Assembly: GCA_043228905.1 (NCBI GenBank)
Contig: JBHGNT010000014.1
Location: 8,308,001 to 8,372,000 of the forward strand
Origin: Azolla caroliniana
Lineage: Eukaryota > Plantae > Polypodiophyta
Length of the DNA: 64,000 bases
Reading direction: 5' to 3'
In this document: positions 1 through 64,000 of the stretch, piece by piece
Numbering within the stretch: the first letter of the stretch is position 1
Layout: every line of letters starts with the position of its first letter
The notes under the pieces: model-generated
Told to the model about the DNA's origin: nothing
What the model saw: the letters and a program-made list of their open reading frames with translations, nothing else
Databases searched by the model: none
Made by a program: the position numbers and the translations under genes

Positions 1-1479
1 GTGATAGAATGCACACGCACCCAGAAACCTTCGGACTTCCGATGTTGACTCACATACTTCCTTCATAGCTTGAATCGCATCGATCTTTGTTGGTGACGGT
101 CTTCGGCCGTAGGGTCCACATAGATGTCCGACCACCAATATTTCTTCTTGCCCGAATGCCGATTTCTCCCCGGAAAGTGTTAGGTGCACATCTTCTAGCT
201 TTCGCAACACTTTCTCGCAATCATGAATATGGTCGATCACGAACTTTCGGCATCCCCGATCATCCATAGTCTCATCTTTTTCTTCCACCGCGCACCCTTT
301 CATCGGAATGTCATCTAGAAACGGCATCGTTATCTCCGGGATGCAATCTCGAAGCACCTTGTTCATCGCGTTCATCATATGTGCAACCGAGTTTGTCGCT
401 CCTTGTGGTAGTGTGCACATTCGAACTAGTCCTATCGGTGTCCGCATGGTAGTGATGTCTCGGCTCTCCACGGCTAGTTGGAATTGGTCATACCCCGAGT
501 ATAGGTCCCCGATGGAGTATATCGCACGTCCGGCAAAAGCTTCCGCGAATTCGTCCACTATCGGACCGACTCCCGAGTTCCGGATCGTGACCTTGTTCAC
601 CGGTTGCAAGTCTTGGATGAATCGGAGTGACCCATTCTTCTTCGGAACCGTAAACCATCGATTTGAGTATGGAGCACTTGATGGCTCTAGAATCCCCATC
701 GCCACCTTCTCCTTGAGCAAGTCGATGACTTTCGGAATATGCGCCCGTGGCACCGGAATCGGCTTCAGGTTCCACGGTATATGATCAATCGTGAAAATCA
801 CCATCGGCTCCACTATCTTTGGATCAATGCATCCGATCTCCCTCGATGTGAACGCGAATGCTTTGCCATGTTGCTCCAACATCTCTCGAAACCGTTTTTC
901 TTCTTCTTGTAAGAGGAACCCACCTCCACCGATCCGAAGTTTCTTCCGGGTCTCATCTGTGAAGGCATGTCCGATATCCACGGTCTTCCGAAGTGTCGGA
1001 TCTCCCGAGACTTCTTTCCTCTTTTGTTCGCTATCGGCGGGTAGTGGTCCCGCGGCCGGTTTCACCTTCTTCTCCACGGTCTTGTATTTCGTACTTACCA
1101 TTGCTTCTTCTTTGCGGAGCGCATCCGGCCCCATTTTCGCAACGATCTCGTACATCTCGACCGATTCCACCGGGACTACCCGGTTCCCTTGGCTTTTATC
1201 TTCCGCAAGCTCTTCAAGCCGTTGTAGTGTATTCCCATAGAACACTTCCTCGATCACTCCCACGATTTCTTCGTCTTCTTTTATTATTGATGCCGACCGT
1301 AACTTATCCTCCACTTGTCGGTATTGTTTCTTCATTCCTCCGGTTACGGCCGTGTACGTAGATGCCCCATCCGGGCCGATTCGTACTTGTTTTGCTCCGA
1401 GAGTTTTCTTCCTGTGTGGGGTATCAGGGCTTCTCGGACTATCACTTCCCCACTCCGCAACAGTCCGCTTTAAAAATCC
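1..1479 (-). CDS. pol: pol (reverse transcriptase), open to window edge, -1 frame relative to gag-pro
   Basis: Manual minus-strand translation gives TKYKTVEKKVKP, PMVIFTIDHIPW, WFTVPKKNGSLRFIQDLQPVN, DLYSGYDQF, LPQGATNS and the catalytic FLDD. No stop seen from 1479 through the FLDD region; missing from the ORF track, presumably because it is open-ended. Confidence 0.88.
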
Positions 1480-3509
1480 ATTCTCACTTGGGACAAGAGT
1501 TCCCTCTTGTTCCTTTCGTGATTTGCCGGCACCGTTAGGAATTGGACGGATTTCCCTCCGTTTTGGCTCCGAATTCGCGCAAAAGCCGCACCACTATCGA
1601 GCACCTTCGTCTCCATCCGTGAAGCCGTGATAAAGGGTTGGCCGAGGATGACAGAATGTGAAACCTCATCCTGCACAAAGAAATTTTGGTCAATTTCGAC
1701 ATCCCCGATCTTTACCGTCACATCCGGACAAGCCGCAAATAGGTCTTCTGTCGTTTTCGTGGCTGCCCGAATCTTCCATCCATGGTTGGTGTTTATAGGC
1801 CACTTCCCCTTTCGGTAGAACTCCTTGGACATCAAGTTGATCTCCGATCCGTGATCAATCAATGCTAGCACGGGTTCTTTGATGTTGCCGATTCGGACCG
1901 GAGTCTCCGTAGTCGCACGGGCCCAGTGTGGCCTTGTATAGTGGGAGTTCGGAATTTCGCCTTCCACTTCGGTGTCGTTCGTTGAAACGGTATTTGCATT
2001 CACCCTTGGAGCATTTTCCTCCGTACTTTGTCTCTTCCTTTTCACGAGATCCACGAGAAGATCGTGAAACTCCTTCTTCGCTATTCCGAGTAGTTCCCGC
2101 AGCGAAAAATCTACCCGGCTATCCAAGATTCTTTCCTCGAACACTCTTTTCAAGTCGGTTTGTTGTTCTATGTCCGAGGCGAGCTTGAATGCCGGAGTCG
2201 CCTTTTCTTTTCCCTTACCTCCGGAGTTCCAGCTTTCCGGTATCTTCGATGGTCCGGCCGCATCCTCCGTGCGCCGTCGTTTCTCGTCCACATACACCTC
2301 ATGTAATTGACACAGGGCGTATATGCTATTCTTGTCGACAGGGCACTCCCATCCCGTAGCTTCCCGGACGCCTTCCGCGGTGTTTCGGATATCGTTGGAG
2401 TCGGTTTTCTCGGTGTTTCCTAGCACCTCCGGCCAGAAAGACGCCTTCGCTCCCGTTGACTCCCCGACACATATTCCCGCGGTTGTCGCATAGTTTCTTC
2501 TTGCCGCTAACTCCTCCTCGAGCACCTTCTTCATGCCGCCTTTCCGGAAGTTCGGTCGGAGTGGCTTCCGAGAGTCCATCGAATGAATCCGGTTTCCCTC
2601 GTAGTAGATGAGATCCCGTCGTAGCGCCTCCTTATGGTCATCGCAATCCCTCCGATCGTGTTCGGCGCTATCGCACCATATGCACCGTCGATCCGTATAT
2701 TTGGAGCTTGTGGGGCGGTCATCCGACTTCTTCACCATCGCGATCTTTAGATTCTCCATCTCCTTCAGCAGCTGCTCCACCGTAGACGCGTCGACTCCCT
2801 TCTCGGCCGTAATCTCCCGAGCCCTCGGTTGATGGTCTTCCAGTCCCGTTCTCGGTTTCGGAATCGGTTCCGAAACCCTCTTTTCTTCGTTGGCAAGCCA
2901 TTGCCCCCTCTTCGTGTACCACGCGACGATATCCCGCACGCTTTCCCATGTTTCGGTGAGGCCGCTTTCGGTGGTCGTGTCCTCAAGAAGCACTCCGAGA
3001 TCTTTCCGGTCCCGGACGTCCACAGCTCGCAAAAACATGATGACTTTGTCCGGTGCAAGAATAGTTTGATCTCTCGCGGACAACCTCCCGAACCGACTTT
3101 CGAATGCCGAAAACACTTCGAGGACCTTCAGCCCCTTACCTGACGTTTCCACCCAATCCTCGAATCCCCTCCGCGTTGCCTTGGAGGAGTCCTCGATGGC
3201 AAACGTGGTCTTTAACGCCTCTTCGAATGCTTCCCACGTCGGATTTTGTTGTTGCAACCCGTGGATACTCCCTTGAAGCCCGTCGGTCGCCACCCGGTTA
3301 AAGGATGTCACTTGCAGTCCTTCCGAAGCCCGGCACCGGAGCATCTCCGCCTTGTAGTCCTGCAAATATCGCGACACATCCTTACCATTAAATTGCCCGT
3401 TGCGTTGCACGAGCCGCTCTACTGATGCCGAAATCTCCGACATCGTGCGTTGTTCTTGAAGCATCCGTTCGAACATCGCCATCATATTGTTAGCTTGTTG
3501 AGCCTCCAT
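1470..3509 (-). CDS. gag: gag + aspartic protease (680 codons from first ATG after PBS)
   Basis: ORF 1470..3596. Zinc knuckle CIWCDSAEHDRRDC; protease LIDHGSEINL...VILGQPF. Confidence 0.9.
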   Translation of the reverse strand: MEAQQANNMMAMFERMLQEQRTMSEISASVERLVQRNGQFNGKDVSRYLQDYKAEMLRCRASEGLQVTSFNRVATDGLQGSIHGLQQQNPTWEAFEEALKTTFAIEDSSKATRRGFEDWVETSGKGLKVLEVFSAFESRFGRLSARDQTILAPDKVIMFLRAVDVRDRKDLGVLLEDTTTESGLTETWESVRDIVAWYTKRGQWLANEEKRVSEPIPKPRTGLEDHQPRAREITAEKGVDASTVEQLLKEMENLKIAMVKKSDDRPTSSKYTDRRCIWCDSAEHDRRDCDDHKEALRRDLIYYEGNRIHSMDSRKPLRPNFRKGGMKKVLEEELAARRNYATTAGICVGESTGAKASFWPEVLGNTEKTDSNDIRNTAEGVREATGWECPVDKNSIYALCQLHEVYVDEKRRRTEDAAGPSKIPESWNSGGKGKEKATPAFKLASDIEQQTDLKRVFEERILDSRVDFSLRELLGIAKKEFHDLLVDLVKRKRQSTEENAPRVNANTVSTNDTEVEGEIPNSHYTRPHWARATTETPVRIGNIKEPVLALIDHGSEINLMSKEFYRKGKWPINTNHGWKIRAATKTTEDLFAACPDVTVKIGDVEIDQNFFVQDEVSHSVILGQPFITASRMETKVLDSGAAFARIRSQNGGKSVQFLTVPANHERNKRELLSQVRMDF

Positions 3510-3525
3510 CTCCTTGCCACCCGTT

Positions 3526-3543
3526 TTCACGTCGGGTTCACCA
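3526..3543 (-). promoter_or_regulatory. Primer binding site, tRNA-Trp
   Basis: TGGTGAACCCGACGTGAA, 4 nt after the LTR end; complementary to the recalled plant tRNA-Trp 3' end (TTCACGTCGGGTTCACCA). Confidence 0.85.
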
Positions 3544-3547
3544 ACTG

Positions 3548-4337
3548 TGTCGTGCCTTTCGGCTCCGGATCGTTGCGTGAGTCGGGTGGGAACCACAGAG
3601 GTCTTGGACTAGGAGAAAGAAGTTCGTGAGATAAAGATTAATTATGAATAAATAGCGAAGAGAAAGATAAGAAACTCGTGAATCACACGAGTATACTATA
3701 TTAATTGGTACTTAGGGTGTTAAGAGAGAAGTAGATGTATAAATCGTGAATCCCACGAATAATTTTTGTATTGATTAATACTTAATCCAAATAACCAACA
3801 ACCCTTTACATATTTCTCTCCTCCTTATATAAGGAAAGAAGAGCTAAGCATGGCTTCATGCTTTTCTTTTTTTTACAAAAAGTGTTCATGTCCACTAAAT
3901 GTGCATGTGATGCTTTTTTTTATTTCCTAAGTATAGGGCTCATGCACGCTAGATGTGCATGAGTTATTTTTAGTGTCTCGCGTTTTTCTTTTTCATATAT
4001 TAAAAAAAATACACGATTTACCTTTTAATAAAGGTATGCATAAATAAAGGTCTTATACATATTAAATCTATATTTAGAACACTTAAGATAGTTTAATGTA
4101 ATGGTAAGGTTGGGGTTTGTCAACGTGGAGGTGCAGAGTTCGAATCACGCCCTGCGCAGTAGTGAGTATTTCCTATCTTTTTACATTTATGTCTCTTTAT
4201 CCGGCTCTTCCTTGCCGGTATGCCGTTTTCTTCCTTGCCGGTATGCCGTTTTCTTCCGGTTCTCCCCGAGCACTCCATTCTCTATCCGGAGGAACAAAAA
4301 TATAATTTCCACATAGTGTGCAACCTACACTACGACA
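3548..4337 (-). repeat. 5' LTR (790 bp)
   Basis: TGTCGT/ACGACA termini; both ends homologous to the LTRs at 34749, 44759 and 47462. Confidence 0.88.
4088..4152 (+). promoter_or_regulatory. tRNA-like A/B-box cassette inside LTR, antisense to element
   Basis: TAATGTAATGGTAAG...GGAGGTGCAGAGTTCGAATC with tRNA-like spacing; no full cloverleaf. Confidence 0.6.
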
Positions 4338-5169
4338 CCGTTCGAGTGCGTGTAGAGCATGTGGCCTTCCGACTCATGGTCTCCTTGTACGCACATGGTT
4401 TTCTTCAACCAATAGCATTGATTGGAGCTCGAAGAAGGAGGGAGATTTCTCCCGTGCTAGAACGGCGGTTCGCATCGCGTCGAATCGTGGTGCCAGGCCA
4501 CCGAGGCATATTTGCACCACCTCATCATCTTCGATATTTACGCTTATCGAGCCGAGTGAATCGCAAAGCTCCTTGATCTTCGAGGTGTATGTCGTGATGG
4601 ACATGTCCCTTTGTTGAATGTTGTTCAACTCTTGGCGGAGTTGAAGCCTTCTTGCGGTTGTGTTCACCGCGAAAATCTTTCGTAGATTTTCCCATGCCTC
4701 CTTCGGCGTCTTGGCTTCGCGAATGTAGCCGAGCATGTGATTATGAACACATGTCGCCAAGCAATACATCACATGGTTTGCGGCTTGCTTCCATGTCGCA
4801 TATTCGGGAGTCACTTCGGCGGGTCGGTCTTTGTGCTCTCCTTTGATGTAGCTCCAATAGCCTTGTCCGACAAGGTATTGGTGCATCTTGTACCTCCCAA
4901 GATGCGAAGTTGTTTCGATCCAACTTCTCGATAGGGAGAGCACTCCCCATTTGAGTATTCATTATGTCGATTCTTCTTCTTCTTCTTCTCTCTTCGAATG
5001 CGAACTATGTAGCGAAGCTACGATAGCGATGAGCCGGTTCTTCTTGAACGTCAGCGTAGAGCTCAACACACGCGAATGGGTTAGATGGAGCTACCAAATC
5101 GCTCTGATACCATGTAAAGAATCAAGAGATGGATTGTGTGCAGCGAAATAGATATGAATTGTGTGTGTG

Positions 5170-5218
<49 letters not shown>

Positions 5219-5520
5219 CGAGTAAGACACAGAGAATACGCAAGGTAAAAACTATTAACAAAGGAGAAAGACTCAACATTATACAAGGTGGGAGGAGGGT
5301 ACTTTATATAGTCACCCTCTCTCTTCATTAACTACAAGACTCATGGAGCATGGGGAATGTGAAAGCTCATAAGTTATGTGTCATAGAATATGATTCTATG
5401 ACTCATACTAAATGCTAGAATACAAAGTGGTGACATAATGGTGACTCTTGACTAATGGAGTGTCTATTCACTCTTAAGGTGAGTTCACACACTAGACCAA
5501 GTTGAGCTTGATTCTCAACA
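4338..5520 (-). mobile_element. Ty1/Copia element, 5' end (LTR 5520->5113, PBS-Met, frameshifted gag), interrupted by the Ty3 at 4337
   Basis: TG...CA LTR with (GA)n; TGGTATCAGAGC at 5112->5101; gag KLDRNNFASW/YLVGQGYWSY/AWENLRKIF, homologous to gag at 14237. Confidence 0.9.
4342..4962 (-). pseudogene. gag: Copia gag (UBN2-type), frameshifted and truncated
   Basis: ORFs 4741..4962 and 4374..4943 join into one gag across a frameshift. Confidence 0.85.
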
Positions 5521-6805
5521 TGGGTATATCTTCTTGAATATTGGAGGCAGTGCTACTTCGGAAAGTGGTGTTCCTTTCTTTAGAAATAGCACCAGTCCCT
5601 TTGTTTGAAGAGCTATTAAAAGTCCTTGGAACCATTCTTCTGTTCCCAAACTTTTGTGAATATTCAAGGCTTTCATTATGTGCATCACAAGTAATCTTAT
5701 GACTAGCAAGCACTTGATTGTGTGTGTTGCAAGAAGTTGCAACTTCAATGTGGCTTTGCTTCTAACATTCATATTTTGTATTTTTTTCTTTAACAACTCT
5801 TTTGGATACTTGAGAAAGAGTCTTTCATTCTTCACTCTCATCCCGATTCTGGCTAGCTATGCCGATGGAAGCTCAATCGGATACCCAGCACCGAAAAAAC
5901 AAGGGGAGAGATCGAGGCCCTAACTGTGATGTAGAGGCGATGCCGATGGGGAAGGGAACCGCCGACCACAAAATAGGGAAAGAGCCATCTGCCGCATCGG
6001 GCTCTCTATAAAGGAGAGAGATTGCATAGATTTCCTCACTCTCCCATGCAAAGATTGGGAAGACTTGATCCTCTCCATAGTACTGGAGATTCAGGTCGAG
6101 GATATGGCGGAATGGAGACACATTGTTGACTTCTTCTCCAAGGGGTGTCAACTGAAACAAAGAGGAAGAGTGAGGGTGGGGAGAGTATCCTGTAGACACA
6201 CACAAGCACACACACACAACAACTACTACTACAACAACAACATATGCGAAGAGAGAGAGAGAGAGAGAGAGACGTCTTCTCAAGGGAGGTCGGGCTCTAG
6301 AGAGAGAGAGAGAGAGACTTCCTCTCAAGGGAAGGGAAGGGAAGGGAAGGGAAGGGAAAGGTGGGGTAGGGGAAGTTGAAGAAGCTCCTCTCATGGAACA
6401 CCCACCATTTCTTCAGTTGCGCCAACACACAGACACATAAGAGTAGAGAGGGAGAGAGAGACTTTTGCTCAAGGGAGGGTCGGTCGTTTGTTGATGAGTG
6501 GGGGGTGGAGCCACCCCCCTCCCAAGGGGGTTATGCGTGAGGGAGAGAGAGAGAGAGAAACAATGACATAGAAATGAGAGGGAAAAGTTCTATATTGCAT
6601 TACATGCCCCATAGGGGGTTTATATAGTACATAATATAACAGTTACATAATGTGAATGTTAGAAAAAGATCGTTACATTCTTGTATGCATGCACATAATT
6701 GTGCACGTGTTCACACACATATTTATCCTCACTCACAGTTGTATACATTGCACATATACCAAAACCCCTTTATCGTGTTTGACCCTTACACTCCTACGGG
6801 TAACA
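5521..6805 (-). mobile_element. TGTTACC-family LTR element fragment (LTR 6805->6489 plus internal region), inserted in a Copia RT
   Basis: Starts TGTTACCCGTA; shares the TATATAAACCCCCTATGGGG and CCCCTTGGGAGGGGGG blocks and post-LTR CCCTCCCTTGAG with the 32164 element; PBS appears deleted. Confidence 0.7.
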
Positions 6806-7680
6806 TTTGTCACATACTTCTGTTGTGACAACCATAGCATGTTCTTCATTTTGTCACGAACTATGTGCATCCCCAATATTTGCTTTGTCGGTCCAAGATC
6901 TTTCATAGCAAATGACTTGCCTAGGCTTTCTTCGAGCTCGTCATCAACATATAGCACAAGATTTAAGAAGTCGCCTTCATCATACCTTTTCACAAAAACA
7001 CAATGATCAACTTGTGTTTTATGGAACCCAACATGAAGGATTCGAACTTCTTGTACCATTGGCATGGAGCTTGTTTCAGACCATAGAAGCTTTTCCTTCG
7101 TCAAGACACCAGATTCTCTTTTCCTTTCTCCACAAAGCATTCAGGCTACTACATATAGATCTCTTCATCTAATTCCCCATACAAGAATGCATTCTTGACA
7201 TTTAATTGATGTATCCCCAGATTCATAGTGGCAGCAATACCTAGCACTAATCGAATGGATGTCAAAATTGACCCCTTTTTCTGTTGAAACCCCTTTACTA
7301 CAACTTGGGCCTTGTATCTAGGTGAGCTATCATCTCCCCCATTTTTCAGCACCCATTTGTTTCTCAAGGCTCATTTACCTTTTGGTACCTCTACCTCATC
7401 TTGCATTGCACTCTTCCATTACTCCTTGCGCTCGTCTTCCATGGCCTCCTTGTAGCATTTTGGCTCATCTTTATCAATCAATAAAACATATTGATTGGCA
7501 TATCGTGATGGTGCTCTCCTTTGCATGAGTGGATATATTCCACCTCCCATTGTCAGCTCCAGTTTGGTTGTCTCTACCGACTCTTCACTCGGCTCATGTT
7601 CATACATGTTGATCAGTTGTTGAAGGTCGACCGACTGCATCAATCGACTTTTGTAGGTCTATCAAATCCGACTCATATGT
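6806..7680 (-). pseudogene. Degenerate Copia RT fragment
   Basis: RYKAQVVVKGFQQ, QLNVKNAFLYGEL, LVLYVDD, FAMKDLGPTKQILGM. Confidence 0.85.
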
Positions 7681-10600
7681 ATTAGTCAGTTGCTCCGAGT
7701 CTACCATCTCAGATTCGGCCATGTTTCCTCCGCCAATTTTCTGTTGGCCGCAATTTGTTCTTCGTACCACTCCTTCTGCTTGGCCCGTCTTGTGGCCTTT
7801 TTTTGTTCGTCGAGGGCAGCTAAAGTCTGGTTTTGCGTGATAATTAATGCTTCCAGCTTGTCCTCAGACGCCTTCACCTATTTCCAGGCCGTAGCTTGAA
7901 CGCTCATTTCTCAGTCCGATGATTACCAAAGCTCGGATCGGAGACATTCTATTTATGATTCGGCATTTGGTACTGGTTTCTTAGCTTTTGCCGTTAACGC
8001 CTGGTGGGCCTCTACCTCACGTAACTCCCAACTTTCCTCTATGGGTGGGCCTTCCGTGGAGGTAGCTCATTTGGCATCTTGGAGTTGCAGTTCTAGTTTG
8101 GCGGTAGAATTCTGCATCTCCTGTAGTTATCACTTCGTCTCCTTCTCCGTTCAATGTATCCTTTCCTCCAAGGTGCACCAGCGCCAATGCCTGGTGGAAT
8201 TTGACCAGGGCCATGTTTAAGGTTGGCAACTAGATTGCCATGTGCCCTCCGTCCGCATGCCATTTTTGGCCGATTTTGCTTATGGTCTCTTCTTCTTCAG
8301 GCTCTATCAATCCAGCTATCTCATGCTGGAACATCTGCCACTCAACATGCTCTTTGTCCATGCGTTGGACTTCCGCGAACTATTGTGTGGCGAGGAATTC
8401 CACGAGTTCGAACATTGTGCCGAACTGGAGGATGGCCGCGAACTCCTGTGCAACTGCTGGAATCTCCCGATACGCGAGGACTTTGCTCTCTTGATGACGA
8501 ACCCTTGGCCCCATTGAAGCTTCCCACTGAGAGTCGTTCCTTTGCAAAATCTGGAACGACTATTGTTGTCGACTCAACTGGTGCCTCTGTGGTTGGCTTT
8601 GTCTCTGCGTTTTTTGCCAATCCTTGGCCGTTTTTCCCATCCAGACGGTGGCGTTTCAATTTGGGGCTTCAGGGAGACTCCTCTTGCTATTGTTCGCACT
8701 GCTACCTATCAAGCTCTGCTAACTCCGTCTGTTGAATTGTGGTGGTAGTGGTGATGGTTGTAGATTTTTTCAAGCCAAAGGGCACGACTTGTTGAGATCG
8801 TTTGCTTTCGTAGTCATCCCATTCGGTTGTTCAAAGCTCACCAAGACATATCTTCCGGCCGGAGACTAGCGGTTGGGGTGGTGCTAGGCTGGACATGATT
8901 GGAATCAGAAGTTCTGCAGCCGGTGGGAACAATACTATCAAGTATTGTGGAATGATGGGAAGCAATTTCTTCCCCGCCTAAAGAGCGAGGAGTCTGGCAC
9001 GTAAGGACACACCTGTGACACACCTCCAATCGATTGGAGCGTCCTCGTACATCGTGATGATTACTCCTCCCTTGTGCTTTGGCATCCCATATGATTTAGG
9101 ATGCACATAGGCGACCTCCAACATAAACTTGGTGACATCCCAGAAGAATATGTTTGGGGCCTTGGCGGAGGCCGAATACTCCCCAAAATACTTCTCCAAC
9201 ACTACGGTTGGAGGAATGTCAAAGCATCGATTGCGGAGTGGATTCAGGTCCAGCTTTTTCCTGATCATGGCATTGGTGATGGTGTCCACGTTAATCTTTG
9301 CGCCGATGTCGTGGTATTGGGGTGGTGTTTGGTCTCGGTGATTCGGATGCATCGTGGTAAGCCTTGGTCGATGAGCCACTGTCTAAGGGCAAGGGCACCG
9401 TCGATGGCCATGGCTAGAGGAGGGTCGAGATCTGTAGAGGGGTTAGTTGTTCGCAGAGAGCGAGAATGGGTTGAAGGGGAAGAGCGAGGGGAGCAAGAAG
9501 GTTTTCTGCTCTAAGCTCTTCGTTATTCTGTTCACGAAATAGGTGAGAATATCGTCAGGCCTTCTTTTTGTGAGTCTAGGCGAGGGACATCCTTTTCTAA
9601 TTTGAGCCATGGAGCCACACTTGTAAACAACTAGTTACTTGCTTTCTTGGACTACGTGTCTACATGAAAAGGGTCTTTAAATAGTTCTGAATGCCCTCTT
9701 CTTTTTTCATTTTTCATTTTTCATTTTTTTCTTTCAATTAAAAATGATAAGGTACAATCGTGTTACAGTAATGGTACATTAAAGCCTCCCTTTATTTATA
9801 AGGGGGAGTGGGGTCCATCCCACGAGGTTGATTTGGCGGGGAGTAGTGTAGTAGTGAGTGTTTTCAAAAACGGGTTCGGTGGTGTGGGCCCCAAGAACGA
9901 TTTTAGCCAAAATCTGTTGACTTTCATCGATAGCACATCGCCAGCTAATGTTTTGAGTTTGAATGTGCCATTTTTTATGTCCGTTATCCAAATATGGGCT
10001 TGACCATCGCAATCGGAGTACAACTTTGCCGATTTCGAATGCCTTTTCATTCCTTTTCCGATGCCTATCGAAAATGGCTTCCAACGTCTTTGCTCTTGCC
10101 CCAAGGTAGCCATGGTAACAATCCGATCTTCCCCCTACTCCAAAAGTTGTTGAATCTGCACCTGCTCTGACTCCCTACTTTGGATGACTAGCTCAAGGCC
10201 GAATGCTAATCTGAATGGCATCTACTGGATATTGGTCATAAAACTCATTCGATAAGCCCATCAAGCGTTTTGGAGCTTCGTATCCCAATCTGTCCTATTT
10301 TCATTGACGATTTTCTTTGACAAGATATTCTGTAAAGTTTTATTTCGTCTATTCAACGAGTCTATTCACCTAGGGATAGTAGGGGATACTTTTCATCTGT
10401 ACCACAACATAGTGCTCAGTGAGTTTGCTTACCACCTTGTTGATGAAAGGGGCCCCTTGATCACTGATAAGCTTGATGGGGCATCCAAAGCGACACCAGA
10501 TGTTCTCGTATAAGAATTCTGTTGTGGACGACGCCGTGTTGTTGCACAATGCAGACGAGGATGTATCTATTCCCCGTCTGTGCCACTACCAAGGTGAAAT

Positions 10601-13134
10601 GGTCGACAAATTCCAGGCTGCATTTCTAGAATGGTTCCAAGGGCAACACCGGTTTGTGGGGCATGCAAGGGTGCTCGATCGGCTAGCCCATTCCCTGGCA
10701 GAAGTCACACTATCGACAATATATGTTCGCATCCTTCTATGTTGTCCACCACTAGAGGCTACTTTGCCATACCTTCCACATTGTTGTGTCGCTGACGTAG
10801 TGCCCACTGCCACACCGCAATGCGCCTCGTAGAGAATGGTTGCTTTTTCGTCGTTGTGGACACATCAATGCCAGATTCCGTCACTGCCCTTGTGGTAGAG
10901 CGCCCCTTCTAAGAGGCAAAAGTTCTAGCTGCAAATGACCAACCACTTCTTTTCTTCAATCCTGTGGTTAAGAAATGAATCATCTCTTTGACCCACTTGT
11001 CGTCCGGTAAAACCATGTTTGTTTCAGCCTCCGATGCAGAAATTTGCAATACGTCACTATTCGGAAAATCGTCATAGTTGCCATCGGCTTCCTCTCCGGT
11101 CTTGATTTGGCTTAAATAATCAATGATGGCATGTTGAGTTCCCAACCTATGTTGGATATCAATTTTGAAATCTTGAAGTACCAGCGTCCATCATGCCAAT
11201 TTGCCTGTGAGGGATTGTTTAGATACCAAGTAGAGGAGGACCGCATGGTCCACATGGAACACGAACTTTTGGCCAAGTAGGTAGTGTTGAAACTTATGTA
11301 TACTATAAATCATACCTAATGCATCGCGTTTGGTTGTCGAGTAATTTGGCTCAATAGTCGAGAGCTTTCAACTTGTGTAGTAGACCGGTGTTGCGTTGTT
11401 ACGCGCGTGTGTGGAGAAAGGCGGGACCACGGTGTCTTGGACTAGGGAGTGATAGAGTGTAGGAAGTCGTGCTTCACCGTTTCCGGGGGATCCCAGAAGA
11501 ACACCGGAAGCGACTGAAGGGAGAGAGAGAGAAAGAGAGGGAGCGCGCTCTTAACACCGACTCACGCACACACACACACACGCCGACCCGACTCACGCCC
11601 TTTATGTACAAGAAACGCAGACAGACGCAAATGTATATATATAAAAGAAGAATACATTCCCAGCTTCGAGCCGGACTGAGGTAGGTTACAGTAGTCGTCT
11701 GCTGCCAAGCTGCCGTCGGGGAGCTCTCGGCTCGTCACGCCGAGCGGGGTCTTGCACAAGAGGCCGCCAAAGCAAACCCTAAGCAGAACACGAAGGGGGA
11801 GAAGAAGAAGAAGAAGAAACTAACCCTAAACCTAACGGTATACCCTCTAATGCAAAATGGGCAACCGTTTCACAAAGGGCGTTCCCTTCCTTTTATAGAA
11901 CAAGGAGAGGGATGCGTTACAATGTGGGATAAATCCCGACTTACATGGGATCGTCTGTCCCGACTTGACTACTCTTCGGCGCCATAAAGACGCCCTCGAT
12001 ATTCACACTAAATGTACATGGGTGCGTACACACGCTACACCCCGCCGATGTAGCCAATGTTTCCCGGTTTCCGCTTCTAGCTGAAATTCTTCACGACATC
12101 CGCCCCCACCTAACCGCATATCCACCGGTATTTGTCAAGTTCGGTTGAGGGGTGAGAGATTTCGGCCGATGAGAAACCAGTCTTCCGTGATCCGCATCCT
12201 GGCTCGCTGCCAGTTTGATCCGTCGGCTTCGATTCTTCCTTCGCGCTTACCTCCCTGTAGGCTCGTTCGACCTGTCGATGGGTCCTCTGCCGCGATCTCC
12301 GTAGTACGCGTACTTCCGTTGGCCCTTGTTCGGCCGTATGAACGCCCCGCTTCCCGTCGTATGTCCGATGTCCTCCGCTTGAAGAACGCCCGTAGCGGCC
12401 CGCTTGGCCCTTCCCGTCTTTGTGCTGCTGCAACAGGTCCCGAGTCTTCCGTTTGCCATCGTCCCCTCGCCCCCACCAGCTTGTCATCCCGGCTTGCCGT
12501 GTCAGTCTTCGCTACTTTGACGAAGCTACCGAGATCTACGAAGCGAGTGTGGAGGATCCTCCTCCGGCCTCTCTTGCCATCCCCTGACTCCGACCCTGTG
12601 CAGTCCACTAGGCACTTGTCACCTCGTTCCCGACACCTCTCTTGTGCCATCTTTCGCTTCCTTCGTTCGGCACCGCCCGTGCCGAACACTGTCCCGTAGT
12701 CACGCTTTGATCCAGCCCGCGATGGCCACTTGCGAGACTCTTATTCCGTCCCAGGTGTGCCTTTCCGGCCTGACACACCTCCCTGTGTTTGCCCCTACCG
12801 GCTCCTTCCGAAACATCGTGTCGTCGGGTCCCGTTCCCTGCCACCACCGTCCTTCTACCTCGGTCTCATGTTGCCACGTTGGCCGAACTGCCGGAGTCTC
12901 CGGATCAGTGTGAGGGTCCCATAGGATCGGACTCCGTTTCTATGCTTGCCGAAATTCGGGTGTCTTTTGTTTGAGTCCCTCCCAAACTCTCCTCGTGTCT
13001 TCCGCGTAGTCGGGTCCCGTTTCCCGCCGCCACCACCTTCTCTCTCGGTCTCATGTTGCCGCGTTGGCCGAGCTGCTGGAGTCTCTGGTTAAGTGTGGGG
13101 ATCCCGTAGGACTGGACTTCCTTACGCCCATTGC

Positions 13135-13472
13135 CTTCGTCACCTTGCCGCCACCGTTAGTATCTTGGTCTTACGTCGACCGCGTTGCCGACTGCCGAAG
13201 TCTCTAGAACCGGTGTGAAGGATCCTCCGTAGACCGCCCGTCCGTAGCCCCTTTGCCTTCGTCACCTCGCCACCACCGTCAGTATCTTGGTCTTACGTCG
13301 ACCGCGTTGCCGACTGCCGAAGTCTCTAGAACTGGTGTGAAGGATCCTCCGTAGACCGCCCGTCCGTAGCCCCTTTTCCTTCGTCACCTCGCCGCCACCG
13401 TCAGTATCTTGGTCTTACGTCGACCGCGTTGTCGACTGCCGAAGTCTCTAGAACTGGTGTGAAGGATCCTCC
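13135..13472. repeat. ~122-bp tandem repeat, ~2.8 copies
   Basis: Unit starting CTTCGTCACC recurs at 13135, 13257 and 13379. Confidence 0.85.
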
Positions 13473-13729
13473 ATGGGCCTCCGATTTGTAGTCCCGACGT
13501 TGTCCCGGGTCGTCCTTTTCCGCATGCTGAGAGGGCGTTTTGTTCCGCATCCTCTCCCGTGGTACCGGCGTACCGTCTCCTCGGCCTCTCCATAGGCCTG
13601 CTCTCTTCCTCCCTCCCGGAATGGTCATCCGGGAGTCCGCTCCGCCCGGTTCTCGTCCGGGTCCGTTCGTCCTTCTCTGAATTGCCGGGTCCCATTCTCC
13701 TGTCGCCACCGATCTCTCCTATAGGACTT

Positions 13730-14056
13730 TGTTGAGCGGCAAGCTCAACCGGAGCCGGATCGGCTGAATAAGCCGGAGCCGGTAAGCAAGACGGATCGGG
13801 CGAAACGGATCGGTATGACGATGAGCAACTGAACCGGCAAGTAGTGGAGGCCGGGTGCAATCCGTAACCGGCAGTCCAATCGGAAGCCTAGAATAGGATA
13901 GACTACTAGGTATCTATAGTCTCGTAGTAAGTGTCAGATGCTCGTGTGAGCATTGAAGTACATGGTACTTCTATCAGTCCCAAGAGGACTTGTATAAATA
14001 GTGCTACTTAGCACAGTGTGTATGTACAGAGTCTTGATATAATTTTGAAATTACGT

Positions 14057-14103
<47 letters not shown>

Positions 14104-17100
14104 GCTCTCTGTTTTACGTTTCCGCAAACACTCACGTTTACATGGTATCAGAGCGCGAGGGTTGAGAACCTCTGCTGCATACATTTACTTTTGAGAAGAA
14201 AACCCTAACAGGTCGAAAACAGACACAGTAGAAGACATGGACAGAGGCATGGCTACGTCGCTCCAGGTGGAGAAGCTCGACAGGAGCAACTACGCATCCT
14301 GGTCTTACAAGATGCACCAGTACCTGCTTGGACACGGGTATTGGAGTTATGTCGAAGGAGCGAATGATGCGACGCTAGACTCGGCACACAAGGACTTCCC
14401 GGTATGGGAACAGGTGGCAAGCAGGGTGATGTACTGCTTCGCGTCCAGTGTCGGCGATCAGCTGCTTAGCCACATCCGTGATGCCAAGACACCGAAGGAT
14501 GCTTGGGGGAACCTGAAAAAGGTTTTCGCTGCAAGCACCACTGCCCGGAAGTTGCAACTCAGACAGGAGTTGAGCAATGTTCGACAGAAGAACATGTCCG
14601 TGGCAGACTACACGAGCCGGATAAAGGAGATTTGCGACTCACTCGCCTTTATCAATGTTACCGTAGAGGAAGACGAGGTGGTGCAGGTATGTCTCGGAGG
14701 CCTGGCGTCCAAGTTCGGAGCGTTCCAGACTGCGGTGTGTACAAGGGAGAATACCCCCTCATTCTTAGACTTATAGTCGATGCTCCTTGTAGAGGAGAAC
14801 CACGCTAGTGCATCTACCAGTGCATCCCCGGACAACCGAATGTTGTACACGGGAACGGATTGGCTCCATGGGTGTGGTAGAAGAGGTGGGTCGGCACGCA
14901 ATAGAGGCGGCCGGCAAGAGCAGGAACGGAGGCACTATGAGCGTGCCGACAGCAGTTCCGGGACTTCCACAAGCAGGGGGAGTCAAGGCGGTGCCGGAGG
15001 CCGGCAAGACAAATCCGCTACGGAATGCTGGTACTGTGGCAAAAAAGGCCACAGGGAAAGCGAGTGTTGGAGAAAGCGTGCAGATTCGGACAAATCCGGA
15101 TCCGGCAAGACCGGTAAGGATGGCCGGCAAAACTTGCACTACGCAAACGGATCAGGAGGATCCGGAACCGGAAAGGCCGGAAAGGGGCCAACCTTGGTGA
15201 TGAATCACAAGGCAAACTCAATGAAGAAGACCACTTCCAAAACGGAGGAAGTGTGGTATGTTGATTCCGGCGTGTCGAACCACATGACAAGCCACAAAGA
15301 GTGGTTCTCCTTTCTGGAGAAACCGGATCAACCAGGAGTAGTCGAAACCGGAGACGACACTCCTCACCCAATCGTGCACGTTGGAGAAGTCCCTCTAAGC
15401 CATGTCAGATAGAAAGGGAAGCTGATAAATGTATTACACGTTCCGACAATCACGAAGAACCTGGTGTCCGTCGGTCAGATTGTCGACCAGGGGATGCAGG
15501 TGCGGTTTACGCACCTCGGGTGCTTCATTGAGGATGAGGGCGAAGTCATTGCACAAGGGCGCAGAGACGGGAGGATGTTTATTCTTAACACCAATGACTT
15601 TGGCACCGCTCTGTTCGCGAAACGACAGAAGGTCGAGTCGGACATCGACCTGTGGCACAAGCGGATAGGCCACGTCAACTACTGGAGGCTTTAAGATCTG
15701 CAAACGAAACAAGTCGTTTTCGGTTTGCCGAAGTTCAGCGGCCGGAGAGCCGAAATTTGTGAAGCCTGCCAACTTGGGAAGCAACACCGGCTTCCATTCC
15801 CCACCGAACGGAACCGGAGCCGTAACAAGCTCGATCTACTCCATTCGGATGTGTGGGGACCGGCACAAAGTGTGGGGGCCGATACTTCGTCTCCTTCATC
15901 GACGACTATACTCGGCATACTTGGATCTACCTCATTGAGCGGAAGAGCGAAGTCTTCGACTGTTTCCGGAGCCTCTAGAAGATGGTGGAACGGGAATCGG
16001 AGAGGAAGATCAAATGCCTTCGGTCGGATGGCCGAAAGGAATATTTTTCCGGCCAATTCACTAGTTATCTGCAGCAGAAGGGAATTCGACGAGAGTTCAG
16101 CCGCCTACATACAAAACCGCATTGGTGATAAGGTGTCAGCTCATGAGCTGTATTTCGGGCGCAAGCCGAACTTGAGACACCTTCGGATATTCGGCAGCAT
16201 AGCGTATGTGCATATGCCGGATCAGAAGCGGAGAAAGTTGGATGCAAAATCGGAAAAATGCATCCTAGTCGGCTATGCTGAAGAGCAAAAGGGGTATAAG
16301 TGCTATAACCCCCGGACGAAGGAAGTCCGAGTTAGCCGGGATGTCGAGTTCGACGAATCAACATCCTGGTACTCCGTACCGACTCCGACTTCCGATCCTG
16401 ACCCAATGCCAGAAGATCAGGCCAGTGAGCCTGAATCAGCCTTGGAAGAGGATGATGAAGCTGGGACTCAAGATGAGAGTCCGGAATCGTTGCGGTTGAG
16501 TGGACCGAACGAGCGACGGAGTCGGTTGGACCAGTCAGATGAAGAGACGGCAAGTGGTGGAGACTCTGCCGTGCTCTCCCCGCGCAAGGAACCAAGGAAA
16601 CGGTCCACGCGCAAAGAGAAGGGGAAGAGGAAGATGCCGGAATTCGAAACCGGCAACAATGAGTCGGATCGGTGCGTATCCGACTCTGGAAAGGAGAAAG
16701 GCAGATCTTCAGCAACGAAGACCGAACTGGCCAAGAAGGGCCTCAATTCAGGTGACGGTGCGTTGCGCCGATCAACCCATCAGAAGGATCCCGTCGTGCG
16801 GTACGGGTACAATGAATACATGGCGCATCATTATGCGTACATGACTAAGGTGACAGAAGTGCGTGAGCCGGAGAGCTACGCAGAAGCGGCAAGGGACGCA
16901 AATTGGCGTACCGCTATGGACGAAGAAATGAGGGCACTCGATGCCAACGAAACTTGGGATCTAGTTGATCCTCCCTGTCACTGTAAACCGATCGGATGCA
17001 CAAGGTCAAGTACAACGCGGACGGTTCTGTTAACCGGTACAAAGCCCGGTTAGTGGCGAAGGGATACGCGCAGACCCACGGAATCGACTACGACGAGACC

Positions 17101-19424
17101 TTCGCTCCTGTGGCGAAGATGACGACGGTTCGTGTGGTACTGGCGGTTGCTGCGGCAAGGGGGTGGCATCTTCACCAGATGGATGTGAAGAACGCCTTCC
17201 TTCAAGGAGAGCTTGAAGAAGAAGTCTTTATGACTCAGCCCCCCGGATTTCAATCGGAGATGAACAAATCGGCGGTATGCCGACTGAAGAAGTCGCTTTA
17301 CGGCTTGAAGCAAGCCCCCCGAGCTTGGAACGCGAAGATCACGCACCGGTTGCGTAAGCTGGGGTTTGCTGTCTCTAAGTCGGACTCTTCGTTGTTCATC
17401 CGACAAGGCTCTGACGGTCCGGTATGTATACTCTTGTATGTGGATGATTTAGTCATCACCGGACCGGGTCTTCCCGAAATCAACCGCGTCAAGTCCCAGT
17501 TGTCGGACGCATTCGAAATGAAGGACCTGGGGGACCTTCATTATTTTCTTGGGATCGAAGTGATCCGGACCCCCGACGGCATATTGCTCTCACAACGACA
17601 TTACGTGTTGAATATGTTGTATAAGTTCGGCATGACGGATTGCCGACCTGTCTCCACACCCCTGGACCGGCCTGCAATGAGAAACGGTTCCGACAGGTTG
17701 TCGGAAGCCTGATCTACTTAACCATCACCCGACCCGACATCAGCTATCCGGTCGGCATGGTAAGCCAGTTCATGCAGAAGTCGACCATGGAGCACCTTCA
17801 GTGCGTGCAACGAATATTACGGTATGTCAGCGGCACTAAGGACCAGGGACTGCTATACCGGCAAGGTATACCCGAAGAGCTTGTCGGTTACACAGATGCT
17901 GACTGGGCCGGCGATGCGTCTGATCGCCGCTCCACTTCCGGATACATGTTCTCCATAGGTAGCGCGGCCGTTGCGTGGAGCAGCAAGAAGCAGCCCACAG
18001 TGGCTTTGTCAAGCACTGAGGCTGAGTACCGGGCCGCTACCGTTGCCACCTGTGAAGCCATCTCGCTTCGGCGACTGCTGCGAGACTTGAGGATCGAGGT
18101 ACCGACCCCGATCCCGATTTACTGCGATAACATGAGTAGCCTGCAGCTCGCCAAGAACCCTGTGTTCCATGCTCACACAAAGCACATCGAGGTGCACTAC
18201 CACTTCGTGCGTGAGCGGGTCCTGAACGGTGAAGTTGACCTACGGTATGTTCATACGGATCGGCAAGTTGCCGACATCTTCACCAAGCCGCTCGGATTGG
18301 ACAAGTTGCAACACTTTACCGACATGCTTGGTATTCAGCATCTCGATGTGCCGCACTTGAGTGGGAGAAGCAAGGGCAAAGTCTCTACCGAAACGGGCAA
18401 AGGCCAAAAACCTGTTGAACCCGTCGGTAAGAGGAGAGCCGGAAGAAGAGGAGACAAGAAGATGAAGAAAGCCGAGTCGACGAAGGAAGTCGACACATCC
18501 GAACAGGTCGGAGCAAGCGGCTGTGAAGAAGAGTTGTGCACTCAGGAAGAGAAGCGCATGCTCTGCGGAGGTCATCACGACGGTACTGACCATGATACAG
18601 AGTCGAATGAAGAATTCGATTTCGGTTCACCGACTGAAGAAGCCGAGGGAAGCATGGAGAAGGCCAAGACTTGGAAGTGGTCCGATGTGGTGAGAGGCCT
18701 GACGCCGGAAGTCGAATCGGAGTGTACCGATTCGGACAAGAGCTGGAACGAGTCGGAGACAGCTGACTCGTATCAATAGATGGATCCGGATAAGACGGAT
18801 CGACTGAAGGCCAAGGGGACACGGACACAACGGAAGTCGATGCCATCGTGGGAGAACCGACAGATCGGCAAGCGCCGGAGTCACAACAACGTGAGTGCTG
18901 AGATGGGCCTATTGAGCAGACATGCCGACCGAGAGGGTCGAGGCGCGCAGAACCAAAGGGGTCGCGGCAAACAGGACCGGACCGGACGAGGAGCGCGAGC
19001 AAGGCGGAGTGAAGCCAGGAGAAGTCGGTTGGAAGAACCAACTGCCACAGAGGTCGACACTACGACCCCACCTCAGGTTGAGCTTGAGGGGGAGTGTTGA
19101 GCGGCAAGCTCAACTGGAGCCGGATCGGCTGAATAAGCCGGAGCCGGTAAGCAAGACGGATCGGGTGAAACGGATCAGTATGACGGTGAGCAACCGAACC
19201 GGCAAGCAGTGGAGGCCGGGTGCAATCCGTAACCGGCAGTCCAATCGGAAGCCTAGAATAGGATAGACTACTAGGTATATGTAGTCTCGTAGTAAGTGTC
19301 AAATGCTCGTGTGAGCATTGAAGTACATGGTACTTCTGTCAGTCCCAAGAGGACTTGTATAAATAGTGCTACTTAGCACAGTGTGTATGTATAGAGTCTT
19401 GATATAATTTTGAAATTACGTTCT

Positions 19425-19481
<57 letters not shown>

Positions 19482-19525
19482 GTGTTGTTCTCTGTTTTAT
19501 GCTTCCGCAAACACTCACGTTTACA
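13730..19525 (+). mobile_element. Ty1/Copia LTR retrotransposon, both LTRs present, decayed
   Basis: LTRs 13730-14142 and 19095-19525; PBS-Met 14143-14154; PPT GAGGGGGAG 19086-19094; 5-bp TSD GACTT on both sides. Confidence 0.96.
14237..18779 (+). pseudogene. Copia gag-pol with stops, frameshifts and an integrase-core deletion near 16090
   Basis: CWYCGKKGHRESEC; WYVDSGVSNHMT; LWHKRIGH..CEACQLGK; LHSDVWGP; QMDVKNAFL; LYVDDL; YTDADWAG; KHIEVHYHFVRE. Confidence 0.93.
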
Positions 19526-22500
19526 GACTTATGCCGGCACTCGGGCTGGCAGCCAGTTCGGTTAGAGGAACTCCATAGGACCGGCTCTCATTCTCGTTCC
19601 AACTCTCGACCTTCGCCCGGTCGGTCTTTCTCCCCATGTAAAAGAGGGCGGCTCGTCCCGCACCCTCTCTCGTATCGGCACCTTCATGCCGAATCCGGCC
19701 CCGATCGGACGATCCACGACCAGATTCTGCTCCATACGAATCGGAATGCCGATCTTCTCGTGTTGCTTCCGTCCTCGGCCTCCTCGTGGGCCGTTTCCCA
19801 TCCATCTTCACTGGCATCGTGCCAGGACTCCTCAGTACCGCCATCCATCTCCTCGGTCTTACATGGGCATACGGGCCCGAATGCCGAGTTCTCCGGAATT
19901 GGGTCCGTGGGCTTTCGTCCGCTCCCTCCCCGTATAATGTCGCCGGTGATTCTTGGCCTTTCGCTGCCGCCTTCCTCCGCTTGGGACTCACGTTGGCACT
20001 CAGGCCCGACTGCCATCGTCTCGGGAGCAAGTGTGGGAAGACACAAAGAATCGTCTGTCCGTTTCGCGCCCTTGTCCGTAGCCACCGACTCTTCGTGGTC
20101 GGCGGTCGTCTTCTTACCGATCACGCAAGCCCCACCTGGGCTTGTTTCTCCGATGACCGGGATCTCGGGCTGACACGTCCGAAACCGCTGGTCCCAACAT
20201 TTCGATTCCGCGATCGGTATCTCGGCCTCGTCCTTGGCCGTTCTATCTCTGCAAGTCGAGAGGGCGTTTTGTTCCGCACCCTCTCCCGTGGTACCATGGT
20301 ACCGGTCTTCCGCCGTCGCGTGGGGCAAGTCGGTCTTTTCAGTCTCGGCTTGCGGCCTCCATCTTTCCTCTTCCTCGAGCATCGCCTCGAGGGACGCGTA
20401 CGCCTCCGCAATCCTGGCCCCAACGCCGACCCTTGCCGACTCTCTTTGTCATTCAGCCTCTTCCCGCTGTGATGGCACACCGTCGTGTACCTTCCTCTTA
20501 GCCTTCTCGACTCGCTCGTCGTCTAGCCGTTGGCACACCCTTCCGACCTTTGACCAGTCCTCCGTAAGCCCATTTGCTCCATCATCGTCTTCGAGCTCAA
20601 TCCCGATGGCCTCCCATTCCGCTCAGTCGATCGACCTAACGAACAATAGGACCTTGTCCGCCCCCACCAAACCTTGTTCCCGCTCCGGGAGCCGAGCAAG
20701 CCGCCACTCAAACTCTCGAAACGCCTTGGCCGCGCCCCGGTGGGTCTTAGCCGATGCTACCCACTGGTCAAAGTCGTGCCGTCCCCGGCTCTTCCGCCGT
20801 CCTCTGTATGCCTTCAGGAGCGCCTCTTTGAAGGCCTCCCACAAACTATGAGCCTCACGGAGCTCCTTCATTTTCGCATGCATCCGGACAGCTACGACCC
20901 GACAGAAGAACTCCAGCCTCAATGCCTCGTCTATGCCACGCTCCTCCATTTCCGCGTTGTAGGCTTCCAAGTAAGATGGGACTTTGTCCCCGTTGAAACG
21001 GTCGACTCTTTCGACCACTCGCTCAACTGCCTGTTGCGCTGCTTCTCGCCTCATCACCACTCATGCCGACTCCAACACCACTTCGGCTACCATCTCCGCA
21101 AGGTCGTCGTCTTCCGACTCCATCCTCCCTTGCCGCCTTTCACGTCGGGTTCACCAAAGATGTCGTGTTGTAACGCGCGTGCGTGGAGAAAGGCGGGACC
21201 ATGGGGTCTTGGACTAGGGAGTGATGGAGCGTAGGAAGTCGTGCTTCACCGTTTCTGGGGGATCCCAGAAGAACACCGGACGCGACCGAAGGGAGAGAGA
21301 GAGAAAGAGAGGGAGCGCGCTCTTAACACCGACTCACGCACACACACACACACATGCCGACCCGACTCACACCCTTATGTACAGGAAACGCAGGAAAGGG
21401 GGAGCACCCGACACCAACAGAGACACGAATATACACAGACAGACGGAAATGTATATATATAAAAGAAGAATACATTCCCAGCTTCGAGCCGGACTGAGGT
21501 AGGTTACAGTAGTCGTTTGCTGCCAAGCCGCCGTCGGGGAGCTCTCGGCTCATCGCGCCGAGCGGGGTTTTGCACAAGAGGCCGCCAAAGCAAACCCTAA
21601 GCAGAACACGAAGGGGGAAAAGAAGAAGAAGAAGAAACTAACCCTAAACCTAACGGTATACCCTCGAATGCAAAATGGGCAACCGTTTCACAAAGGGCGT
21701 TCCCTTCCTTTTATAGAACAAGGAGAGGGATGCGTTACAATGTGGGATAAATCTCGACTTACATGGGATCGTCTGTCCCGACTTTACTACTCTTCGCGCC
21801 ATAAAGGCGCCCTCAATATTCACACTAAATGTACATGGGTGCGTACACACGCTGCACCCCGCCGATGTAGCCAATGTTTCCCGGTTTCCGCCTCTAGCCG
21901 AAATTCTTCACGACACTGGCCGATACTAGTTCGGCTCGATGAGCTACATTAATACAATGTTGATTGCAATATCTGATGCATCGACGAACGCATGGAATGG
22001 ATGTGTCTAGTCCGGGGGTTGGACGACTAGTGCTTGCATCAACATGACTTTCAGAGCCATGTATGCCTTTTCCTTGATTTCTATCCATTTGAACGACCTG
22101 TGATGTACCACTAGGTGTAGAGACGTAGCAAAGTCAGCGAGATAACGCAGCATCCGACTATGCCGTCGAATCTGTCCTAAGAATTGACTCAAGGCTTTGC
22201 TTTTTTTGGGGCCGGTGCCTCGATTATTTCCTTGATTTTCCCCAGTTCCACTCCAATGCCTTCGTTTCTCACTATATGGCCTAAGAATGTGCCACTTGTC
22301 ACTCTGAAAGCACACTTGGCCGGATTGACGCTAAGCCTCGTTGATCTACATAGCTCTAAAAATAACCGCAAGTGCCAAAGATGTTCACTCCGTGTGCTGT
22401 AAACTGCAAAGTCGTCGAGAAATACTTGCATAAAAGCTAGTATGTACTCGCCGAATCTTTTTGTGACTATTCTTTGAAATGTCGCTAGCGCAATTTTGAG

Positions 22501-23879
22501 GCAAAACATCATCATGACAATGAATAACACACCCCAATCTTTTACGAACGCTGTCTTCTCTTGATCGTTAGGGTTCAAATCTAGTTGTAACTATTGAAGC
22601 CATCTAAAAAGTTGTACATCTCATGACCATCTATACCTTCCAACACCCCATCTATGAATGTTAGAGGAAACGCGGCAAAGATCGTCATGGTATTCAATTT
22701 TCTGTAGTCGACGCACACCCGAATTTTCCTGTTCTTCTTTAGAACTATGACGATCGGACTCGGCCAGGTCGCCTTCTTGATAGGTCGAATAAATCCAAAT
22801 TTCAATAATTTGTCGATTTCTTCCTTTACGCAAACCACGTAATTCGGATTCATTAGGTATCGATGATGTTGGACGGGCTTGATGTTTGTTGAGAGATGTA
22901 TCTCGTGCTGGTAAAATTTTGGGTCAAGCCCATTAATATCTTTGTGTGACCAAGCAAAAACATCCTTGTATTCCCGTACCAGCTCGATCATGGTCGTTTT
23001 TTCTGAGGTCGGTAAATACTTTGCAATGGACACTGGTTGCGGTTCTTCGGTATTTCCGAATTTGATTTCTACTAATGCCGAAGTCATGACTCACTGAGAC
23101 ACCTCCATTTTGCGGTCGAATCCTTCTTGTGCTCGTCGGAGCTCTATGACCGACTCCGTGTCCAATTCACACCCGTCTTCTTCGGCCATCATGGTTTTGG
23201 AGTACGCATCGGTTTTGAACAGGGGTATGACAGGGGTATGATCCACGGGTTTTCGTCGAGGTAATTGTCCACTTCTTCATCATCTAGGCCTTCTAGCATG
23301 TGGATTTCTTCCTCAATGGGGTTAGCTTTTTCGTTGTTGACGCACTTTCTTAAATTGGCACCCGAATTTTGGTTCGGTCGCGGCGAAAGCTAATATTATT
23401 ATGTTGCCAATTTTGTTTAATATTCGTCGAGCGCAACCATGGTCTTCCTAATAATATGGGGTACTCTCGCGGTGCAACCAGAGGTAAAACCACCCGATAT
23501 TTTAAACGGATGGTCGCCTACAACGATTCCAAGTTTTTGCAACAATCCCAAAGGCCGAATGGATTGGGTGTCTGCCATGTAGAGCCAAAATGGGCACGCT
23601 TTCCAAGTTGCGACATTGAGGCAGTTGCAGGTCTCTCTAATGATGATGTTTAGCCCGGACTTTGTGAAATGGGTTGTGATAGCTTGTGGATGCACCTTGC
23701 GTATTCTTTCTTGCCTCTACTGTTTGACGGAGCCGCAGGACTAAGTTTAACAATTTCCTCATTGAAATCATAATTTGGCAGTCCGTGGTGACATCATCCA
23801 CTCACAATGTCAACATGGCCACGTCGGTTGTGCTCTCTTGCCACATTCATTCGAGATTCACATCATGTTTGCTTTTTCG

Positions 23880-24074
23880 ACCCATGATTTGCTGCTTTCA
23901 AGATTTCGTCCTGGACATGTCAGTCACAGACATTCGGAATGCTCTGAACTTCGACACCAAACCCCAAAGGCAAACCTGCACCTTCTCATCCTCCTCGACG
24001 GTCACATTGATGGAGGTAAGGGAGTCGCAGATCTCCTTGATCCGGCCTGTATAGTTAGCCACAGACATGTTCCT
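23880..24074 (-). pseudogene. Short Copia gag fragment
   Basis: Reverse complement of ~23940-24072 aligns by eye to ~14590-14730 (NMSVA.Y..RIKEICDSL). Confidence 0.7.
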
Positions 24075-24200
24075 GAAAATTTACACTAGTTACATGTTGA
24101 TGAATAGTAAAAGGGTTATGGTTAACACTTCGTAATTTATTCTCCCTATGTTGTTTTAGCTCTAAAATATAGATACCTAGTGTCATAGACACGATGGAAT

Positions 24201-24260
24201 GTAAGGGGTTGAACCCATGACCTCTTGGTCGTATTGGGCAACCTTACCAATTGAGCTATA
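24201..24260 (-). promoter_or_regulatory. tRNA-like A/B-box cassette in Tcn1-like LTR, antisense (copy at ~29245-29303)
   Basis: TAGCTCAATTGGTAAG...GAGGTCATGGGTTCAACCCC. Confidence 0.65.
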
Positions 24261-24633
24261 TTCCATCTATGCATTATTGTATTGTATAAGTTTCAACTTA
24301 TTACATTGTAAGTTAATCACTAGAACTTTCAAGAAACTTCTAGAGAATGCATAGACATGCACTCTCTAGAAGTTTCCATGCATTCTCTAGATGTTTCCTA
24401 GCTTACATGGATACCACCACATTCTTGTATAAATACTTCGGTGCACCTTGATTACAATCAAGGTGAACAACACCAGTTACGGATGCATAATTTAGTTCTC
24501 GCTCTTTTTTCTACCCTCTCTCTCTCTCTTGTTCTCTTGTCTATGCTCCTCTCTATCTATATATCTATCTTTCTCTCTTTGTTAATATTGAGCTCGCCTA
24601 CTTGTCCTTGCCCTCGTCTATGTCCGTGATAGT

Positions 24634-24644
24634 TTGTTCACCTT
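24634..24644 (+). promoter_or_regulatory. Self-priming PBS (Tf1 type)
   Basis: TTGTTCACCTT is the exact complement of AAGGTGAACAA (24460-24470), which starts 32 nt after the start of TATAAATA (24428). Confidence 0.75.
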
Positions 24645-27600
24645 CCCTTCTTATTACCATGTCTGACTCGGCCTTAAACCAAGTAATGGCAGCCTTGGAG
24701 CAACTTCAATTAGAAAATGAAAGCCTTCGTCAGTCATTGTGAGAGCTTCAAAATAGCACAGCCAACAATCCTTCACCCGTTGAGCCTCACCTTCCGTCCG
24801 CATCTAACCCAACCCCTTCCTCTTCCCATTCATATGTCCTCGAACCTAACGTCAGCCTACTACACAAATTCAACGGCTCGAGGGCGCATCTTCATGGCTT
24901 CATCAATCAAATTTGGCTTATCTTCCGCTTACAACCCCAACGTTATGCTAGTGATGTCTCTCTGGTCGGCCTTGTTGGCAACCTTCCCTCTGGGCCGGCA
25001 CAAGCGTGGTTTGCACCATTGATCGAGACCTCATCACCCCTCCTAGACAACTTTCCTACCTTCCTTGCGGAGCTTGAAGCCACATTCGGAGAGATAGATC
25101 GACGACGAACAGTACTCACGAAACTCTATTCCTTACAACAAGGCTCTCAGCTTCCGTTTATGCTTCAGAGTTTCGCCAGATCGTGTGCGATGTCAGCTGG
25201 GATGAGCAAGCTTTATGCGACCAGTTTCGTCGAGGCCTCCGAAATGATATCAAGACTCTTCTCTTAAACTTTCCGGAGCCCACATCATTGTCCCAGGTAA
25301 TCTCCCAAGCCATTCAATGTGATAATCATCGTTTTGAGCTTCGACAAGAGGAATGGAGGAATCAAGTTTTTCCATCTTCCTCCCGCAATACTCCACTCAC
25401 AAGGCCATACATATCAGTTTCGCCAAGCACGCCACGACTGCCATCTTCCAATAGTACTCATACCCCGATGGAGGTTGATCCTTGTACCCCAATTGAGATC
25501 GCCCATGCTCGGTTCCAACCATTAACCGATGCCCAACGGCAACATCGACGTGACAATAGCCTTTGCCTCTTTTGTGGTACCCCCCGGCCATGTCATCCGC
25601 CACTGCCCGATGCGCAACTGTCATCATCAATCCCACTGTGCACGTCTTACAGAGGTTTCTCAACAACAAGAAAATGATCGTGCACGTCTTGCGGAGGTTT
25701 CTGGACAACAGGAAAACGAGCAAGTCTGGCTGCAGTAGGACCCATGCCGCTGGACACTTTCCATCGCCCTAGTTCTTCGTGCTCCTACAATTCAGTCACG
25801 CCAGCAGGAGGTTTTACTTTGCAAGTAAGTCTTTGTTTTGGGTCTATTTCAATAAAATCCCATGCCTTGCTCGATTCTGGTGCATCTATTTGTTTCATCG
25901 ATATCGCGTTCGCCCGAGCACATAAAATCCCAACCATCCACACAACACAACCCGTATCTGTTGAAGCTATCGACAGACGAGTTCTCTCTTCAGGGGTAGT
26001 TACCGAAGCCACTCTCCCGTTGGTATTTCAAGTCGGGTTCCACCAGGAGGTATTAAAATTCTACCTCATTGCAACCCCTCGTCATCCGTTTGTTTTACGG
26101 CTCTCCTGGTTGGAAACACACAATCCGATGGTGGATTGGTGTAGCCGCTCCATCACTTTTCCACAAACACCAACGCAGGCCCTTTCCACAAACACTTTTA
26201 CTTGTGTGGGGGTTTCTTTTAGCTTGGGTGCACATTCTTTTGATTTCAACTCAATCTCCAACATTGCCGATTCTATTGTGGCCGATTCTAGCGTGGTCAC
26301 TTCCGTGCCTATTGTGTCACAGGACGTCCCTACTCTTGTCACCAATTTACCTGCAAGATATAGCGATTTTTTGGACATGTTTGAAAAGCAAAATGTAGAC
26401 CGGTTGCCGGCACATCGCCCTTATGATTGCCCAATCGAACACCCACCATTTGGGCCCATCTATGGGCTATCTGAACCCGAACTTGAGGCCCTTCGCACAT
26501 ATCTGGATGAAAACCTCGCCAAGGGTTTCATTCAACCCTCCAAATCACCGGCTAGAACCCACCCCAATCTTATTTCTCAAGAAGAAGGACGGCTCATTAC
26601 ACCTATGTGTGGATTATCGGGGTTTGAACAAAATTACGATACGTAATCGTTACCCCTTTCCTTTAATTCCAACACTTCTTGACCGACTTCGAACTGGGCA
26701 TATCTTCTCGAAAATCGATCTTCGGGGAGCCTACAATCTTGTGTGTATCAAGCCAAGAGACGAGTGGAAAACGGACGTCCGAACACGCTATGGACATTTC
26801 GAGTACAAGGTGATGCCTTTTGGTCTCACCAACACCCCTGCGGTCTTTCAACACATGATGAACAATATATTTCGGGAGTATCTCGATCACTTCGTGGTGA
26901 ACTACCTTGATTACATTTTAGTTTTTTCTTCCAACATAGAGGAGCACACCCGACACGCCCGATTGGTCCTATCCAAACTTCGGGAACATGGACTTTACGT
27001 CAAAAGTGAGAAATGTGAATTTGATTGAACCTCTATCAAATTCCTAGGCTACGTGATTTCACCCTCCGGGGTCACAATGGATGCACGCAAGGTAGCGGCA
27101 ATCACCGATTGGCCTTTCCCTACTCACTTGAAAGAGGTACAATTATTTCTTGGTTTTGCAAATTTCTATCGACGATTTATCAATGGTTTTTCATCTTTAG
27201 TACAACCTCTAATCATCCTTACAAGAAAAGATACTCCATTTCTTTGGACCTTTGCGGCGCAACGTGCTTTTGATGCCCTCAAGGCAGCTTTTCTCAGAGC
27301 CCCAGTGTTGGTCCCAACCAGACGACGAGGGCACACTACGTCATGTTGCCTTCTACTCTCGGAAGTTTACTGCCCCGGAAATCAATTATCCAGTCTACGA
27401 CAAGGAGCTGATAGCAATCATATCTACATTCACCGAATGGCGACCCTATTTGGCTGGGGCCCAACATCACATCCAAGTGTTGACCGACCACAAAAATCTA
27501 ATTTACTTCACCACCAGTCGTACATTGAATCGGAGGCAAGCCCGATGGTTATCTTTTCTCACCAACTATGACTTTGAGATCTTGTTCCGACCCTGAGTTC

Positions 27601-29674
27601 AACATGGGAAAGCGGATGCCCTCTCTCGGCGACATGATTTTGCATTGCGCCCAGGAGATGATGCATATTCACAAAAATCCCATTGTTTGTTGCGGCCCGA
27701 TCAACTTCAGATGTTCGCCACCTGCATGTTACATGATGATTCTTTGCCCAACGAGATCGCCACGACAACCGTGTCAGACCCATTCGCCAAAGAAATCATG
27801 GGTTGCATTAATGACCCATCTTCAGATAGTAAAAGCTCATATCTCAACCAATTTACAACCCAGGATGGGTGACTATATCGTAATCATCTCTTGTACATTC
27901 CCGAAGGATCATGTCGTACACGGGTTCTACAAAATTGTCATGATGATCCTCTTGCCGGCCACTTTCGGGTTACGAAAACCCTGGAATTGCTATCTTGAGG
28001 GTTTTGGTGGCCCCAAGCTTCGAAATTTGTCAAGGAATTTATCAAGACATACGATGTATGTGCTCGGTCCAAAATGCCTCACCATTGGCCATATGGTCTT
28101 CTCCACTCGCTCCCCATTCCACGTCGACCATGGGTCTCTCTATCCATGGACTTTATCACCGACCTCCCTCTGGTTGGTGGACATGACACGATGCTAGTCA
28201 TTGTCGATCGGTTTTCGAAGATGGCTCACGTTGTTCCATGTTCCAAAACCATTTCCGAGGAAGAGACATCTGATCTTTTTCTTTAAAATGTTGTTCGATT
28301 GCATGGCTTAACTAAGGATATCACCTCTAATTGAGGTTCTCAGTCCATTTCCCACTTTTGGCGACAACTTCTACAAACATTCGGAACTTCTGTCAACTTG
28401 TCCTCAGCATACCATACTCAAACTGATGGACAAACGGAGTGAGTCAACCAAATCCTTGAACAATACCTTCGGTGTACCGTGAGCTACCAATAGGTGGATT
28501 GGGTGGACTTCCTTGCAATGGCGGAATTTGCTTACAATAATAGTATCCATGCTTCGACTAAGGTTCCCCCCTTCTTTGCAAACTATGGATTTCACCCTCG
28601 TTTCAGCATTTCCATACCTGCAACTTCGGTCAATCCTTCGGCAGAGACGTGTGTCAGCGCTTTACATGATGTCCATCGTGAGCTCTCCTTGGAGCTCTGT
28701 GTTGCTAGTGACCACTATAAAGGTCAAGCGGATCGACATCGCTTAGCTACACCGACGTTTGCAATCGGGCACATGGTTTGGTTGTTATGTCGTCACATCG
28801 CCACCACATGTCCTTGTGCAAAATTGGACTACAAACGACTAGGCCCTTTTCGTATCATCAAGCGGATCAACCCAGTCGCCTTCCGGTTAGCACTTCCTCC
28901 AACATTCAGGATTCACGATGTTTTTCACGTTTCCCTCCTCAAACTCTACCATCCTTCTCGAATTCCAAGACAACACCCTCCTCCATCGCCACATGTGGAA
29001 TTGTCAACGGGCGAAGAATATGAGGTTGACCAAATCGTCCACTCTCGATATCGTCGTCGACAGCTCCAATATTTGGTCTAATGGAAAGGTTACCCCATTT
29101 TAGATGCCACATGGGAACCAGTTACACATTTACAAAATGCTCTGGATGCCACTCGCGATTTTCATCAACGATACCCACATAAGCCAGCCGCGAGTCTCGG
29201 GAGGCGGCCTTAAAGGGAGGATAATGTCATAGACACGATGGAATGTAGAGGGTTGAACCCATGACCACTTGGTCTTATTGGGCAACCTTACCAATTGAGC
29301 TACATTCCATCTATGCATTATTGTATTGTATAAGTTTCAACTTATTACATTGTAAGTTAATCACTAGAACTTTCAAGAAACTTCTAGAGAATGCATAGAC
29401 ATGCACTCTTTAGAAGTTTCCATGTATTCTCTAGATGTTTCCTAGCTTACATGCATGCCACCACATTCTTGTATAAATACTTCGGTGCACCTTGATTACA
29501 ATCAAGGTGAACAACACCAGTTACGGAAGCATAATTTAGTTCTCGCTCTTTTGTCTACCTCTCTCTTTCTTGTTCTCTTGTCTATGCTCCTCTCTATCTA
29601 TATATCTATCTTTCTCTCTTTGTTAATATTGAGCTCGCCTACTTGTCCTTGCCCTCGTCTACTGTGATACCTAG

Positions 29675-30780
29675 TCTCTTTACACTCGGGGTATCTAAAT
29701 GTTTGGAGAGGGTGGGAGAGGGTCCTAATATGTCTTGGTATTCTGCCCGTATCGCGGCATAAGTTGGGCACTTGCATGGGAAATGATGCTCATCCTCTAT
29801 CTCTATGTGGCATAACCTACATAGCCTTCCCTCTCTAAGGACTCTATTAGCCCGACCATTCTCAATCTCAAGTTGGTGAGATGATATCCTAAGTTGTCCA
29901 ATGGCCACCCTTAGTGCATTTGATAAGAATGTATCTAGATATCTTGGTCATGTAATAAAACCTAACTTAGAGAAGTGCAAGAAGTGTTCCTTATAGTACA
30001 ACATTTCAGATGGGAGTGGCTCTCGTGGGGTGATCCATTTATATCGAGTGTAAATTTGCTATATTTCTTGGCGTATCACTTTATTACTATCTTCATGAGA
30101 GAGAGTTTAATTAGTCCCATGGTTGTACTTAAGGGGGGGTAGGTTATTAATATTTATGTCGTTTGCAAGTAACCAACTCACCACAGTGCTATACCAAGAG
30201 CTAGTGTCTCCAGACACATGTAGGGATCGGAATGCCTCAAAGGCTCGATGTGATATCCTATCTTGTGGTTGGCTATGTATTCGATGAATAAAAACTACCA
30301 CTTGAAAGAGTGCTTCTACTAACATCGGGGGTAGACTAAACTCTGCTCTAATAATGTCATGTGGTATTGTCGATTTTCTTTGGAGTTGACGTGATAACAT
30401 TGTCACCAAAGTTCTCTCTCATTGCATCCACATGAAAGATGGTGGACCCGGAGCCCATACTACTAGTAATTGTGTTAGTGAAACAATTGGATAGGCCACC
30501 TGGGCATCTTACGCACCCAGAGACTTGCTCATATAGGGCATAAATGGCCCAGATAATGTCATTTGGTATCTCCAAGCTCTTAAGTCTATCAAACAACCTC
30601 TCCCTAGGAACTATGTTACAGGCTTTGCGGAAGTCCACAAAGCAACAATATAGTTTCTTCTTACGAGCCTTCGTCTGGTCAATTAAGCACTTAAGTGTGA
30701 AGATATGGTCAATGGTGGAGAATGCTCATCTAAAGCCAGCCTGCTCAAGTGCTTGAAGACTTAATGTTCTCTATGGACTT
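29675..30780 (-). mobile_element. Non-LTR retrotransposon (LINE) remnant; 3' end probably continues at ~24075-24180
   Basis: QAGFR..FSTIDHIFTL..LYCCFVDFRKA RT motifs; C-terminal CRLCHIEIEDEHHFPCKC zinc finger; split by the chromovirus. Confidence 0.82.
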
Positions 30781-30791
30781 AATGTTTCCAT

Positions 30792-30846
<55 letters not shown>

Positions 30847-31508
30847 GGGAGGGAGCTTGTATACTATATAGTGGATTAATTTTTGGGAGGAGGAGAGTAG
30901 TGAGGAAGAGAGAGAGAGATTCATAGAGACAAGGTTGAGAGAAGAAAGCTCGAATTAAGGTGTTTATGGTGGCAAGGCCTAGGGCAAGCCATGTCCATGT
31001 GCTAACAAGCAAGTTGTCTTGTAGAAGTACGGAAATTGGCATGCATGTCTCCATAGCTATCAAATATTTGTATATGAGATGGTGATGGTGGTAGTGGTGT
31101 TGATGATGTTGGTGTTAGAGGTTGAGGGGAAGAAAAATAATGGTGAGGTTCCCAAATTGGTTCACAAACCGGTTTATGCCAAACTGGTTTAGGGATCGGT
31201 TTGGTTTGGTTTGGTTCATGTTTGAGAACCCCAAAACGGTTTAGGCTTATTCAGTTTGGCTTGGATAAGGCTAAACCGGTTAAGCCTAAACTGAACCATT
31301 GTCAATCCCTACACCAAACATTGAACACAAGCACATGAGCCACCCAAAGACGAGCACAACGAACCACCAAAGACGAAGAACAAGAAAGGAGAGTGATGAA
31401 TAAGACGAAAAGAAGAGCACTTCCCAAAACAAGAAAATCCAAGAAACCCCAAAATAGGCCCTCTTTTCCCCCTTTTTATAGGGAGGGAGGTGTCTCATTT
31501 GCAATCAT

Positions 31509-31680
31509 ATATTAAAGAGAAAAATAAGAATATGGTTGCAGTAGTGCCTCATTTGCATTAAGTGCAAATGTACCTTTCCCATATTAAAAAGAAAAATAAG
31601 AATATGGTTGCATTAGTGCCTCATTTGGATTAAGTGCAAATGTACATTTCCCATATTAAAGAGAAAAATAAGAATATGCT
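31509..31680. repeat. 72-bp tandem repeat, ~2.4 copies
   Basis: ATATTAAA(G/A)AGAAAAATAAGAATATG recurs at 31509, 31581 and 31653. Confidence 0.8.
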
Positions 31681-31817
31681 TAAATTTATAAACTCTACAC
31701 CTCTTAATACATTGAATGGCCCTAACCACTAAGCTTTTGCCCTAATATTTATATTTTAGCTCTGCCGTCTTTACCCCTTTTCTCATATACTTGTCATGAT
31801 ATGACATTGTACGACTC

Positions 31818-31876
31818 CGAAAGAATTCGAACCCATGACCTTGTGTTACATGGGCTAAACTCTTACTATTAAACCT
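31818..31876 (-). promoter_or_regulatory. Degenerate tRNA-like cassette in second Tcn1-like LTR, antisense
   Basis: GGTTTAATAGTAAG...AAGGTCATGGGTTCGAATTC; same position in the LTR as at 24201. Confidence 0.5.
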
Positions 31877-32163
31877 TGAATTGTAATACAAAAGATATTA
31901 GTTTCATTTATTATTTCTATAGGAAATTCATGTATATTCTAGATTATTATGGATCATTCTAAAAACTTCAAGATTAATCTTGATGCACTATAAATAGAGG
32001 CATAAGGCATTATTTCAAACCAATTCGGTTCAACCTCAGTAGTAAGCCACATAGTTATTTTTGTATATTCTCTTCATAAAACATATTGTTTGTACCGAAT
32101 TTGCTTCGTTCTCATCTTCGTATCCCTCATTCCCTTCATACAAATATTCTTATCCTTCCTTCT

Positions 32164-34730
32164 TGTTACCCGTAAGAATATACGGGGAGGCATAAGGGTA
32201 TGTGTAATGATGTGGTTGATGTGTATGTATAAAGTAAATGAGTTTGTGAGGATGAGTATGTGTATGGACATATGCTCAATTATGTGCATCTGTACAAGAA
32301 TGTGTAACGGTCTTATTTATAACGGTCTGTAACCATTACATTGGATGTATTATATAAACCCCCTATGGGGTATGTAATGAGATACCTTTTTTCCCCTCTC
32401 ACATTTGTGTCATTTTCTATTTGTCTTTCTCTCTAGCTCTCTCACTATCGTAACCCCCTTGGGAGGGGGGTGAAGCCCCAACAACACTTTTGGCACGCCC
32501 TACGGACAACCCTCCCTTGAGAGGAAGTCTCTCTCCCTCCCTCCCTATTCCATCCATTCCCTTTGTTTCTTCATCTCGTGCACCAGACATCTCCATCTCC
32601 ATATTCATCAAAGTGTGTTGTTGCGCCACTTCATAGTGAAAGACATCGGAATGAGTCTGTTGCCATTGATACTTGATCTCTACTTTGACCAACACTTGAT
32701 TTGCAATACCGGGTTCTTTTACACTATATGCTTCCCAAGAAGAGAGTTGTTGGGGAAATCTTTGAAGAAAGTATACTCAGAATAGGAGGAACAGAGCACC
32801 AATACAACCACGGTTGTTGATGGAAGTCCTTCCCAACCCTAACCGTCGGTTCCCCCTCTAGTCCCAAACCTTCCATCTGCCTCGTCATCTTCTTCTCTAA
32901 GCTCTTGCTATACCACCTATACCACAACTCCGCAGGCAAAAAGGCTTGTGCATCTGCTCTCCATATCATCGATCTTGTCGCAGCACAGTTTCCATGGATC
33001 TCAATGAAGAAGGAATCGTCAAAAGGGATGTTTACTTGTACCTCTTCTCCTGCAGAATCAATTACTCTACTACGGCGGTGAGTACTGCTGATTCTGATTA
33101 ACCTCTTCCTACCCTCGGTAGGAATTCTCAGATTCGGATGAGGCGGAATAATCATTGGAAAGAGCATATCTGAACATTGCATATGATCCAGAAGCAATAA
33201 ACGACCCAAGCATGTATAACTTCGATGGAAACTATGGGGAGTTGAAGAAGAAGAAGAAGAATAAGAATACTATGCTGTCAAAGAAGAAGAAGAGAAGTGA
33301 TGTGATGGATCATAGAGACATGGTTGTATCTGGAGCAGACGATAATCTCAAAAAAAAGTACAAGTAACTACTACCCTAACAACACTACCACGCCATCAAG
33401 AATTGTGGCCGGTCGCTATAATGCCCATCAATCTGTCACACCTACGTCTAAAGAAGTCAATTTCTTCATCCATTTCCTCTGTTTCTACCATTCCTAATAA
33501 GAAGCAAGACCGAAGGACCTACAGATCCTTCACTTCATCTCTGCCACTGTACCACCTCCGCCATGGTAGTCGGTGTTGCTGCATTGCCTGCCAACCTTGT
33601 AGTGAAGAGAGCCATCATAACTTGCAGCGGCTATCCATCCCGTTCAGGCCTCACTACACTTGTCAAATCAGCCCCACCTTCTACTCTCTCAAACGCTCCA
33701 TCAATATGTTCCACTGATCTTCATCTCCGAAGCTCGGTATCATCGAGAAAGCAGGCCACAATTACCACCAAGGGCAGTCCTCATGGGTCAGACACCCAGG
33801 AATGATGGACAGCCGCTGCCACTGCCATCACCGCCGTAATCGCCTAGCCGCCATCCACTAGAATCGAAAGGTTCCAATACAAATTGAAGAATTGAAAAGA
33901 GAAAAGAGAAAGGGGCAGAGAAGAATATTACAAGAACTCGAGGGCACACACTCGAATTTCAAAAGCTCGAGGGTAGAAGACAAAATTTCAAAAGCACAAG
34001 GGCACAATACGAAATTTTAGAAACTCAAGGGCACACAAGCTAATTTTGGAAGGGCAGGACATGAGATTTGTAATATTGGAGGGTACTTAATATAATTTTA
34101 GAAAAAACCTGAGGGGTAGGACATAAAATTTCAAAAACACAACTCACATGAAGAAAGAAAGAATACACAAACGCACAACACAATTTCACGACCCATGCCA
34201 CATTGAACTAGCCGATTGGTGGATGATCCAATCGCGACTTGTGTTGGTTCGCGTCAAGCAAAGCTCTGATCGAAGTTATCAATTGTAGAGCAGTGATCCG
34301 GTCGAGCGATTTTCGACCGTTGAGACGACCGATGGAGTTCCGGTCGAGAAGAGTCGCCATAGCGAGTGGGTTCACCGTGCAATGCATTGTCCCACGGACG
34401 TGCCATGTGTTACTTGTAAGAATATACGGGGATGCATAAGGGTATGTGTAATGATGTGGTTGATGTGTATGTGTAAAGTAAATGAGTGTGTGAGGATGAG
34501 TATGTGTATGGACACATGCACAATTATGTGCATGTGTACAAGAATGTGTAACGGTCTTATTTATAACGGTCATGTAACCGTTACATTGGATGTATTATAT
34601 AAACCCCCTATGGGGTATGTAATGAGATACCTTTTTTCCCCCTCACATTTGTGTCATTTTCTATTTGTCTTTCTCTCTAGCTCTCTCACTATCGTAACCC
34701 AGAATGGCTTCACCCCCCACCCCAACAACA
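32164..34730 (+). mobile_element. Non-autonomous LTR element (TGTTACC family) with PBS-like motifs at both internal ends
   Basis: Two 323-bp LTRs (32164-32486, 34408-34730); TSD CTTCT/CTTCC; TGGCACGCCCTACGGACA at 32491-32508; TGTCCCACGGACGTGCCA at 34388-34405; no recognisable retro ORF. Confidence 0.88.
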
Positions 34731-34748
34731 CTTCCTCCAATACTACAG

Positions 34749-35495
34749 TGTCGTAGTGTATTTCGTACACTACATGAAAAACTTATAAAGTAACGTTTTA
34801 GTAAATATGAAGAAATAGAAGAAAATGTCAAAATAAATAATACATGCATAGGGCAAGATTCAAACCTTGCACCTCCATGTTAATAATGTGAAACCTTTCC
34901 ATTACACTAGCATTTCATTAGTGTTAAAAAGTAGATGTCGCACATAGAAAGCTAAGTTCACCTAGGATAAACTTTAGTTAAAAGAAAAATGCATGCTAAA
35001 AGAAAAAGTTACGCATGCACATCTAGCGTGCATGAACGCTATAGTCGATAAAAAACGCAAAAGTTAGAAAAAGCATGATCACTTTAGATAAAGCATATAG
35101 TCTATCTATAGGAAAAGCATGGAGTCTATAGTTAGAGGAAAAGCATGAATTACTAAGACTCCCTCATCACTATATAAGGATGAGGAGCACAATGTAATAG
35201 GGGTGTGAAATATTTGGGAAATTGGATATATTTCCTAAAACACTAATTAATATAATCATGCGATTCACAAAGTTTTATATAATCTATCTCTTCCAATCTA
35301 TGATAAATTGTTATTAGGATTCTAAATATTAATAAATCTAATAATCTATACTTGTGGGATTCACAAGTTTCTATCTCTCTTTCTAATAATCTATACATAA
35401 CTATAAACTTGTCTCAAATTCTTCCCCCTCCTAGTCCAAAACCCCAGCGGTTCCCACCCGACTCATGCAACGATCCGGCGCCAAAAGGCACGACA
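34749..35495 (+). repeat. Solo LTR of the Trp-primed Ty3 family
   Basis: TGTCGTAG...GGCACGACA; similar to 44759-45397; no PBS follows; flanks ACAG/ACGA do not match exactly. Confidence 0.85.
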
Positions 35496-37849
35496 ACGAC
35501 AATTGTTAGCGCTCAAGAATACCAATATGTCCTCTTTGAGTTGTAGTGCTTAAAAGAAAAGTTTGCAACACTAGAACATGAAAATCAACGATTGTTGGGG
35601 GATCTTCAACAAATCTCTCTAGAGATGTAGCAAAAGCAACAAAAACATGGAGAGTTGGCGGTATGTGTACAATAACTTGAAGCAACCATTATGTCTTTGC
35701 AATAACATGGATCAAGTACTCAAGGATTTCATAAAGAACCCAACATTGGTCTTCCTACAAAATTCGACGAAACTCACAATTCAAGGGATTCCTTAATCAG
35801 GTACATGTCGTGATTCAAATGCATCCTTCCCGATATCCCATCAATGCTTCACGAGTGGGATTAGTAGGCGCGTTGCTTAGTGGCCCAGCTTTGGCATGGT
35901 TTGCACCATTATTAGAACAAAGATCTCTATTGTTAAATAATTTTGAGGAATTTATTAGCAAGTTTAGAGCCTGTTTCGGGGACACCGATAGCATTAGGAC
36001 GAGAATCAATAAAATCCGAAGATTGCATTAAGGTGATCGTCCAGCCTCAGCCTATGCTGCAGATTTCCGTCTACTCGCCGCCAATATCCCCTGGGATGAT
36101 CTAGCATTGATGGAGCAGTTTCAATATGGCCTTCGAAATGATGTCAAAGGTTTACTCCTAACTTTTCCCGAAGAACCCAAGTTGCTCACAGAGGCCATCA
36201 GTCGAGCGGTATGTTGTGATAACAAACTTTTTGAACAACGTTCGAAACGTCAATTACAAATGCCAAGAACAAGGCCGGAGCCCACATATGCCTCAGTCGT
36301 AGCAAAACCATGTGCAAGGGATTCATATAATGTGTCTCTAGCAAATACTCCAACGCCGATGGAAATCGACACTACACGTCGTCGCGGACCGTTATCGGAA
36401 GAGGAAAAGCAGCAACGCCGAGAAAATCAACTATGCCTTTATTGTGGACAAAAGAAGAGTTAAACGACTAAGTCCAGCCAAAATAGGAGCCATTTGGTTG
36501 GACAGCCCTAGATATGTGTAGCCCATTAGTAGTTCTATTCCCTCTAAACAAGTTAGCAATGTCTTCCTAGCTTAAGTAACTATTAATACTAGAAGTATCC
36601 CTCTAGTACATGTCTTAACACTCCTAGATTCCAGAGCTAATTCTTGCTTCATGGATAAGAATTTTGCCCAAGCTCAGCAGATATCCCTAAGAAAACTCCC
36701 TTGCCTAGCCTCTATAGTAGTCATTGATGGTCACCCCATTGCCTCCGGAAATATCGTAGAAGAGTTAGAGCTAGTTAGGGTTGTCCTAGATAATTTGACA
36801 TGTGTAGTATCATTCAATATAATTAGTAGTCCAAAACATCCCATTGTTTTGGGGTTACCACGGTTCGAGTTACACAATCCAGACATAGATTGGAGAACAA
36901 AAGAAATCCGGTATCGACAACCTCGAGAATCTACTCATAAGGTTTCAACCATTTTGCTACATCAACTGTGTGAGGAAGGACGCAAGGAATCAATTTTTGT
37001 ATTCATAGTATAAGTAAAACCTTCCAACATCACTAAAGAGGAATCCATAGTTCAACTTCCAAAGAAGTATCATTATTACGCCGACATGTTTGATAAGGTA
37101 CAAGCCAGTACTTTGCCTCACCATCGACCGTATGATTATCGCATTGATTTACAACCAGGAAAAGAGCCACCTTGGTGTTAAGCGTTGGGATAACAACACA
37201 ACCAGTCACGAATAAGAACGCATCAACAAGGACGTAGTACGAAGAGGAAACGGCAAGAGGAAAGGAAAGCAAAGAGACGGCCAAATGTGAAAGGCCCATA
37301 CCCTAAACGTGAAAGCTATATAAACCACATAGTAGTGTCTTTGTGGGGGTTCTCCCATTTGTAAAGATCTCCGATTGATTAGAGCTAGAGCTTTCTCTCC
37401 TCTTTCTTGTAAACCTTTGAGCTTAAGAGAGATTGGTGAAGTGTTGAGTTAGAGAACACTAATCTCTCCCCTTGTTGGTGCTAGACCTCTTAGCAAAGAG
37501 GGTTAATAATAGACATACTCTTGCTTCTTATTGTCTATACTATTGATCTATTGTTTATGAGAGAGAGAGCTTGAGAGAGTGAGAGAGATATCGTGCTTAA
37601 TCATTTACTAATTGTTGAGTGAGTGTGAGGCTCGGAGGTATCCGACCACCATCTCCGCCCGATTCGCCATCAAGAGGGTATACGCCGGTCCGAATCCTGC
37701 ACGACATCGAGGAGCTTACTCCATCGATACATAGATCCTTAACATCTATTTGGCGCCGCTGCCCGGGATACGACCGATGCTTGAAGCCTATTTCGAGTAG
37801 TCGAAAACTCGAAGGCAACCCACTTAACGAAGGAAGAAAGCAAAAGAGA

Positions 37850-38200
37850 ACCACTATTTTCTGTTTTTCTTACTATTTCAGAGTTTAATTAAGTTGATTT
37901 TCTGTTTTTCTCACTATTTCATAGTTTAATTAAGTTGATTTTGTGTTTTTCTCACTAATTCATAGTTTAATTAAGTCCCATTTTCAGTTTTTTCATCATT
38001 TCATAGTTTAATTAAGTTCCATTTTCTGTTTTTTCATCGTTTCATAGTTTAATTAAGTCCCACTTTCTGTTTTTTCATCATTTCATAGTTTAATTAAGTC
38101 CCATTTTCTGTTTTTTTCATCATTTCATAGTTTAATTAAGTCCCATTTTCTGTTTTTTTCATCATTTCATAGTTTAATTAAGTCCCATTTTCTGTTTTTT
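37850..38200. repeat. ~40-bp tandem array (~8 copies) with TTAATTAA core in 5' leader
   Basis: TTTCATAGTTTAATTAAGTCCCATTTTCTGTTTTTT repeated. Confidence 0.9.
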
Positions 38201-38344
38201 CGCTCGGTTAACATTAAACATTGTGGAGGTTTAGGCCGTTACGGGGCAAGCATAATCGCCGCGAGTCTCGCGGCTTACGATCACCCTATGGGTCACAAAG
38301 CGACCGTTGGCGCCAAAAATTTTGAATTTCCCACGCAAAGCTCG

Positions 38345-38728
38345 TCGAAGCTTCAACCTTCGACGAACATTCAACCTCCGACGAACATTTAACCTTCGAC
38401 GAACATTCATCCTCCGACGAACATTTAACCTTCGACGAAGATTCATTCTTCGACGAACATTCATCCTTCGACGAACATTTAACCTCCAACGAAGATTCAT
38501 TCTCCGACGAACATTTAACCTCCGACGAAGGTTCATTCTTCGACGAACATTTAACCTCCGACGAACGTTCAACCTCCGACGAATCTTCAACCTCCGACGA
38601 AGCTTCAACCTCCGATGAAGCTTCATCCTCCGACGAAGCTTCAACCTCCGACGAAGCTTCAACCTGCGACGAATCTTCAACCTGCGACGAAGATTCATCC
38701 TTCGACGAAGATTCACCCTTCGACGAAC
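38345..38728. repeat. 18-bp tandem array (~21 copies) just upstream of gag
   Basis: TTCAACCTCCGACGAA(CA/GC/GA) repeated. Confidence 0.92.
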
Positions 38729-38772
38729 CTATAAAAAAATAAAAAAAATAAAAAAAAACTTGACCAGAAAAC

Positions 38773-40194
38773 ATGGCCGGATCCTCATGGACAGAAATGT
38801 TCAAAACCCGACCTGCACGCCTGGAAGAGTCCACGCAAACCGACCAAACCCATGATGTTGGCCTGCCTAACCCGACTCAGTACCACAGAGGGTGGCTAAC
38901 TCCGGGGATACTACCAAACAAGAACCTCCCATCGAGCCCAGGACCTAAAGCACTTCTCAACACACCCCCACTACAGGAGAGCCCACTCAATGTAGAACGA
39001 CATATACGAGACGCAACGCAAGAGTTACGAGTGATAGAACACGAAATCAATCTATGGACGGTACAACTTGCGAAAGGAGGACAACCGGAAAGCACCACTC
39101 GAGATATCGAAGCTGCTTTGGCCGAAAGGAAGGATAGATTCACACGAGTGCAACAAAAACTTCACCACCTAGAAACATCGTCGCACATACACCGCCGAAG
39201 TCAGGAGCACAGCCCCGTACCGCGTTTGAGCACAACGGGCGATAGCCCGAACGAAACCCGTGCACAACGACACCCGGCACCACCATCCATGGGCACAATC
39301 CCTACACCTGACCAAGCTACACCTACACCTCCAAACGCCGAACTCGCACTCGCGCTACAATCCATACAAACTCTTGTAGCATTGATGGAAAAAGAGCGAG
39401 CACCCATAGACCATCTGAGAAACCTCACAAATGACTGCGGGAAGAGTGCTTCCATTTCTAAACTAGTACCCCGTTTCCTCGGTTTCGGCGATGCCTATGA
39501 CCATGTCGAGAGGTTCAAACAGATTTGCCGCGCTTACGAACCCCTCACAGAGATCACCAAGGTAGCTGCGTTTGGACTCACACTTGATGACCAAGCCGAC
39601 ATCTGGTTTCGAACCTTGAATGAAGACATCGCCGCCGATTTCGAGTACGTCATCGAGGATTTCTTGATAAACTTCGCTCGTCGAGGGAATAAATGGAACC
39701 TGATTGACCAACTTTTCGCCCTCAAACAAGAAGCAAACGAAACGGTCAAGGACTACATACGTCGCACGAAAAGCTTGCATCATCGTTGTAGTCGGAACGA
39801 CAAGATGTCGGATGACAAGTTGACGAGCTGTTTCATTAATGGGTTGTTTGATACGACACTCCAAAATTTCCTGATTGCCCGAATGTGTCGATCGTTTACT
39901 GAAGCCTGCACAGTAGTGATGACCTTTGAAGATTCGATGAGTGGATTACACATACCCACTCACGCACCCACGAACAACCGCGAGAAATCCTCCGACCCCA
40001 CCCCTGCTCTACCCACACCACCGCGAACACCCCGTATAGAAAGACCCCAAGCATACGCCCAACGAGAAAATGTAAGGTGCACGGTATGTCACGGACACCA
40101 CACGGGACATGAGTGTCCCCTCCTTCATCAACGACGGCCGCAATACTGTAAGTGGTGCAAAGCTTTCGTAATGCATACGCAAGAGAACTGCTAG
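38773..40194 (+). CDS. gag: gag (473 aa)
   Basis: Retrotransposon gag core (DHVERFKQIC, ADIWFRTL, LKQEANETVKDY, FINGL) and two CCHC-like knuckles. Confidence 0.85.
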   Translation: MAGSSWTEMFKTRPARLEESTQTDQTHDVGLPNPTQYHRGWLTPGILPNKNLPSSPGPKALLNTPPLQESPLNVERHIRDATQELRVIEHEINLWTVQLAKGGQPESTTRDIEAALAERKDRFTRVQQKLHHLETSSHIHRRSQEHSPVPRLSTTGDSPNETRAQRHPAPPSMGTIPTPDQATPTPPNAELALALQSIQTLVALMEKERAPIDHLRNLTNDCGKSASISKLVPRFLGFGDAYDHVERFKQICRAYEPLTEITKVAAFGLTLDDQADIWFRTLNEDIAADFEYVIEDFLINFARRGNKWNLIDQLFALKQEANETVKDYIRRTKSLHHRCSRNDKMSDDKLTSCFINGLFDTTLQNFLIARMCRSFTEACTVVMTFEDSMSGLHIPTHAPTNNREKSSDPTPALPTPPRTPRIERPQAYAQRENVRCTVCHGHHTGHECPLLHQRRPQYCKWCKAFVMHTQENC

Positions 40195-43100
40195 CAAGCC
40201 CCCACTGAAAGGTACGGCCAAACGCCAATGGTGGAACACCCACGCTCCCCCCCACCACTTAGCTGCCCACCACTACCAGCGATACTCCCTCAACAACCCC
40301 CACTACCGCGCATCGGTGCCCGCCTCGCTGAAATGGAGTATACCACAGATAACCAAACCCAGGTCGGAACGAGAACCCCTGAATATGAAGACCCGTACAG
40401 GGAGTATGGCATTGAAGAAGAGGTGTTATCCCATTTCGTGGATTTTGAAGGTGACCAAATACCAGTGTACGTCCTGAGAGGGGAACAACGTGGACCCCCT
40501 ATGGGATACCGCAACAACAATGGTCTGAGGAGGTCAGAATTGAAATGCTTCAACTGCCAAGGCCCACATATGGTTAGCAAGTGCCCAACCAAACATGAGT
40601 ACTACAACCGGATGGCCCAACGACCACGACACCTCCCACTCGACACGCCCCCACAACCATTGGCGCAAGGGCCCACCCAACAATCACAAGACCTCATCGA
40701 ATGGTTCCAAAGAGAAGCATCATGCCCAGGGTGCGGTAAAGAACACCTAGTACCTGATTGCCCGGAAAAGAAGAAAAGGGTCGGCACAAATTTGTTGTCC
40801 ATTGTGCCATCCAGGATCGGTGCCAATGTCATCACACGAGCCCAACGATTAGCGCACAATTTAAAATACCAAGATCAAGGTCTCCTCGTGACCGCGCGTA
40901 AGAGATGCAAATCTATGAAGAATAATTCCACGCAGACCTCAAAACAAGATCAAGAACCGGAGGGAGACACAGAAACATTACCCGTCAATCCGAATCAAGA
41001 ACTACCGGCACACCTAGCGGCATACCCAAATCCAGTAGCTAAGAAACAAAAAGTAGAAGAATACATCAAACTCATACACCACGAACAGTTTGAAAAATCA
41101 CTTAGCCTCCCCAGCTTAAACTTCGAGCAACTAGAAGAATGGGTAAACCCCTCACCTCCCCCCTTCGTCACACCAACCGACACCCCCGTTTGCCATCCTA
41201 CCTCGATCAAAGAGGTCAACACAACTCTACTCCAACAAATCTTAAATTTAAGATTGCGACTCATATTACGCGAAGTGCAGAGCTACATTGGCACCTTCAC
41301 CATTGACAACCCCCTACTACGACCACTACTCGCCAAAGAAATAGAGTTCACGCTCGAAGAACTACTCAAACTCGACGTTCAACCGTGGCATGATGTCCTC
41401 CGACGCCTCAATGGTGGCCTATCGGCGGGATATGGTGAAGGGATACACACCCACACTCCTCGCACGTCCACAGTCCTCAAACAACCCGAAGGACTGCCAG
41501 TCGATGTCCACGAAGCCCACTTTGAGAGCGACGACACTAGTTTCACTCTACCAGTCTGTGTCAATGGTAAGACATGTGATGCCATCATCAACACCGGAGC
41601 AGGGGTAAGTATCGTCAGTTACGAATGTTGGTGCAAGTGGGGGAGCCCAAAAATGATGCCTTCCGAGGTCAAACTACAAATGGCAGACGGGTCCATCCAA
41701 AGACCGGAAGGCATGATTCCTTCGCATCACTTCACTATACACAGAATGGAGTTCAATCTCACCTTCGTCGTCACAAGATCGTCCAACCATGTAGCCTACA
41801 AGTGCTTACTAGGAAGACCATTCCTACGTATAAGCCACCTGGTCATGGATTTTGGGAACGATATAATCTATATGCGAAAGGACAACAAAACCTTTCGCAT
41901 CAAAGCGTACACACAAAAAGTGCATGAACAAGAAGGCAGCCCTCTCATAGACGATTGGTCAGAAACCACTGAGTTCGAGACCAACCTCCTAGCGTGCAAC
42001 CCCGCGAAGACAGTTCAACTCTTGACCAGAGGCCAACACTTTCCTCAAAGCCCCATCACTTCCAAAGAGGAGAACGCACGTGAGAGAGACGACCAATCCG
42101 TCACCTCCGAGACGTCAGAAATGAATTGGGTGCACGCTCTCGCCACAACCGACGCAATGTATCCTATAGGTACAAAGTGTTGCGATGAGAACGGAGAGAC
42201 AATCTCGTGCTTCAACGTCATCACCCTAGGTCCCCGACGAAAAGACGTAGACGTAGAGGACGAAGAACGGGCACAACGAGTCACACGTCCAGGTGACGTC
42301 ACGACCACTCAAGAGGCGGTGACGGAAGCGGACTTCCTAGAGCATTTCAAACTCTATGAACAAGGGAGTAGGGCAGTGGCTTGTAAGAGACCGCAACGCA
42401 ACCCCCAAGGCCTAGGAGAAGTCTACGATGGACCACCAAGGGTGAAAGAAATCAACCTTGGGAAAGGGGCAGACTCTAAACTGGTGTTCATAGCTACAGA
42501 TCTCCAACCGGACGAGGAGGCGTCCTTGATCACTCTCCTCATAGAATTTAGCGACGTGTTTGCATGGTCGTACGTCAACATGAAGGGAGTCCCAGCCGAG
42601 GTCGTCACACATAGTATCCCCATGCGAGCCGACGCCCGCCCAATCCGGCAAAGGCCACGTCCAATGAATCCTAACTACGCCCAACAAGTGAAAGCCGAAA
42701 TCAACAAAATGTTAGCCGCAGGCATTATCTACCCAATCGAACGAACTACTTGGGTCTCCCCAATTGTGGTCGTCCCAAAGAAAAACGGTCAGATCCGCAT
42801 ATGTGTAGACTACCGCCAAGTTAACGAAGCCACTATCAAGGACAATTACCCGGTACCCTACATCGAACATTTACTCGAAAGAACCGCGGGAGCGGAAGTG
42901 TATAGCTTCATCGACGGGTTCTCCGGGTACAACCAAATCTCGGTGGTCCCTGAGGATCAACACAAGACCGCTTTCGCCACGGAATTTGGTACGTTCGCGT
43001 ATAAACAGATGCCTTTCGGACTCACGAGCGCCTTGAGCACCTACCAAAGAGCAGCAGACCATATCTTTGCCGCAAGGTTATGCCAAGGGGTGGAGTCTTA

Positions 43101-44861
43101 TGTTGACGACTTATGTTGCAATTCGAAATGCCATGACCACTTGGGGCTACTCCGTTTGACGTTCGAAAAATGCAGAACCTATCAACTCTCTCTCAACCCG
43201 CTCAAGTGTCAGTTCTAGGTCAAGCACGGAATAATATTAGGACACGTCGTGTCCCGCCACGGGATCTCGAACGACGAGGCAAAAGTAAAACTCATCCTCG
43301 ACATGCCACCCCCCACGAACGAGAAACAACTACATGGGTTCATGGGATATGCGGGTTACTATAGACGCTTCATTAAGATGTTCGCCGGACAAGGCTAGAC
43401 CACTCTACTCCCTATTAAAGCAGTTCGTATGGACAGAGGAATGCACACACTCCTTCAAACTCTTGAAAGAGTGCCTAACTAAGGCTCCCATCCTCCGGCC
43501 TCCCAACTGGACCAAAGAATTCCACGTGCACACTGACGCTTCCGCCTTCGCGATTGGTGCAGTGCTAGCCCAACCCGGTGAAGGGGCACTCGACCTACCG
43601 GTCACCTTCGCTAGTCGCCAGCTAAATGCCGCGGAACGAAATTACTCCACGACGGAACGGGAGGCTTTGGCCATGGTCTACAGCGTAAAGAAATTCCGCC
43701 ACTACCTGTTGGCGTCCCGGTTCTCGTTTTTTGTAGACCATCAGGCCCTACTCTACTTAGTAAACAAAACTCATGCCACTGGACGCATCTCACGATGGAT
43801 TGTAACGTTACTCGAATTCGACTTCAAGGTAGTAGTGAGAAAAGGGAAAGACCATGTACTCGCCGATCATTTCTCCCGGATTCCCAACGGAGAAGAAGCC
43901 ACTGGGGTCGATGATGAAACACCAGATGCAGCATTATTTGCAATCGATACCGTACCAGCATGGGCATCAGACATAGTTCGCGTCCTAACCGAAGGAGCGT
44001 CCTTCCTAAAACAACTACCACGAACACACGCACGTGCCTTGCTAAAGAATTGTGGCCCCTTCACGATGCTCCGAGGCAATCTATACCGTCGAGGTAATGA
44101 CAATCTACTTCGGAGGTGTATAACAGACCATGATGTCGTCACCACCCTCGAACAAGCTCATTGCGGGGGCGGAAGTGGTCATTTCAATCACGAGACCACT
44201 GCGCGCAAGATCCTTCAGTCCGGCCTATGGTGGCCAACACTCTTCAAAGACACATACGCGTACGTACGTCGCTGTGACGAGTACCAACGTTTCAAACACC
44301 CGCTAAAAGCGAATTTTAATACGTTAAACTCGGTGGTGGCATGGCAACCATTCGAGAAATGGGGTATCGACTTTATCGGCCCAATCAGCCCAGCTTCCAA
44401 CCTCAACCGATACATAATAACCGCCACCGACTACGCCACCAAGTGGGTTGAAGCGAAAGCTTGCGTTAACGCTGACGCGGGTAGTACCGCCAAATTCCTA
44501 TATGAAAATGTCATCGTACAGTTTGGATGTCCGCTCGAAATCATTAGTGACCGAGGCTCACATTTCTTGAACAAGGTGATAGCACATTTATTAGGGGAGT
44601 TTTTGGTGACACACCGCAAAAGTTCTCCTTATTACCCTCGATGCAACGGACAAGCGGAAAGCACAAATAAGGTGCTATGTGCAGTACTCACAAAGATAGT
44701 CGCTGCCTCCCGATCTGATTGGAGCACCAAACTCCAAGCAGCATTATGGGCTTTCCGTTGTCGTAGTGTATTTTGTACACTACGTGAAAAACGTATATAG
44801 TATTAGATTCAATAAAAAATGAAGAAATAGAAGAAAATAGCAAAATAAATGGAACATGCAT

Positions 44862-44923
44862 AGGGCAAGATTCGAACCTTGCACCTCCATGTTAATAATG
44901 TAATGTCTTACCATTACACTAGC
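44862..44923 (-). promoter_or_regulatory. tRNA-like A/B-box cassette in LTR, antisense (copies ~47565-47626 and ~34851-34911)
   Basis: GCTAGTGTAATGGTAAG...GGAGGTGCAAGGTTCGAATCTTGC. Confidence 0.65.
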
Positions 44924-45435
44924 ATTTCATTAGTCTTAAAGCATAGATGTCCCACATAGAAAGGTAAATTCACGCTAGGATAAACATTAGAAAAACGCAT
45001 AACAAAAGAAAAAGCTACACATACACATCTAGCGTGCATGATAAAAAACGCACAAGTTAGAAAAAAGCATGATCACTTTAGATAAAGCATATAGTCTATC
45101 TATAGGAAAAGCATGGGGTCTATAGTTAGAGAAAAAGCATGGATTACTAAGACTTCCTCATCACTACATAAGGATAGGAAGCACAATGTAATTATGTGAA
45201 AAATATTTGGAAACTAGATATGTTTCTAAAAAACACCAATTAATAAACTATACTCGTGGGATTCACGAGTTTGCTATAACTCTTTCTTACAACATATTTA
45301 TATTCTTATTAGCCTTAAAACTCTCTTCTTCCTAGTCCAAAACCCCAGTGGTTCCCACCCGACTCACGCAAACGATCCGGAGCCGAAAGGCACGACACAG
45401 TTGGTGAACCCGACGTGAAGGCGGGTGGCAAGGAG

Positions 45436-47460
45436 ATGGAGAATCAACAAGAGGCAATGAGCATAACGATGATGATGATGTTCGAGCGGATGCTACAAGA
45501 ACAACGAGTGATGTCGGAGATCACGGGGGCAGTAAAGCGGCTCGTACAACGAAACGGACAATTCAACGGAAACGATGTGTCACGCTATCTACGTGACTAC
45601 AAGGCGGAGATGATACGATGTGGGATACCGGAAGGATTGCAAGTGACATCCTTCAATCGGGTGGCCACGGATGAGCTACAAGAGAGAATCCACAAGATAC
45701 GGCAACAAAACTCGACATGGGGGTCATTCGAAGAAGCTTTACGAGAGGCATATGATTACAAGAGATCAAAGGGACAAGATCGGCGAAAATTCGACGAATG
45801 GGTGGCATCGGAGAAGACCCACCGAAGTGCAACACAAGCATTCCTAGAGTTCGAGAATCGTTTTGCTCAACTCTCGGAGCGGGAACAACGGTTGGTGGGG
45901 GAGGATAAAGTCCTAATGTTCGTAAAATCGATCGATCGAAAAGAAAGGATGGACATTGGGATCGAACTCGAAGATGATGACGGTGCGAACGGCCTTACCG
46001 AGGATTGGGCTAAAGTCGAAAGGGTATGCCGAAGACATGATGAAAGGAAGCTGAGAATCTCGTCAACAACGACATGGCCCATGAAGGATGGTCGATTGAG
46101 GAAAAACGATGAAGCCAATATGAAGGCCGAAATACAACATGATGGTACCACGGGAGAAAGAGTGGAACAAGACACCCACTCGTCTTGTGAAAGAACGATG
46201 GCGAAGGATAAGGCCGATAATTCAAGTGTAGAAGGAAATTTCGGGATACAAGTGCCCGAGACATCGGGTCAAAAAGGGGTAAGCATAATAGATGTTTGCA
46301 TAATTGATGCAGATAAAGAGTGTGAAGCGGATGTGATTAAGGAGGTAGCCACAAAAGACGAAATCGAATCGGAGGTGGCTATGGACGAATCAATGGCGGA
46401 TTGCGATATCGAGACTTCCCCACCACTGATTCCAGAGACTCCGGCGGTTGCGATCGAAAGGCAACGTGAGACCGAAGAGACGGAAGGTGGCAGAGAGAAA
46501 ACGAATGTCGAAGCCGACGAATACGATGAAGAGATAGCCGAGAAGAATGCTAAGGGTGAAACTACGAAAGAAGGTAATACCGAGGATTCATGCCAACAAT
46601 ATCTAGAGACTTCGGCGGTTGTGTCCGAGAACCAACGTGAGACCGGAGAGACGGGAGATGGCGGCGAGGAAGGTAAAGTCGGAAGTCGGTTCGGATGGAA
46701 AATGATCCATCCGAAATTCCAATCTAAAAGAAAGTGCGACAATGCGGAGGTCGGGTCTACGACGGGAGAAGCGCGTAATACAGAGCACGCTCTACGGCGA
46801 ATAAAGAAACGCGTGTTATGGCGAATAAAGAAGCACGCGCTACGGCGAGAAAAGAAGCATGCATTACAACCACATGAGGACCGAACAACGAGCACATATC
46901 GGAGGACCTACGTAGCGAACAACGGAAAGAAGTGCCGAAAGTCGAACCGGACAAGGCAGGTGAAAACGAAGAAAAGAAAGCAAATCCGGACGAAAAGAAA
47001 AGAAAAGAAACCGACCCGAAAGAGCACTGAATCGGTAAAAACCGATCAACCGAGTCCGGATCGACCGAATACAAATCGGAAAGGAAGCCGAACTAAACGA
47101 AAGACGATCCGACGAGACCGAATCGGAAGTAAGCTAATCCGACTAAGCCGAAAATCCGAAAAGAAGTCGAGATTGATGAAGAAAAGAAAGAGGGCAAGAA
47201 AAGATACTACCGCGGATGACAAGGACCAAGCGGGCCATGCAAAAAGCGAACGAAGACTATGGTGGATCGGATGTCGACAATGGTTCGGGTGGAAAGAATG
47301 GATGTGCTCCAAATGGAGAGACAAAGTCAACATAACAAGAGAAGTCGAGGGTACTACGAGCCGGCAACGAAACCAATCGGGTAGAGACCGGACGGAGGAG
47401 ACTAACAAACACCAACAACTTCGGCACATACCGGAGGATGTGCGGGTTCGGAGGGGGTGA
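45436..47460 (+). CDS. Gag-derived protein with acidic middle and highly basic C-terminus
   Basis: N-terminal ~200 aa homologous to gag at 1470-3509 (LVQRNGQFNG.DVSRYL); uninterrupted to a TGA next to the 3' LTR. Confidence 0.8.
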   Translation: MENQQEAMSITMMMMFERMLQEQRVMSEITGAVKRLVQRNGQFNGNDVSRYLRDYKAEMIRCGIPEGLQVTSFNRVATDELQERIHKIRQQNSTWGSFEEALREAYDYKRSKGQDRRKFDEWVASEKTHRSATQAFLEFENRFAQLSEREQRLVGEDKVLMFVKSIDRKERMDIGIELEDDDGANGLTEDWAKVERVCRRHDERKLRISSTTTWPMKDGRLRKNDEANMKAEIQHDGTTGERVEQDTHSSCERTMAKDKADNSSVEGNFGIQVPETSGQKGVSIIDVCIIDADKECEADVIKEVATKDEIESEVAMDESMADCDIETSPPLIPETPAVAIERQRETEETEGGREKTNVEADEYDEEIAEKNAKGETTKEGNTEDSCQQYLETSAVVSENQRETGETGDGGEEGKVGSRFGWKMIHPKFQSKRKCDNAEVGSTTGEARNTEHALRRIKKRVLWRIKKHALRREKKHALQPHEDRTTSTYRRTYVANNGKKCRKSNRTRQVKTKKRKQIRTKRKEKKPTRKSTESVKTDQPSPDRPNTNRKGSRTKRKTIRRDRIGSKLIRLSRKSEKKSRLMKKRKRARKDTTADDKDQAGHAKSERRLWWIGCRQWFGWKEWMCSKWRDKVNITREVEGTTSRQRNQSGRDRTEETNKHQQLRHIPEDVRVRRG

Positions 47461-50002
47461 GTGTCGTAGTGTATTTTGTACACTACGTGAAAAACGTATA
47501 TAGTATTAGATTCAATAAAAAATGAAGAAATAGAAGAAAATAGCAAAATAAATGGAACATGCATAGGGCAAGATTCGAACCTTGCACCTCCATGTTAATA
47601 ATGTAATGTCTTACCATTACACTAGCATTTCATTAGTCTTAAAGCATAGATGTCCCACATAGAAAGGTAAATTCACGCTAGGATAAACATTAGAAAAACG
47701 CATAACAAAAGAAAAAGCTACACATACACATCTAGCGTGCATGATAAAAAACGCACAAGTTAGAAAAAAGCATGATCACTTTAGATAAAGCATATAGTCT
47801 ATCTATAGGAAAAGCATGGGGTCTATAGTTAGAGAAAAAGCATGGATTACTAAGACTTCCTCATCACTACATAAGGATAGGAAGCACAATGTAATTATGT
47901 GAAAAATATTTGGAAACTAGATATGTTTCTAAAAAACACCAATTAATAAACTATACTCGTGGGATTCACGAGTTTGCTATAACTCTTTCTTACAACATAT
48001 TTATATTCTTATTAGCCTTAAAACTCTCTTCTTCCTAGTCCAAAACCCCAGTGGTTCCCACCCGACTCACGCAAACGATCCGGAGCCGAAAGGCACGACA
48101 CCGTACTTCCTACAAAGTCGCAACTCGCCACACACCATTCAAACTGGTGTACGGGCAAGAAGCAGTATTACCCATCGAGTTCCTTGTCCCTAGCCTCAGG
48201 ATCGCCGTAAAGGAACGATGGGAAGGGGACCCCCTCCCGTCATGCCTAGAGAACCTAGAACGACTGACAGAAACTCGCCTTCTCGCATTCCAGGCACTCT
48301 TGGCAAAGAAAGCCAATAGAAAGGTGTGGCACGACAATAAAGTCAAGAACAAAGACCCCGCAGAAGGCGACATGGCCCTTAAATTCTCCTCTCAACGACA
48401 CAAGAAGAAGTTGAAGCTACGGGGCGAAGGCCCGTATGTGGTTTCAGAGGTTACCAAGACAGGAGCATGTCGCCTACGCATGATCGAAGGTTTTGACATC
48501 CCCGGGTTCATTAATGGGAGCAAGCTCAAACGTTACTATGGACCCCTCACACTCGAGGCTCTACTCACGGCTCGGCAACGAGAGGTAGAGGCCAAATTTA
48601 AAGCCTCCGAAGGCCGAATGGCCCTGCTCGAAACCAACCTGCGCAACACGCAAGCGAAATTGAAGCGACAGGGACACGCCCATCCGACAGCCATGGCTCG
48701 GGCGGCCAACTCTAATGATGGGACAATACAACTACAATGTCGTGTCGACGACATGCCTTTGTCGGCGGTAATCGACACAGGAGCATCGCTAACCCTTTTC
48801 TCCTTTGAAACATGGAGACGTCTAGGTTGCCCAAACCTCGAAGTGTGCATCGACAACTTCCGTGGCTTCGATGGGTCTACGTCATGTTGCTTGGGAATCT
48901 TCGGGTGTAACATCAAGACAGAATACAGCGCGCACTTAATCCAAGTTTGGGTACTCCCACCCGGAGTGATGCACACACAATGCCTCCTCGGTTTAGATTG
49001 GTGTCACATAAGCGAATGTCTCCTATCACCTAGCAAACACATCGTCTCTTTTCAAACAGGAGGTGGGCTGAAGTCTGAGGACCTCCTCGCAACAACACTC
49101 GAATCACATCCCGTTGTCCTCGCTGACCCCCAAAGCGTGGAGCTACCCAAACAAGCAACACACCGACACCCATTGGCCGCCCATAGCCAATGCAACACTT
49201 ACAGTAGAACACAGACACCCAAACTACGAGAATGGGTGAACGTCCACGCTGTGTTCGCTGAAGGCCCACGCTACGGAGAGCGTGCGGTATGGCGAGTCAG
49301 GAAAATACTCACAACCGCACAAGGGTGGCACAATGGCGCCACTAGCGTCTGGGTCCCGAAACGAAGCCGACTCCCCAGTCTCGATCATACCACGCCTGCA
49401 GGGGACATCAATGAACCCCAAGACGCGGAGTCGCTCAACCAAACCAAACGCCAACATCCATTGGCCACCCAAGACCAGCGCGACGTTGACGTCAGAACAC
49501 GAACACCCAAACCACGGGAATGGGTGAATGTTCACGCTGTTTTTGCGGACGGGCAACGTTGTGGAGAACCCGCCATTTGGCGAGTCAAAAAGACACTCAC
49601 AACAGCACAAGGTTGGTACAAAGGCACCACTAGCTTTCGGGTCCCGAAACGAAGCCAACTCCCCAGTCGCGATCATACCACGCCTGCAGGGGACACCCGA
49701 AAAGCACACACATCGGCCCGGTATCCCGCCCAGGCTAAAGCCACAGGAAGCGACAAGCCTAAACAACGGAGAGACCGAACACCCCGTAGGAAGGTTTCAC
49801 AAATCCTCCCCACCCCCTTAACAAACATGCCGCAGGTTTAGATCCTTAAAAGTCACAGATCCGGAACCTCACACGATACCCAAGTGACACTCCCTCCACA
49901 GTCGCATCCTCAAGGTTCCTCAAAAGCCCTTAATTTACCCAATCCCCTACCACGTTCCTCGGAGACCCCCGTTTAGACCGCCCTCACCATCGATATCCGA
50001 AT

Positions 50003-50355
50003 CCTTTTTTATTTTTTATTTTATTTTTTGTTTTATTTTTTATTTTCTATTATTTTTTTTGTTTGTTAATTTTATTTATTTATTTATTATCTATTTAGTT
50101 ATTTTTATTTTTTAATTAATTTATTTATTTTTATATTTTATTTAATTATTTTTATTTTTATATTTTATTTTATTTTATTTTATTTTATTATTTATTTTTT
50201 ATTTTCTATTTTTTTTTTTTTTTTTTTTTTTTTTATTTTTTATTTTTTTATTTTTTATTTTTTATTTTTTTTTATTATTTATTATTTATTATTTATTATT
50301 TTTTAATTTTTAACTTTTAATTTTTTTAATTTTTTTAATTTTTTTAATTTTTTTG
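50003..50355. repeat. ~350-bp T/A low-complexity tract
   Basis: Almost only T and A (TTTTA units), between pol and the 3' extra region. Confidence 0.9.
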
Positions 50356-51047
50356 CTTTTTCTTTTCTTTCGTTTTTCTCCTTCTTCTTCTTCTTCTTCT
50401 TTTTTCTCCTTCTTCTTTGCTCTACCTCCCCTCCCTCCTTTTTTTCACCCTCCTCTTTCTGCTTGTCCCCTCCCTTCTCACTCCACGCTTCCACGCTCTG
50501 CAGTAGTCTTCCTCCCCTCCCCGCTCACACTATTCCTCCCCTTGCCCCCCCCAATCTCTGTTGTGGCTTTCTCCCACCCTTAGCAGCCCCGCCCCTCCTC
50601 CACCGGTTGCCTGCGCCGGTCGCCGCCTCGCCTCCCCCACACCTTGCTTTCCCACGCCTTGGGTAGGCCCTCCCTTCCCCCCCCTCTCTCTCGTTTTGAC
50701 ACACCACACTGCACTCCCCTCGTACCTGCCCTTCGTTCCTCTGCTGGGGCCATGGCCGCCGCCATGACGCTGTCCTCCTCCTCTTATCACCGGCACACTA
50801 CGGGCCTCCCAGCCGTGGCGGCCATCGCCGGCACACTACGTCTACTCTACTCCCGTGGCGGCCATCGTCGTTGCCATGTCGCCGCCACCCCTCCTCGTGG
50901 CGGTGCCCGTCCACGCTGCCCCACCGTCCCGACGTTTTTTCTCTCTTTCCCTTCTTTCTTTTGTTCCCCCCGAGGTGGTTGCGACAGCTGCCTCGTCGTT
51001 TCACCCTCCCCACGTCATTGGCCGTTTCCAGCCCACTCCACCGCGTG

Positions 51048-51605
51048 GTTCGAGGGACCCAACCCCTCGAACCACCCGTTGTTCGAGGGGCCAAACCCCT
51101 TGAACTCCCCGTTGTTCGAGGGGCCCAACCTCTCGAACTACACAACGTTCGCGGGGCCCAACCCCTCGAACTCCCCATTGCCCGAGGGGTCCAACCCCTC
51201 GAACTACACAGCGTTCGAGGGGCCCAACCCCTCGAACTCCCCGTTGTTCGAGGGGCCCAACCTCTCGAACTACACAGCGTTCGAGGAATCCAACCCCTCG
51301 AACTACACAGTGTTCGAGGGGCCCAACTCCTCGAACCACACCCGGCCCAACCCCTCGAACTACACAGTGTTAGAGGGGCCCAACCTCTCGAACTACGCAG
51401 CGTTCGAGGAATCCAACCCCTCGAACTACACAGTGTTTGAGGGGCCCAACTCCTCGAACCACACTCGGCCCAACCCCTCGAACTACATAGTGTTCGAGGG
51501 GCCCAACTCCTCAAACTACACCCGGCCCAACCCCTCGAACTACACAGTGTTCGAGGGGCCCAACTCCTCGAACCACACGTTGTTCGAGGAGTACAACTCC
51601 TAGAC
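51048..51605. repeat. 33-bp tandem array of palindromic units (~18 copies)
   Basis: GTTCGAGGGG-CCCAA-CCCCTCGAAC plus 8-nt linker. Confidence 0.92.
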
Positions 51606-51875
51606 CACGTAACCCTTCGTTGTAACGTTATTGCGAAGTTAGGACCAAAAATAATAAATAAATAAATAACACAGGTGGGGGGGAATTTATGGCAACTACT
51701 CGAACTCGCTGCTTCGTCACCACATTTACCCGAGTTACTCCGTAGTTAGGACTCCACGTCCCACTCCCAAAAAAAAAAAAAAAACCCAGCCGGGGAATCT
51801 ATTGAAACTACCCATACTTGCTGATTCATCACCACAGTTACCTATACTAATATTTTTCCTCGCAGGTTCCCAACG

Positions 51876-54800
51876 ATGACGCCTCCCCAATTTATCAAAC
51901 TCCTCCACCCATACTACCCCGACGCAGGGTGCGGTTCCTTAGTCATTCCAGCGGTGTTCAACAATACCCGATGTACTTACCGGGTTCCCACGGCCGCCAC
52001 GCAACTCAAGTACCTCGAACCCGACGTGTTTGCCACGCTCTCACGACTTGGCCTCAAGTTCTTCCTTGGGATCCGGCCGTGGGGCGTCCTACCCGAACTG
52101 GTCAACCGTTTGCTCAACGGGTAGGACGCCCCACGTCGCATTCCAGTTCACCACGGCCGACGTTTGTGCTACGCTGCATTTACCCCTCGAGGGCGCCCCC
52201 TTCCGCACCACAAGGACCCCGGGGGTTGTCCCCGGCATCATTCCTGTCGCCTACGCCGAATATTCTGGACGTGAAGGGTGGCGTTACACCGAAATCCCTC
52301 TCCATCTCTATGACCGTTGTAGCGCCATAGCCCAAATCGGCGACACCGCATCTACCGACGCCACCGCTCGCATCACCGGTGAGTACCTCAAGTGGGCACA
52401 TGATCCACAACCAGTCCAGTGGGCTCACGAGCTTGTCTGCGAGAATGGCACACACGGCCCAAATCGACTGTCAAATTCGCGTGGTTCCTCACCCGCTACT
52501 TGTGCGCCAAGTTCAGCATTGGACCCCCCGTCCCTCCCTTCGTACGCTGCCAAGAACGCTTCCGCAAGATCACTGTCCCAAGTCAACTCGAACGCCTTCA
52601 TCTACCTGAACGTGACTTTTTACGACAAGTGCACCAAGGCGAACAGGCACGGCCACCAGCACACAAACAACCCCCGATGACCCGCGTGTCAGCCGAAGCT
52701 AACCTCAACACCCCTGAGGATATCACGAATCGTGTCAAGGAATTCCAGACACACGAGTTCACCCCCACCGAAATCCAAGCCTTGTCCACCACTTTCCACT
52801 ATGTGTCACATCAGACCACAACCACGACTCCGCGTTCCCGCAGCTGCACCACTGAGTCAATCTTACGCGACCAACGGAACCCGCCAACCCCGCCTCCACC
52901 CACCTCACCAACCCCTCCACCCCACGAATCCTCTCCCCCCGCTCCGGCCACAACTACCCCACCTTTCTCGTCCACCACCACCGACGACACCCCGCAACCC
53001 CGACCCCATAAACTCGCCCGCCACACCGCTCCCAACACCGAAACCCCCGACCGACCCCCGACCGCAACCTCGGTAGTTCCTCTCCAACCCACCCTCGCCC
53101 CCGCCCAAATGACAACCCTGCTTCCACCACCCCCCCTCCCGACCTCCGTGCCCCACCCGACCTCCCTCACTGCAGCTACTACCCACCCTACCTCCTCCCC
53201 CGCCGTCCCCCCCAAACCCTTAACCGACATGGTGGCCGACCTCCTAAAGATGACTGTCGTCGTGAACCGCCGCCTACTTCAAGTTCAGGCACAGGCCCAA
53301 CAGACCGCCACCAACCAACACGAGACGTCTACACGGAACGAGATCTTGGTCGCTGAGGTACGGAGCGCCCTCCATACCAACACATGCCAAGCGGCTGCCC
53401 ACGACCTCCTCAAGCAAGAACTCTTGACAACGCAAACCCGACACCAACAACTCGCTGACGAATTCCAACAAGCTCGGACAACTTGGCACCACGACTAGGA
53501 ACGCGCTGCGCAAACACATGCCGAACTTTCGGCCGAGTACATCCGCCTCACCACCCAACACCAACTGACCGAGGCCCGCCTCGCAGCCGTGACGGCTGAT
53601 CTCTCTGAACGGTCCGAGGCCCTTGTCGCCGCCATGGCCACCACTCACCAACTCACGAGCGAGATCACCACCCTCAAGGTTGAACGAGATGCCATGATCC
53701 ACCAAGTCGAAGTCGCCAATGAACGCAATCGATGTCTCCTCACCAAACACCGTCGCCAATGCGCCGACCTCGAAAAGGACATCCTTCAACTACGCACGTC
53801 CAAAGCCGCCCTTGAACATGCCCTCACCCCCGGTGCGATGGACCCCTCCACCGGTCAGACCCCTCTCCTTACCCCAGCTGGCTCTCCGAATATGATCCAG
53901 GAGGCACTCTCGGTGTACGTGACCTCGACCTTCCTACTCTCCGAACTTTTCACTGCACCACGCACACCACGCACCCTCCTCATCCAAGCAACATGCGTCC
54001 TTCGGTCGTTAGCCGCCACGCGTCGCGTATTCTTTGACGAAACCACACCCCCAGACCGGCAGACCTTCATCCGAGTACTCCCCGAAGACAACCACGCCCT
54101 CGCCCTCTTCATGTTATACCAGGAAGCCACCGAAGAACCCGCTCCCCTAGCCGGCGACCTCTTCCCCCAACACCTCCCCATTTTGTTCCTCGAAGGTATG
54201 GCCTACCTTCACACCGCCCTCACCCCCGACTTGGACATCGCCGACCTGATCTATTTCACCTACCCTTCTGATGTCACGATGCAAGTCACTGAAGACCAGT
54301 TGGCCTACCTCTTCACAACACTGGTGCGCTTACACCACATCGCCGACACCCTCACCCGCTCCCTGTTGGAAAACACAACGACCTCCGTACCCCCTTTCGG
54401 TTTCCTCTGGCTAGTATGCGCTTGGCAAACCGCCTGGGATGTCGGGGTTCGTACTCACATATTCAGCATCGAATATGCCACATTCAACTGGCCCACCGAC
54501 CTCGAGGCTGATGACATACCGGAATTAGCCCTATACCTCGACGTTTCCCACGAGTATCAACTCATGAAGTTCGATGAGGCTCGTGCTCGTGCCCTCCTAC
54601 CCCCGCACCCCGCTTCTCCCCCCCAAGAGATCGACCTGAAGGGGGACCACGACTCACCTGATGAACCCGACACCCAGCCACCTCCTCGCCCTCGCCCTCC
54701 CTTCTCCTCGCTGCCGCACACCCCACCCCCACTCGCAGGTGGCACCACCCCGTCGCTGACCCCCTCCTCGAACCTCCCGGCACCCAACCCCCATGGCGTC

Positions 54801-55545
54801 TCCCTTGGTTCGCACACACATCCTTCCGCGAATGGCTTGCCCGCCACCCCCCCGAGTTACGCACCAACCTCACCTTTTTTCCCCTTCCTCGTCGTTGGCC
54901 ATGGCCCGATTTTCGCGCTGCCCAGGCACGCCTACCCACCCTTCAATTCAACTGGCCGTTGTTCCCCCGACCCCCGTGCACATCCCCGATCGAACCCGAC
55001 ATGATCCAGGTCATGCGACGATTCCTACGTACATACCTCGACGTCCCGGACCCCGACATTCAAGCCAGCCTTCGTTTTCTACAACTTCTACTCATTCTCC
55101 TTGACTCTGGCCCGTACGAAACCCCCCCTTCCAACGGCACAACCACCCAACGTGGGGCCTCGCCTTCAATTTGAACAAAGGTCCAACTCGCCGCCAACTA
55201 GTCGGCCTCTGGACCCGCGTCAACATCCTCCCCGCAAGCTACAAACGGGATTTTGAAACCATGATCGACACACATTTTTTCCCCGCTTACATAAGCTTTA
55301 GTCGAAACCCCCCTTCTCCCTTCGCCGGCCACAACACCTGCATCTGGCTCACCGGCCCCAAGAAAGATTTCTTCACAACAACCGACCAACTGCAGGAAAT
55401 TCGGCTACCACCACTGAACATCCATCGTCTTCGCCATGATCTCCGCCGCCACCCACCCCCCGACGAACCCCCCTACTCAATTCTACTCGCCCCCGACACC
55501 CGAAGCTCCCCTCCCACAGTGCACTCGGGAGTCTACACTCATTAG
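51876..55545 (+). pseudogene. Extra 3' ORF (env-position), decayed, ~1200 codons
   Basis: ORFs at 51876, 52419 and 53589 share a frame; Pro/Thr-rich linker and coiled-coil-like segment; preceded by TACTAAT-pyrimidine-CAG acceptor (51865); ends at the PPT. Confidence 0.65.
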
Positions 55546-57095
55546 GTTGGGGGAGATGTTAAGCGTTGGGATAACAACACAACCAGTCACGAATAAGAAC
55601 GCATCAACAAGGACGTAGTACGAAGAGGAAACGGCAAGAGGAAAGGAAAGCAAAGAGACGGCCAAATGTGAAAGGCCCATACCCTAAACGTGAAAGCTAT
55701 ATAAACCACATAGTAGTGGCTTTGTGGGGGTTCTCCCATTTGTAAAGATCTCTGATTGATTAGAGCTAGAGCTTCCTCTCCTCTTTCTTGTAAACCTTTG
55801 AGCTTAAGAGAGATTGGTGAAGTGTTGAGTTAGAGAACACTAATCTCTCCCCTTGTTGGTGCTAGACCTCTTAGCAAAGAGGGTTAATAATAGACATACT
55901 CTTGCTTCTTATTGTCTATACTATTGATCTATTGTTTATGAGAGAGAGAGCTTGAGAGAGTGAGAGAGATATCGTGCTTAATCATTTACTAATCGTTGAG
56001 TGAGTGTGAGGCTCGGAGGTATCCGACCACCATCTCCGCCCGATTCGCCATCAAGAGGGTATACGCCGGTCCGAATCCCGCACGACATCGAGGAGCTTAC
56101 TCCATCGATACATAGATCCTTAACACTTGGGGACCGATCTACAACTTGTCACCAATCAAGCTAGAAGTCCTTCGAGCCTACATAGAGGAGAATTTGGTGA
56201 ACGGGTTCATTCGACAATCGAAATCTCCAACTGGCGCACGCATTTTCTTTGTCAAGAAAAATGATGGATCACTTCATCTCGTTGTAGATTACCGTGGCTT
56301 GAATAAGGTCACCATCAGGAATAGGTATGCACTTCCCCTTATCTCAAGTCTTTTAGAACAGATTAATGGTGCAAAGTTCTTCACAAAAATCAACTTACGA
56401 GGCGCATATAACCTCGTACGGATCCAGCCAGCAGATGAATGCAATACCGCTTTTTGCACCCAATACGGGCACTTCGAGTATATAGTTATGCCATTTGGTC
56501 TCACCGATGTGCCAACACTCTTCCAACACATGGAAAATGATATATTCTGAGATCTCTTGGATATCTGTTTGATCATCTATTTGGATGATCTAATACTTTA
56601 TTTGAAGACTCAAGAAGAGCATGATTCTCATGTACTATTAGTACTAAAACGACTTCGATAACATGGTCTTTATGCAAAACTGGAAAAATGTAGTTTTGAC
56701 TGCAATCATGTGGAATTTCTTGGCCATGTCATCTCCTCGGAAGGCATCTCTATGGATCCAACTAAGGTCAAAACTGTGGTAGAGTGCCAGACTCCTCGTT
56801 CATTGCGAGATGTGAAATGTTTTTTAGGCTTCGCAAATTTCTACTGCAAGTTTATACAGGACTACTCAAACCTTATTTTGCCTCTCACACAACTTACCAA
56901 GAAGGGGCTTTCGTTTGTTTGGTCTAAGGAAGCAGACACGGCTTTCGTTTACATCAGCTCCTATTCTAGCTCATGTTGATCTAAAAAAACCGTTCATCAT
57001 GGAGGCAGACGCTCGGTCACAACAAGGTGATGATGAAAAACTACATCCAGTGGCTTTACACTTATGCAAGTTTGACGCCGCCAAAATCACGTACG

Positions 57096-58015
57096 TGTTA
57101 CCCCGTACGAGATGTATGGAAAGTCAAGTGTGATGAGCGAGGGTCAAATGTTATCATGATGTTGTTGTGTATGTGTAGGGGGCATAAATGTAATTGTGAG
57201 TCTATACGTATGTGAACACATGCACACGTGTGTGCATGTGGATGGATACGAGGAGGTGTAAGTGAGTGTCTAGTATGAATGCTCGAGGGGGCTTACACCC
57301 CTATGTATCTACCCCCTCTTGTACTATTTAACCCCTTATGGGGAATGAATGAAACATGAATAACCATTTCTCTTTCTCTCAATCTCTCTCTTGTCATCTC
57401 TCTCTTCTATCTCCCCTTCCATTGAACCCCCTTGGGAGGGGGGTGGAGCCATTCTAGGCACCACCCCCCACCCTGCAATGCTTCTCAATGCACATGATCT
57501 CTCTCGCCATCAACCCAGACTCTCCATCATCATCATAACCACCATGTCTATCTTTATCATGATTATCATCGTCCTGAACCCTAACCCTAAAACCTACAAC
57601 ACTTTTTGGCGACCACTAAGGTGACCCCCCTTTGGATACGAAGTCAAAGACTAATACGTGGCAGAGACAGCAACAACGAAATGTGCGATAATGGTAATGA
57701 TGATGTGTGACAAATCGAATTTATGATGAGTAGCAAATCAAATCGGTAATGTGCAAGAAATGGTGACCACAATGTGGTGGAAATGGCCATGATAACAAAA
57801 AAAAAAAAACAATCATAGCGACAACCGGAATGACGGAGAGATCGACAACAACGATGGCCTGACCGAAGACAAGTGGGACGACAACTAGATAGCTGAAAAG
57901 ATATGGTCGTTCATGCCGAACAACAACGGAGATGACCGAGGACGACAGCCGGGATGAACGAAGACAGTCGGACAAGGTCGACAACGACAGATATGCGAAG
58001 AGACAAAGACCGTTG
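57096..58015 (+). mobile_element. Truncated TGTTACC-family element (5' LTR 57096-57601, PBS-like 57607-57625)
   Basis: TGTTACCCCGTA start, CCCCTTGGGAGGGGG block, ...ACAACA-CTTTT-TGGCGACCAC; interrupts host RNase H; right boundary approximate. Confidence 0.7.
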
Positions 58016-58953
58016 AAGAATGACGAGTTATTAGCAATAGTGGATTCTTTTGCACAATGGAGGTATTTTTTAAAGGGGTCTTCTTATCAAGTCACCGTGT
58101 TCAATGATTACAAAAATCTTGCCTATTTCCAGAATGCTCGTGTATTAAATCAACGACAAGCTCGATGGGCCTAATTCCTCACTCGTTTCGACTTCAAAAT
58201 TACATGTCATCCGGGGAAGCAGCAAGGGAAGGTAGATGCATTATCGCGGCGCTCGTATCTAGCACCTCATCCTGGTGATCCAACATTCGATAATCAAAAG
58301 CTAGTCGTCTTGGGACCAGCACGACTACAAGCAACGTAGGTTTTTGACACTCCATTGGATTCCCGCATTATCGAGACCATACTTGAAGACTTGTAGATAG
58401 ACGCTTTCGTTCAAGCCATTCTAACGCAAATTGATGTTATTCTCTGACCGGACAAGGCCTAACACAAGGTGTCACGGAGACACTTCACCAAAGGGTGATT
58501 ACGGCATAGGAATAGTATTCAACGATTACACCGACTTACGTAGGTTACACGATTAGAATGCTTTGGTTAATTACACGCGTAAGATATAACAGTAATTACA
58601 GAACGGAAATCAAGACAGAAGTATAAACATCATAAGCTCTATTAATTATCCGCTGCGATTACAATGGGGTCCGGGCCTTTAAATAGGTTTCCGGCCCGTA
58701 GTACAAAACGGTGCCTATCGCACCTATTCGGGATCCGTCCGGATCTGGAACGGCATACCATTTCCAGTCCGTCCGTCCACACTATGCTTATTTACAACCA
58801 TACTTAATTAACTCCTTCACTCCGTATTTTGGACTCCATGCCGGCCGGTAACACATGGCACGCCCGTGGGACAGTACCTTGTACGTCGAACCCTTCTCGG
58901 CCCCTTCATTGTTCACCCAAATTGTCCAAAATATCTTGTTCCAGAGTTTCCAA

Positions 58954-61846
58954 TTATTCTTCCGGTTGTGGTTGTTGCGGCTGTGCTTGCTGCTGCTGCT
59001 GCTGTGGTTGCGGTTGGGACTGAGGCTGCTCCGGCTGCTCTGCTTGCTGCTGCTGCTCCGTTTGTTTCGTTGACTCCGGCTGCTCCGTTTGTCTCTCTGA
59101 CTCCGGCATCTCCGTTTGACTGCTTCCGGTCCGGTCTCCTTCCAGTAACGGTTCCTCATCACTGAGGTTGACCGTAACCGGTTCTCGTTCTTTCTCTCCC
59201 CGGATCCGGGACCTCTCGTAGCTTTCAAACTGGATCTGCGCCTCCAGCCTGTCGTCGTCCAGCTGAGCTACAAGTTGTCGGACCTGCCCTAGTTGGTCAT
59301 CTGCCAAGGCTTGAAAGTCTTCGGAGCTCATCTCTTATGCCGGTGAAGTCTTCGGAAGTCAGCATATAGCAATCATCTCCCTCCTTCCGCCGGTTCTCTA
59401 CGTCGGCCCGGAGCAATTGGAGTTCCGCCGCGTTCGTGGCCCACTTGGTCCACCATTTGACGAAACCGTTGTCAATCAAGCTCTTGGTCTGGTTCAACCA
59501 GGCCCGCATGATATCCTGGATGCGACTTGCTCCCATTTGCGCTCTGCTTTCCACCACTTGTCGCTCCTCCTTCAACTGCTTGATGAGATTCGCCGTATCC
59601 TCCGCCTGCTCTCTGTAGCGCGTCAGCTGCCCTTGATATGTCGTTTGCAGGCTCTGCAGTACCTCCGCCGCTCTTTCTTTTTCCGCCTGTTGTTGCCTGA
59701 GGAGCTCTGTCCGAACCTTCTCCGCCTCTTCCAACCGTCTTCTGGTTTCCGCTTGTTCCTTGGCGAATGCGGTTGCGGTCCGATCAACTGCTTGCCGGAG
59801 CTCATCCGTCTGTTCCTTGTGCTCCGTTTGCAACCGTTTATACTCCCGGTGCAAGTTCTCAAATTCCTCTGTTTTTTGTTTGAGCTTGCCGTTGATCTGG
59901 CGATGGTTCCGGTCCTCCCGGTCCTTTACCTACCGGAGTTCCTCTTTCAGGCGCTCTACTTCTGTTTCGGCGTTTCTCCGGAGCCTCTCCTTCTCTTGCA
60001 GCATTTTCTCCTTCTCCTCCTTGAGCCGGTCGTACGCTTGGTGGCCTTTCCGTAAGCTCTCCTCGGCCCGGCGTAGATTCTCAGCAGTCTTTTTGAGTTC
60101 TGCCTCCGCTGCCGTCTTCAATTCTCTTTCGCGGCTCCTCAGCGCTTCTTGGGCAGCTAGCTCATCCTTTAAATCCGCAAGCTCTTGGGCTTGTGCCGCA
60201 TTTCTCTCCGGAACGGTTTCCGTTGCCGGGGTCTGATTGCTATGTACAGGTTGATCTGCCGCTTTATTCGGTACATTGCCCGGAGTCACCGGTGCTTGGA
60301 CTTGTGTTGTCAAAGCTAATTGAGCCATTTCCCTTGTGACCCTGTCCAAGTCTTGTTCAAGGCTCCGGATTCTGGACCGGGCCGTCTCTAGATCTACGGT
60401 TGTGACGAGCAACCGTTCGTTGTGCGCTCTCTCCTCCGCCTCTATGTACTCGACCGCTCCGGCGATCTGCTCACCTACCCACCGTAGCCACATGCTACTG
60501 GTGCCTTGCTGCTGTACTGGTCCTACTCCTTGGCTGCCGTGTGTGCTGGCTGGGCTCGCCGGCTGTTGAGTTCCGGTTCTCGCCGTCTCCGGAGCCGTTG
60601 GAATAACTTCTTCTATAGAAGTCGCCAATGCTGGTTCCATACGCACCGGTTCCGGTTCCTCCCTTGTGGTTTGCTCAGGTTGAGTTGGGGGCGTTTCTTC
60701 CTCTTGCGGGTACGAACGCTCCCCCGCTGTCCCGGCGGTCCTACTTCTTGACCGTCGTTGGAGGTGCTCTTCTGGCTCCTCCGTTTCCTCTTCCTGGGTA
60801 ACGGCCTGTTTCTGTGCCGTCAAGGGTTCCGGTTCCTTCTGTCCCGGTCGCCATATGGTTATCTTAACGGGTCGGACCGGTGACACCTCCTCCGGTTCTG
60901 TGACCCGTTTCTTCCCTTTCGTCGCCTTCGACGCCAGCAGCTGCTGTCGTTTGGACGCCGGCTTCGAGGTGCTTCCTTCCGATACTCTTGGCCGCTTCTT
61001 TGGCTGAACGGTCTCGACCGGCGGCACGAGCAATGTTATCCACTGAGCTACGGCATGCCACAGCTTCTGGCCCTCCTTGCCGTCCTTTCCTCGTACCATG
61101 TCGATTGCCACGCACAAACCGTCTGCAATCAACACCGGCCAATCCACCTTGGTCCCTTCATAGGTGGCTATGATCATCCCTGCCCGATTTTTTGGCATGA
61201 CAGGGGGTCGGGGGTACACGTGGCCGTACTCATGGAGCACTCGAGCTATCTCCCTGAATAGCGGATCTTCGCCGCCCTGCGTTCGATAGCCTTTGTCGGC
61301 AACAGAGTACTCACCGAAATATCGGATGAGTTGCTCCGGGGTTGGGTTATCGATCTGAAAGATACCTCCCTCCGGAAGGCCTGTTAGCGCACGGATCGCT
61401 TCCTCGGTGATGACTTCTATGTCGAGCTCCTTGATGACCCGGTCGGCTTCTTTGTGCGGTGGTGCCTCCATGATGGCCAAGAACCCCTCCAGTCCGTGTT
61501 GTCTGAACCATTTCTTGGCCGCTTCCGACAGCGTTTGTGGTTCCATGTCTGCTTCGAGGTCGAGGGAAGATGGCGAGGTAGAGTGGTGCTGAGAGTGAGA
61601 GCGAGAGAGAGAGCGTTCCGAACGTGGGGGTTCTCTGCGTGCAGGTTCGCGTTTGCTCAGCTTCCACTGCCTTGGTGTTTCTGTGCTTCTTGGCTCGCGA
61701 AATGAAAAGGTCTCCATGCGTTCTGCTTCTTCTTTGTGCGTTTTGGCGCCTTTTTCGAGCATGCACCCGTCGTGTACCAATTTAGTATTAAGTAGCGTGG
61801 CGGCTCTTAAATGCCCACTTCGTACCTTTTCACTCCTTGCTTTCAC
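58954..61846 (-). pseudogene. Extra ORF downstream of pol (globular N-terminus, acidic linker, long coiled coil, Q-rich tail), frameshifted
   Basis: ORFs 59930..61846, 59297..59854 and 58954..59331; homologous remnant at ~8978-9379. Confidence 0.75.
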
Positions 61847-61915
61847 GTCCGTTCATACCTCGATTTTTAATGATTTCTTTTTTTTTTTTCTTTTTTTTTT
61901 TGACGGTATGTGATC

Positions 61916-64000
61916 TTACACATCCGTAGGTCCCTTCGGACCCTTACCGTTTTCCTTACGGGTTGCCGTGTCTTCCTTCGTCTCTGCTACGGGTTCCCCG
62001 TCGTCTTTTTCTTCCATCCGTACCGTTCCGGGACAGGTTCCCGGTATAGTGCCGGTGAGCTGCATAAACGGGTTCTTTGGCATCGGTCCTTTATAGGGCT
62101 TTAGTCGAAATCCGTTCACCCACTTGCCTAGTACTTCACCGGCAAGTGTCCCTATCTGATAGGACCCGTTGTATTCCCGTGTCAGCCAATACGGGCCTGT
62201 CCATCTGAACCGGAGTTTACCCGGCATCTTGCCCATCCTCGTTTGGAATACTAGAACCGGCTTTCCGATTTCGAACATCTTTTCGTTACCTTTCCGGTGA
62301 CGGTCAACGAACGCTTTCCGTCGTCGTTGCTCCAGGTCCATGTGTAGGATGTTGGCCAGCCATTGCTCCTCCAGTTCGCATAGTGCTGCTAGCGGCATTT
62401 CCTCCGACTTCTTTTCATTCAGCCGTTCCCGTAGTTGGATCCGTAAGCTTGGTACCTGAAATTCCACCGGCATGACTGCCTCTAAGACGAACGCTAACCG
62501 GAACGGCGTTGTCCGGATACTTGTTTTGTATGCCGTTCGGTACGCCCATAGCGCGCTATGGAGCTTTGTGTCCCAGTCCGTCCGGTTTTCATTGACGATT
62601 TTGCGGAGAATGTTCTACAGCGTTTTGTTGGTGGACTCTGCTAACCCGTTCGCTTGTGGGTAGTACGGTGTGCTCCGTTTATGAACCACGGCATAGAACG
62701 TTGTTAAGCTTTCCACTACCTGGCCGAGGAAGTGCCCTCCTTGGTCGCTGATTAATTCAATCGGACATCCATATCGGCACCAAATGTTCTCGTACAGGAA
62801 TTTTGTTGTGGATGACGCGGTATTGTCTCTCAAGGCCTTAGCCTCCACCCATTTAGTGCAATAATCCGTTGCCACGATGACATAACGATTACCCGTTCTC
62901 ATTGCCGGTGGCTTGAACGGTCCGACAAAATCCAACCCCCACTTCTGGAATGGCTCTAGTGGAAGTACTGGTTGGTGTGGCGTCCGTGCTTGCTCCGTAG
63001 GCTGGCCCATTTGCTGGCATAGGTCACATTCCTTAGCATACTTGACGGCGTCTTTTAACGTCGTGGGCCACCATAAGCCGCTCTGCCATACTTTCCTTGC
63101 CGTCGCTTCCCCGGCATAGTGTCCTCCGGCAACCCCACAGTGTGCTTCCCGTAAGATTACTTCTTTCTCGTCACTACGGACTGCCCATCTCCATATTCCA
63201 TCTGCTCCTTTGTGGTAGAGAGTGTCCCGTAACAGACAGAAATTGCGGCTCTGCACCGCCAGTCGTTTCCTCTCGTCCCGGTTCATTTCCTCTGGTGGCA
63301 GGCCCGTGCTTAGGAACTGGTGCATGTTTGTCAGCCACCTATCTTCTGATGCCACCGTGTCGTCCGCTGCCGTTTCCGGGGTAATACGGAATAACTCTGC
63401 GTCCGGGAATTCATCCGCTACTCCGTCGCCTGGTTCTCCGGACTCTAACCGGCTCAGGTAGTCTGCTACGGCATGCTGGATACCGGGCCGGTGGAAAATC
63501 TCGAATTCGAACTCCTGCAACAGCAAGGTCCAACGGGCCAACTTACCGGTCAGGGACGCCTTGGACACTAAGTACAGGAGCGCCGAGTGATCCACATGAA
63601 AGGAGAACTTCCTTCCCAATAGGTAATGACGAAACTTTGTGACACTGTAGATCATGCCCAGGGCCTCCCGTTCCGTCGTTGAATAGTTCTTCTCCGCTTG
63701 GGACAGCTTCCGGCTGGCGTAATATACCGGCCGGTACCATTTGGGCTCCGTAAGTTGCATTAAGGCGCTGCCGATAGCGATGTCGGAAGCGTCAACGAAC
63801 ACATGAAATTCCTTGCTCCAATCCGGAGGCTGCACGACGGGTGCTTGCGATAAAAGTACCTTAAGGGCATTGTATGCCTTATCCTCCGTATCCGTCCATT
63901 GGAACGGTGTCTGATGTACCGCGGTGTGTAATGGTGTAGCCAAGTCAGCCAAGTGACGGAGCATCCGGCTGTGCCACCGGATCTGTCCTAAAAATCGGCT
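61916..64000 (-). pseudogene. pol: pol: RNase H + integrase with one in-frame stop at 62615-62617
   Basis: FVDASDIAIG, NYSTTEREAL, AHCGVAGGH..CDLCQ, WGLDFVGP, ISDQGGHF, NGLAES, WTGPY. Confidence 0.93.

Follow-up and report, generated by a model that had tools for sequence, protein, structure and literature searches.

The window analysed here is a stretch of 64,000 nucleotides from Azolla caroliniana (contig JBHGNT010000014.1, positions 8,308,001 to 8,372,000 of the forward strand), and it consists of a nest of plant-type long terminal repeat (LTR) retrotransposons. At positions 32164–34730 of the window lies the focal element of this study, a non-autonomous LTR element of 2567 bp, whose features are listed below together with its target-site duplication (TSD) and its primer-binding site (PBS).

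32159–32163, no strand: left TSD, CTTCT, matching the right copy at four of five bases
32164–32486, plus strand: 5′ LTR (TGTT...AACA), its polarity taken from the shared LTR start and from the motif position in coding relatives
32351–32358, plus strand: TATA-like sequence TATATAAA within the 5′ LTR
32487–32490, plus strand: 4-nt spacer between 5′ LTR and PBS (2–7 nt in related families)
32491–32500, plus strand: PBS, with 10 nt of complementarity to the tRNA-Arg(UCU) 3′ end, as compared with the tRNA of locus L002 (see below)
32728–32832, plus strand: decayed remnant captured from the 5′ part of a ubiquitin-activating enzyme E1 gene, by DNA match to locus L070
33932–34142, plus strand: degenerate repeats of 29 bp toward the 3′ end of the internal region
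34366–34375, plus strand: block resembling tRNA positions 49–58 (5′ strand of the T stem, and T loop), 8/10 here
34377–34387, plus strand: hairpin of 4 bp with a 3-nt loop, placed between tRNA positions 58 and 59, with covariation
34389–34405, plus strand: sense copy of the tRNA-Arg(UCU) 3′ end, positions 59–76 with the CCA end, one C missing and one substitution here
34406–34407, plus strand: 2-nt spacer, TG (GG, TG, TA or AG in relatives); the pattern used for the search fixed its length, and the read check showed no indel at or above 4%
34408–34730, plus strand: 3′ LTR
34731–34735, no strand: right TSD, CTTCC

The two LTRs are direct repeats with TG...CA ends and are 96.3% identical across their first 294 nt, while a small inversion separates their final ~30 nt. 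The longest frame of the internal region is 181 aa, and no gag-pol was found in the element, either by Pfam searches of four internal frames or by tblastn with the pol proteins of the window; ARAGORN found no tRNA in the window. The frame adjoining the E1-like stretch in L070 matches UBA1 (E 2e-10), and the E1 piece carried by the focal element is probably cargo, outside the mechanism discussed here. The focal copy, being non-autonomous, would depend on the enzymes of coding members, for example the element at 58435–64000.

The initial annotation had drawn attention to two opposed motifs in this element, TGGCACGCCCTACGGACA at 32491–32508 and TGTCCCACGGACGTGCCA at 34388–34405, the latter followed by TG and the 3′ LTR. 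Both are present where it placed them, and the 14/18 agreement was obtained again when the second was reverse-complemented and compared with the first. As a tRNA match, the 5′ motif holds for 10 nt; beyond these, the additional matches among the 14/18 fall on bases that vary in sister copies (TACGGCC..). The 3′ motif is longer than had been claimed, extending over about 34366–34405 (~40 nt), and the part at 34389–34405 is a PBS when read on the minus strand. The claim that a copy of the tRNA-Arg 3′ end, with its CCA two bases before U3, replaces the polypurine tract (PPT) was borne out by both elements in the window and by the metagenome junctions described below.

No PPT was found before the focal 3′ LTR. 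The purine share of the last 15 nt before this LTR is 0.53, compared with 0.73–0.80 in four other two-LTR elements of the window, and because those four have a purine tract at this position, its absence here is specific. The chance of a 16/17 match with one bulge at a fixed position is ~5e-8, a rough figure under a uniform base model. The bare 10-mer, with one mismatch allowed, was found five times window-wide against 2.6 expected, which is no enrichment; the non-random feature is the position of the motif, not its frequency.

The same 3′ site was found at 58856–58873 by a scan of the window for PBS-like words. It belongs to a second, coding Ty3/gypsy element, which is listed here with a further relic nearby.

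57096–57616, plus strand: relic of a related non-autonomous family, with an LTR and a different PBS, TGGCGACCAC, at 57607; family match to locus L012
58435–58853, minus strand: 3′ LTR of the second element, unrelated to the focal LTR save for the first bases
58856–58895, minus strand: tRNA-like site, with T-arm block 58895–58886, hairpin 58884–58874 and 17-mer 58872–58856, 2 nt before the LTR
59297–61852, minus strand: two extra open reading frames (ORFs), sense with pol, without a Pfam family above cut-off
61916–64000, minus strand: RNase H–integrase part of pol, which sets the polarity of the element; RNase H acidic motifs present

In this 58435–64000 element, the RNase H–integrase part and the extra ORFs run on the minus strand toward the LTR and, because pol fixes the polarity, the site occupies, in a coding Ty3/gypsy element, the place of the PPT.

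The assignment of the tRNA to Arg(UCU), as made in the initial annotation, is supported by locus L002 of the metagenome set, which contains a complete tRNA-Arg(UCU) with an encoded CCA (ARAGORN on the loci; Rfam 71 bits). This tRNA is in PBS orientation at a contig end and is fused directly to the last extra ORF of the lineage. The simplest reading of the locus is a copy with a deletion, the reverse transcriptase (RT) having presumably copied the whole primer; it may instead be a tRNA gene or an assembly join, the tRNA being on one low-coverage contig end. The 3′ site agrees with 17 of the last 18 nt of the L002 tRNA, one C being missing, and this missing base is common to every copy collected. 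The 5′ PBS matches the same tRNA over 10 nt in the focal element and over 13 nt in coding clusters 0, 1 and 12 (LTR clusters, defined below). Among the loci, none showed a tRNA left in place ahead of a 5′ LTR, and the sole perfect 18-mer is that of L002.

The distribution of the site was determined in metagenome contigs with a 21-letter pattern, which gave 123 matches at 119 loci. This set was chosen by the exact 17-mer, and members with a changed site or with a PPT could not appear in it; moreover, nearly all contigs come from one assembly series and represent many families within a single host or its near relatives rather than many hosts. In 119 of the 123 matches, the sequence following the TG demanded by the pattern resembles an LTR start, or the contig ends there; four matches without an LTR start (L045, L057, L073 and L100) were dropped as chance before all counts. 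The base before the motif, which was not selected, is T in 117/123, and the commonest spacer context gives A-GG before TG (66/123). Clustering of 106 LTR starts at 80% identity produced 37 clusters; 13 junctions with less than 40 nt downstream were left out of the clustering, and one cluster without upstream sequence is absent from alignment A1. Homologues of the pol or extra ORFs of the lineage lie upstream in sense at 32 junctions, against two in antisense (L048 and L064), both of them located at the 5′ end of a non-autonomous copy or past it. The 5′ PBS, gag-pol relatives and the 3′ site occur together on one contig at L068. In 111 of 112 junctions, the 60 nt preceding the LTR contain no purine run of more than 8, and none abuts the LTR. 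The pol hit at L041 (26% identity, on a long branch and from another element, probably a nested one) was set aside as pol evidence, and only the extra ORFs of this locus were used. An inverted-LTR rearrangement in this family was observed at L028.

An unselected check was made with contigs from four runs, bearing four organism labels, aligned to 34345–34435 at 80% likeness; the site is covered by 286, 345, 107 and 117 contigs in the respective runs. No indel reached 4% in these contigs, and positions 34389–34394 and 34401–34405 are without a variant at 4%. Position 34398 reads G, the same as the tRNA, in 58–99% of depth, while G34396 reads A in 30–63%. Many of these contigs diverge into other LTR sequences after 34411–34413. 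Depth is high across 34188–34603 in all four runs; in X1, which may be the source of the window itself, it sums to 14,600–49,300 compared with 44–170 for the internal region, a difference of some hundreds-fold that is not a measure of copy number. The replacement of the PPT is thus a feature at the level of family and lineage. Searches of viral contigs gave no match to the exact motif and no relatives of the RNase H–integrase; L120, a relaxed-pattern match in the viral contigs, is GC-rich DNA with no LTR start and was taken as chance. Prokaryote genomes yielded nothing by protein or by pattern, no look-alike windows were found in other genomes, and no additional clean TSD emerged when the loci were screened for 5′ LTRs with flanks.

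The 5′ PBS varies among the families. Clusters 0, 1, 2, 5 and 12 carry a PBS for tRNA-Arg(UCU); clusters 3, 10 and 29, part of cluster 4 and the relic at 57096–57616 carry TGGCGACCAC or a close variant, which we take to fit another tRNA, probably Arg-UCG. Despite the different PBS, the 3′ site is unchanged in clusters 3, 10, 29 and part of 4, and the computed pairing between 5′ PBS and 3′ site falls from −29.9 kcal/mol in L023 to −10.2 in L044.

The initial annotation had likened the PBS to that of plant Tat-like elements. A Tat-like label is not supported by L052, where a single, complete gag-pol frame of 1701 aa contains gag, a zinc knuckle, RT, a single RNase H and integrase by Pfam (the protease by tblastn only) but gives no Pfam hit for an aRH domain; PMC6317226 defines the Tat clade (TatI–III, Ogre, Retand) by this additional domain. 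Pfam gave no chromodomain hit in L052 or in window positions 61919–62614, and identity to the chromovirus-like RNase H–integrase of the window is 24%. The coding members have an Athila-type trait, namely two sense extra ORFs after pol and no aRH; there was no Pfam hit to the Athila ORF-1 domain, which only 16% of Athila carry (PMC6317226). In a tree of RNase H–integrase sequences with 28 rows, containing no clade-labelled references, a supported clade (100/99) unites three motif-bearing elements with three unnamed proteins, and the PPT-bearing relative from the window stands apart from it, grouping with Adiantum proteins. The RNase H–integrase is 47% identical to that relative and 44–50% identical to named Riccia, Marchantia and Adiantum proteins; among the best 120 matches, the named relatives come from Riccia, Marchantia, Adiantum and one angiosperm, at 38–55% identity, a distribution that suggests a host among the non-seed land plants. 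A position that is Athila-like or basal within OTA is likely. As Athila and Tat, the plant non-chromovirus OTA elements, are presented in PMC6317226, the lineage resembles them in having no chromodomain hit, extra ORFs, a 5-bp TSD and a tRNA-Arg PBS, but differs in having no aRH and no Athila ORF-1 hit and in the replacement of its PPT.

The anatomy of the 3′ site was compared over 38 representatives. The T-arm block agrees with the tRNA at a mean of 8.1/10 positions, compared with 4.9/10 in 270 control windows, and lies 13–14 nt from the 17-mer in 34 of the 38. In the hairpin, 92.8% of cells are paired and all four pairs have changed on both sides; its covariation score, which is not corrected for relatedness, was reached by none of 500 shuffles, and all slid controls scored lower. 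Many families have lost the outer pairs of the T stem, uncompensated (G49 in 20/38, U50 in 26/38), and no compensatory change was found in the outer T stem, the 3′ side of which is fixed by the search. Single-strand folding of the site is no more stable than that of shuffles, whether as RNA or as DNA (46-nt site RNA, z 0.4 to −1.6). With the last 28 nt of the tRNA, and with RNA parameters as a proxy in each case, the minus strand is computed to form a duplex of −45.0 kcal/mol in the focal element and −47.7 kcal/mol in the 58853 element, and the plus strand one of −19.1 kcal/mol. The RNA of the element itself has the sequence of the tRNA, which leaves the minus DNA strand as the only one to which a tRNA can anneal.

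A test for the wobbles that pairing between tRNA and minus DNA should produce gave a flat result (G57>A in 8/38 versus C56>T in 7/38), and so did the same comparison for T>C (6/114) and A>G (2/38). Within the hairpin, five wobbles fit the plus strand and three the minus strand in the 38 representatives, and 10 versus five in the 112 junctions. These wobble tests do not separate a tRNA primer from a primer made of the element's own RNA. A reading of the site as a Pol III B box, weighed against the B-box consensus, was dropped, because the hairpin splits the box.

We consider it probable, on the basis of the sequence comparisons, that a second host tRNA-Arg(UCU) primes the plus strand on minus-strand DNA in this lineage without a PPT. 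The initial step would follow the usual way, with a tRNA priming the minus strand at the 10–13-nt 5′ PBS. The first jump and RNase H digestion would then expose the inverted PBS on the minus strand, which would offer 17 nt complementary to tRNA positions 59–76, with one C of the tRNA bulged, and a second segment complementary to positions 49–58, the 4-bp hairpin being looped out between them. A hairpin could arise while the minus DNA is single-stranded, but would not do so within an RNA/DNA hybrid. RT would extend the CCA end of the tRNA through the two spacer bases into U3-R-U5, after which RNase H would remove the plus-strand tRNA and integrase would trim two bases, giving the TG...CA ends and the 5-bp TSD. 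Trimming of two bases by integrase is established for retroviruses, and, if it applies here, the CCA two bases before TG is where the primer must end. Stated for the group as a whole, a land-plant Ty3/gypsy lineage and its non-autonomous satellites would have dropped the PPT and would prime both strands with host tRNAs, in some families with two different ones, the plus strand starting from a split, hairpin-spaced site; this is the account that we favour.

Canonical Ty3/gypsy and retroviral reverse transcription (PMC5371799) resembles that proposed here in the LTR-PBS-gag-pol-LTR layout, the tRNA at the 5′ PBS, the RT-RNase H-integrase order and a primer end just upstream of U3; the lineage differs from canonical Ty3 in having no purine tract and a tRNA-like site at the plus-strand primer position. 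The bipartite PBS of Ty1 and Ty3, as described there, is likewise made of two segments, for the acceptor strand and the T arm, which in Ty1 are split by a small loop, and one segment of the Ty3 PBS lies at the 3′ end of the genome. However, those segments are complementary to the tRNA on the RNA, serve the minus strand and coexist with a PPT, whereas the RNA of the present lineage has the tRNA's own sequence. The PBS of Ty3 and Ty1 is not normally re-copied from the tRNA (PMC5371799), and the missing base is therefore no firm guide to which site primes first.

The main rival, which the initial annotation did not consider, takes the element's own RNA as the primer: RNase H would cut the genomic RNA after the CCA, and the tRNA-like fragment would substitute for the PPT, the site being a captured tRNA end kept through recognition by the enzyme. 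The geometry would be the same, with the primer ending two bases before TG, and no second tRNA would be required; the missing base and the frequent G34396A change would cost nothing, and the hairpin wobbles of the junctions lean slightly to the plus strand (10 versus five). Selection of the primer by local hybrid geometry and enzyme–primer fit is described for the Ty3 RNase H in PMC5371799. Nevertheless, we regard this explanation as unlikely, because it accounts neither for the upstream 49–58 block nor for the covarying hairpin, both of which would presumably be melted in an RNA/DNA hybrid. In addition, a folded tRNA mimic is not evident, given the T-stem losses and folding like that of shuffles, and the Arg(UCU) end persists in families whose minus strand has a different primer. 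Even if the primer were the element's own RNA, a mixed-sequence tRNA mimic as plus-strand primer would be new.

The site might alternatively have some other role, in packaging, dimerisation, tRNA recruitment or RT pausing, with the plus strand started from an unrecognised adjacent RNA fragment. RNA signals typically contain a covarying hairpin, and the A-GG before TG in the commonest spacer context also speaks for this reading, but the CCA stops exactly where a primer must end for the LTR boundary fixed by the TSD, and no alternative primer candidate abuts U3; we therefore find this quite improbable.

The initial annotation had also suggested that the two motifs pair with each other, so that the RNA is circularised or primes itself; the end of the minus DNA might also prime itself in this way. 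The sites are indeed complementary over 10–13 nt in clusters 0, 1, 2, 5 and 12 as well as in the focal element (computed pairing −23.5 and −29.9 kcal/mol). The main argument against such pairing is that families with an unlike 5′ PBS keep the same 3′ site, the PBS of clusters 3, 10, 29 and part of 4 pairing poorly with it (−10.2 kcal/mol in L044). The T-arm block and seven of the 17 bases have no 5′ partner, L002 suggests that an actual tRNA serves at the 5′ PBS, and self-pairing is accordingly very improbable as an explanation of the site. About as improbable is a reversed polarity, in which an antisense transcript would be the template, the 3′ site the PBS of the first strand and the 5′ site the primer site of the second. 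The 3′ site (17 nt, 2-nt spacer) is closer to a textbook PBS than the 5′ one (10–13 nt, 2–7-nt spacer), but the opposite direction is indicated by pol, by the extra ORFs and by the TATA-like motif, and the whole-tRNA copy of L002 occupies the 5′ PBS position within the element, where a first-strand tRNA would be expected. A one-off inversion or chimera, which the initial annotation had named as a refutation, or an assembly artefact might have been suggested by the inverted LTRs of L028 and the small inversion between the focal LTRs, but is ruled out, to the extent of the present data, by the second, independent element in the window, the 37 LTR clusters, the high depth across 34188–34603 in four runs and the intact 5-bp TSD.

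Priming of the plus strand from a PPT is treated as a general rule for LTR retrotransposons and retroviruses in PMC5371799, PMC6317226 and PMC10886601. No description of an LTR element with a tRNA site replacing the PPT was found in searches of the full-text literature, outside which subscription papers and Repbase reports mostly lie; the 10-mer returned only unrelated papers there, and the motif was not found in the supplementary text of PMC6317226 (five files, 17,418 characters, with the large element tables apparently outside them). The lineage is a Ty3/gypsy variant departing from the PPT rule, and the departure is real, conserved and unusual; a tRNA-primed plus strand would be a new route for LTR elements. 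That the rule can be broken in a high-copy lineage offers a natural system for the study of primer choice and primer removal by RT and RNase H. The site is predicted to provide a second target for silencing by tRNA fragments, and annotation tools that score the PBS and PPT are predicted to give such elements the wrong strand or to discard them. The present locus contributes a non-autonomous member in which both sites occur together with a TSD. It also provides a coding member within the same window and adds families whose 5′ and 3′ tRNA sites differ.

Self-priming in Tf1/Sushi elements and in Tcn1 concerns the minus strand. The lineage is like these elements, which include the plant Tcn1 (PMC6317226), in that a primer site could be served without the usual primer; however, it keeps a tRNA PBS, and the altered signal is the plus-strand one. 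Among non-autonomous elements, the TRIM/LARD, Helenus and Cassandra groups, as described in PMC10886601, resemble the focal element and its relatives in non-coding sequence between LTRs, a TSD, tandem arrays and sequence derived from small RNAs. The focal element, at 2.6 kb, exceeds the 1-kb limit given there for TRIMs. In Helenus, according to PMC10886601, the tRNA-like portion lies inside the LTR as a promoter, the PBS and PPT are kept and no priming role is found for it, unlike the present lineage, where the tRNA-like portion is internal, outside the LTR, and replaces the PPT. Tandem arrays were observed among the relatives at L011 and L037.

The window contains a related non-chromovirus gypsy element (37176-56125), which we used as an in-window control. 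It lies among the following LTR-element features.

LTR-element features of the window and of one matching metagenome contig locus (L041)
37176-56125 (+): related non-chromovirus gypsy element; LTRs 99% alike, 5-bp TSD
22189-7540 (-): relative of the motif-bearing clade, older and broken; RH identity 59-65%, extra ORF relic
6805-6441 (-) and 57096-57616 (+): focal-superfamily LTR relics, as insertions into coding sequence of copia and chromovirus-like type
1-3608 (-), 45319-47460 (+) and L041:3-2360: second, distant gypsy lineage with a DUF4100-bearing gag region
24178-29661: chromovirus-like element; no TGG-type PBS after the 5' LTR

The control element has long extra ORFs and its polypurine tract (PPT) is normal, but its primer-binding site (PBS) is a different one, preceded by a 6-nt spacer; nested inside it, at 44759-48104, is a young deleted copy of the distant DUF4100-bearing lineage, with LTRs 99.8% alike. 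The older relative at 22189-7540 is interrupted by an insertion (11389-21915) and truncated before its own 3' end, and its site is therefore not readable. The chromovirus-like element is possibly self-priming.

Among the metagenome loci matching the site pattern, L002 (1190-1265, +) carries an entire tRNA-Arg(UCU), with the CCA encoded, in PBS orientation and joined to the last extra ORF of the motif-bearing lineage; it is likely that a deleted element here retains a copy of the complete primer tRNA. Two decayed tRNA-Lys-like sequences were found close to a focal-family LTR in L030 (1062-1137 and 2756-2828).

The non-autonomous family also contains the 5' portion of a gene for ubiquitin-activating enzyme E1 (window 32728-32832; L070:204-350, -). 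The remaining internal region of the focal element (32939-33742), which is low-copy and has pieces common to L016 and L048, may be further captured host sequence.

Each focal LTR retains one inverted-repeat arm close to its 3' end (32461-32477 and 34706-34722); in the relatives L037, L080 and L012 both arms are present and form a hairpin in U5, with one side G-rich and the other C-rich. In L006, L011, L037, L080 and L066, non-autonomous relatives take the form of tandem arrays (LTR-internal-LTR-internal) or of collapsed circles, and the whole of L028 is an inverted rearrangement in which two focal-family LTR copies lie face to face, with the tRNA-like site on each.

What the first reader, a model, noticed from the sequence alone, without database searches (positions are those of the whole stretch)
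44862..44923. Antisense tRNA-like Pol III cassette built into U3 of the Trp-primed Ty3 LTRs
Seen: TAGTGTAATGGTAAG (A box) and GGTTCGAATC (B box, in a GCAAG/CTTGC hairpin) at tRNA spacing, antisense, ~100-250 nt from the LTR 5' end. Present at 44862, 47565, 34851 and 4088. In the diverged 4088 LTR the boxes are kept while surrounding sequence is not. Known: Cassandra TRIMs carry 5S Pol III promoters in LTRs, and TFIIIC-bound tDNA/B-boxes act as chromatin barriers in yeasts and mammals. Inference: an insulator shielding the LTR promoter, or an outward/antisense Pol III transcript.
Basis: partly seen in the sequence, partly recalled or inferred. Interest (0 to 1): 0.7.

Follow-up and report, generated by a model that had tools for sequence, protein, structure and literature searches.

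The report
tRNA promoter boxes inside moss LTRs
The terminal repeats of two unrelated jumping-gene lineages in a likely moss genome carry a back-to-front, tRNA-derived piece that has lost the tRNA shape but kept both RNA polymerase III promoter boxes, which likely serve as a protein-binding site that helps the element's own promoter stay active, although no binding or transcript has been shown.

Summary
Real and non-random. A tRNA-type A box and B box at tRNA spacing lie antisense in U3 of four LTRs of a Phygy-like Ty3 subfamily in a bryophyte. Against the diverged 4088 LTR the boxes match at 23 of 25 bases, the rest of U3 at 163 of 326. The cloverleaf is lost and there is no SINE-type duplication. 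New here: an unrelated, self-primed Tcn1-like chromovirus in the same window (24181, 29225) carries its own antisense cassette, and a related Phygy-like element (L035) carries one in sense. All lie upstream of the LTR's own TATA. Best reading (0.45): a captured tRNA/SINE head kept as a TFIIIC-binding DNA element. Against it: 28 of 29 sister LTRs lack it, and the B-box CpG is mutated in about 40% of the laid depth, mostly at the invariant C56. Closest known: Helenus TRIMs and foamy-virus LTR Pol III cassettes; membership in both fails. Earlier notes of this scan report similar cassettes in fungal LTRs, one judged a passenger. New variant of a known kind; function untested.

The parts
44857..44928 (-). 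tRNA-derived cassette in U3 of the 5' LTR (tRNA positions 1-73; no cloverleaf)
   Evidence: (Rfam tRNA 13.4 bits, below the 29-bit cut-off)
44907..44921 (-). A box region (T8 = 44921, G18-G19 = 44912-44911)
44869..44878 (-). B box (G52-C61); CpG at 44873-44874
44814..44845 (-). T4, T4 and T6 runs, candidate Pol III terminators inside U3
44759..45397 (+). 5' LTR (639 nt) of a gag-only Phygy-like element; TATA-like motif near 45164
45402..45419 (+). primer-binding site (tRNA-Trp type; the match to plant tRNA-Trp is recalled)
45319..47460 (+). single open frame: gag-like N-terminus (55% identical to gag of the 4337 element); no pol in the element
47450..47461 (+). polypurine tract
47462..48100 (+). 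3' LTR, identical to the 5' LTR; 4-bp target duplication CCGT at 44755-44758 and 48101-48104
47560..47631 (-). cassette copy in the 3' LTR
34749..35495 (+). orphan LTR of the same subfamily (flanks do not form a clean duplication)
34845..34916 (-). cassette copy with B box C56 to T at 34862
3548..4337 (-). diverged 5' LTR of an element with gag-protease and RT frames (pol runs off the window)
4087..4158 (+). cassette copy, antisense to its LTR; A box from 4094, B box 4137-4146, T5 at 4178-4182
24181..24631 (+). 5' LTR of an unrelated Tcn1-like chromovirus (11-nt self-priming complement at 24460-24470; 5-bp duplication CCTAG)
24194..24265 (-). second-lineage antisense tRNA-like cassette, 6 of 7 acceptor pairs
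29225..29669 (+). 3' LTR of the Tcn1-like element
29238..29309 (-). second-lineage cassette, 7 of 7 acceptor pairs inside a 12-bp inverted repeat; Rfam tRNA 19.1 bits
31825..31875 (-). weaker candidate: decayed cassette of the second type near an LTR-like start at 31792 (G18 and C61 changed)
   Evidence: (13.2 bits; best of 10 shuffles 10.1)

Best explanation
The cassette is a tRNA-derived piece in U3, upstream of the LTR's own TATA, that has lost the cloverleaf but kept the A box, the B box and their spacing, and it is likely maintained as a TFIIIC-binding DNA element that would keep the promoter side of the LTR open in the replicating source copies. Shown: position, orientation, box conservation, loss of fold, T runs downstream, presence in two unrelated lineages, and one sense-oriented case. 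Inferred, in order: (1) capture of a tRNA gene or SINE head into one LTR and copying to both by reverse transcription; (2) TFIIIC binds the boxes, possibly with a by-product Pol III RNA of about 85-115 nt that stops inside U3; (3) the bound complex locally opens or bounds chromatin between the insertion flank and the Pol II promoter, which matters because these elements insert at CG sites inside other transposons; (4) selection acts only through copies that replicate, so old copies lose the B-box CpG.
For: Boxes 23 of 25 identical between the 44759 and 4337 LTRs, against spacer 4 of 14 and rest of U3 163 of 326 (Fisher p 3e-5). In contigs of two DNA runs, sites with 6% or more other letters: 3 of 54 (X1) and 4 of 54 (X18) in the cassette without its spacer, against 12 of 65 and 16 of 65 in the flanks (p 0.051 and 0.014). 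No variant row falls on T8, G10, A14, G18 or G19, and no indel row falls in the cassette. Loose-end consensus sequences from X1, X6, X10 and X19 replace the spacer but return to the A-box core in the same register. A profile of the three distinct window copies alone finds the cassette in L039 (15.8 bits, E 0.002), an LTR whose only BLAST match to the 44759 LTR is 23 nt at the B box. RNA shape is not what is kept: 8-13 of 21 cloverleaf pairs; fold z from -4.9 to +0.95 over 8 copies. A second lineage has its own cassette, and L035/L034 carry one in sense about 75-90 nt upstream of the TATA. TFIIIB/TFIIIC and tRNA genes act as barriers in yeast and animals (PMC9540200, passages). Target sites are CG-centred in 35 of 46 distinct flanks.
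Against: 28 of 29 full-length sister LTRs from the metagenome loci and both Trp-primed A-type LTRs of the window lack an A+B pair, yet are abundant. The invariant C56 reads T in 28% (X1), 26% (X18) and 41% (X19) of the laid depth, more than the tolerated G57 to A (13%, 13%, 11%); selection on C56 predicts the opposite excess. In the orphan LTR 7 of 16 CpGs show transition decay, the B-box CpG among them, so the site is not protected in old copies. The conserved island extends past the boxes (44854-44868 and 44879-44892), which TFIIIC binding alone does not explain. The 4088 copy has G10 to A; L034 has lost 5 nt of the A box; some loose-end consensuses break G10 or G19. Common origin of the sense cassette with the antisense one is not shown: 10.0 bits against 8.2 for a real tRNA. 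Other U3 motifs are conserved as well. The passages I read of the plant barrier review give no plant tDNA barrier.
Confidence: 0.45

Rival explanations
1. Slowly decaying passenger: a SINE or tRNA fragment fell into U3, rides along, and the island is conserved for another reason (a Pol II factor site or a hairpin) or only looks conserved.
For: Most sister LTRs do without it (28 of 29). C56 to T in 26-41% of laid depth. The island is wider than the boxes. Kojima 2024 notes that 'not a few' Repbase LTRs hold tRNA-like parts and proposes SINE insertion as their origin (PMC10886601).
Against: Boxes 23 of 25 against spacer 4 of 14 between elements whose gag is only 55% identical. Spacing is fixed. 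A-box changes fall mostly on free positions. No target duplication or tail. The same kind of piece sits antisense in U3 of two unrelated lineages.
Confidence: 0.25
2. The product matters: Pol III makes a short structured RNA from U3, as in foamy viruses, which is cut into small RNAs or acts as a decoy.
For: Promoter plus T runs form a complete small unit. The 44862 copy folds as two hairpins (z -4.1) and the Tcn1-like copies as one long hairpin (z -4.9, -3.2). Foamy-virus LTRs make Pol III pri-miRNAs that need A and B boxes (PMC3993851, passages). The excess of C56 to T over G57 to A would fit deamination on a non-template strand (my speculation).
Against: The fold is absent in 4088, L039, L035 and L034 (z +0.95, 0.0, -1.3, -0.2). 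Variants at 44900-44906 break the first hairpin. The spacer is free to change. An antisense RNA from the 3' LTR would pair with the element's own RNA and likely feed silencing (inference). The Tcn1-like cassette has no T4 run inside its LTR.
Confidence: 0.2
3. The boxes act at integration: TFIIIC on the cDNA tethers it to Pol III sites, or the cassette is a landing pad for other retroelements.
For: An earlier, unreviewed note reports fungal chromovirus LTRs with such boxes as landing pads (e1-10420520). In L074 a Phygy-like LTR sits about 40 nt upstream of a weak, decayed cassette.
Against: The four Phygy-like window LTRs align without a foreign insertion just upstream of the A box. Sister LTRs without the cassette use the same NCGN target. 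The L074 cassette scores within the shuffled range (6.1 bits).
Confidence: 0.1

Closest known systems
Helenus (TRIMp3; Kojima 2024, PMC10886601; parts 1-4 of 6 of the text and searched passages read, figures and supplements not seen)
   Same: tRNA-derived sequence in the LTRs, conserved around boxes A and B, not a functional tRNA; one plant family (Selaginella); origin by SINE capture proposed.
   Different: Helenus are non-coding TRIMs of 311-1263 bp whose box pair is proposed to drive the element's own RNA; the paper states that autonomous partners must use Pol II. Here the carriers are a 3.3-kb gag-only element and elements with gag and pol frames, the cassette is mostly antisense and followed by T runs, and the LTR keeps a TATA. 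The words 'antisense' and 'opposite' do not occur in that paper's text.
Cassandra TRIMs (as described in the introduction of PMC10886601)
   Same: Pol III promoter from a small-RNA gene inside plant LTRs.
   Different: 5S type, sense, starts the genomic RNA, non-coding element.
Foamy-virus LTR Pol III miRNA cassettes (Kincaid et al. 2014, PMC3993851; passages read)
   Same: Small A box/B box/terminator units inside the LTR of an autonomous retroelement that itself uses Pol II.
   Different: There the hairpin product is shown and functional. Here the fold is not conserved and no RNA is shown.
tDNA/TFIIIC chromatin barriers of yeast and animals (PMC9540200; passages read)
   Same: A/B boxes placed between a promoter and silenced chromatin.
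   Different: Host loci, not mobile elements. The passages read give no plant example. Binding is untested here.
Phygy and Tcn1 clades (Neumann et al. 2019, PMC6317226; passages and two supplement rows read)
   Same: Phygy: 4-bp NCGN duplication, tRNA-Trp primer. Tcn1: self-priming chromovirus of mosses and club-mosses.
   Different: The passages read describe no tRNA-type boxes in the LTRs of either clade.

Membership tests
Helenus / TRIMp3 | tRNA-derived sequence in the LTR, conserved at boxes A and B | tested here: met
Helenus / TRIMp3 | short non-coding TRIM (311-1263 bp) | tested here: not met
   3342-bp element with a 713-codon frame; 4337 element with gag-protease and RT frames; L035 with a 729-codon frame after the PBS
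Helenus / TRIMp3 | Pol III promoter placed to make the element's genomic RNA | tested here: not met
   antisense in all six window copies and L039; T runs 23-39 nt after the B box also in the sense case L035; TATA kept downstream
Helenus / TRIMp3 | 5-bp target duplication in plant families | tested here: not met
   4-bp CCGT for the element of the finding
Functional tRNA gene | cloverleaf and detection by tRNA models | tested here: not met
   ARAGORN 0 genes; Rfam 13.4 and 19.1 bits against cut-off 29; 8-13 of 21 pairs
SINE2 insertion | own target duplication and tail | tested here: not met
   no shared repeat of 7 nt or more in 4 of 4 window copies tested; one 7-mer each in L039 and L035, not at the cassette ends; T-rich stretch present but no discrete tail
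SINE2 insertion | free copies outside LTRs | not testable with these tools
   no whole genome held; loose ends look like LTR flanks
Phygy (Ty3/gypsy non-chromovirus) | 4-bp NCGN target duplication | tested here: met
   CCGT; 35 of 46 flanks CG-centred
Phygy (Ty3/gypsy non-chromovirus) | tRNA-Trp primer-binding site | tested here: met
   TGGTGAACC sites at 45402, 3543, 21156; assignment to tRNA-Trp is recalled, not from a call
Phygy (Ty3/gypsy non-chromovirus) | RT-RH-INT phylogeny with the REXdb Phygy references; no aRH, no chromodomain | not tested
   references not held; named RT relatives are Riccia proteins at 66-74% identity
Tcn1 chromovirus (second lineage) | self-priming instead of a tRNA PBS | tested here: met
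   11-nt complement between 24633-24643 and 24460-24470
Tcn1 chromovirus (second lineage) | chromodomain with aromatic cage | tested here: inconclusive
   chromodomain-like stretch seen by eye in the translation, with a stop in it; Pfam gave SH3_Tf2-1 but no chromo hit on the frame scanned
tDNA/TFIIIC barrier | TFIIIC occupancy and blocking of silencing | not testable with these tools
   needs ChIP and reporter assays
tDNA/TFIIIC barrier | site stays unmethylated | tested here: not met
   indirect only: B-box CpG changed in about 40% of laid depth and in the orphan LTR; says nothing on young source copies
tDNA/TFIIIC barrier | works in either orientation | tested here: inconclusive
   sense cassette in L035/L034, but common origin not shown
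Foamy-virus-type Pol III miRNA cassette | conserved hairpin precursor | tested here: not met
   fold z below -3 in 3 of 8 copies only, with different folds
Foamy-virus-type Pol III miRNA cassette | small RNA detected | not testable with these tools
   only contigs were available, no stranded reads

The most novel reading that the evidence does not exclude
Moss retrotransposons of at least two unrelated clades have independently turned tRNA genes into built-in TFIIIC-bound insulators in U3, carrying their own patch of open chromatin into methylated, transposon-dense DNA: a mobile tDNA barrier and an anti-silencing device of plant LTR elements.
Probability: 0.3. Interest if true: 0.8.

Novelty: new variant of a known kind. 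Interest (0 to 1): 0.5.

Why it matters
Known Pol III promoters in LTRs either drive a miniature element (Cassandra, proposed for Helenus) or make viral miRNAs (foamy viruses). A box pair kept backwards in coding elements that have their own TATA fits neither use. If it binds TFIIIC, it is a cis-acting way for a plant retrotransposon to resist silencing. It would also make the open question of tDNA barriers in plants testable in a moss, with natural controls: sister LTRs without the cassette, a sense-oriented version, and C56 mutants. If it is a passenger, it is only a source of tRNA-like repeats for annotators.

Tried and rejected
No whole genome is held, so no genome-wide LTR tree, free-SINE search or insertion map. 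Viral collection: 3 scans, nothing. Prokaryote collection: 1 hit in a bacterial MAG, not examined and left out. Runs: no RNA holder listed. One contig of the guessed-RNA run X23 (depth 2.9) crosses the cassette and runs on into LTR sequence; X19 is probably DNA; neither bears on strand or expression. Summed contig depth peaks over 44853-44929, and in X19 falls almost only on 44853-44894, but the tool warns that depth is no copy number, so I do not count it, nor the parts without cover. None of the 75 metagenome loci holds the subfamily of the finding itself, so they serve as outgroup. One search used a misregistered structure string and is void; redone (53.6% of cells paired against 49.2% shuffled, 15 of 500 shuffles as high; anticodon stem 32.5%): at most a trace of tRNA ancestry. 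The real-tRNA control row printed empty. ARAGORN at a lowered threshold gave 76 mostly spurious calls and was not used. A loose LTR-start-plus-box pattern gave 4 hits against 2.0 by chance: not significant. Box-like hits in L030, L051, L066, L067, L071 and window 15281, 34246, 59491 were treated as chance. The lack of an upstream CAA is uninformative, since CAA is rarer outside angiosperms (PMC13437025 and PMC13578239, passages). A MITE origin for the 12-bp inverted repeat of the second lineage was rejected: its flanks show no duplication. The ancestral tRNA type was not determined.

Full report
Setting. The window is a nest of LTR retrotransposons. The RT of the element behind the 4088 copy has its closest named relatives in the liverwort Riccia (66-74% identity). 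A self-primed chromovirus is also present, a type that Neumann et al. 2019 found only in mosses and club-mosses (PMC6317226, passages). I infer a bryophyte host, likely a moss. The family of the finding has a tRNA-Trp-type primer site and a 4-bp CCGT duplication; Phygy is listed with 4-bp NCGN duplications and tRNA-Trp priming (supplement row). I call it Phygy-like, since I could not place it on a reference tree. The element 44759-48100 has identical LTRs and one gag-like frame; the element behind the 4337 LTR has gag-protease and RT frames, and their gag regions are 55% identical.

The observation. On the minus strand an A box starts at 44921 (T8) and a B box spans 44878-44869, 43 nt apart, as in the real tRNA-Gln of L017. 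Copies lie at 47560-47631, 34845-34916 and 4087-4158. A strict box pair occurs 0.0002 times per shuffled LTR. It is no tRNA gene: ARAGORN finds none, Rfam gives 13.4 bits against a cut-off of 29, and 8-13 of 21 cloverleaf pairs form in the eight cassettes tested (one search shows at most a trace of the ancestral fold).

What is conserved. Between the 44759 and 4337 LTRs the B box matches at 9 of 10 bases, the A-box region at 14 of 15, the V region at 12 of 14, the spacer at 4 of 14 and the rest of U3 at 163 of 326 (p 3e-5 for boxes against the rest). Contigs of DNA runs laid on 44790-44999 show 6% or more other letters at 3 of 54 (X1) and 4 of 54 (X18) cassette sites, spacer left out, against 12 of 65 and 16 of 65 flank sites. 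These contigs were filtered at 80% likeness and are not independent copies. No row falls on T8, G10, A14, G18 or G19, and none inserts or deletes within the cassette. Loose ends in X1, X6, X10 and X19 replace the spacer and return to the A-box core in register, with some breaks at G10 or G19. The fold is not kept: z is -4.1 at 44862, -1.9 in the orphan and +0.95 at 4088. So sequence and spacing are kept and RNA shape is not, which points to a DNA site. The kept island is wider than the boxes, and other U3 motifs are kept too.

Results against. The B-box CpG is changed in about 40% of the laid depth: C56 to T in 28%, 26% and 41%, G57 to A in 13%, 13% and 11% (X1, X18, X19). The orphan LTR carries T56 and shows transition decay at 7 of 16 CpGs. 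This is the pattern of ordinary methylated transposon DNA, so old copies are not protected. The excess of the damaging change over the tolerated one is unexplained; amplified T56 subfamilies would argue against a needed B box.

Distribution. A scan anchored in U5, outside the cassette, returned 75 metagenome loci, none of the finding's own subfamily. Of 29 full-length LTRs, 1 (L035) has a box pair; the window's Trp-primed A-type LTRs lack it too. Two more cassettes turned up: antisense in a second LTR within L039, found by a profile of the window copies alone (E 0.002), and sense in the 5'-cut L034. L035 and L034 have it in sense, about 75-90 nt upstream of the TATA, followed by T4 and T5. Whether the sense cassette shares an origin with the antisense one is open: it shares a non-canonical purine at position 48 but scores only 10.0 bits against 8.2 for a real tRNA. 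The Tcn1-like element at 24181-29669 has a different antisense cassette at the very start of U3, with 6-7 of 7 acceptor pairs. So at least two captures, perhaps three, ended in U3 upstream of the TATA.

Origin. No repeat of 7 nt or more flanks the cassette in the 4 window copies tested, and there is no discrete tail. An old SINE-head or tRNA-gene capture, as Kojima proposes for Helenus, remains the likely origin; free copies could not be sought without a genome.

Mechanism. T runs 23-31 nt behind the B box would stop Pol III inside U3 after about 85-115 nt in the Phygy-like copies, so the unit cannot make the genomic RNA and would not read outward. The Tcn1-like cassette has no such run. I rank a TFIIIC-binding DNA element that favours the Pol II promoter of source copies first (0.45). 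The grounds are that boxes are kept without fold, that both orientations occur, that the place is always between LTR edge and TATA, and that the elements insert at CG sites within other transposons. TFIIIB/TFIIIC and tRNA genes are barriers in yeast and animals (PMC9540200, passages), and Arabidopsis tDNAs in heterochromatin can themselves be methylated and silenced (PMC7544208, passages), which fits decay in old copies. A passenger (0.25), a functional small RNA (0.2) and a role at integration (0.1) stay open. Binding, transcription and any benefit are inferred, not shown.

What is known. Helenus TRIMs carry tRNA-derived boxes in LTRs, and the paper notes that 'not a few' Repbase LTRs hold tRNA-like parts, but it followed up only elements under about 1 kb (PMC10886601; figures and supplements not seen, and they may show orientation). 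Foamy viruses carry Pol III miRNA units in the LTR (PMC3993851, passages). A 2026 sugar-beet paper cites only Cassandra, Helenus and Ajax for such LTR motifs (PMC13570524, passages). Ten full-text searches (listings read) showed no report of antisense tRNA-type boxes in U3 of coding plant LTR elements; the library lacks most subscription papers and Repbase entries. Three unreviewed notes of this scan describe tRNA-like pieces in likely fungal Gypsy elements, two of them in LTRs; none was found for these LTRs by sequence or place.

Verdict. Observation confirmed with corrections; interpretation partly supported; a new variant of a known kind, recurring in two lineages, with untested function. 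Interest 0.5.

Noticed in passing
window 24181-29669: Unrelated self-primed Tcn1-like chromovirus with its own antisense tRNA-like cassette 13 nt from the LTR start, an intact acceptor stem extended to 12 bp, and no T4 run before the LTR ends, so a Pol III RNA would run into the flank.
   Followed up: yes
window 31792-32170 and L074:2626 (minus): Two further LTR-like starts (TGTCATGA) with decayed antisense cassettes that resemble the second type; only the window one scores above shuffles.
   Followed up: partly
L035:512-2045, L034:119-190: Phygy-like subfamily with the cassette in sense just upstream of the TATA, followed by T4 and T5; L034 lacks 5 nt of the A box.
   Followed up: yes
L008, L023, L027, L044, L045, L059, L064: 7 of 29 full-length sister LTRs have a lone sense B-box-like motif (3 with C56, 4 with T56) downstream of the TATA, without an A box; may be chance.
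   Followed up: no
window 44896-44921: In this subfamily the spacer is a near reverse complement of the A-box arm (10-bp hairpin), which suggests template switching; other subfamilies lack it.
   Followed up: partly
window 44763-44783 and 4333-4313 (minus): A short inverted repeat right behind the LTR start is kept in all four LTRs although its loop differs.
   Followed up: no
window 44759-48100: Gag-only element with identical LTRs, inserted into the integrase region of another Ty3 element; the 4337 element sits in a copia gag.
   Followed up: partly
loci L001-L075: CG-centred 4-bp targets in 35 of 46 distinct flanks; already listed as NCGN for Phygy.
   Followed up: yes
L017:5-76: A genuine tRNA-Gln gene (Rfam 71 bits) about 2.2 kb from a Phygy-like LTR end.
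   Followed up: no

What the first reader, a model, noticed from the sequence alone, without database searches (positions are those of the whole stretch)
58435..58905. A coding Ty3 element has the same inverted PBS at its 3' LTR: candidate autonomous partner
Seen: pol, the extra ORF and the LTR TATA are all on minus, so 58853->58435 is the 3' LTR. It is preceded by TGTCCCACGGGCGTGCCA-TG-[TGTTACC], the same motif and TG spacer as at 34388-34407, with no purine run. About 30 further nt are similar (ACAGTACCTTGTACGTCGAACCCTTCTCG vs ACAATGCATTGCACGGTGAACCCACTCG), although the LTR bodies show little similarity beyond TGTTACC. Inference: this is a conserved cis-signal under selection, not an accident, and this lineage supplies RT/IN to the non-autonomous copies.
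Basis: partly seen in the sequence, partly recalled or inferred. Interest (0 to 1): 0.8.

Follow-up and report, generated by a model that had tools for sequence, protein, structure and literature searches.

The report
tRNA site replaces coding retrotransposon's PPT
A broken copy of a plant jumping-gene family carries a conserved copy of an arginine tRNA's tail, split by a small hairpin, exactly where such elements normally have the purine-rich start signal for their second DNA strand, so a host tRNA likely starts both strands; its wider lineage likely mobilises the non-coding copies nearby, but this family is not shown to be their partner.

Summary
Observation confirmed. The LTR 58853->58435 is the 3' LTR of a minus-strand Ty3/gypsy element (RH-IN, extra ORF). 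It has no polypurine tract (PPT). In its place is a sense copy of tRNA-Arg(UCU) nt 51-76, split by a 13-nt hairpin insert, ending in CCA 2 nt before the LTR. A scan using the 3' 17 nt gave 124 metagenome matches. The unsearched part is also conserved: the tRNA T-arm bases and a covarying 4-bp stem (54 of 86 unique copies perfect; shuffles at most 25). The extra ORF lies sense upstream in 42 of 121 loci, antisense gag in none; L075 carries both primer sites. Most likely a second tRNA anneals to minus-strand DNA and primes the plus strand (inferred, 0.55); a self-encoded RNA primer is the main rival. 'Autonomous partner' holds only at lineage level: this copy has stops, and its LTR, hairpin and (in relatives) 5' PBS differ from the non-autonomous element at 32164. 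The lineage also has an altered RT thumb and RNase H. Ten paper searches found no description. This scan noted the same signal before on other DNA of this genome.

The parts
61916..64000 (-). 3' part of pol: RT thumb, RNase H, integrase; one in-frame stop at 62617-62615 inside the integrase core; no aRH or chromodomain hit
   Evidence: 72-81% identical to the intact pol of L075
58906..61546 (-). extra ORF in the sense of pol (eORF-3'F), broken by stops (59932-59930 and near 58957) and a frameshift near 59320; acidic/coiled-coil, no Pfam family
   Evidence: 94% identical relative P0121 of 972 aa; homologous to the intact 1194-aa eORF of L075
58886..58893 (-). copy of tRNA-Arg(UCU) nt 51-58 (GGGTTCGA); most relatives keep nt 49-50 as well
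   Evidence: tRNA gene in L002; per-position counts
58873..58885 (-). 13-nt insert with a 4-bp hairpin (GTAC-AAG-GTAC), placed between tRNA positions 58 and 59
   Evidence: covariation
58856..58872 (-). copy of tRNA-Arg(UCU) nt 59-76 lacking one C, ending in CCA: the 'inverted PBS', at the position of the PPT
58854..58855 (-). 2-nt spacer TG between CCA and the LTR
   Evidence: GG or TG in 64 of 86 unique copies
58435..58853 (-). 3' LTR, 419 bp, TG...CA, TATA-like box 58685-58678
   Evidence: 73-78% matches to the LTRs of 11 loci; contigs run off at 58435
58430..58434 (+). flank, candidate TSD ATTGA, inside the RNase H region of another plus-strand Ty3 pol; partner TSD not in the window
32164..34730 (+). 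non-autonomous element used for comparison: 5' LTR 32164-32486, PBS 32491-32500, tRNA-copy/hairpin 34366-34405, 3' LTR 34408-34730, TSD CTTCT/CTTCC

Best explanation
This is a defective copy of a PPT-less non-chromovirus Ty3/gypsy family in which a copy of tRNA-Arg(UCU) nt 49/51-76 stands before the 3' LTR, and a host tRNA likely primes the plus strand there. Shown: position, orientation, tRNA identity, absence of a purine tract, covarying hairpin, an ordinary PBS at the 5' LTR of relatives. Inferred: after minus-strand synthesis and RNase H removal of the RNA, the minus-strand DNA presents a two-part site complementary to tRNA 76-59 (one tRNA C bulged) and 58-49, with the 4-bp hairpin looped out between them at the 58/59 step; RT extends the tRNA's CCA-3'OH through a 2-nt spacer into U3, as at the PBS end. 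Inferred, weaker: the lineage's changed RT thumb and RNase H loop let a tRNA:DNA hybrid be extended rather than cut, and any coding family of the lineage can mobilise the non-coding families that carry the same signal.
For: Geometry mirrors a PBS: CCA ends 2 nt (some families 4 nt) from the LTR edge. Identity to a real tRNA-Arg(UCU) over 27 of 28 nt in the best copies (L002). The 17-mer is exact in coding families whose extra ORFs are only about 30-50% alike and in non-coding families with unrelated LTRs. tRNA 49-53, not in the search pattern, is kept in 71-80 of 86 unique copies per position and adds -11.3 kcal/mol to the tRNA duplex against -3.9 for shuffled upstream sequence (54 of 54). The covarying hairpin appears in the predicted fold of the plus-strand RNA alone in 11 of 54 copies, of minus-strand DNA in 39 of 54, and of the tRNA:minus-strand pair in 54 of 54; the block alone folds no better than shuffles (z -0.12 to 0.93). 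The 3' signal stays Arg(UCU) whether the 5' PBS is TGGCACGCCC-type (11 of 19 loci) or TGGCGACCAC-type (8 of 19), so it is not there to pair with the PBS. RNase H catalytic residues are intact. Thumb reads W-H for Ty3 Y298-Y299 in 18 of 19 clade proteins that show it and 0 of 5 outside relatives; one sister sequence also has W-H.
Against: No cDNA intermediate or biochemical test. The 17-mer was fixed by my scan, so its invariance in the loci is by construction. The cofold result is partly by construction (once tRNA occupies both flanks little else can fold) and uses RNA parameters for an RNA:DNA hybrid; plus-strand DNA also forms the hairpin (36 of 54). tRNA C56 is changed to T in 23 of 86 copies, which breaks a pair, and the T-loop part varies more than the stem part. 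GTGGG can equally pair with CCCAC inside the element. The covariation rests on about four stem types, i.e. few events. Retroviral RNase H normally cuts RNA primers annealed to DNA (recalled). A self-encoded primer can also be invariant across divergent families (Sirevirus PPT octamer, PMC2829016 passages). The RT changes are tied to a known 3' end in only 3 elements, and a known PPT in only 1.
Confidence: 0.55

Rival explanations
1. Self-encoded primer: the element's own RNA copy of the tRNA tail resists RNase H, is cut at or just after CCA (perhaps after RT pauses at the hairpin) and primes the plus strand like a PPT; the tRNA was captured once and is no longer needed.
For: Same position as a PPT; any hybrid sequence that protects a tRNA would also protect the identical genomic RNA (inference); PPTs can be strictly conserved among divergent members (PMC2829016 passages); one-base deletion relative to tRNA is fixed, so the site is not re-copied from tRNA.
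Against: Does not need the T-arm bases 49-58, which are kept; the covarying hairpin cannot form in a full RNA:DNA hybrid and is rarely in the predicted fold of the RNA alone (11 of 54).
Confidence: 0.27
2. The block serves minus-strand initiation or first strand transfer: it pairs with the 5' PBS (panhandle) or with the freed 5' strands of the primer tRNA, bridging the RNA ends as the 3' sites of Ty3 and Drosophila gypsy do; plus-strand priming then uses an unrecognised site.
For: In 11 of 19 loci the 5' PBS is complementary to the last 10 nt of the block; 3' tRNA-binding sites exist in Ty3 (PMC5371799 passages) and gypsy (PMC1635307 passages).
Against: In 8 of 19 loci, including all four LTR relatives of this element that reach the LTR end, the PBS is for another tRNA and cannot pair; the known 3' sites are complementary to tRNA on the RNA and coexist with a PPT; no purine tract is left here (longest purine run 5 or less in 97 of 121 loci); CCA and the fixed spacer would not be needed.
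Confidence: 0.1
3. Priming on an antisense transcript (or replication in both directions): the site is a true PBS of an RNA made from the opposite strand.
For: Read on that strand it is LTR end, 2-nt spacer, PBS, with extended tRNA pairing.
Against: All genes and the TATA-like box are on the other strand; an antisense RNA would not give full U3-R-U5 plus PBS for second transfer (inference).
Confidence: 0.05
4. Artefact or relic: the LTR is the 5' LTR of a separate plus-strand element fused to unrelated pol, or the block is a Pol III B-box or neutral tRNA scar.
For: On plus it reads like any 5' LTR-PBS junction; the block includes the B-box region of the tRNA.
Against: Extra ORF ends 13 nt before the block here and lies sense upstream in 42 of 121 loci, antisense gag in 0; L075 has both LTRs, 5' PBS and intact genes; the insert splits the B-box and T55 is C in 37 of 86; compensatory stem changes.
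Confidence: 0.03

Closest known systems
Canonical Ty3/gypsy reverse transcription, yeast Ty3 (PMC5371799, passages read; RT structure 4OL8)
   Same: Gag-PR-RT-RH-IN order, tRNA-primed minus strand, intact RNase H acidic residues, best PDB match (E 7e-71 for the 92%-identical relative P0005).
   Different: Ty3 primes the plus strand from a PPT; its 3' tRNA site is complementary to tRNA on the RNA and inside U3. Here the PPT position holds tRNA-identical sequence, and the thumb residues N297-Y298-Y299 read R-W-H.
Plant non-chromovirus OTA elements, Athila/Tat (REXdb; PMC6317226 passages, Methods and supplementary lineage table read)
   Same: About 10 kb, extra 3' ORF, 5-bp TSD (seen for the non-autonomous element), tRNA-Arg PBS as in Ogre/TatIII/Retand, no chromodomain.
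   Different: No aRH (so not Tat); PBS is Arg, not Athila's Asp/Asn; no PPT.
Drosophila gypsy with two tRNA-Lys binding sites (PMC1635307, passages read)
   Same: A second tRNA-related site near the 3' end of the RNA.
   Different: That site is complementary to the anticodon/T stems on the genomic RNA, is dispensable for cDNA synthesis, and the element keeps its PPT.
Helenus/Ajax/Cassandra TRIMs with small-RNA-derived sequence (PMC10886601, abstract and passages read)
   Same: tRNA-derived sequence in LTR retroelements, including non-autonomous ones.
   Different: There the tRNA sequence is inside both LTRs, keeps A and B boxes as a promoter, and PBS and PPT are present; here it is single, outside the LTR, ends in CCA, has a split B-box and replaces the PPT, also in coding elements.
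Sirevirus conserved PPT/3' LTR junction with inverted repeat (PMC2829016, passages read)
   Same: A strictly conserved, structured motif at the plus-strand start shared by divergent members, with a 2-nt spacer before TG.
   Different: It is a purine octamer in Ty1/copia elements, with no tRNA identity.

Membership tests
Ty3/gypsy LTR retrotransposon | RT-RH-IN order in pol | tested here: met
   RH before IN in the window; Gag-RT-RH-IN in one ORF in L075
Ty3/gypsy LTR retrotransposon | two TG...CA LTRs, PBS after the 5' LTR | tested here: met
   Met for relatives (L075; L010, L022, L045, L048) and for the element at 32164; this copy's own 5' LTR is outside the window
Ty3/gypsy LTR retrotransposon | polypurine tract before the 3' LTR | tested here: not met
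   8 of 15 purines versus 11-12 of 15 in five neighbours; longest purine run 5 or less in 97 of 121 loci
Chromovirus | chromodomain after IN | tested here: not met
   no Pfam chromodomain hit in the window's IN tail or in L075/L056 pol at E 0.05
OTA|Tat (TatI-III, Ogre, Retand) | additional archaeal RNase H domain | tested here: not met
   only the Ty3-type RH in the intact pol of L075 and L056
OTA|Athila | PBS mostly tRNA-Asp/Asn/Ala | tested here: not met
   PBS is Arg(UCU)-type (matches L002 tRNA) or TGGCGACCAC (Arg(UCG), recalled) (table)
OTA|Athila | placement in the RT-RH-IN phylogeny with REXdb references | not testable with these tools
   no labelled references held; RH tree only shows a distinct clade among unlabelled relatives
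Phygy / Selgy | 4-bp TSD, tRNA-Trp or tRNA-Ala PBS, no extra ORF | tested here: not met
   extra ORF present, Arg-type PBS, 5-bp TSD at the 32164 element
Helenus (TRIMp3) | tRNA-derived A and B boxes inside both LTRs, PPT present | tested here: not met
   tRNA copy lies outside the LTR, once per element, B-box split
Autonomous partner of the 32164 element | intact gag-pol | tested here: not met
   this copy has a stop in IN; family members without it exist (P0001, 94% identical)
Autonomous partner of the 32164 element | shared LTR and 5' PBS | tested here: not met
   no LTR similarity beyond the termini; different PBS in the four LTR relatives; separate LTR clusters
Autonomous partner of the 32164 element | shared cis-signals for RT and IN (3' primer site, LTR termini) | tested here: met
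   33 of 47 nt before the LTR, TGTTAC start, AACA end; but shared by many coding families
Autonomous partner of the 32164 element | co-packaging or trans-mobilisation | not testable with these tools
   needs particle RNA or matched insertion-age data

The most novel reading that the evidence does not exclude
A whole lineage of plant LTR retrotransposons, coding and non-coding, has abandoned the polypurine tract and primes both DNA strands with host tRNAs, the second on DNA through a three-way junction, using a reverse transcriptase whose thumb and RNase H have changed to extend a tRNA:DNA hybrid; the invariant site then acts as a lineage-wide licence that any coding family can serve in trans.
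Probability: 0.45. Interest if true: 0.88.

Novelty: new variant of a known kind. Interest (0 to 1): 0.72.

Why it matters
PPT priming is treated as universal for retroviruses and LTR retrotransposons (PMC5371799, PMC10886601 passages). A large natural lineage without it would show that plus-strand priming can be rewired, give a natural RT variant for studying how RT decides between extending and cutting an RNA primer, and explain why PPT-dependent annotation tools could miss or mis-orient these elements. Finding the signal in elements that encode their own RT (this finding) is what makes it testable: it supplies the enzyme and the substrate. Even under the main rival it would be a non-purine, tRNA-derived plus-strand primer.

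Tried and rejected
No genome is held, so the 5' LTR, PBS and TSD of this copy could not be read. Viral contigs gave nothing for the motif, pol or eORF; genome contigs gave nothing for the eORF profile. A hairpin-led pattern meant to test the 3' 17 nt without bias returned 28 bacterial and 1 viral matches, none followed by the tRNA tail, i.e. chance. A second lay of contigs for a variant spectrum inside the motif listed no variants on so short a stretch. A wobble test for the working strand was inconclusive: C-to-T and G-to-A changes fall at CG/CHG sites and the pattern filtered one side. Rfam: one chance hit; ARAGORN: no tRNA in the window. Atlas look-up of the eORF relative P0121: best scores 0.76-0.79, one cluster with Transposase_28, a lead only. 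F-x-D-D at the RT active site is not lineage-specific. No RNA holder listed. Panhandle pairing with the PBS, Pol III promoter and plus-strand-element fusion were considered and rejected (see rivals). Paper searches that found no description of a tRNA copy replacing the PPT; the library lacks most subscription papers and Repbase reports. PMC5014426 and PMC7207207 (passages) were irrelevant. Only five small supplementary files of PMC6317226 were held (17,418 characters), so its per-element table and domain sequences, which may include members of this lineage, were not seen.

Full report
Setting. The window is a nest of LTR retrotransposons from a plant; named relatives of the pol protein come from Riccia, Marchantia and Adiantum at 38-56% identity, the closest ones from unnamed metagenome assemblies. 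A non-seed plant is likely; moss or fern is not settled here. No genome is held.

Observation. On the minus strand RH and IN (64000-61916) are followed by an extra ORF (61546-58906), and 13 nt after its last stop by a 38-nt block, TG, and a 419-bp TG...CA LTR (58853-58435). The last 17 nt of the block match 34389-34405 at 16 of 17; three matches at up to 3 mismatches occur in the window against 0.05 expected, the third being the ordinary PBS of the non-autonomous element 32164-34730. The 47 nt before the two LTRs agree at 33 positions, the LTR bodies not at all. Both have 8 purines in the 15 nt before the LTR; five other LTR pairs in the window, among them a Ty3 element with 46% identical pol, have 11-12 and a recognisable purine tract.

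What the block is. L002 holds a tRNA-Arg(UCU). The block is nt 49-76 of that tRNA, with one C missing and 13 nt inserted between positions 58 and 59; the window's copy has lost nt 49-50. Of 124 matches, 114 had 30 nt upstream and reduced to 86 unique contexts, six of them probably chance or rearranged and left in. The unsearched tRNA 49-53 is kept in 71-80 of 86 per position. The insert holds a 4-bp stem, perfect in 54 of 86 against a mean of 13.8 and maximum of 25 in 2000 shuffles, with four main types (GGAC, GTGC, GTAC, GGGC and their complements). On 52 hand-picked ungapped copies (50 of the 86 plus the two window copies) the two middle pairs show 24 and 23 double changes and the covariation score is 0.403 against 0.201 +/- 0.018; slid controls reach at most 0.118. 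These are few independent events.

Orientation. With proteins of L075 as probes, the extra ORF lies sense upstream of the block in 42 of 121 loci, IN in 5, antisense gag upstream in none; sense gag follows LTR and PBS in 6 (collapsed assemblies). L075 is a full element: LTR, PBS TGGCACGCCCGG, one 1797-aa gag-pol ORF, a 1194-aa extra ORF, the block, LTR start. In contigs of four public runs under three organism labels, summed depth peaks on the block and 52-84 contigs per run leave the stretch at 58893 with unlike sequences: many internal sequences share this end. Depth is not a copy number.

The partner question. This copy cannot be autonomous: a stop lies in the integrase core and the extra ORF is broken. 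Its family has open-frame members (P0001, P0121, both 94% identical). Its LTR matches 11 loci at 73-78%; the four that reach the LTR end continue with PBS TGGCGACCAC, not the TGGCACGCCC of the 32164 element, and the hairpins differ. Clustering the LTR starts of 129 block copies (51 with eORF upstream, 26 without in at least 900 nt, 52 too short) left the window's coding copy alone and grouped the 32164 element only with two non-coding copies; one cluster of 10, related to the 32164 family, holds one coding member (L012) beside four non-coding ones, and the largest cluster has 19 coding and 3 without a hit. L012 may be a true partner type, a recombinant or an assembly join. So the lineage is the plausible source of RT and IN, but this family is one candidate among many.

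Mechanism. Shown: a tRNA 3' arm ending in CCA, 2 nt before U3, replaces the PPT. Inferred: the minus-strand DNA pairs with tRNA 76-59 and 58-49 and loops out the hairpin; RT extends the CCA. In folding predictions on the 54 perfect-stem copies the hairpin forms in 11 as plus-strand RNA, 39 as minus-strand DNA, 36 as plus-strand DNA and 54 when paired with the tRNA; the 49-58 arm adds -11.3 kcal/mol against -3.9 for shuffles (RNA parameters as proxy, partly by construction). Alone the block folds no better than shuffles. The 3' signal is the same whichever tRNA the 5' PBS uses (11 and 8 of 19 loci), which excludes PBS pairing as its general role. Against: C56 is T in 23 of 86; GTGGG can pair within the element; a self-encoded primer fits the position equally well, and the Sirevirus PPT shows such primers can be invariant (PMC2829016 passages).

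Enzyme. RNase H acidic residues are intact. Among 57 RH domains, 32 have W-[YF] where the others mostly have x-D, and they form one clade with the window, L075 and L056. The thumb helix that in Ty3 RT reads G294-M-I-N297-Y298-Y (alignment to 4OL8; mutants there reduce RNase H activity, PMC5371799 passages) has W-H in 18 of 19 clade proteins that show it, in one sister sequence, and in 0 of 5 outside relatives. Only three of these have a known block and one a known PPT, so this is a lead.

Known kinds. It is a non-chromovirus Ty3/gypsy element with an extra 3' ORF, no aRH and no chromodomain, OTA-like but not placeable without REXdb (PMC6317226: passages, Methods, lineage table). Second tRNA sites of Ty3 and Drosophila gypsy, and tRNA-derived LTRs of Helenus, coexist with a PPT. 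Ten searches found no tRNA copy in place of a PPT. The assignment of TGGCGACCAC to tRNA-Arg(UCG), of TGGTGAACCC to tRNA-Trp, and the methylation of A58 are recalled.

Earlier notes. After I had stated my reading, the scan's index showed 45 fitting notes in this genome, eight displayed, all with the same idea; they are not independent support. One note from another genome led me to the Helenus paper.

Verdict. Real, conserved, apparently undescribed replacement of the PPT, present in coding elements; tRNA priming of the plus strand likely (0.55); partner claim only at lineage level. New variant of a known kind; interest 0.72.

Noticed in passing
window 23659->8921 (minus), split by the element 11389-21915: A second, decayed member of the same clade (PR, RT, RH, IN, eORF hits); its 3' end is cut by a Copia-like insertion near 7500, so its primer site cannot be read.
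   Followed up: partly
window 44759-48104 and 3544-4340: Elements with PBS TGGTGAACCC (tRNA-Trp, recalled) and a 4-bp NCGN TSD (CCGT), matching the Phygy description in PMC6317226, but carrying only a gag-like ORF; LTRs 99.8% identical, so recent.
   Followed up: no
window about 57080-57620 (plus) and 6805->6490 (minus): Further LTRs of the non-autonomous superfamily; the first is followed by PBS TGGCGACCAC, so that superfamily uses both 5' PBS types.
   Followed up: partly
L007, L012, L013, L028, L040, L041, L058, L064, L077 (after the 5' LTR): The 5' PBS is only 10 nt and is followed by a conserved (T/G)ACGG whichever tRNA it matches, as if the PBS were a swappable module.
   Followed up: no
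L002 1190-1265: A tRNA-Arg(UCU) with CCA lies antisense about 460 nt upstream of a block, inside eORF-like sequence at the contig end: a retro-copied tRNA, a gene followed by CCA, or an assembly join.
   Followed up: partly
L012, about 2230 nt upstream of the main match: The end of an extra ORF joined to a block with private changes and an LTR of a non-coding family: candidate true partner or recombinant.
   Followed up: partly
L031: Two blocks facing each other (opposite strands) with their LTRs head to head within about 600 nt.
   Followed up: no
L054 and L073: L054 has a PBS-like site only 250 nt before the block (possible TRIM); L073 has two blocks 721 nt apart.
   Followed up: no
window 37176-56125: A related Ty3 element (46% pol identity, LTRs 99% identical) with an ordinary PBS and PPT and long extra ORFs with tandem repeats (51002-51604); used as the PPT control.
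   Followed up: partly
P0101 (Adiantum), P0004, P0106, P0096: Distant pol relatives share the W-H thumb and/or W-[YF] RNase H changes, suggesting the lineage reaches ferns; their 3' ends could not be read.
   Followed up: partly
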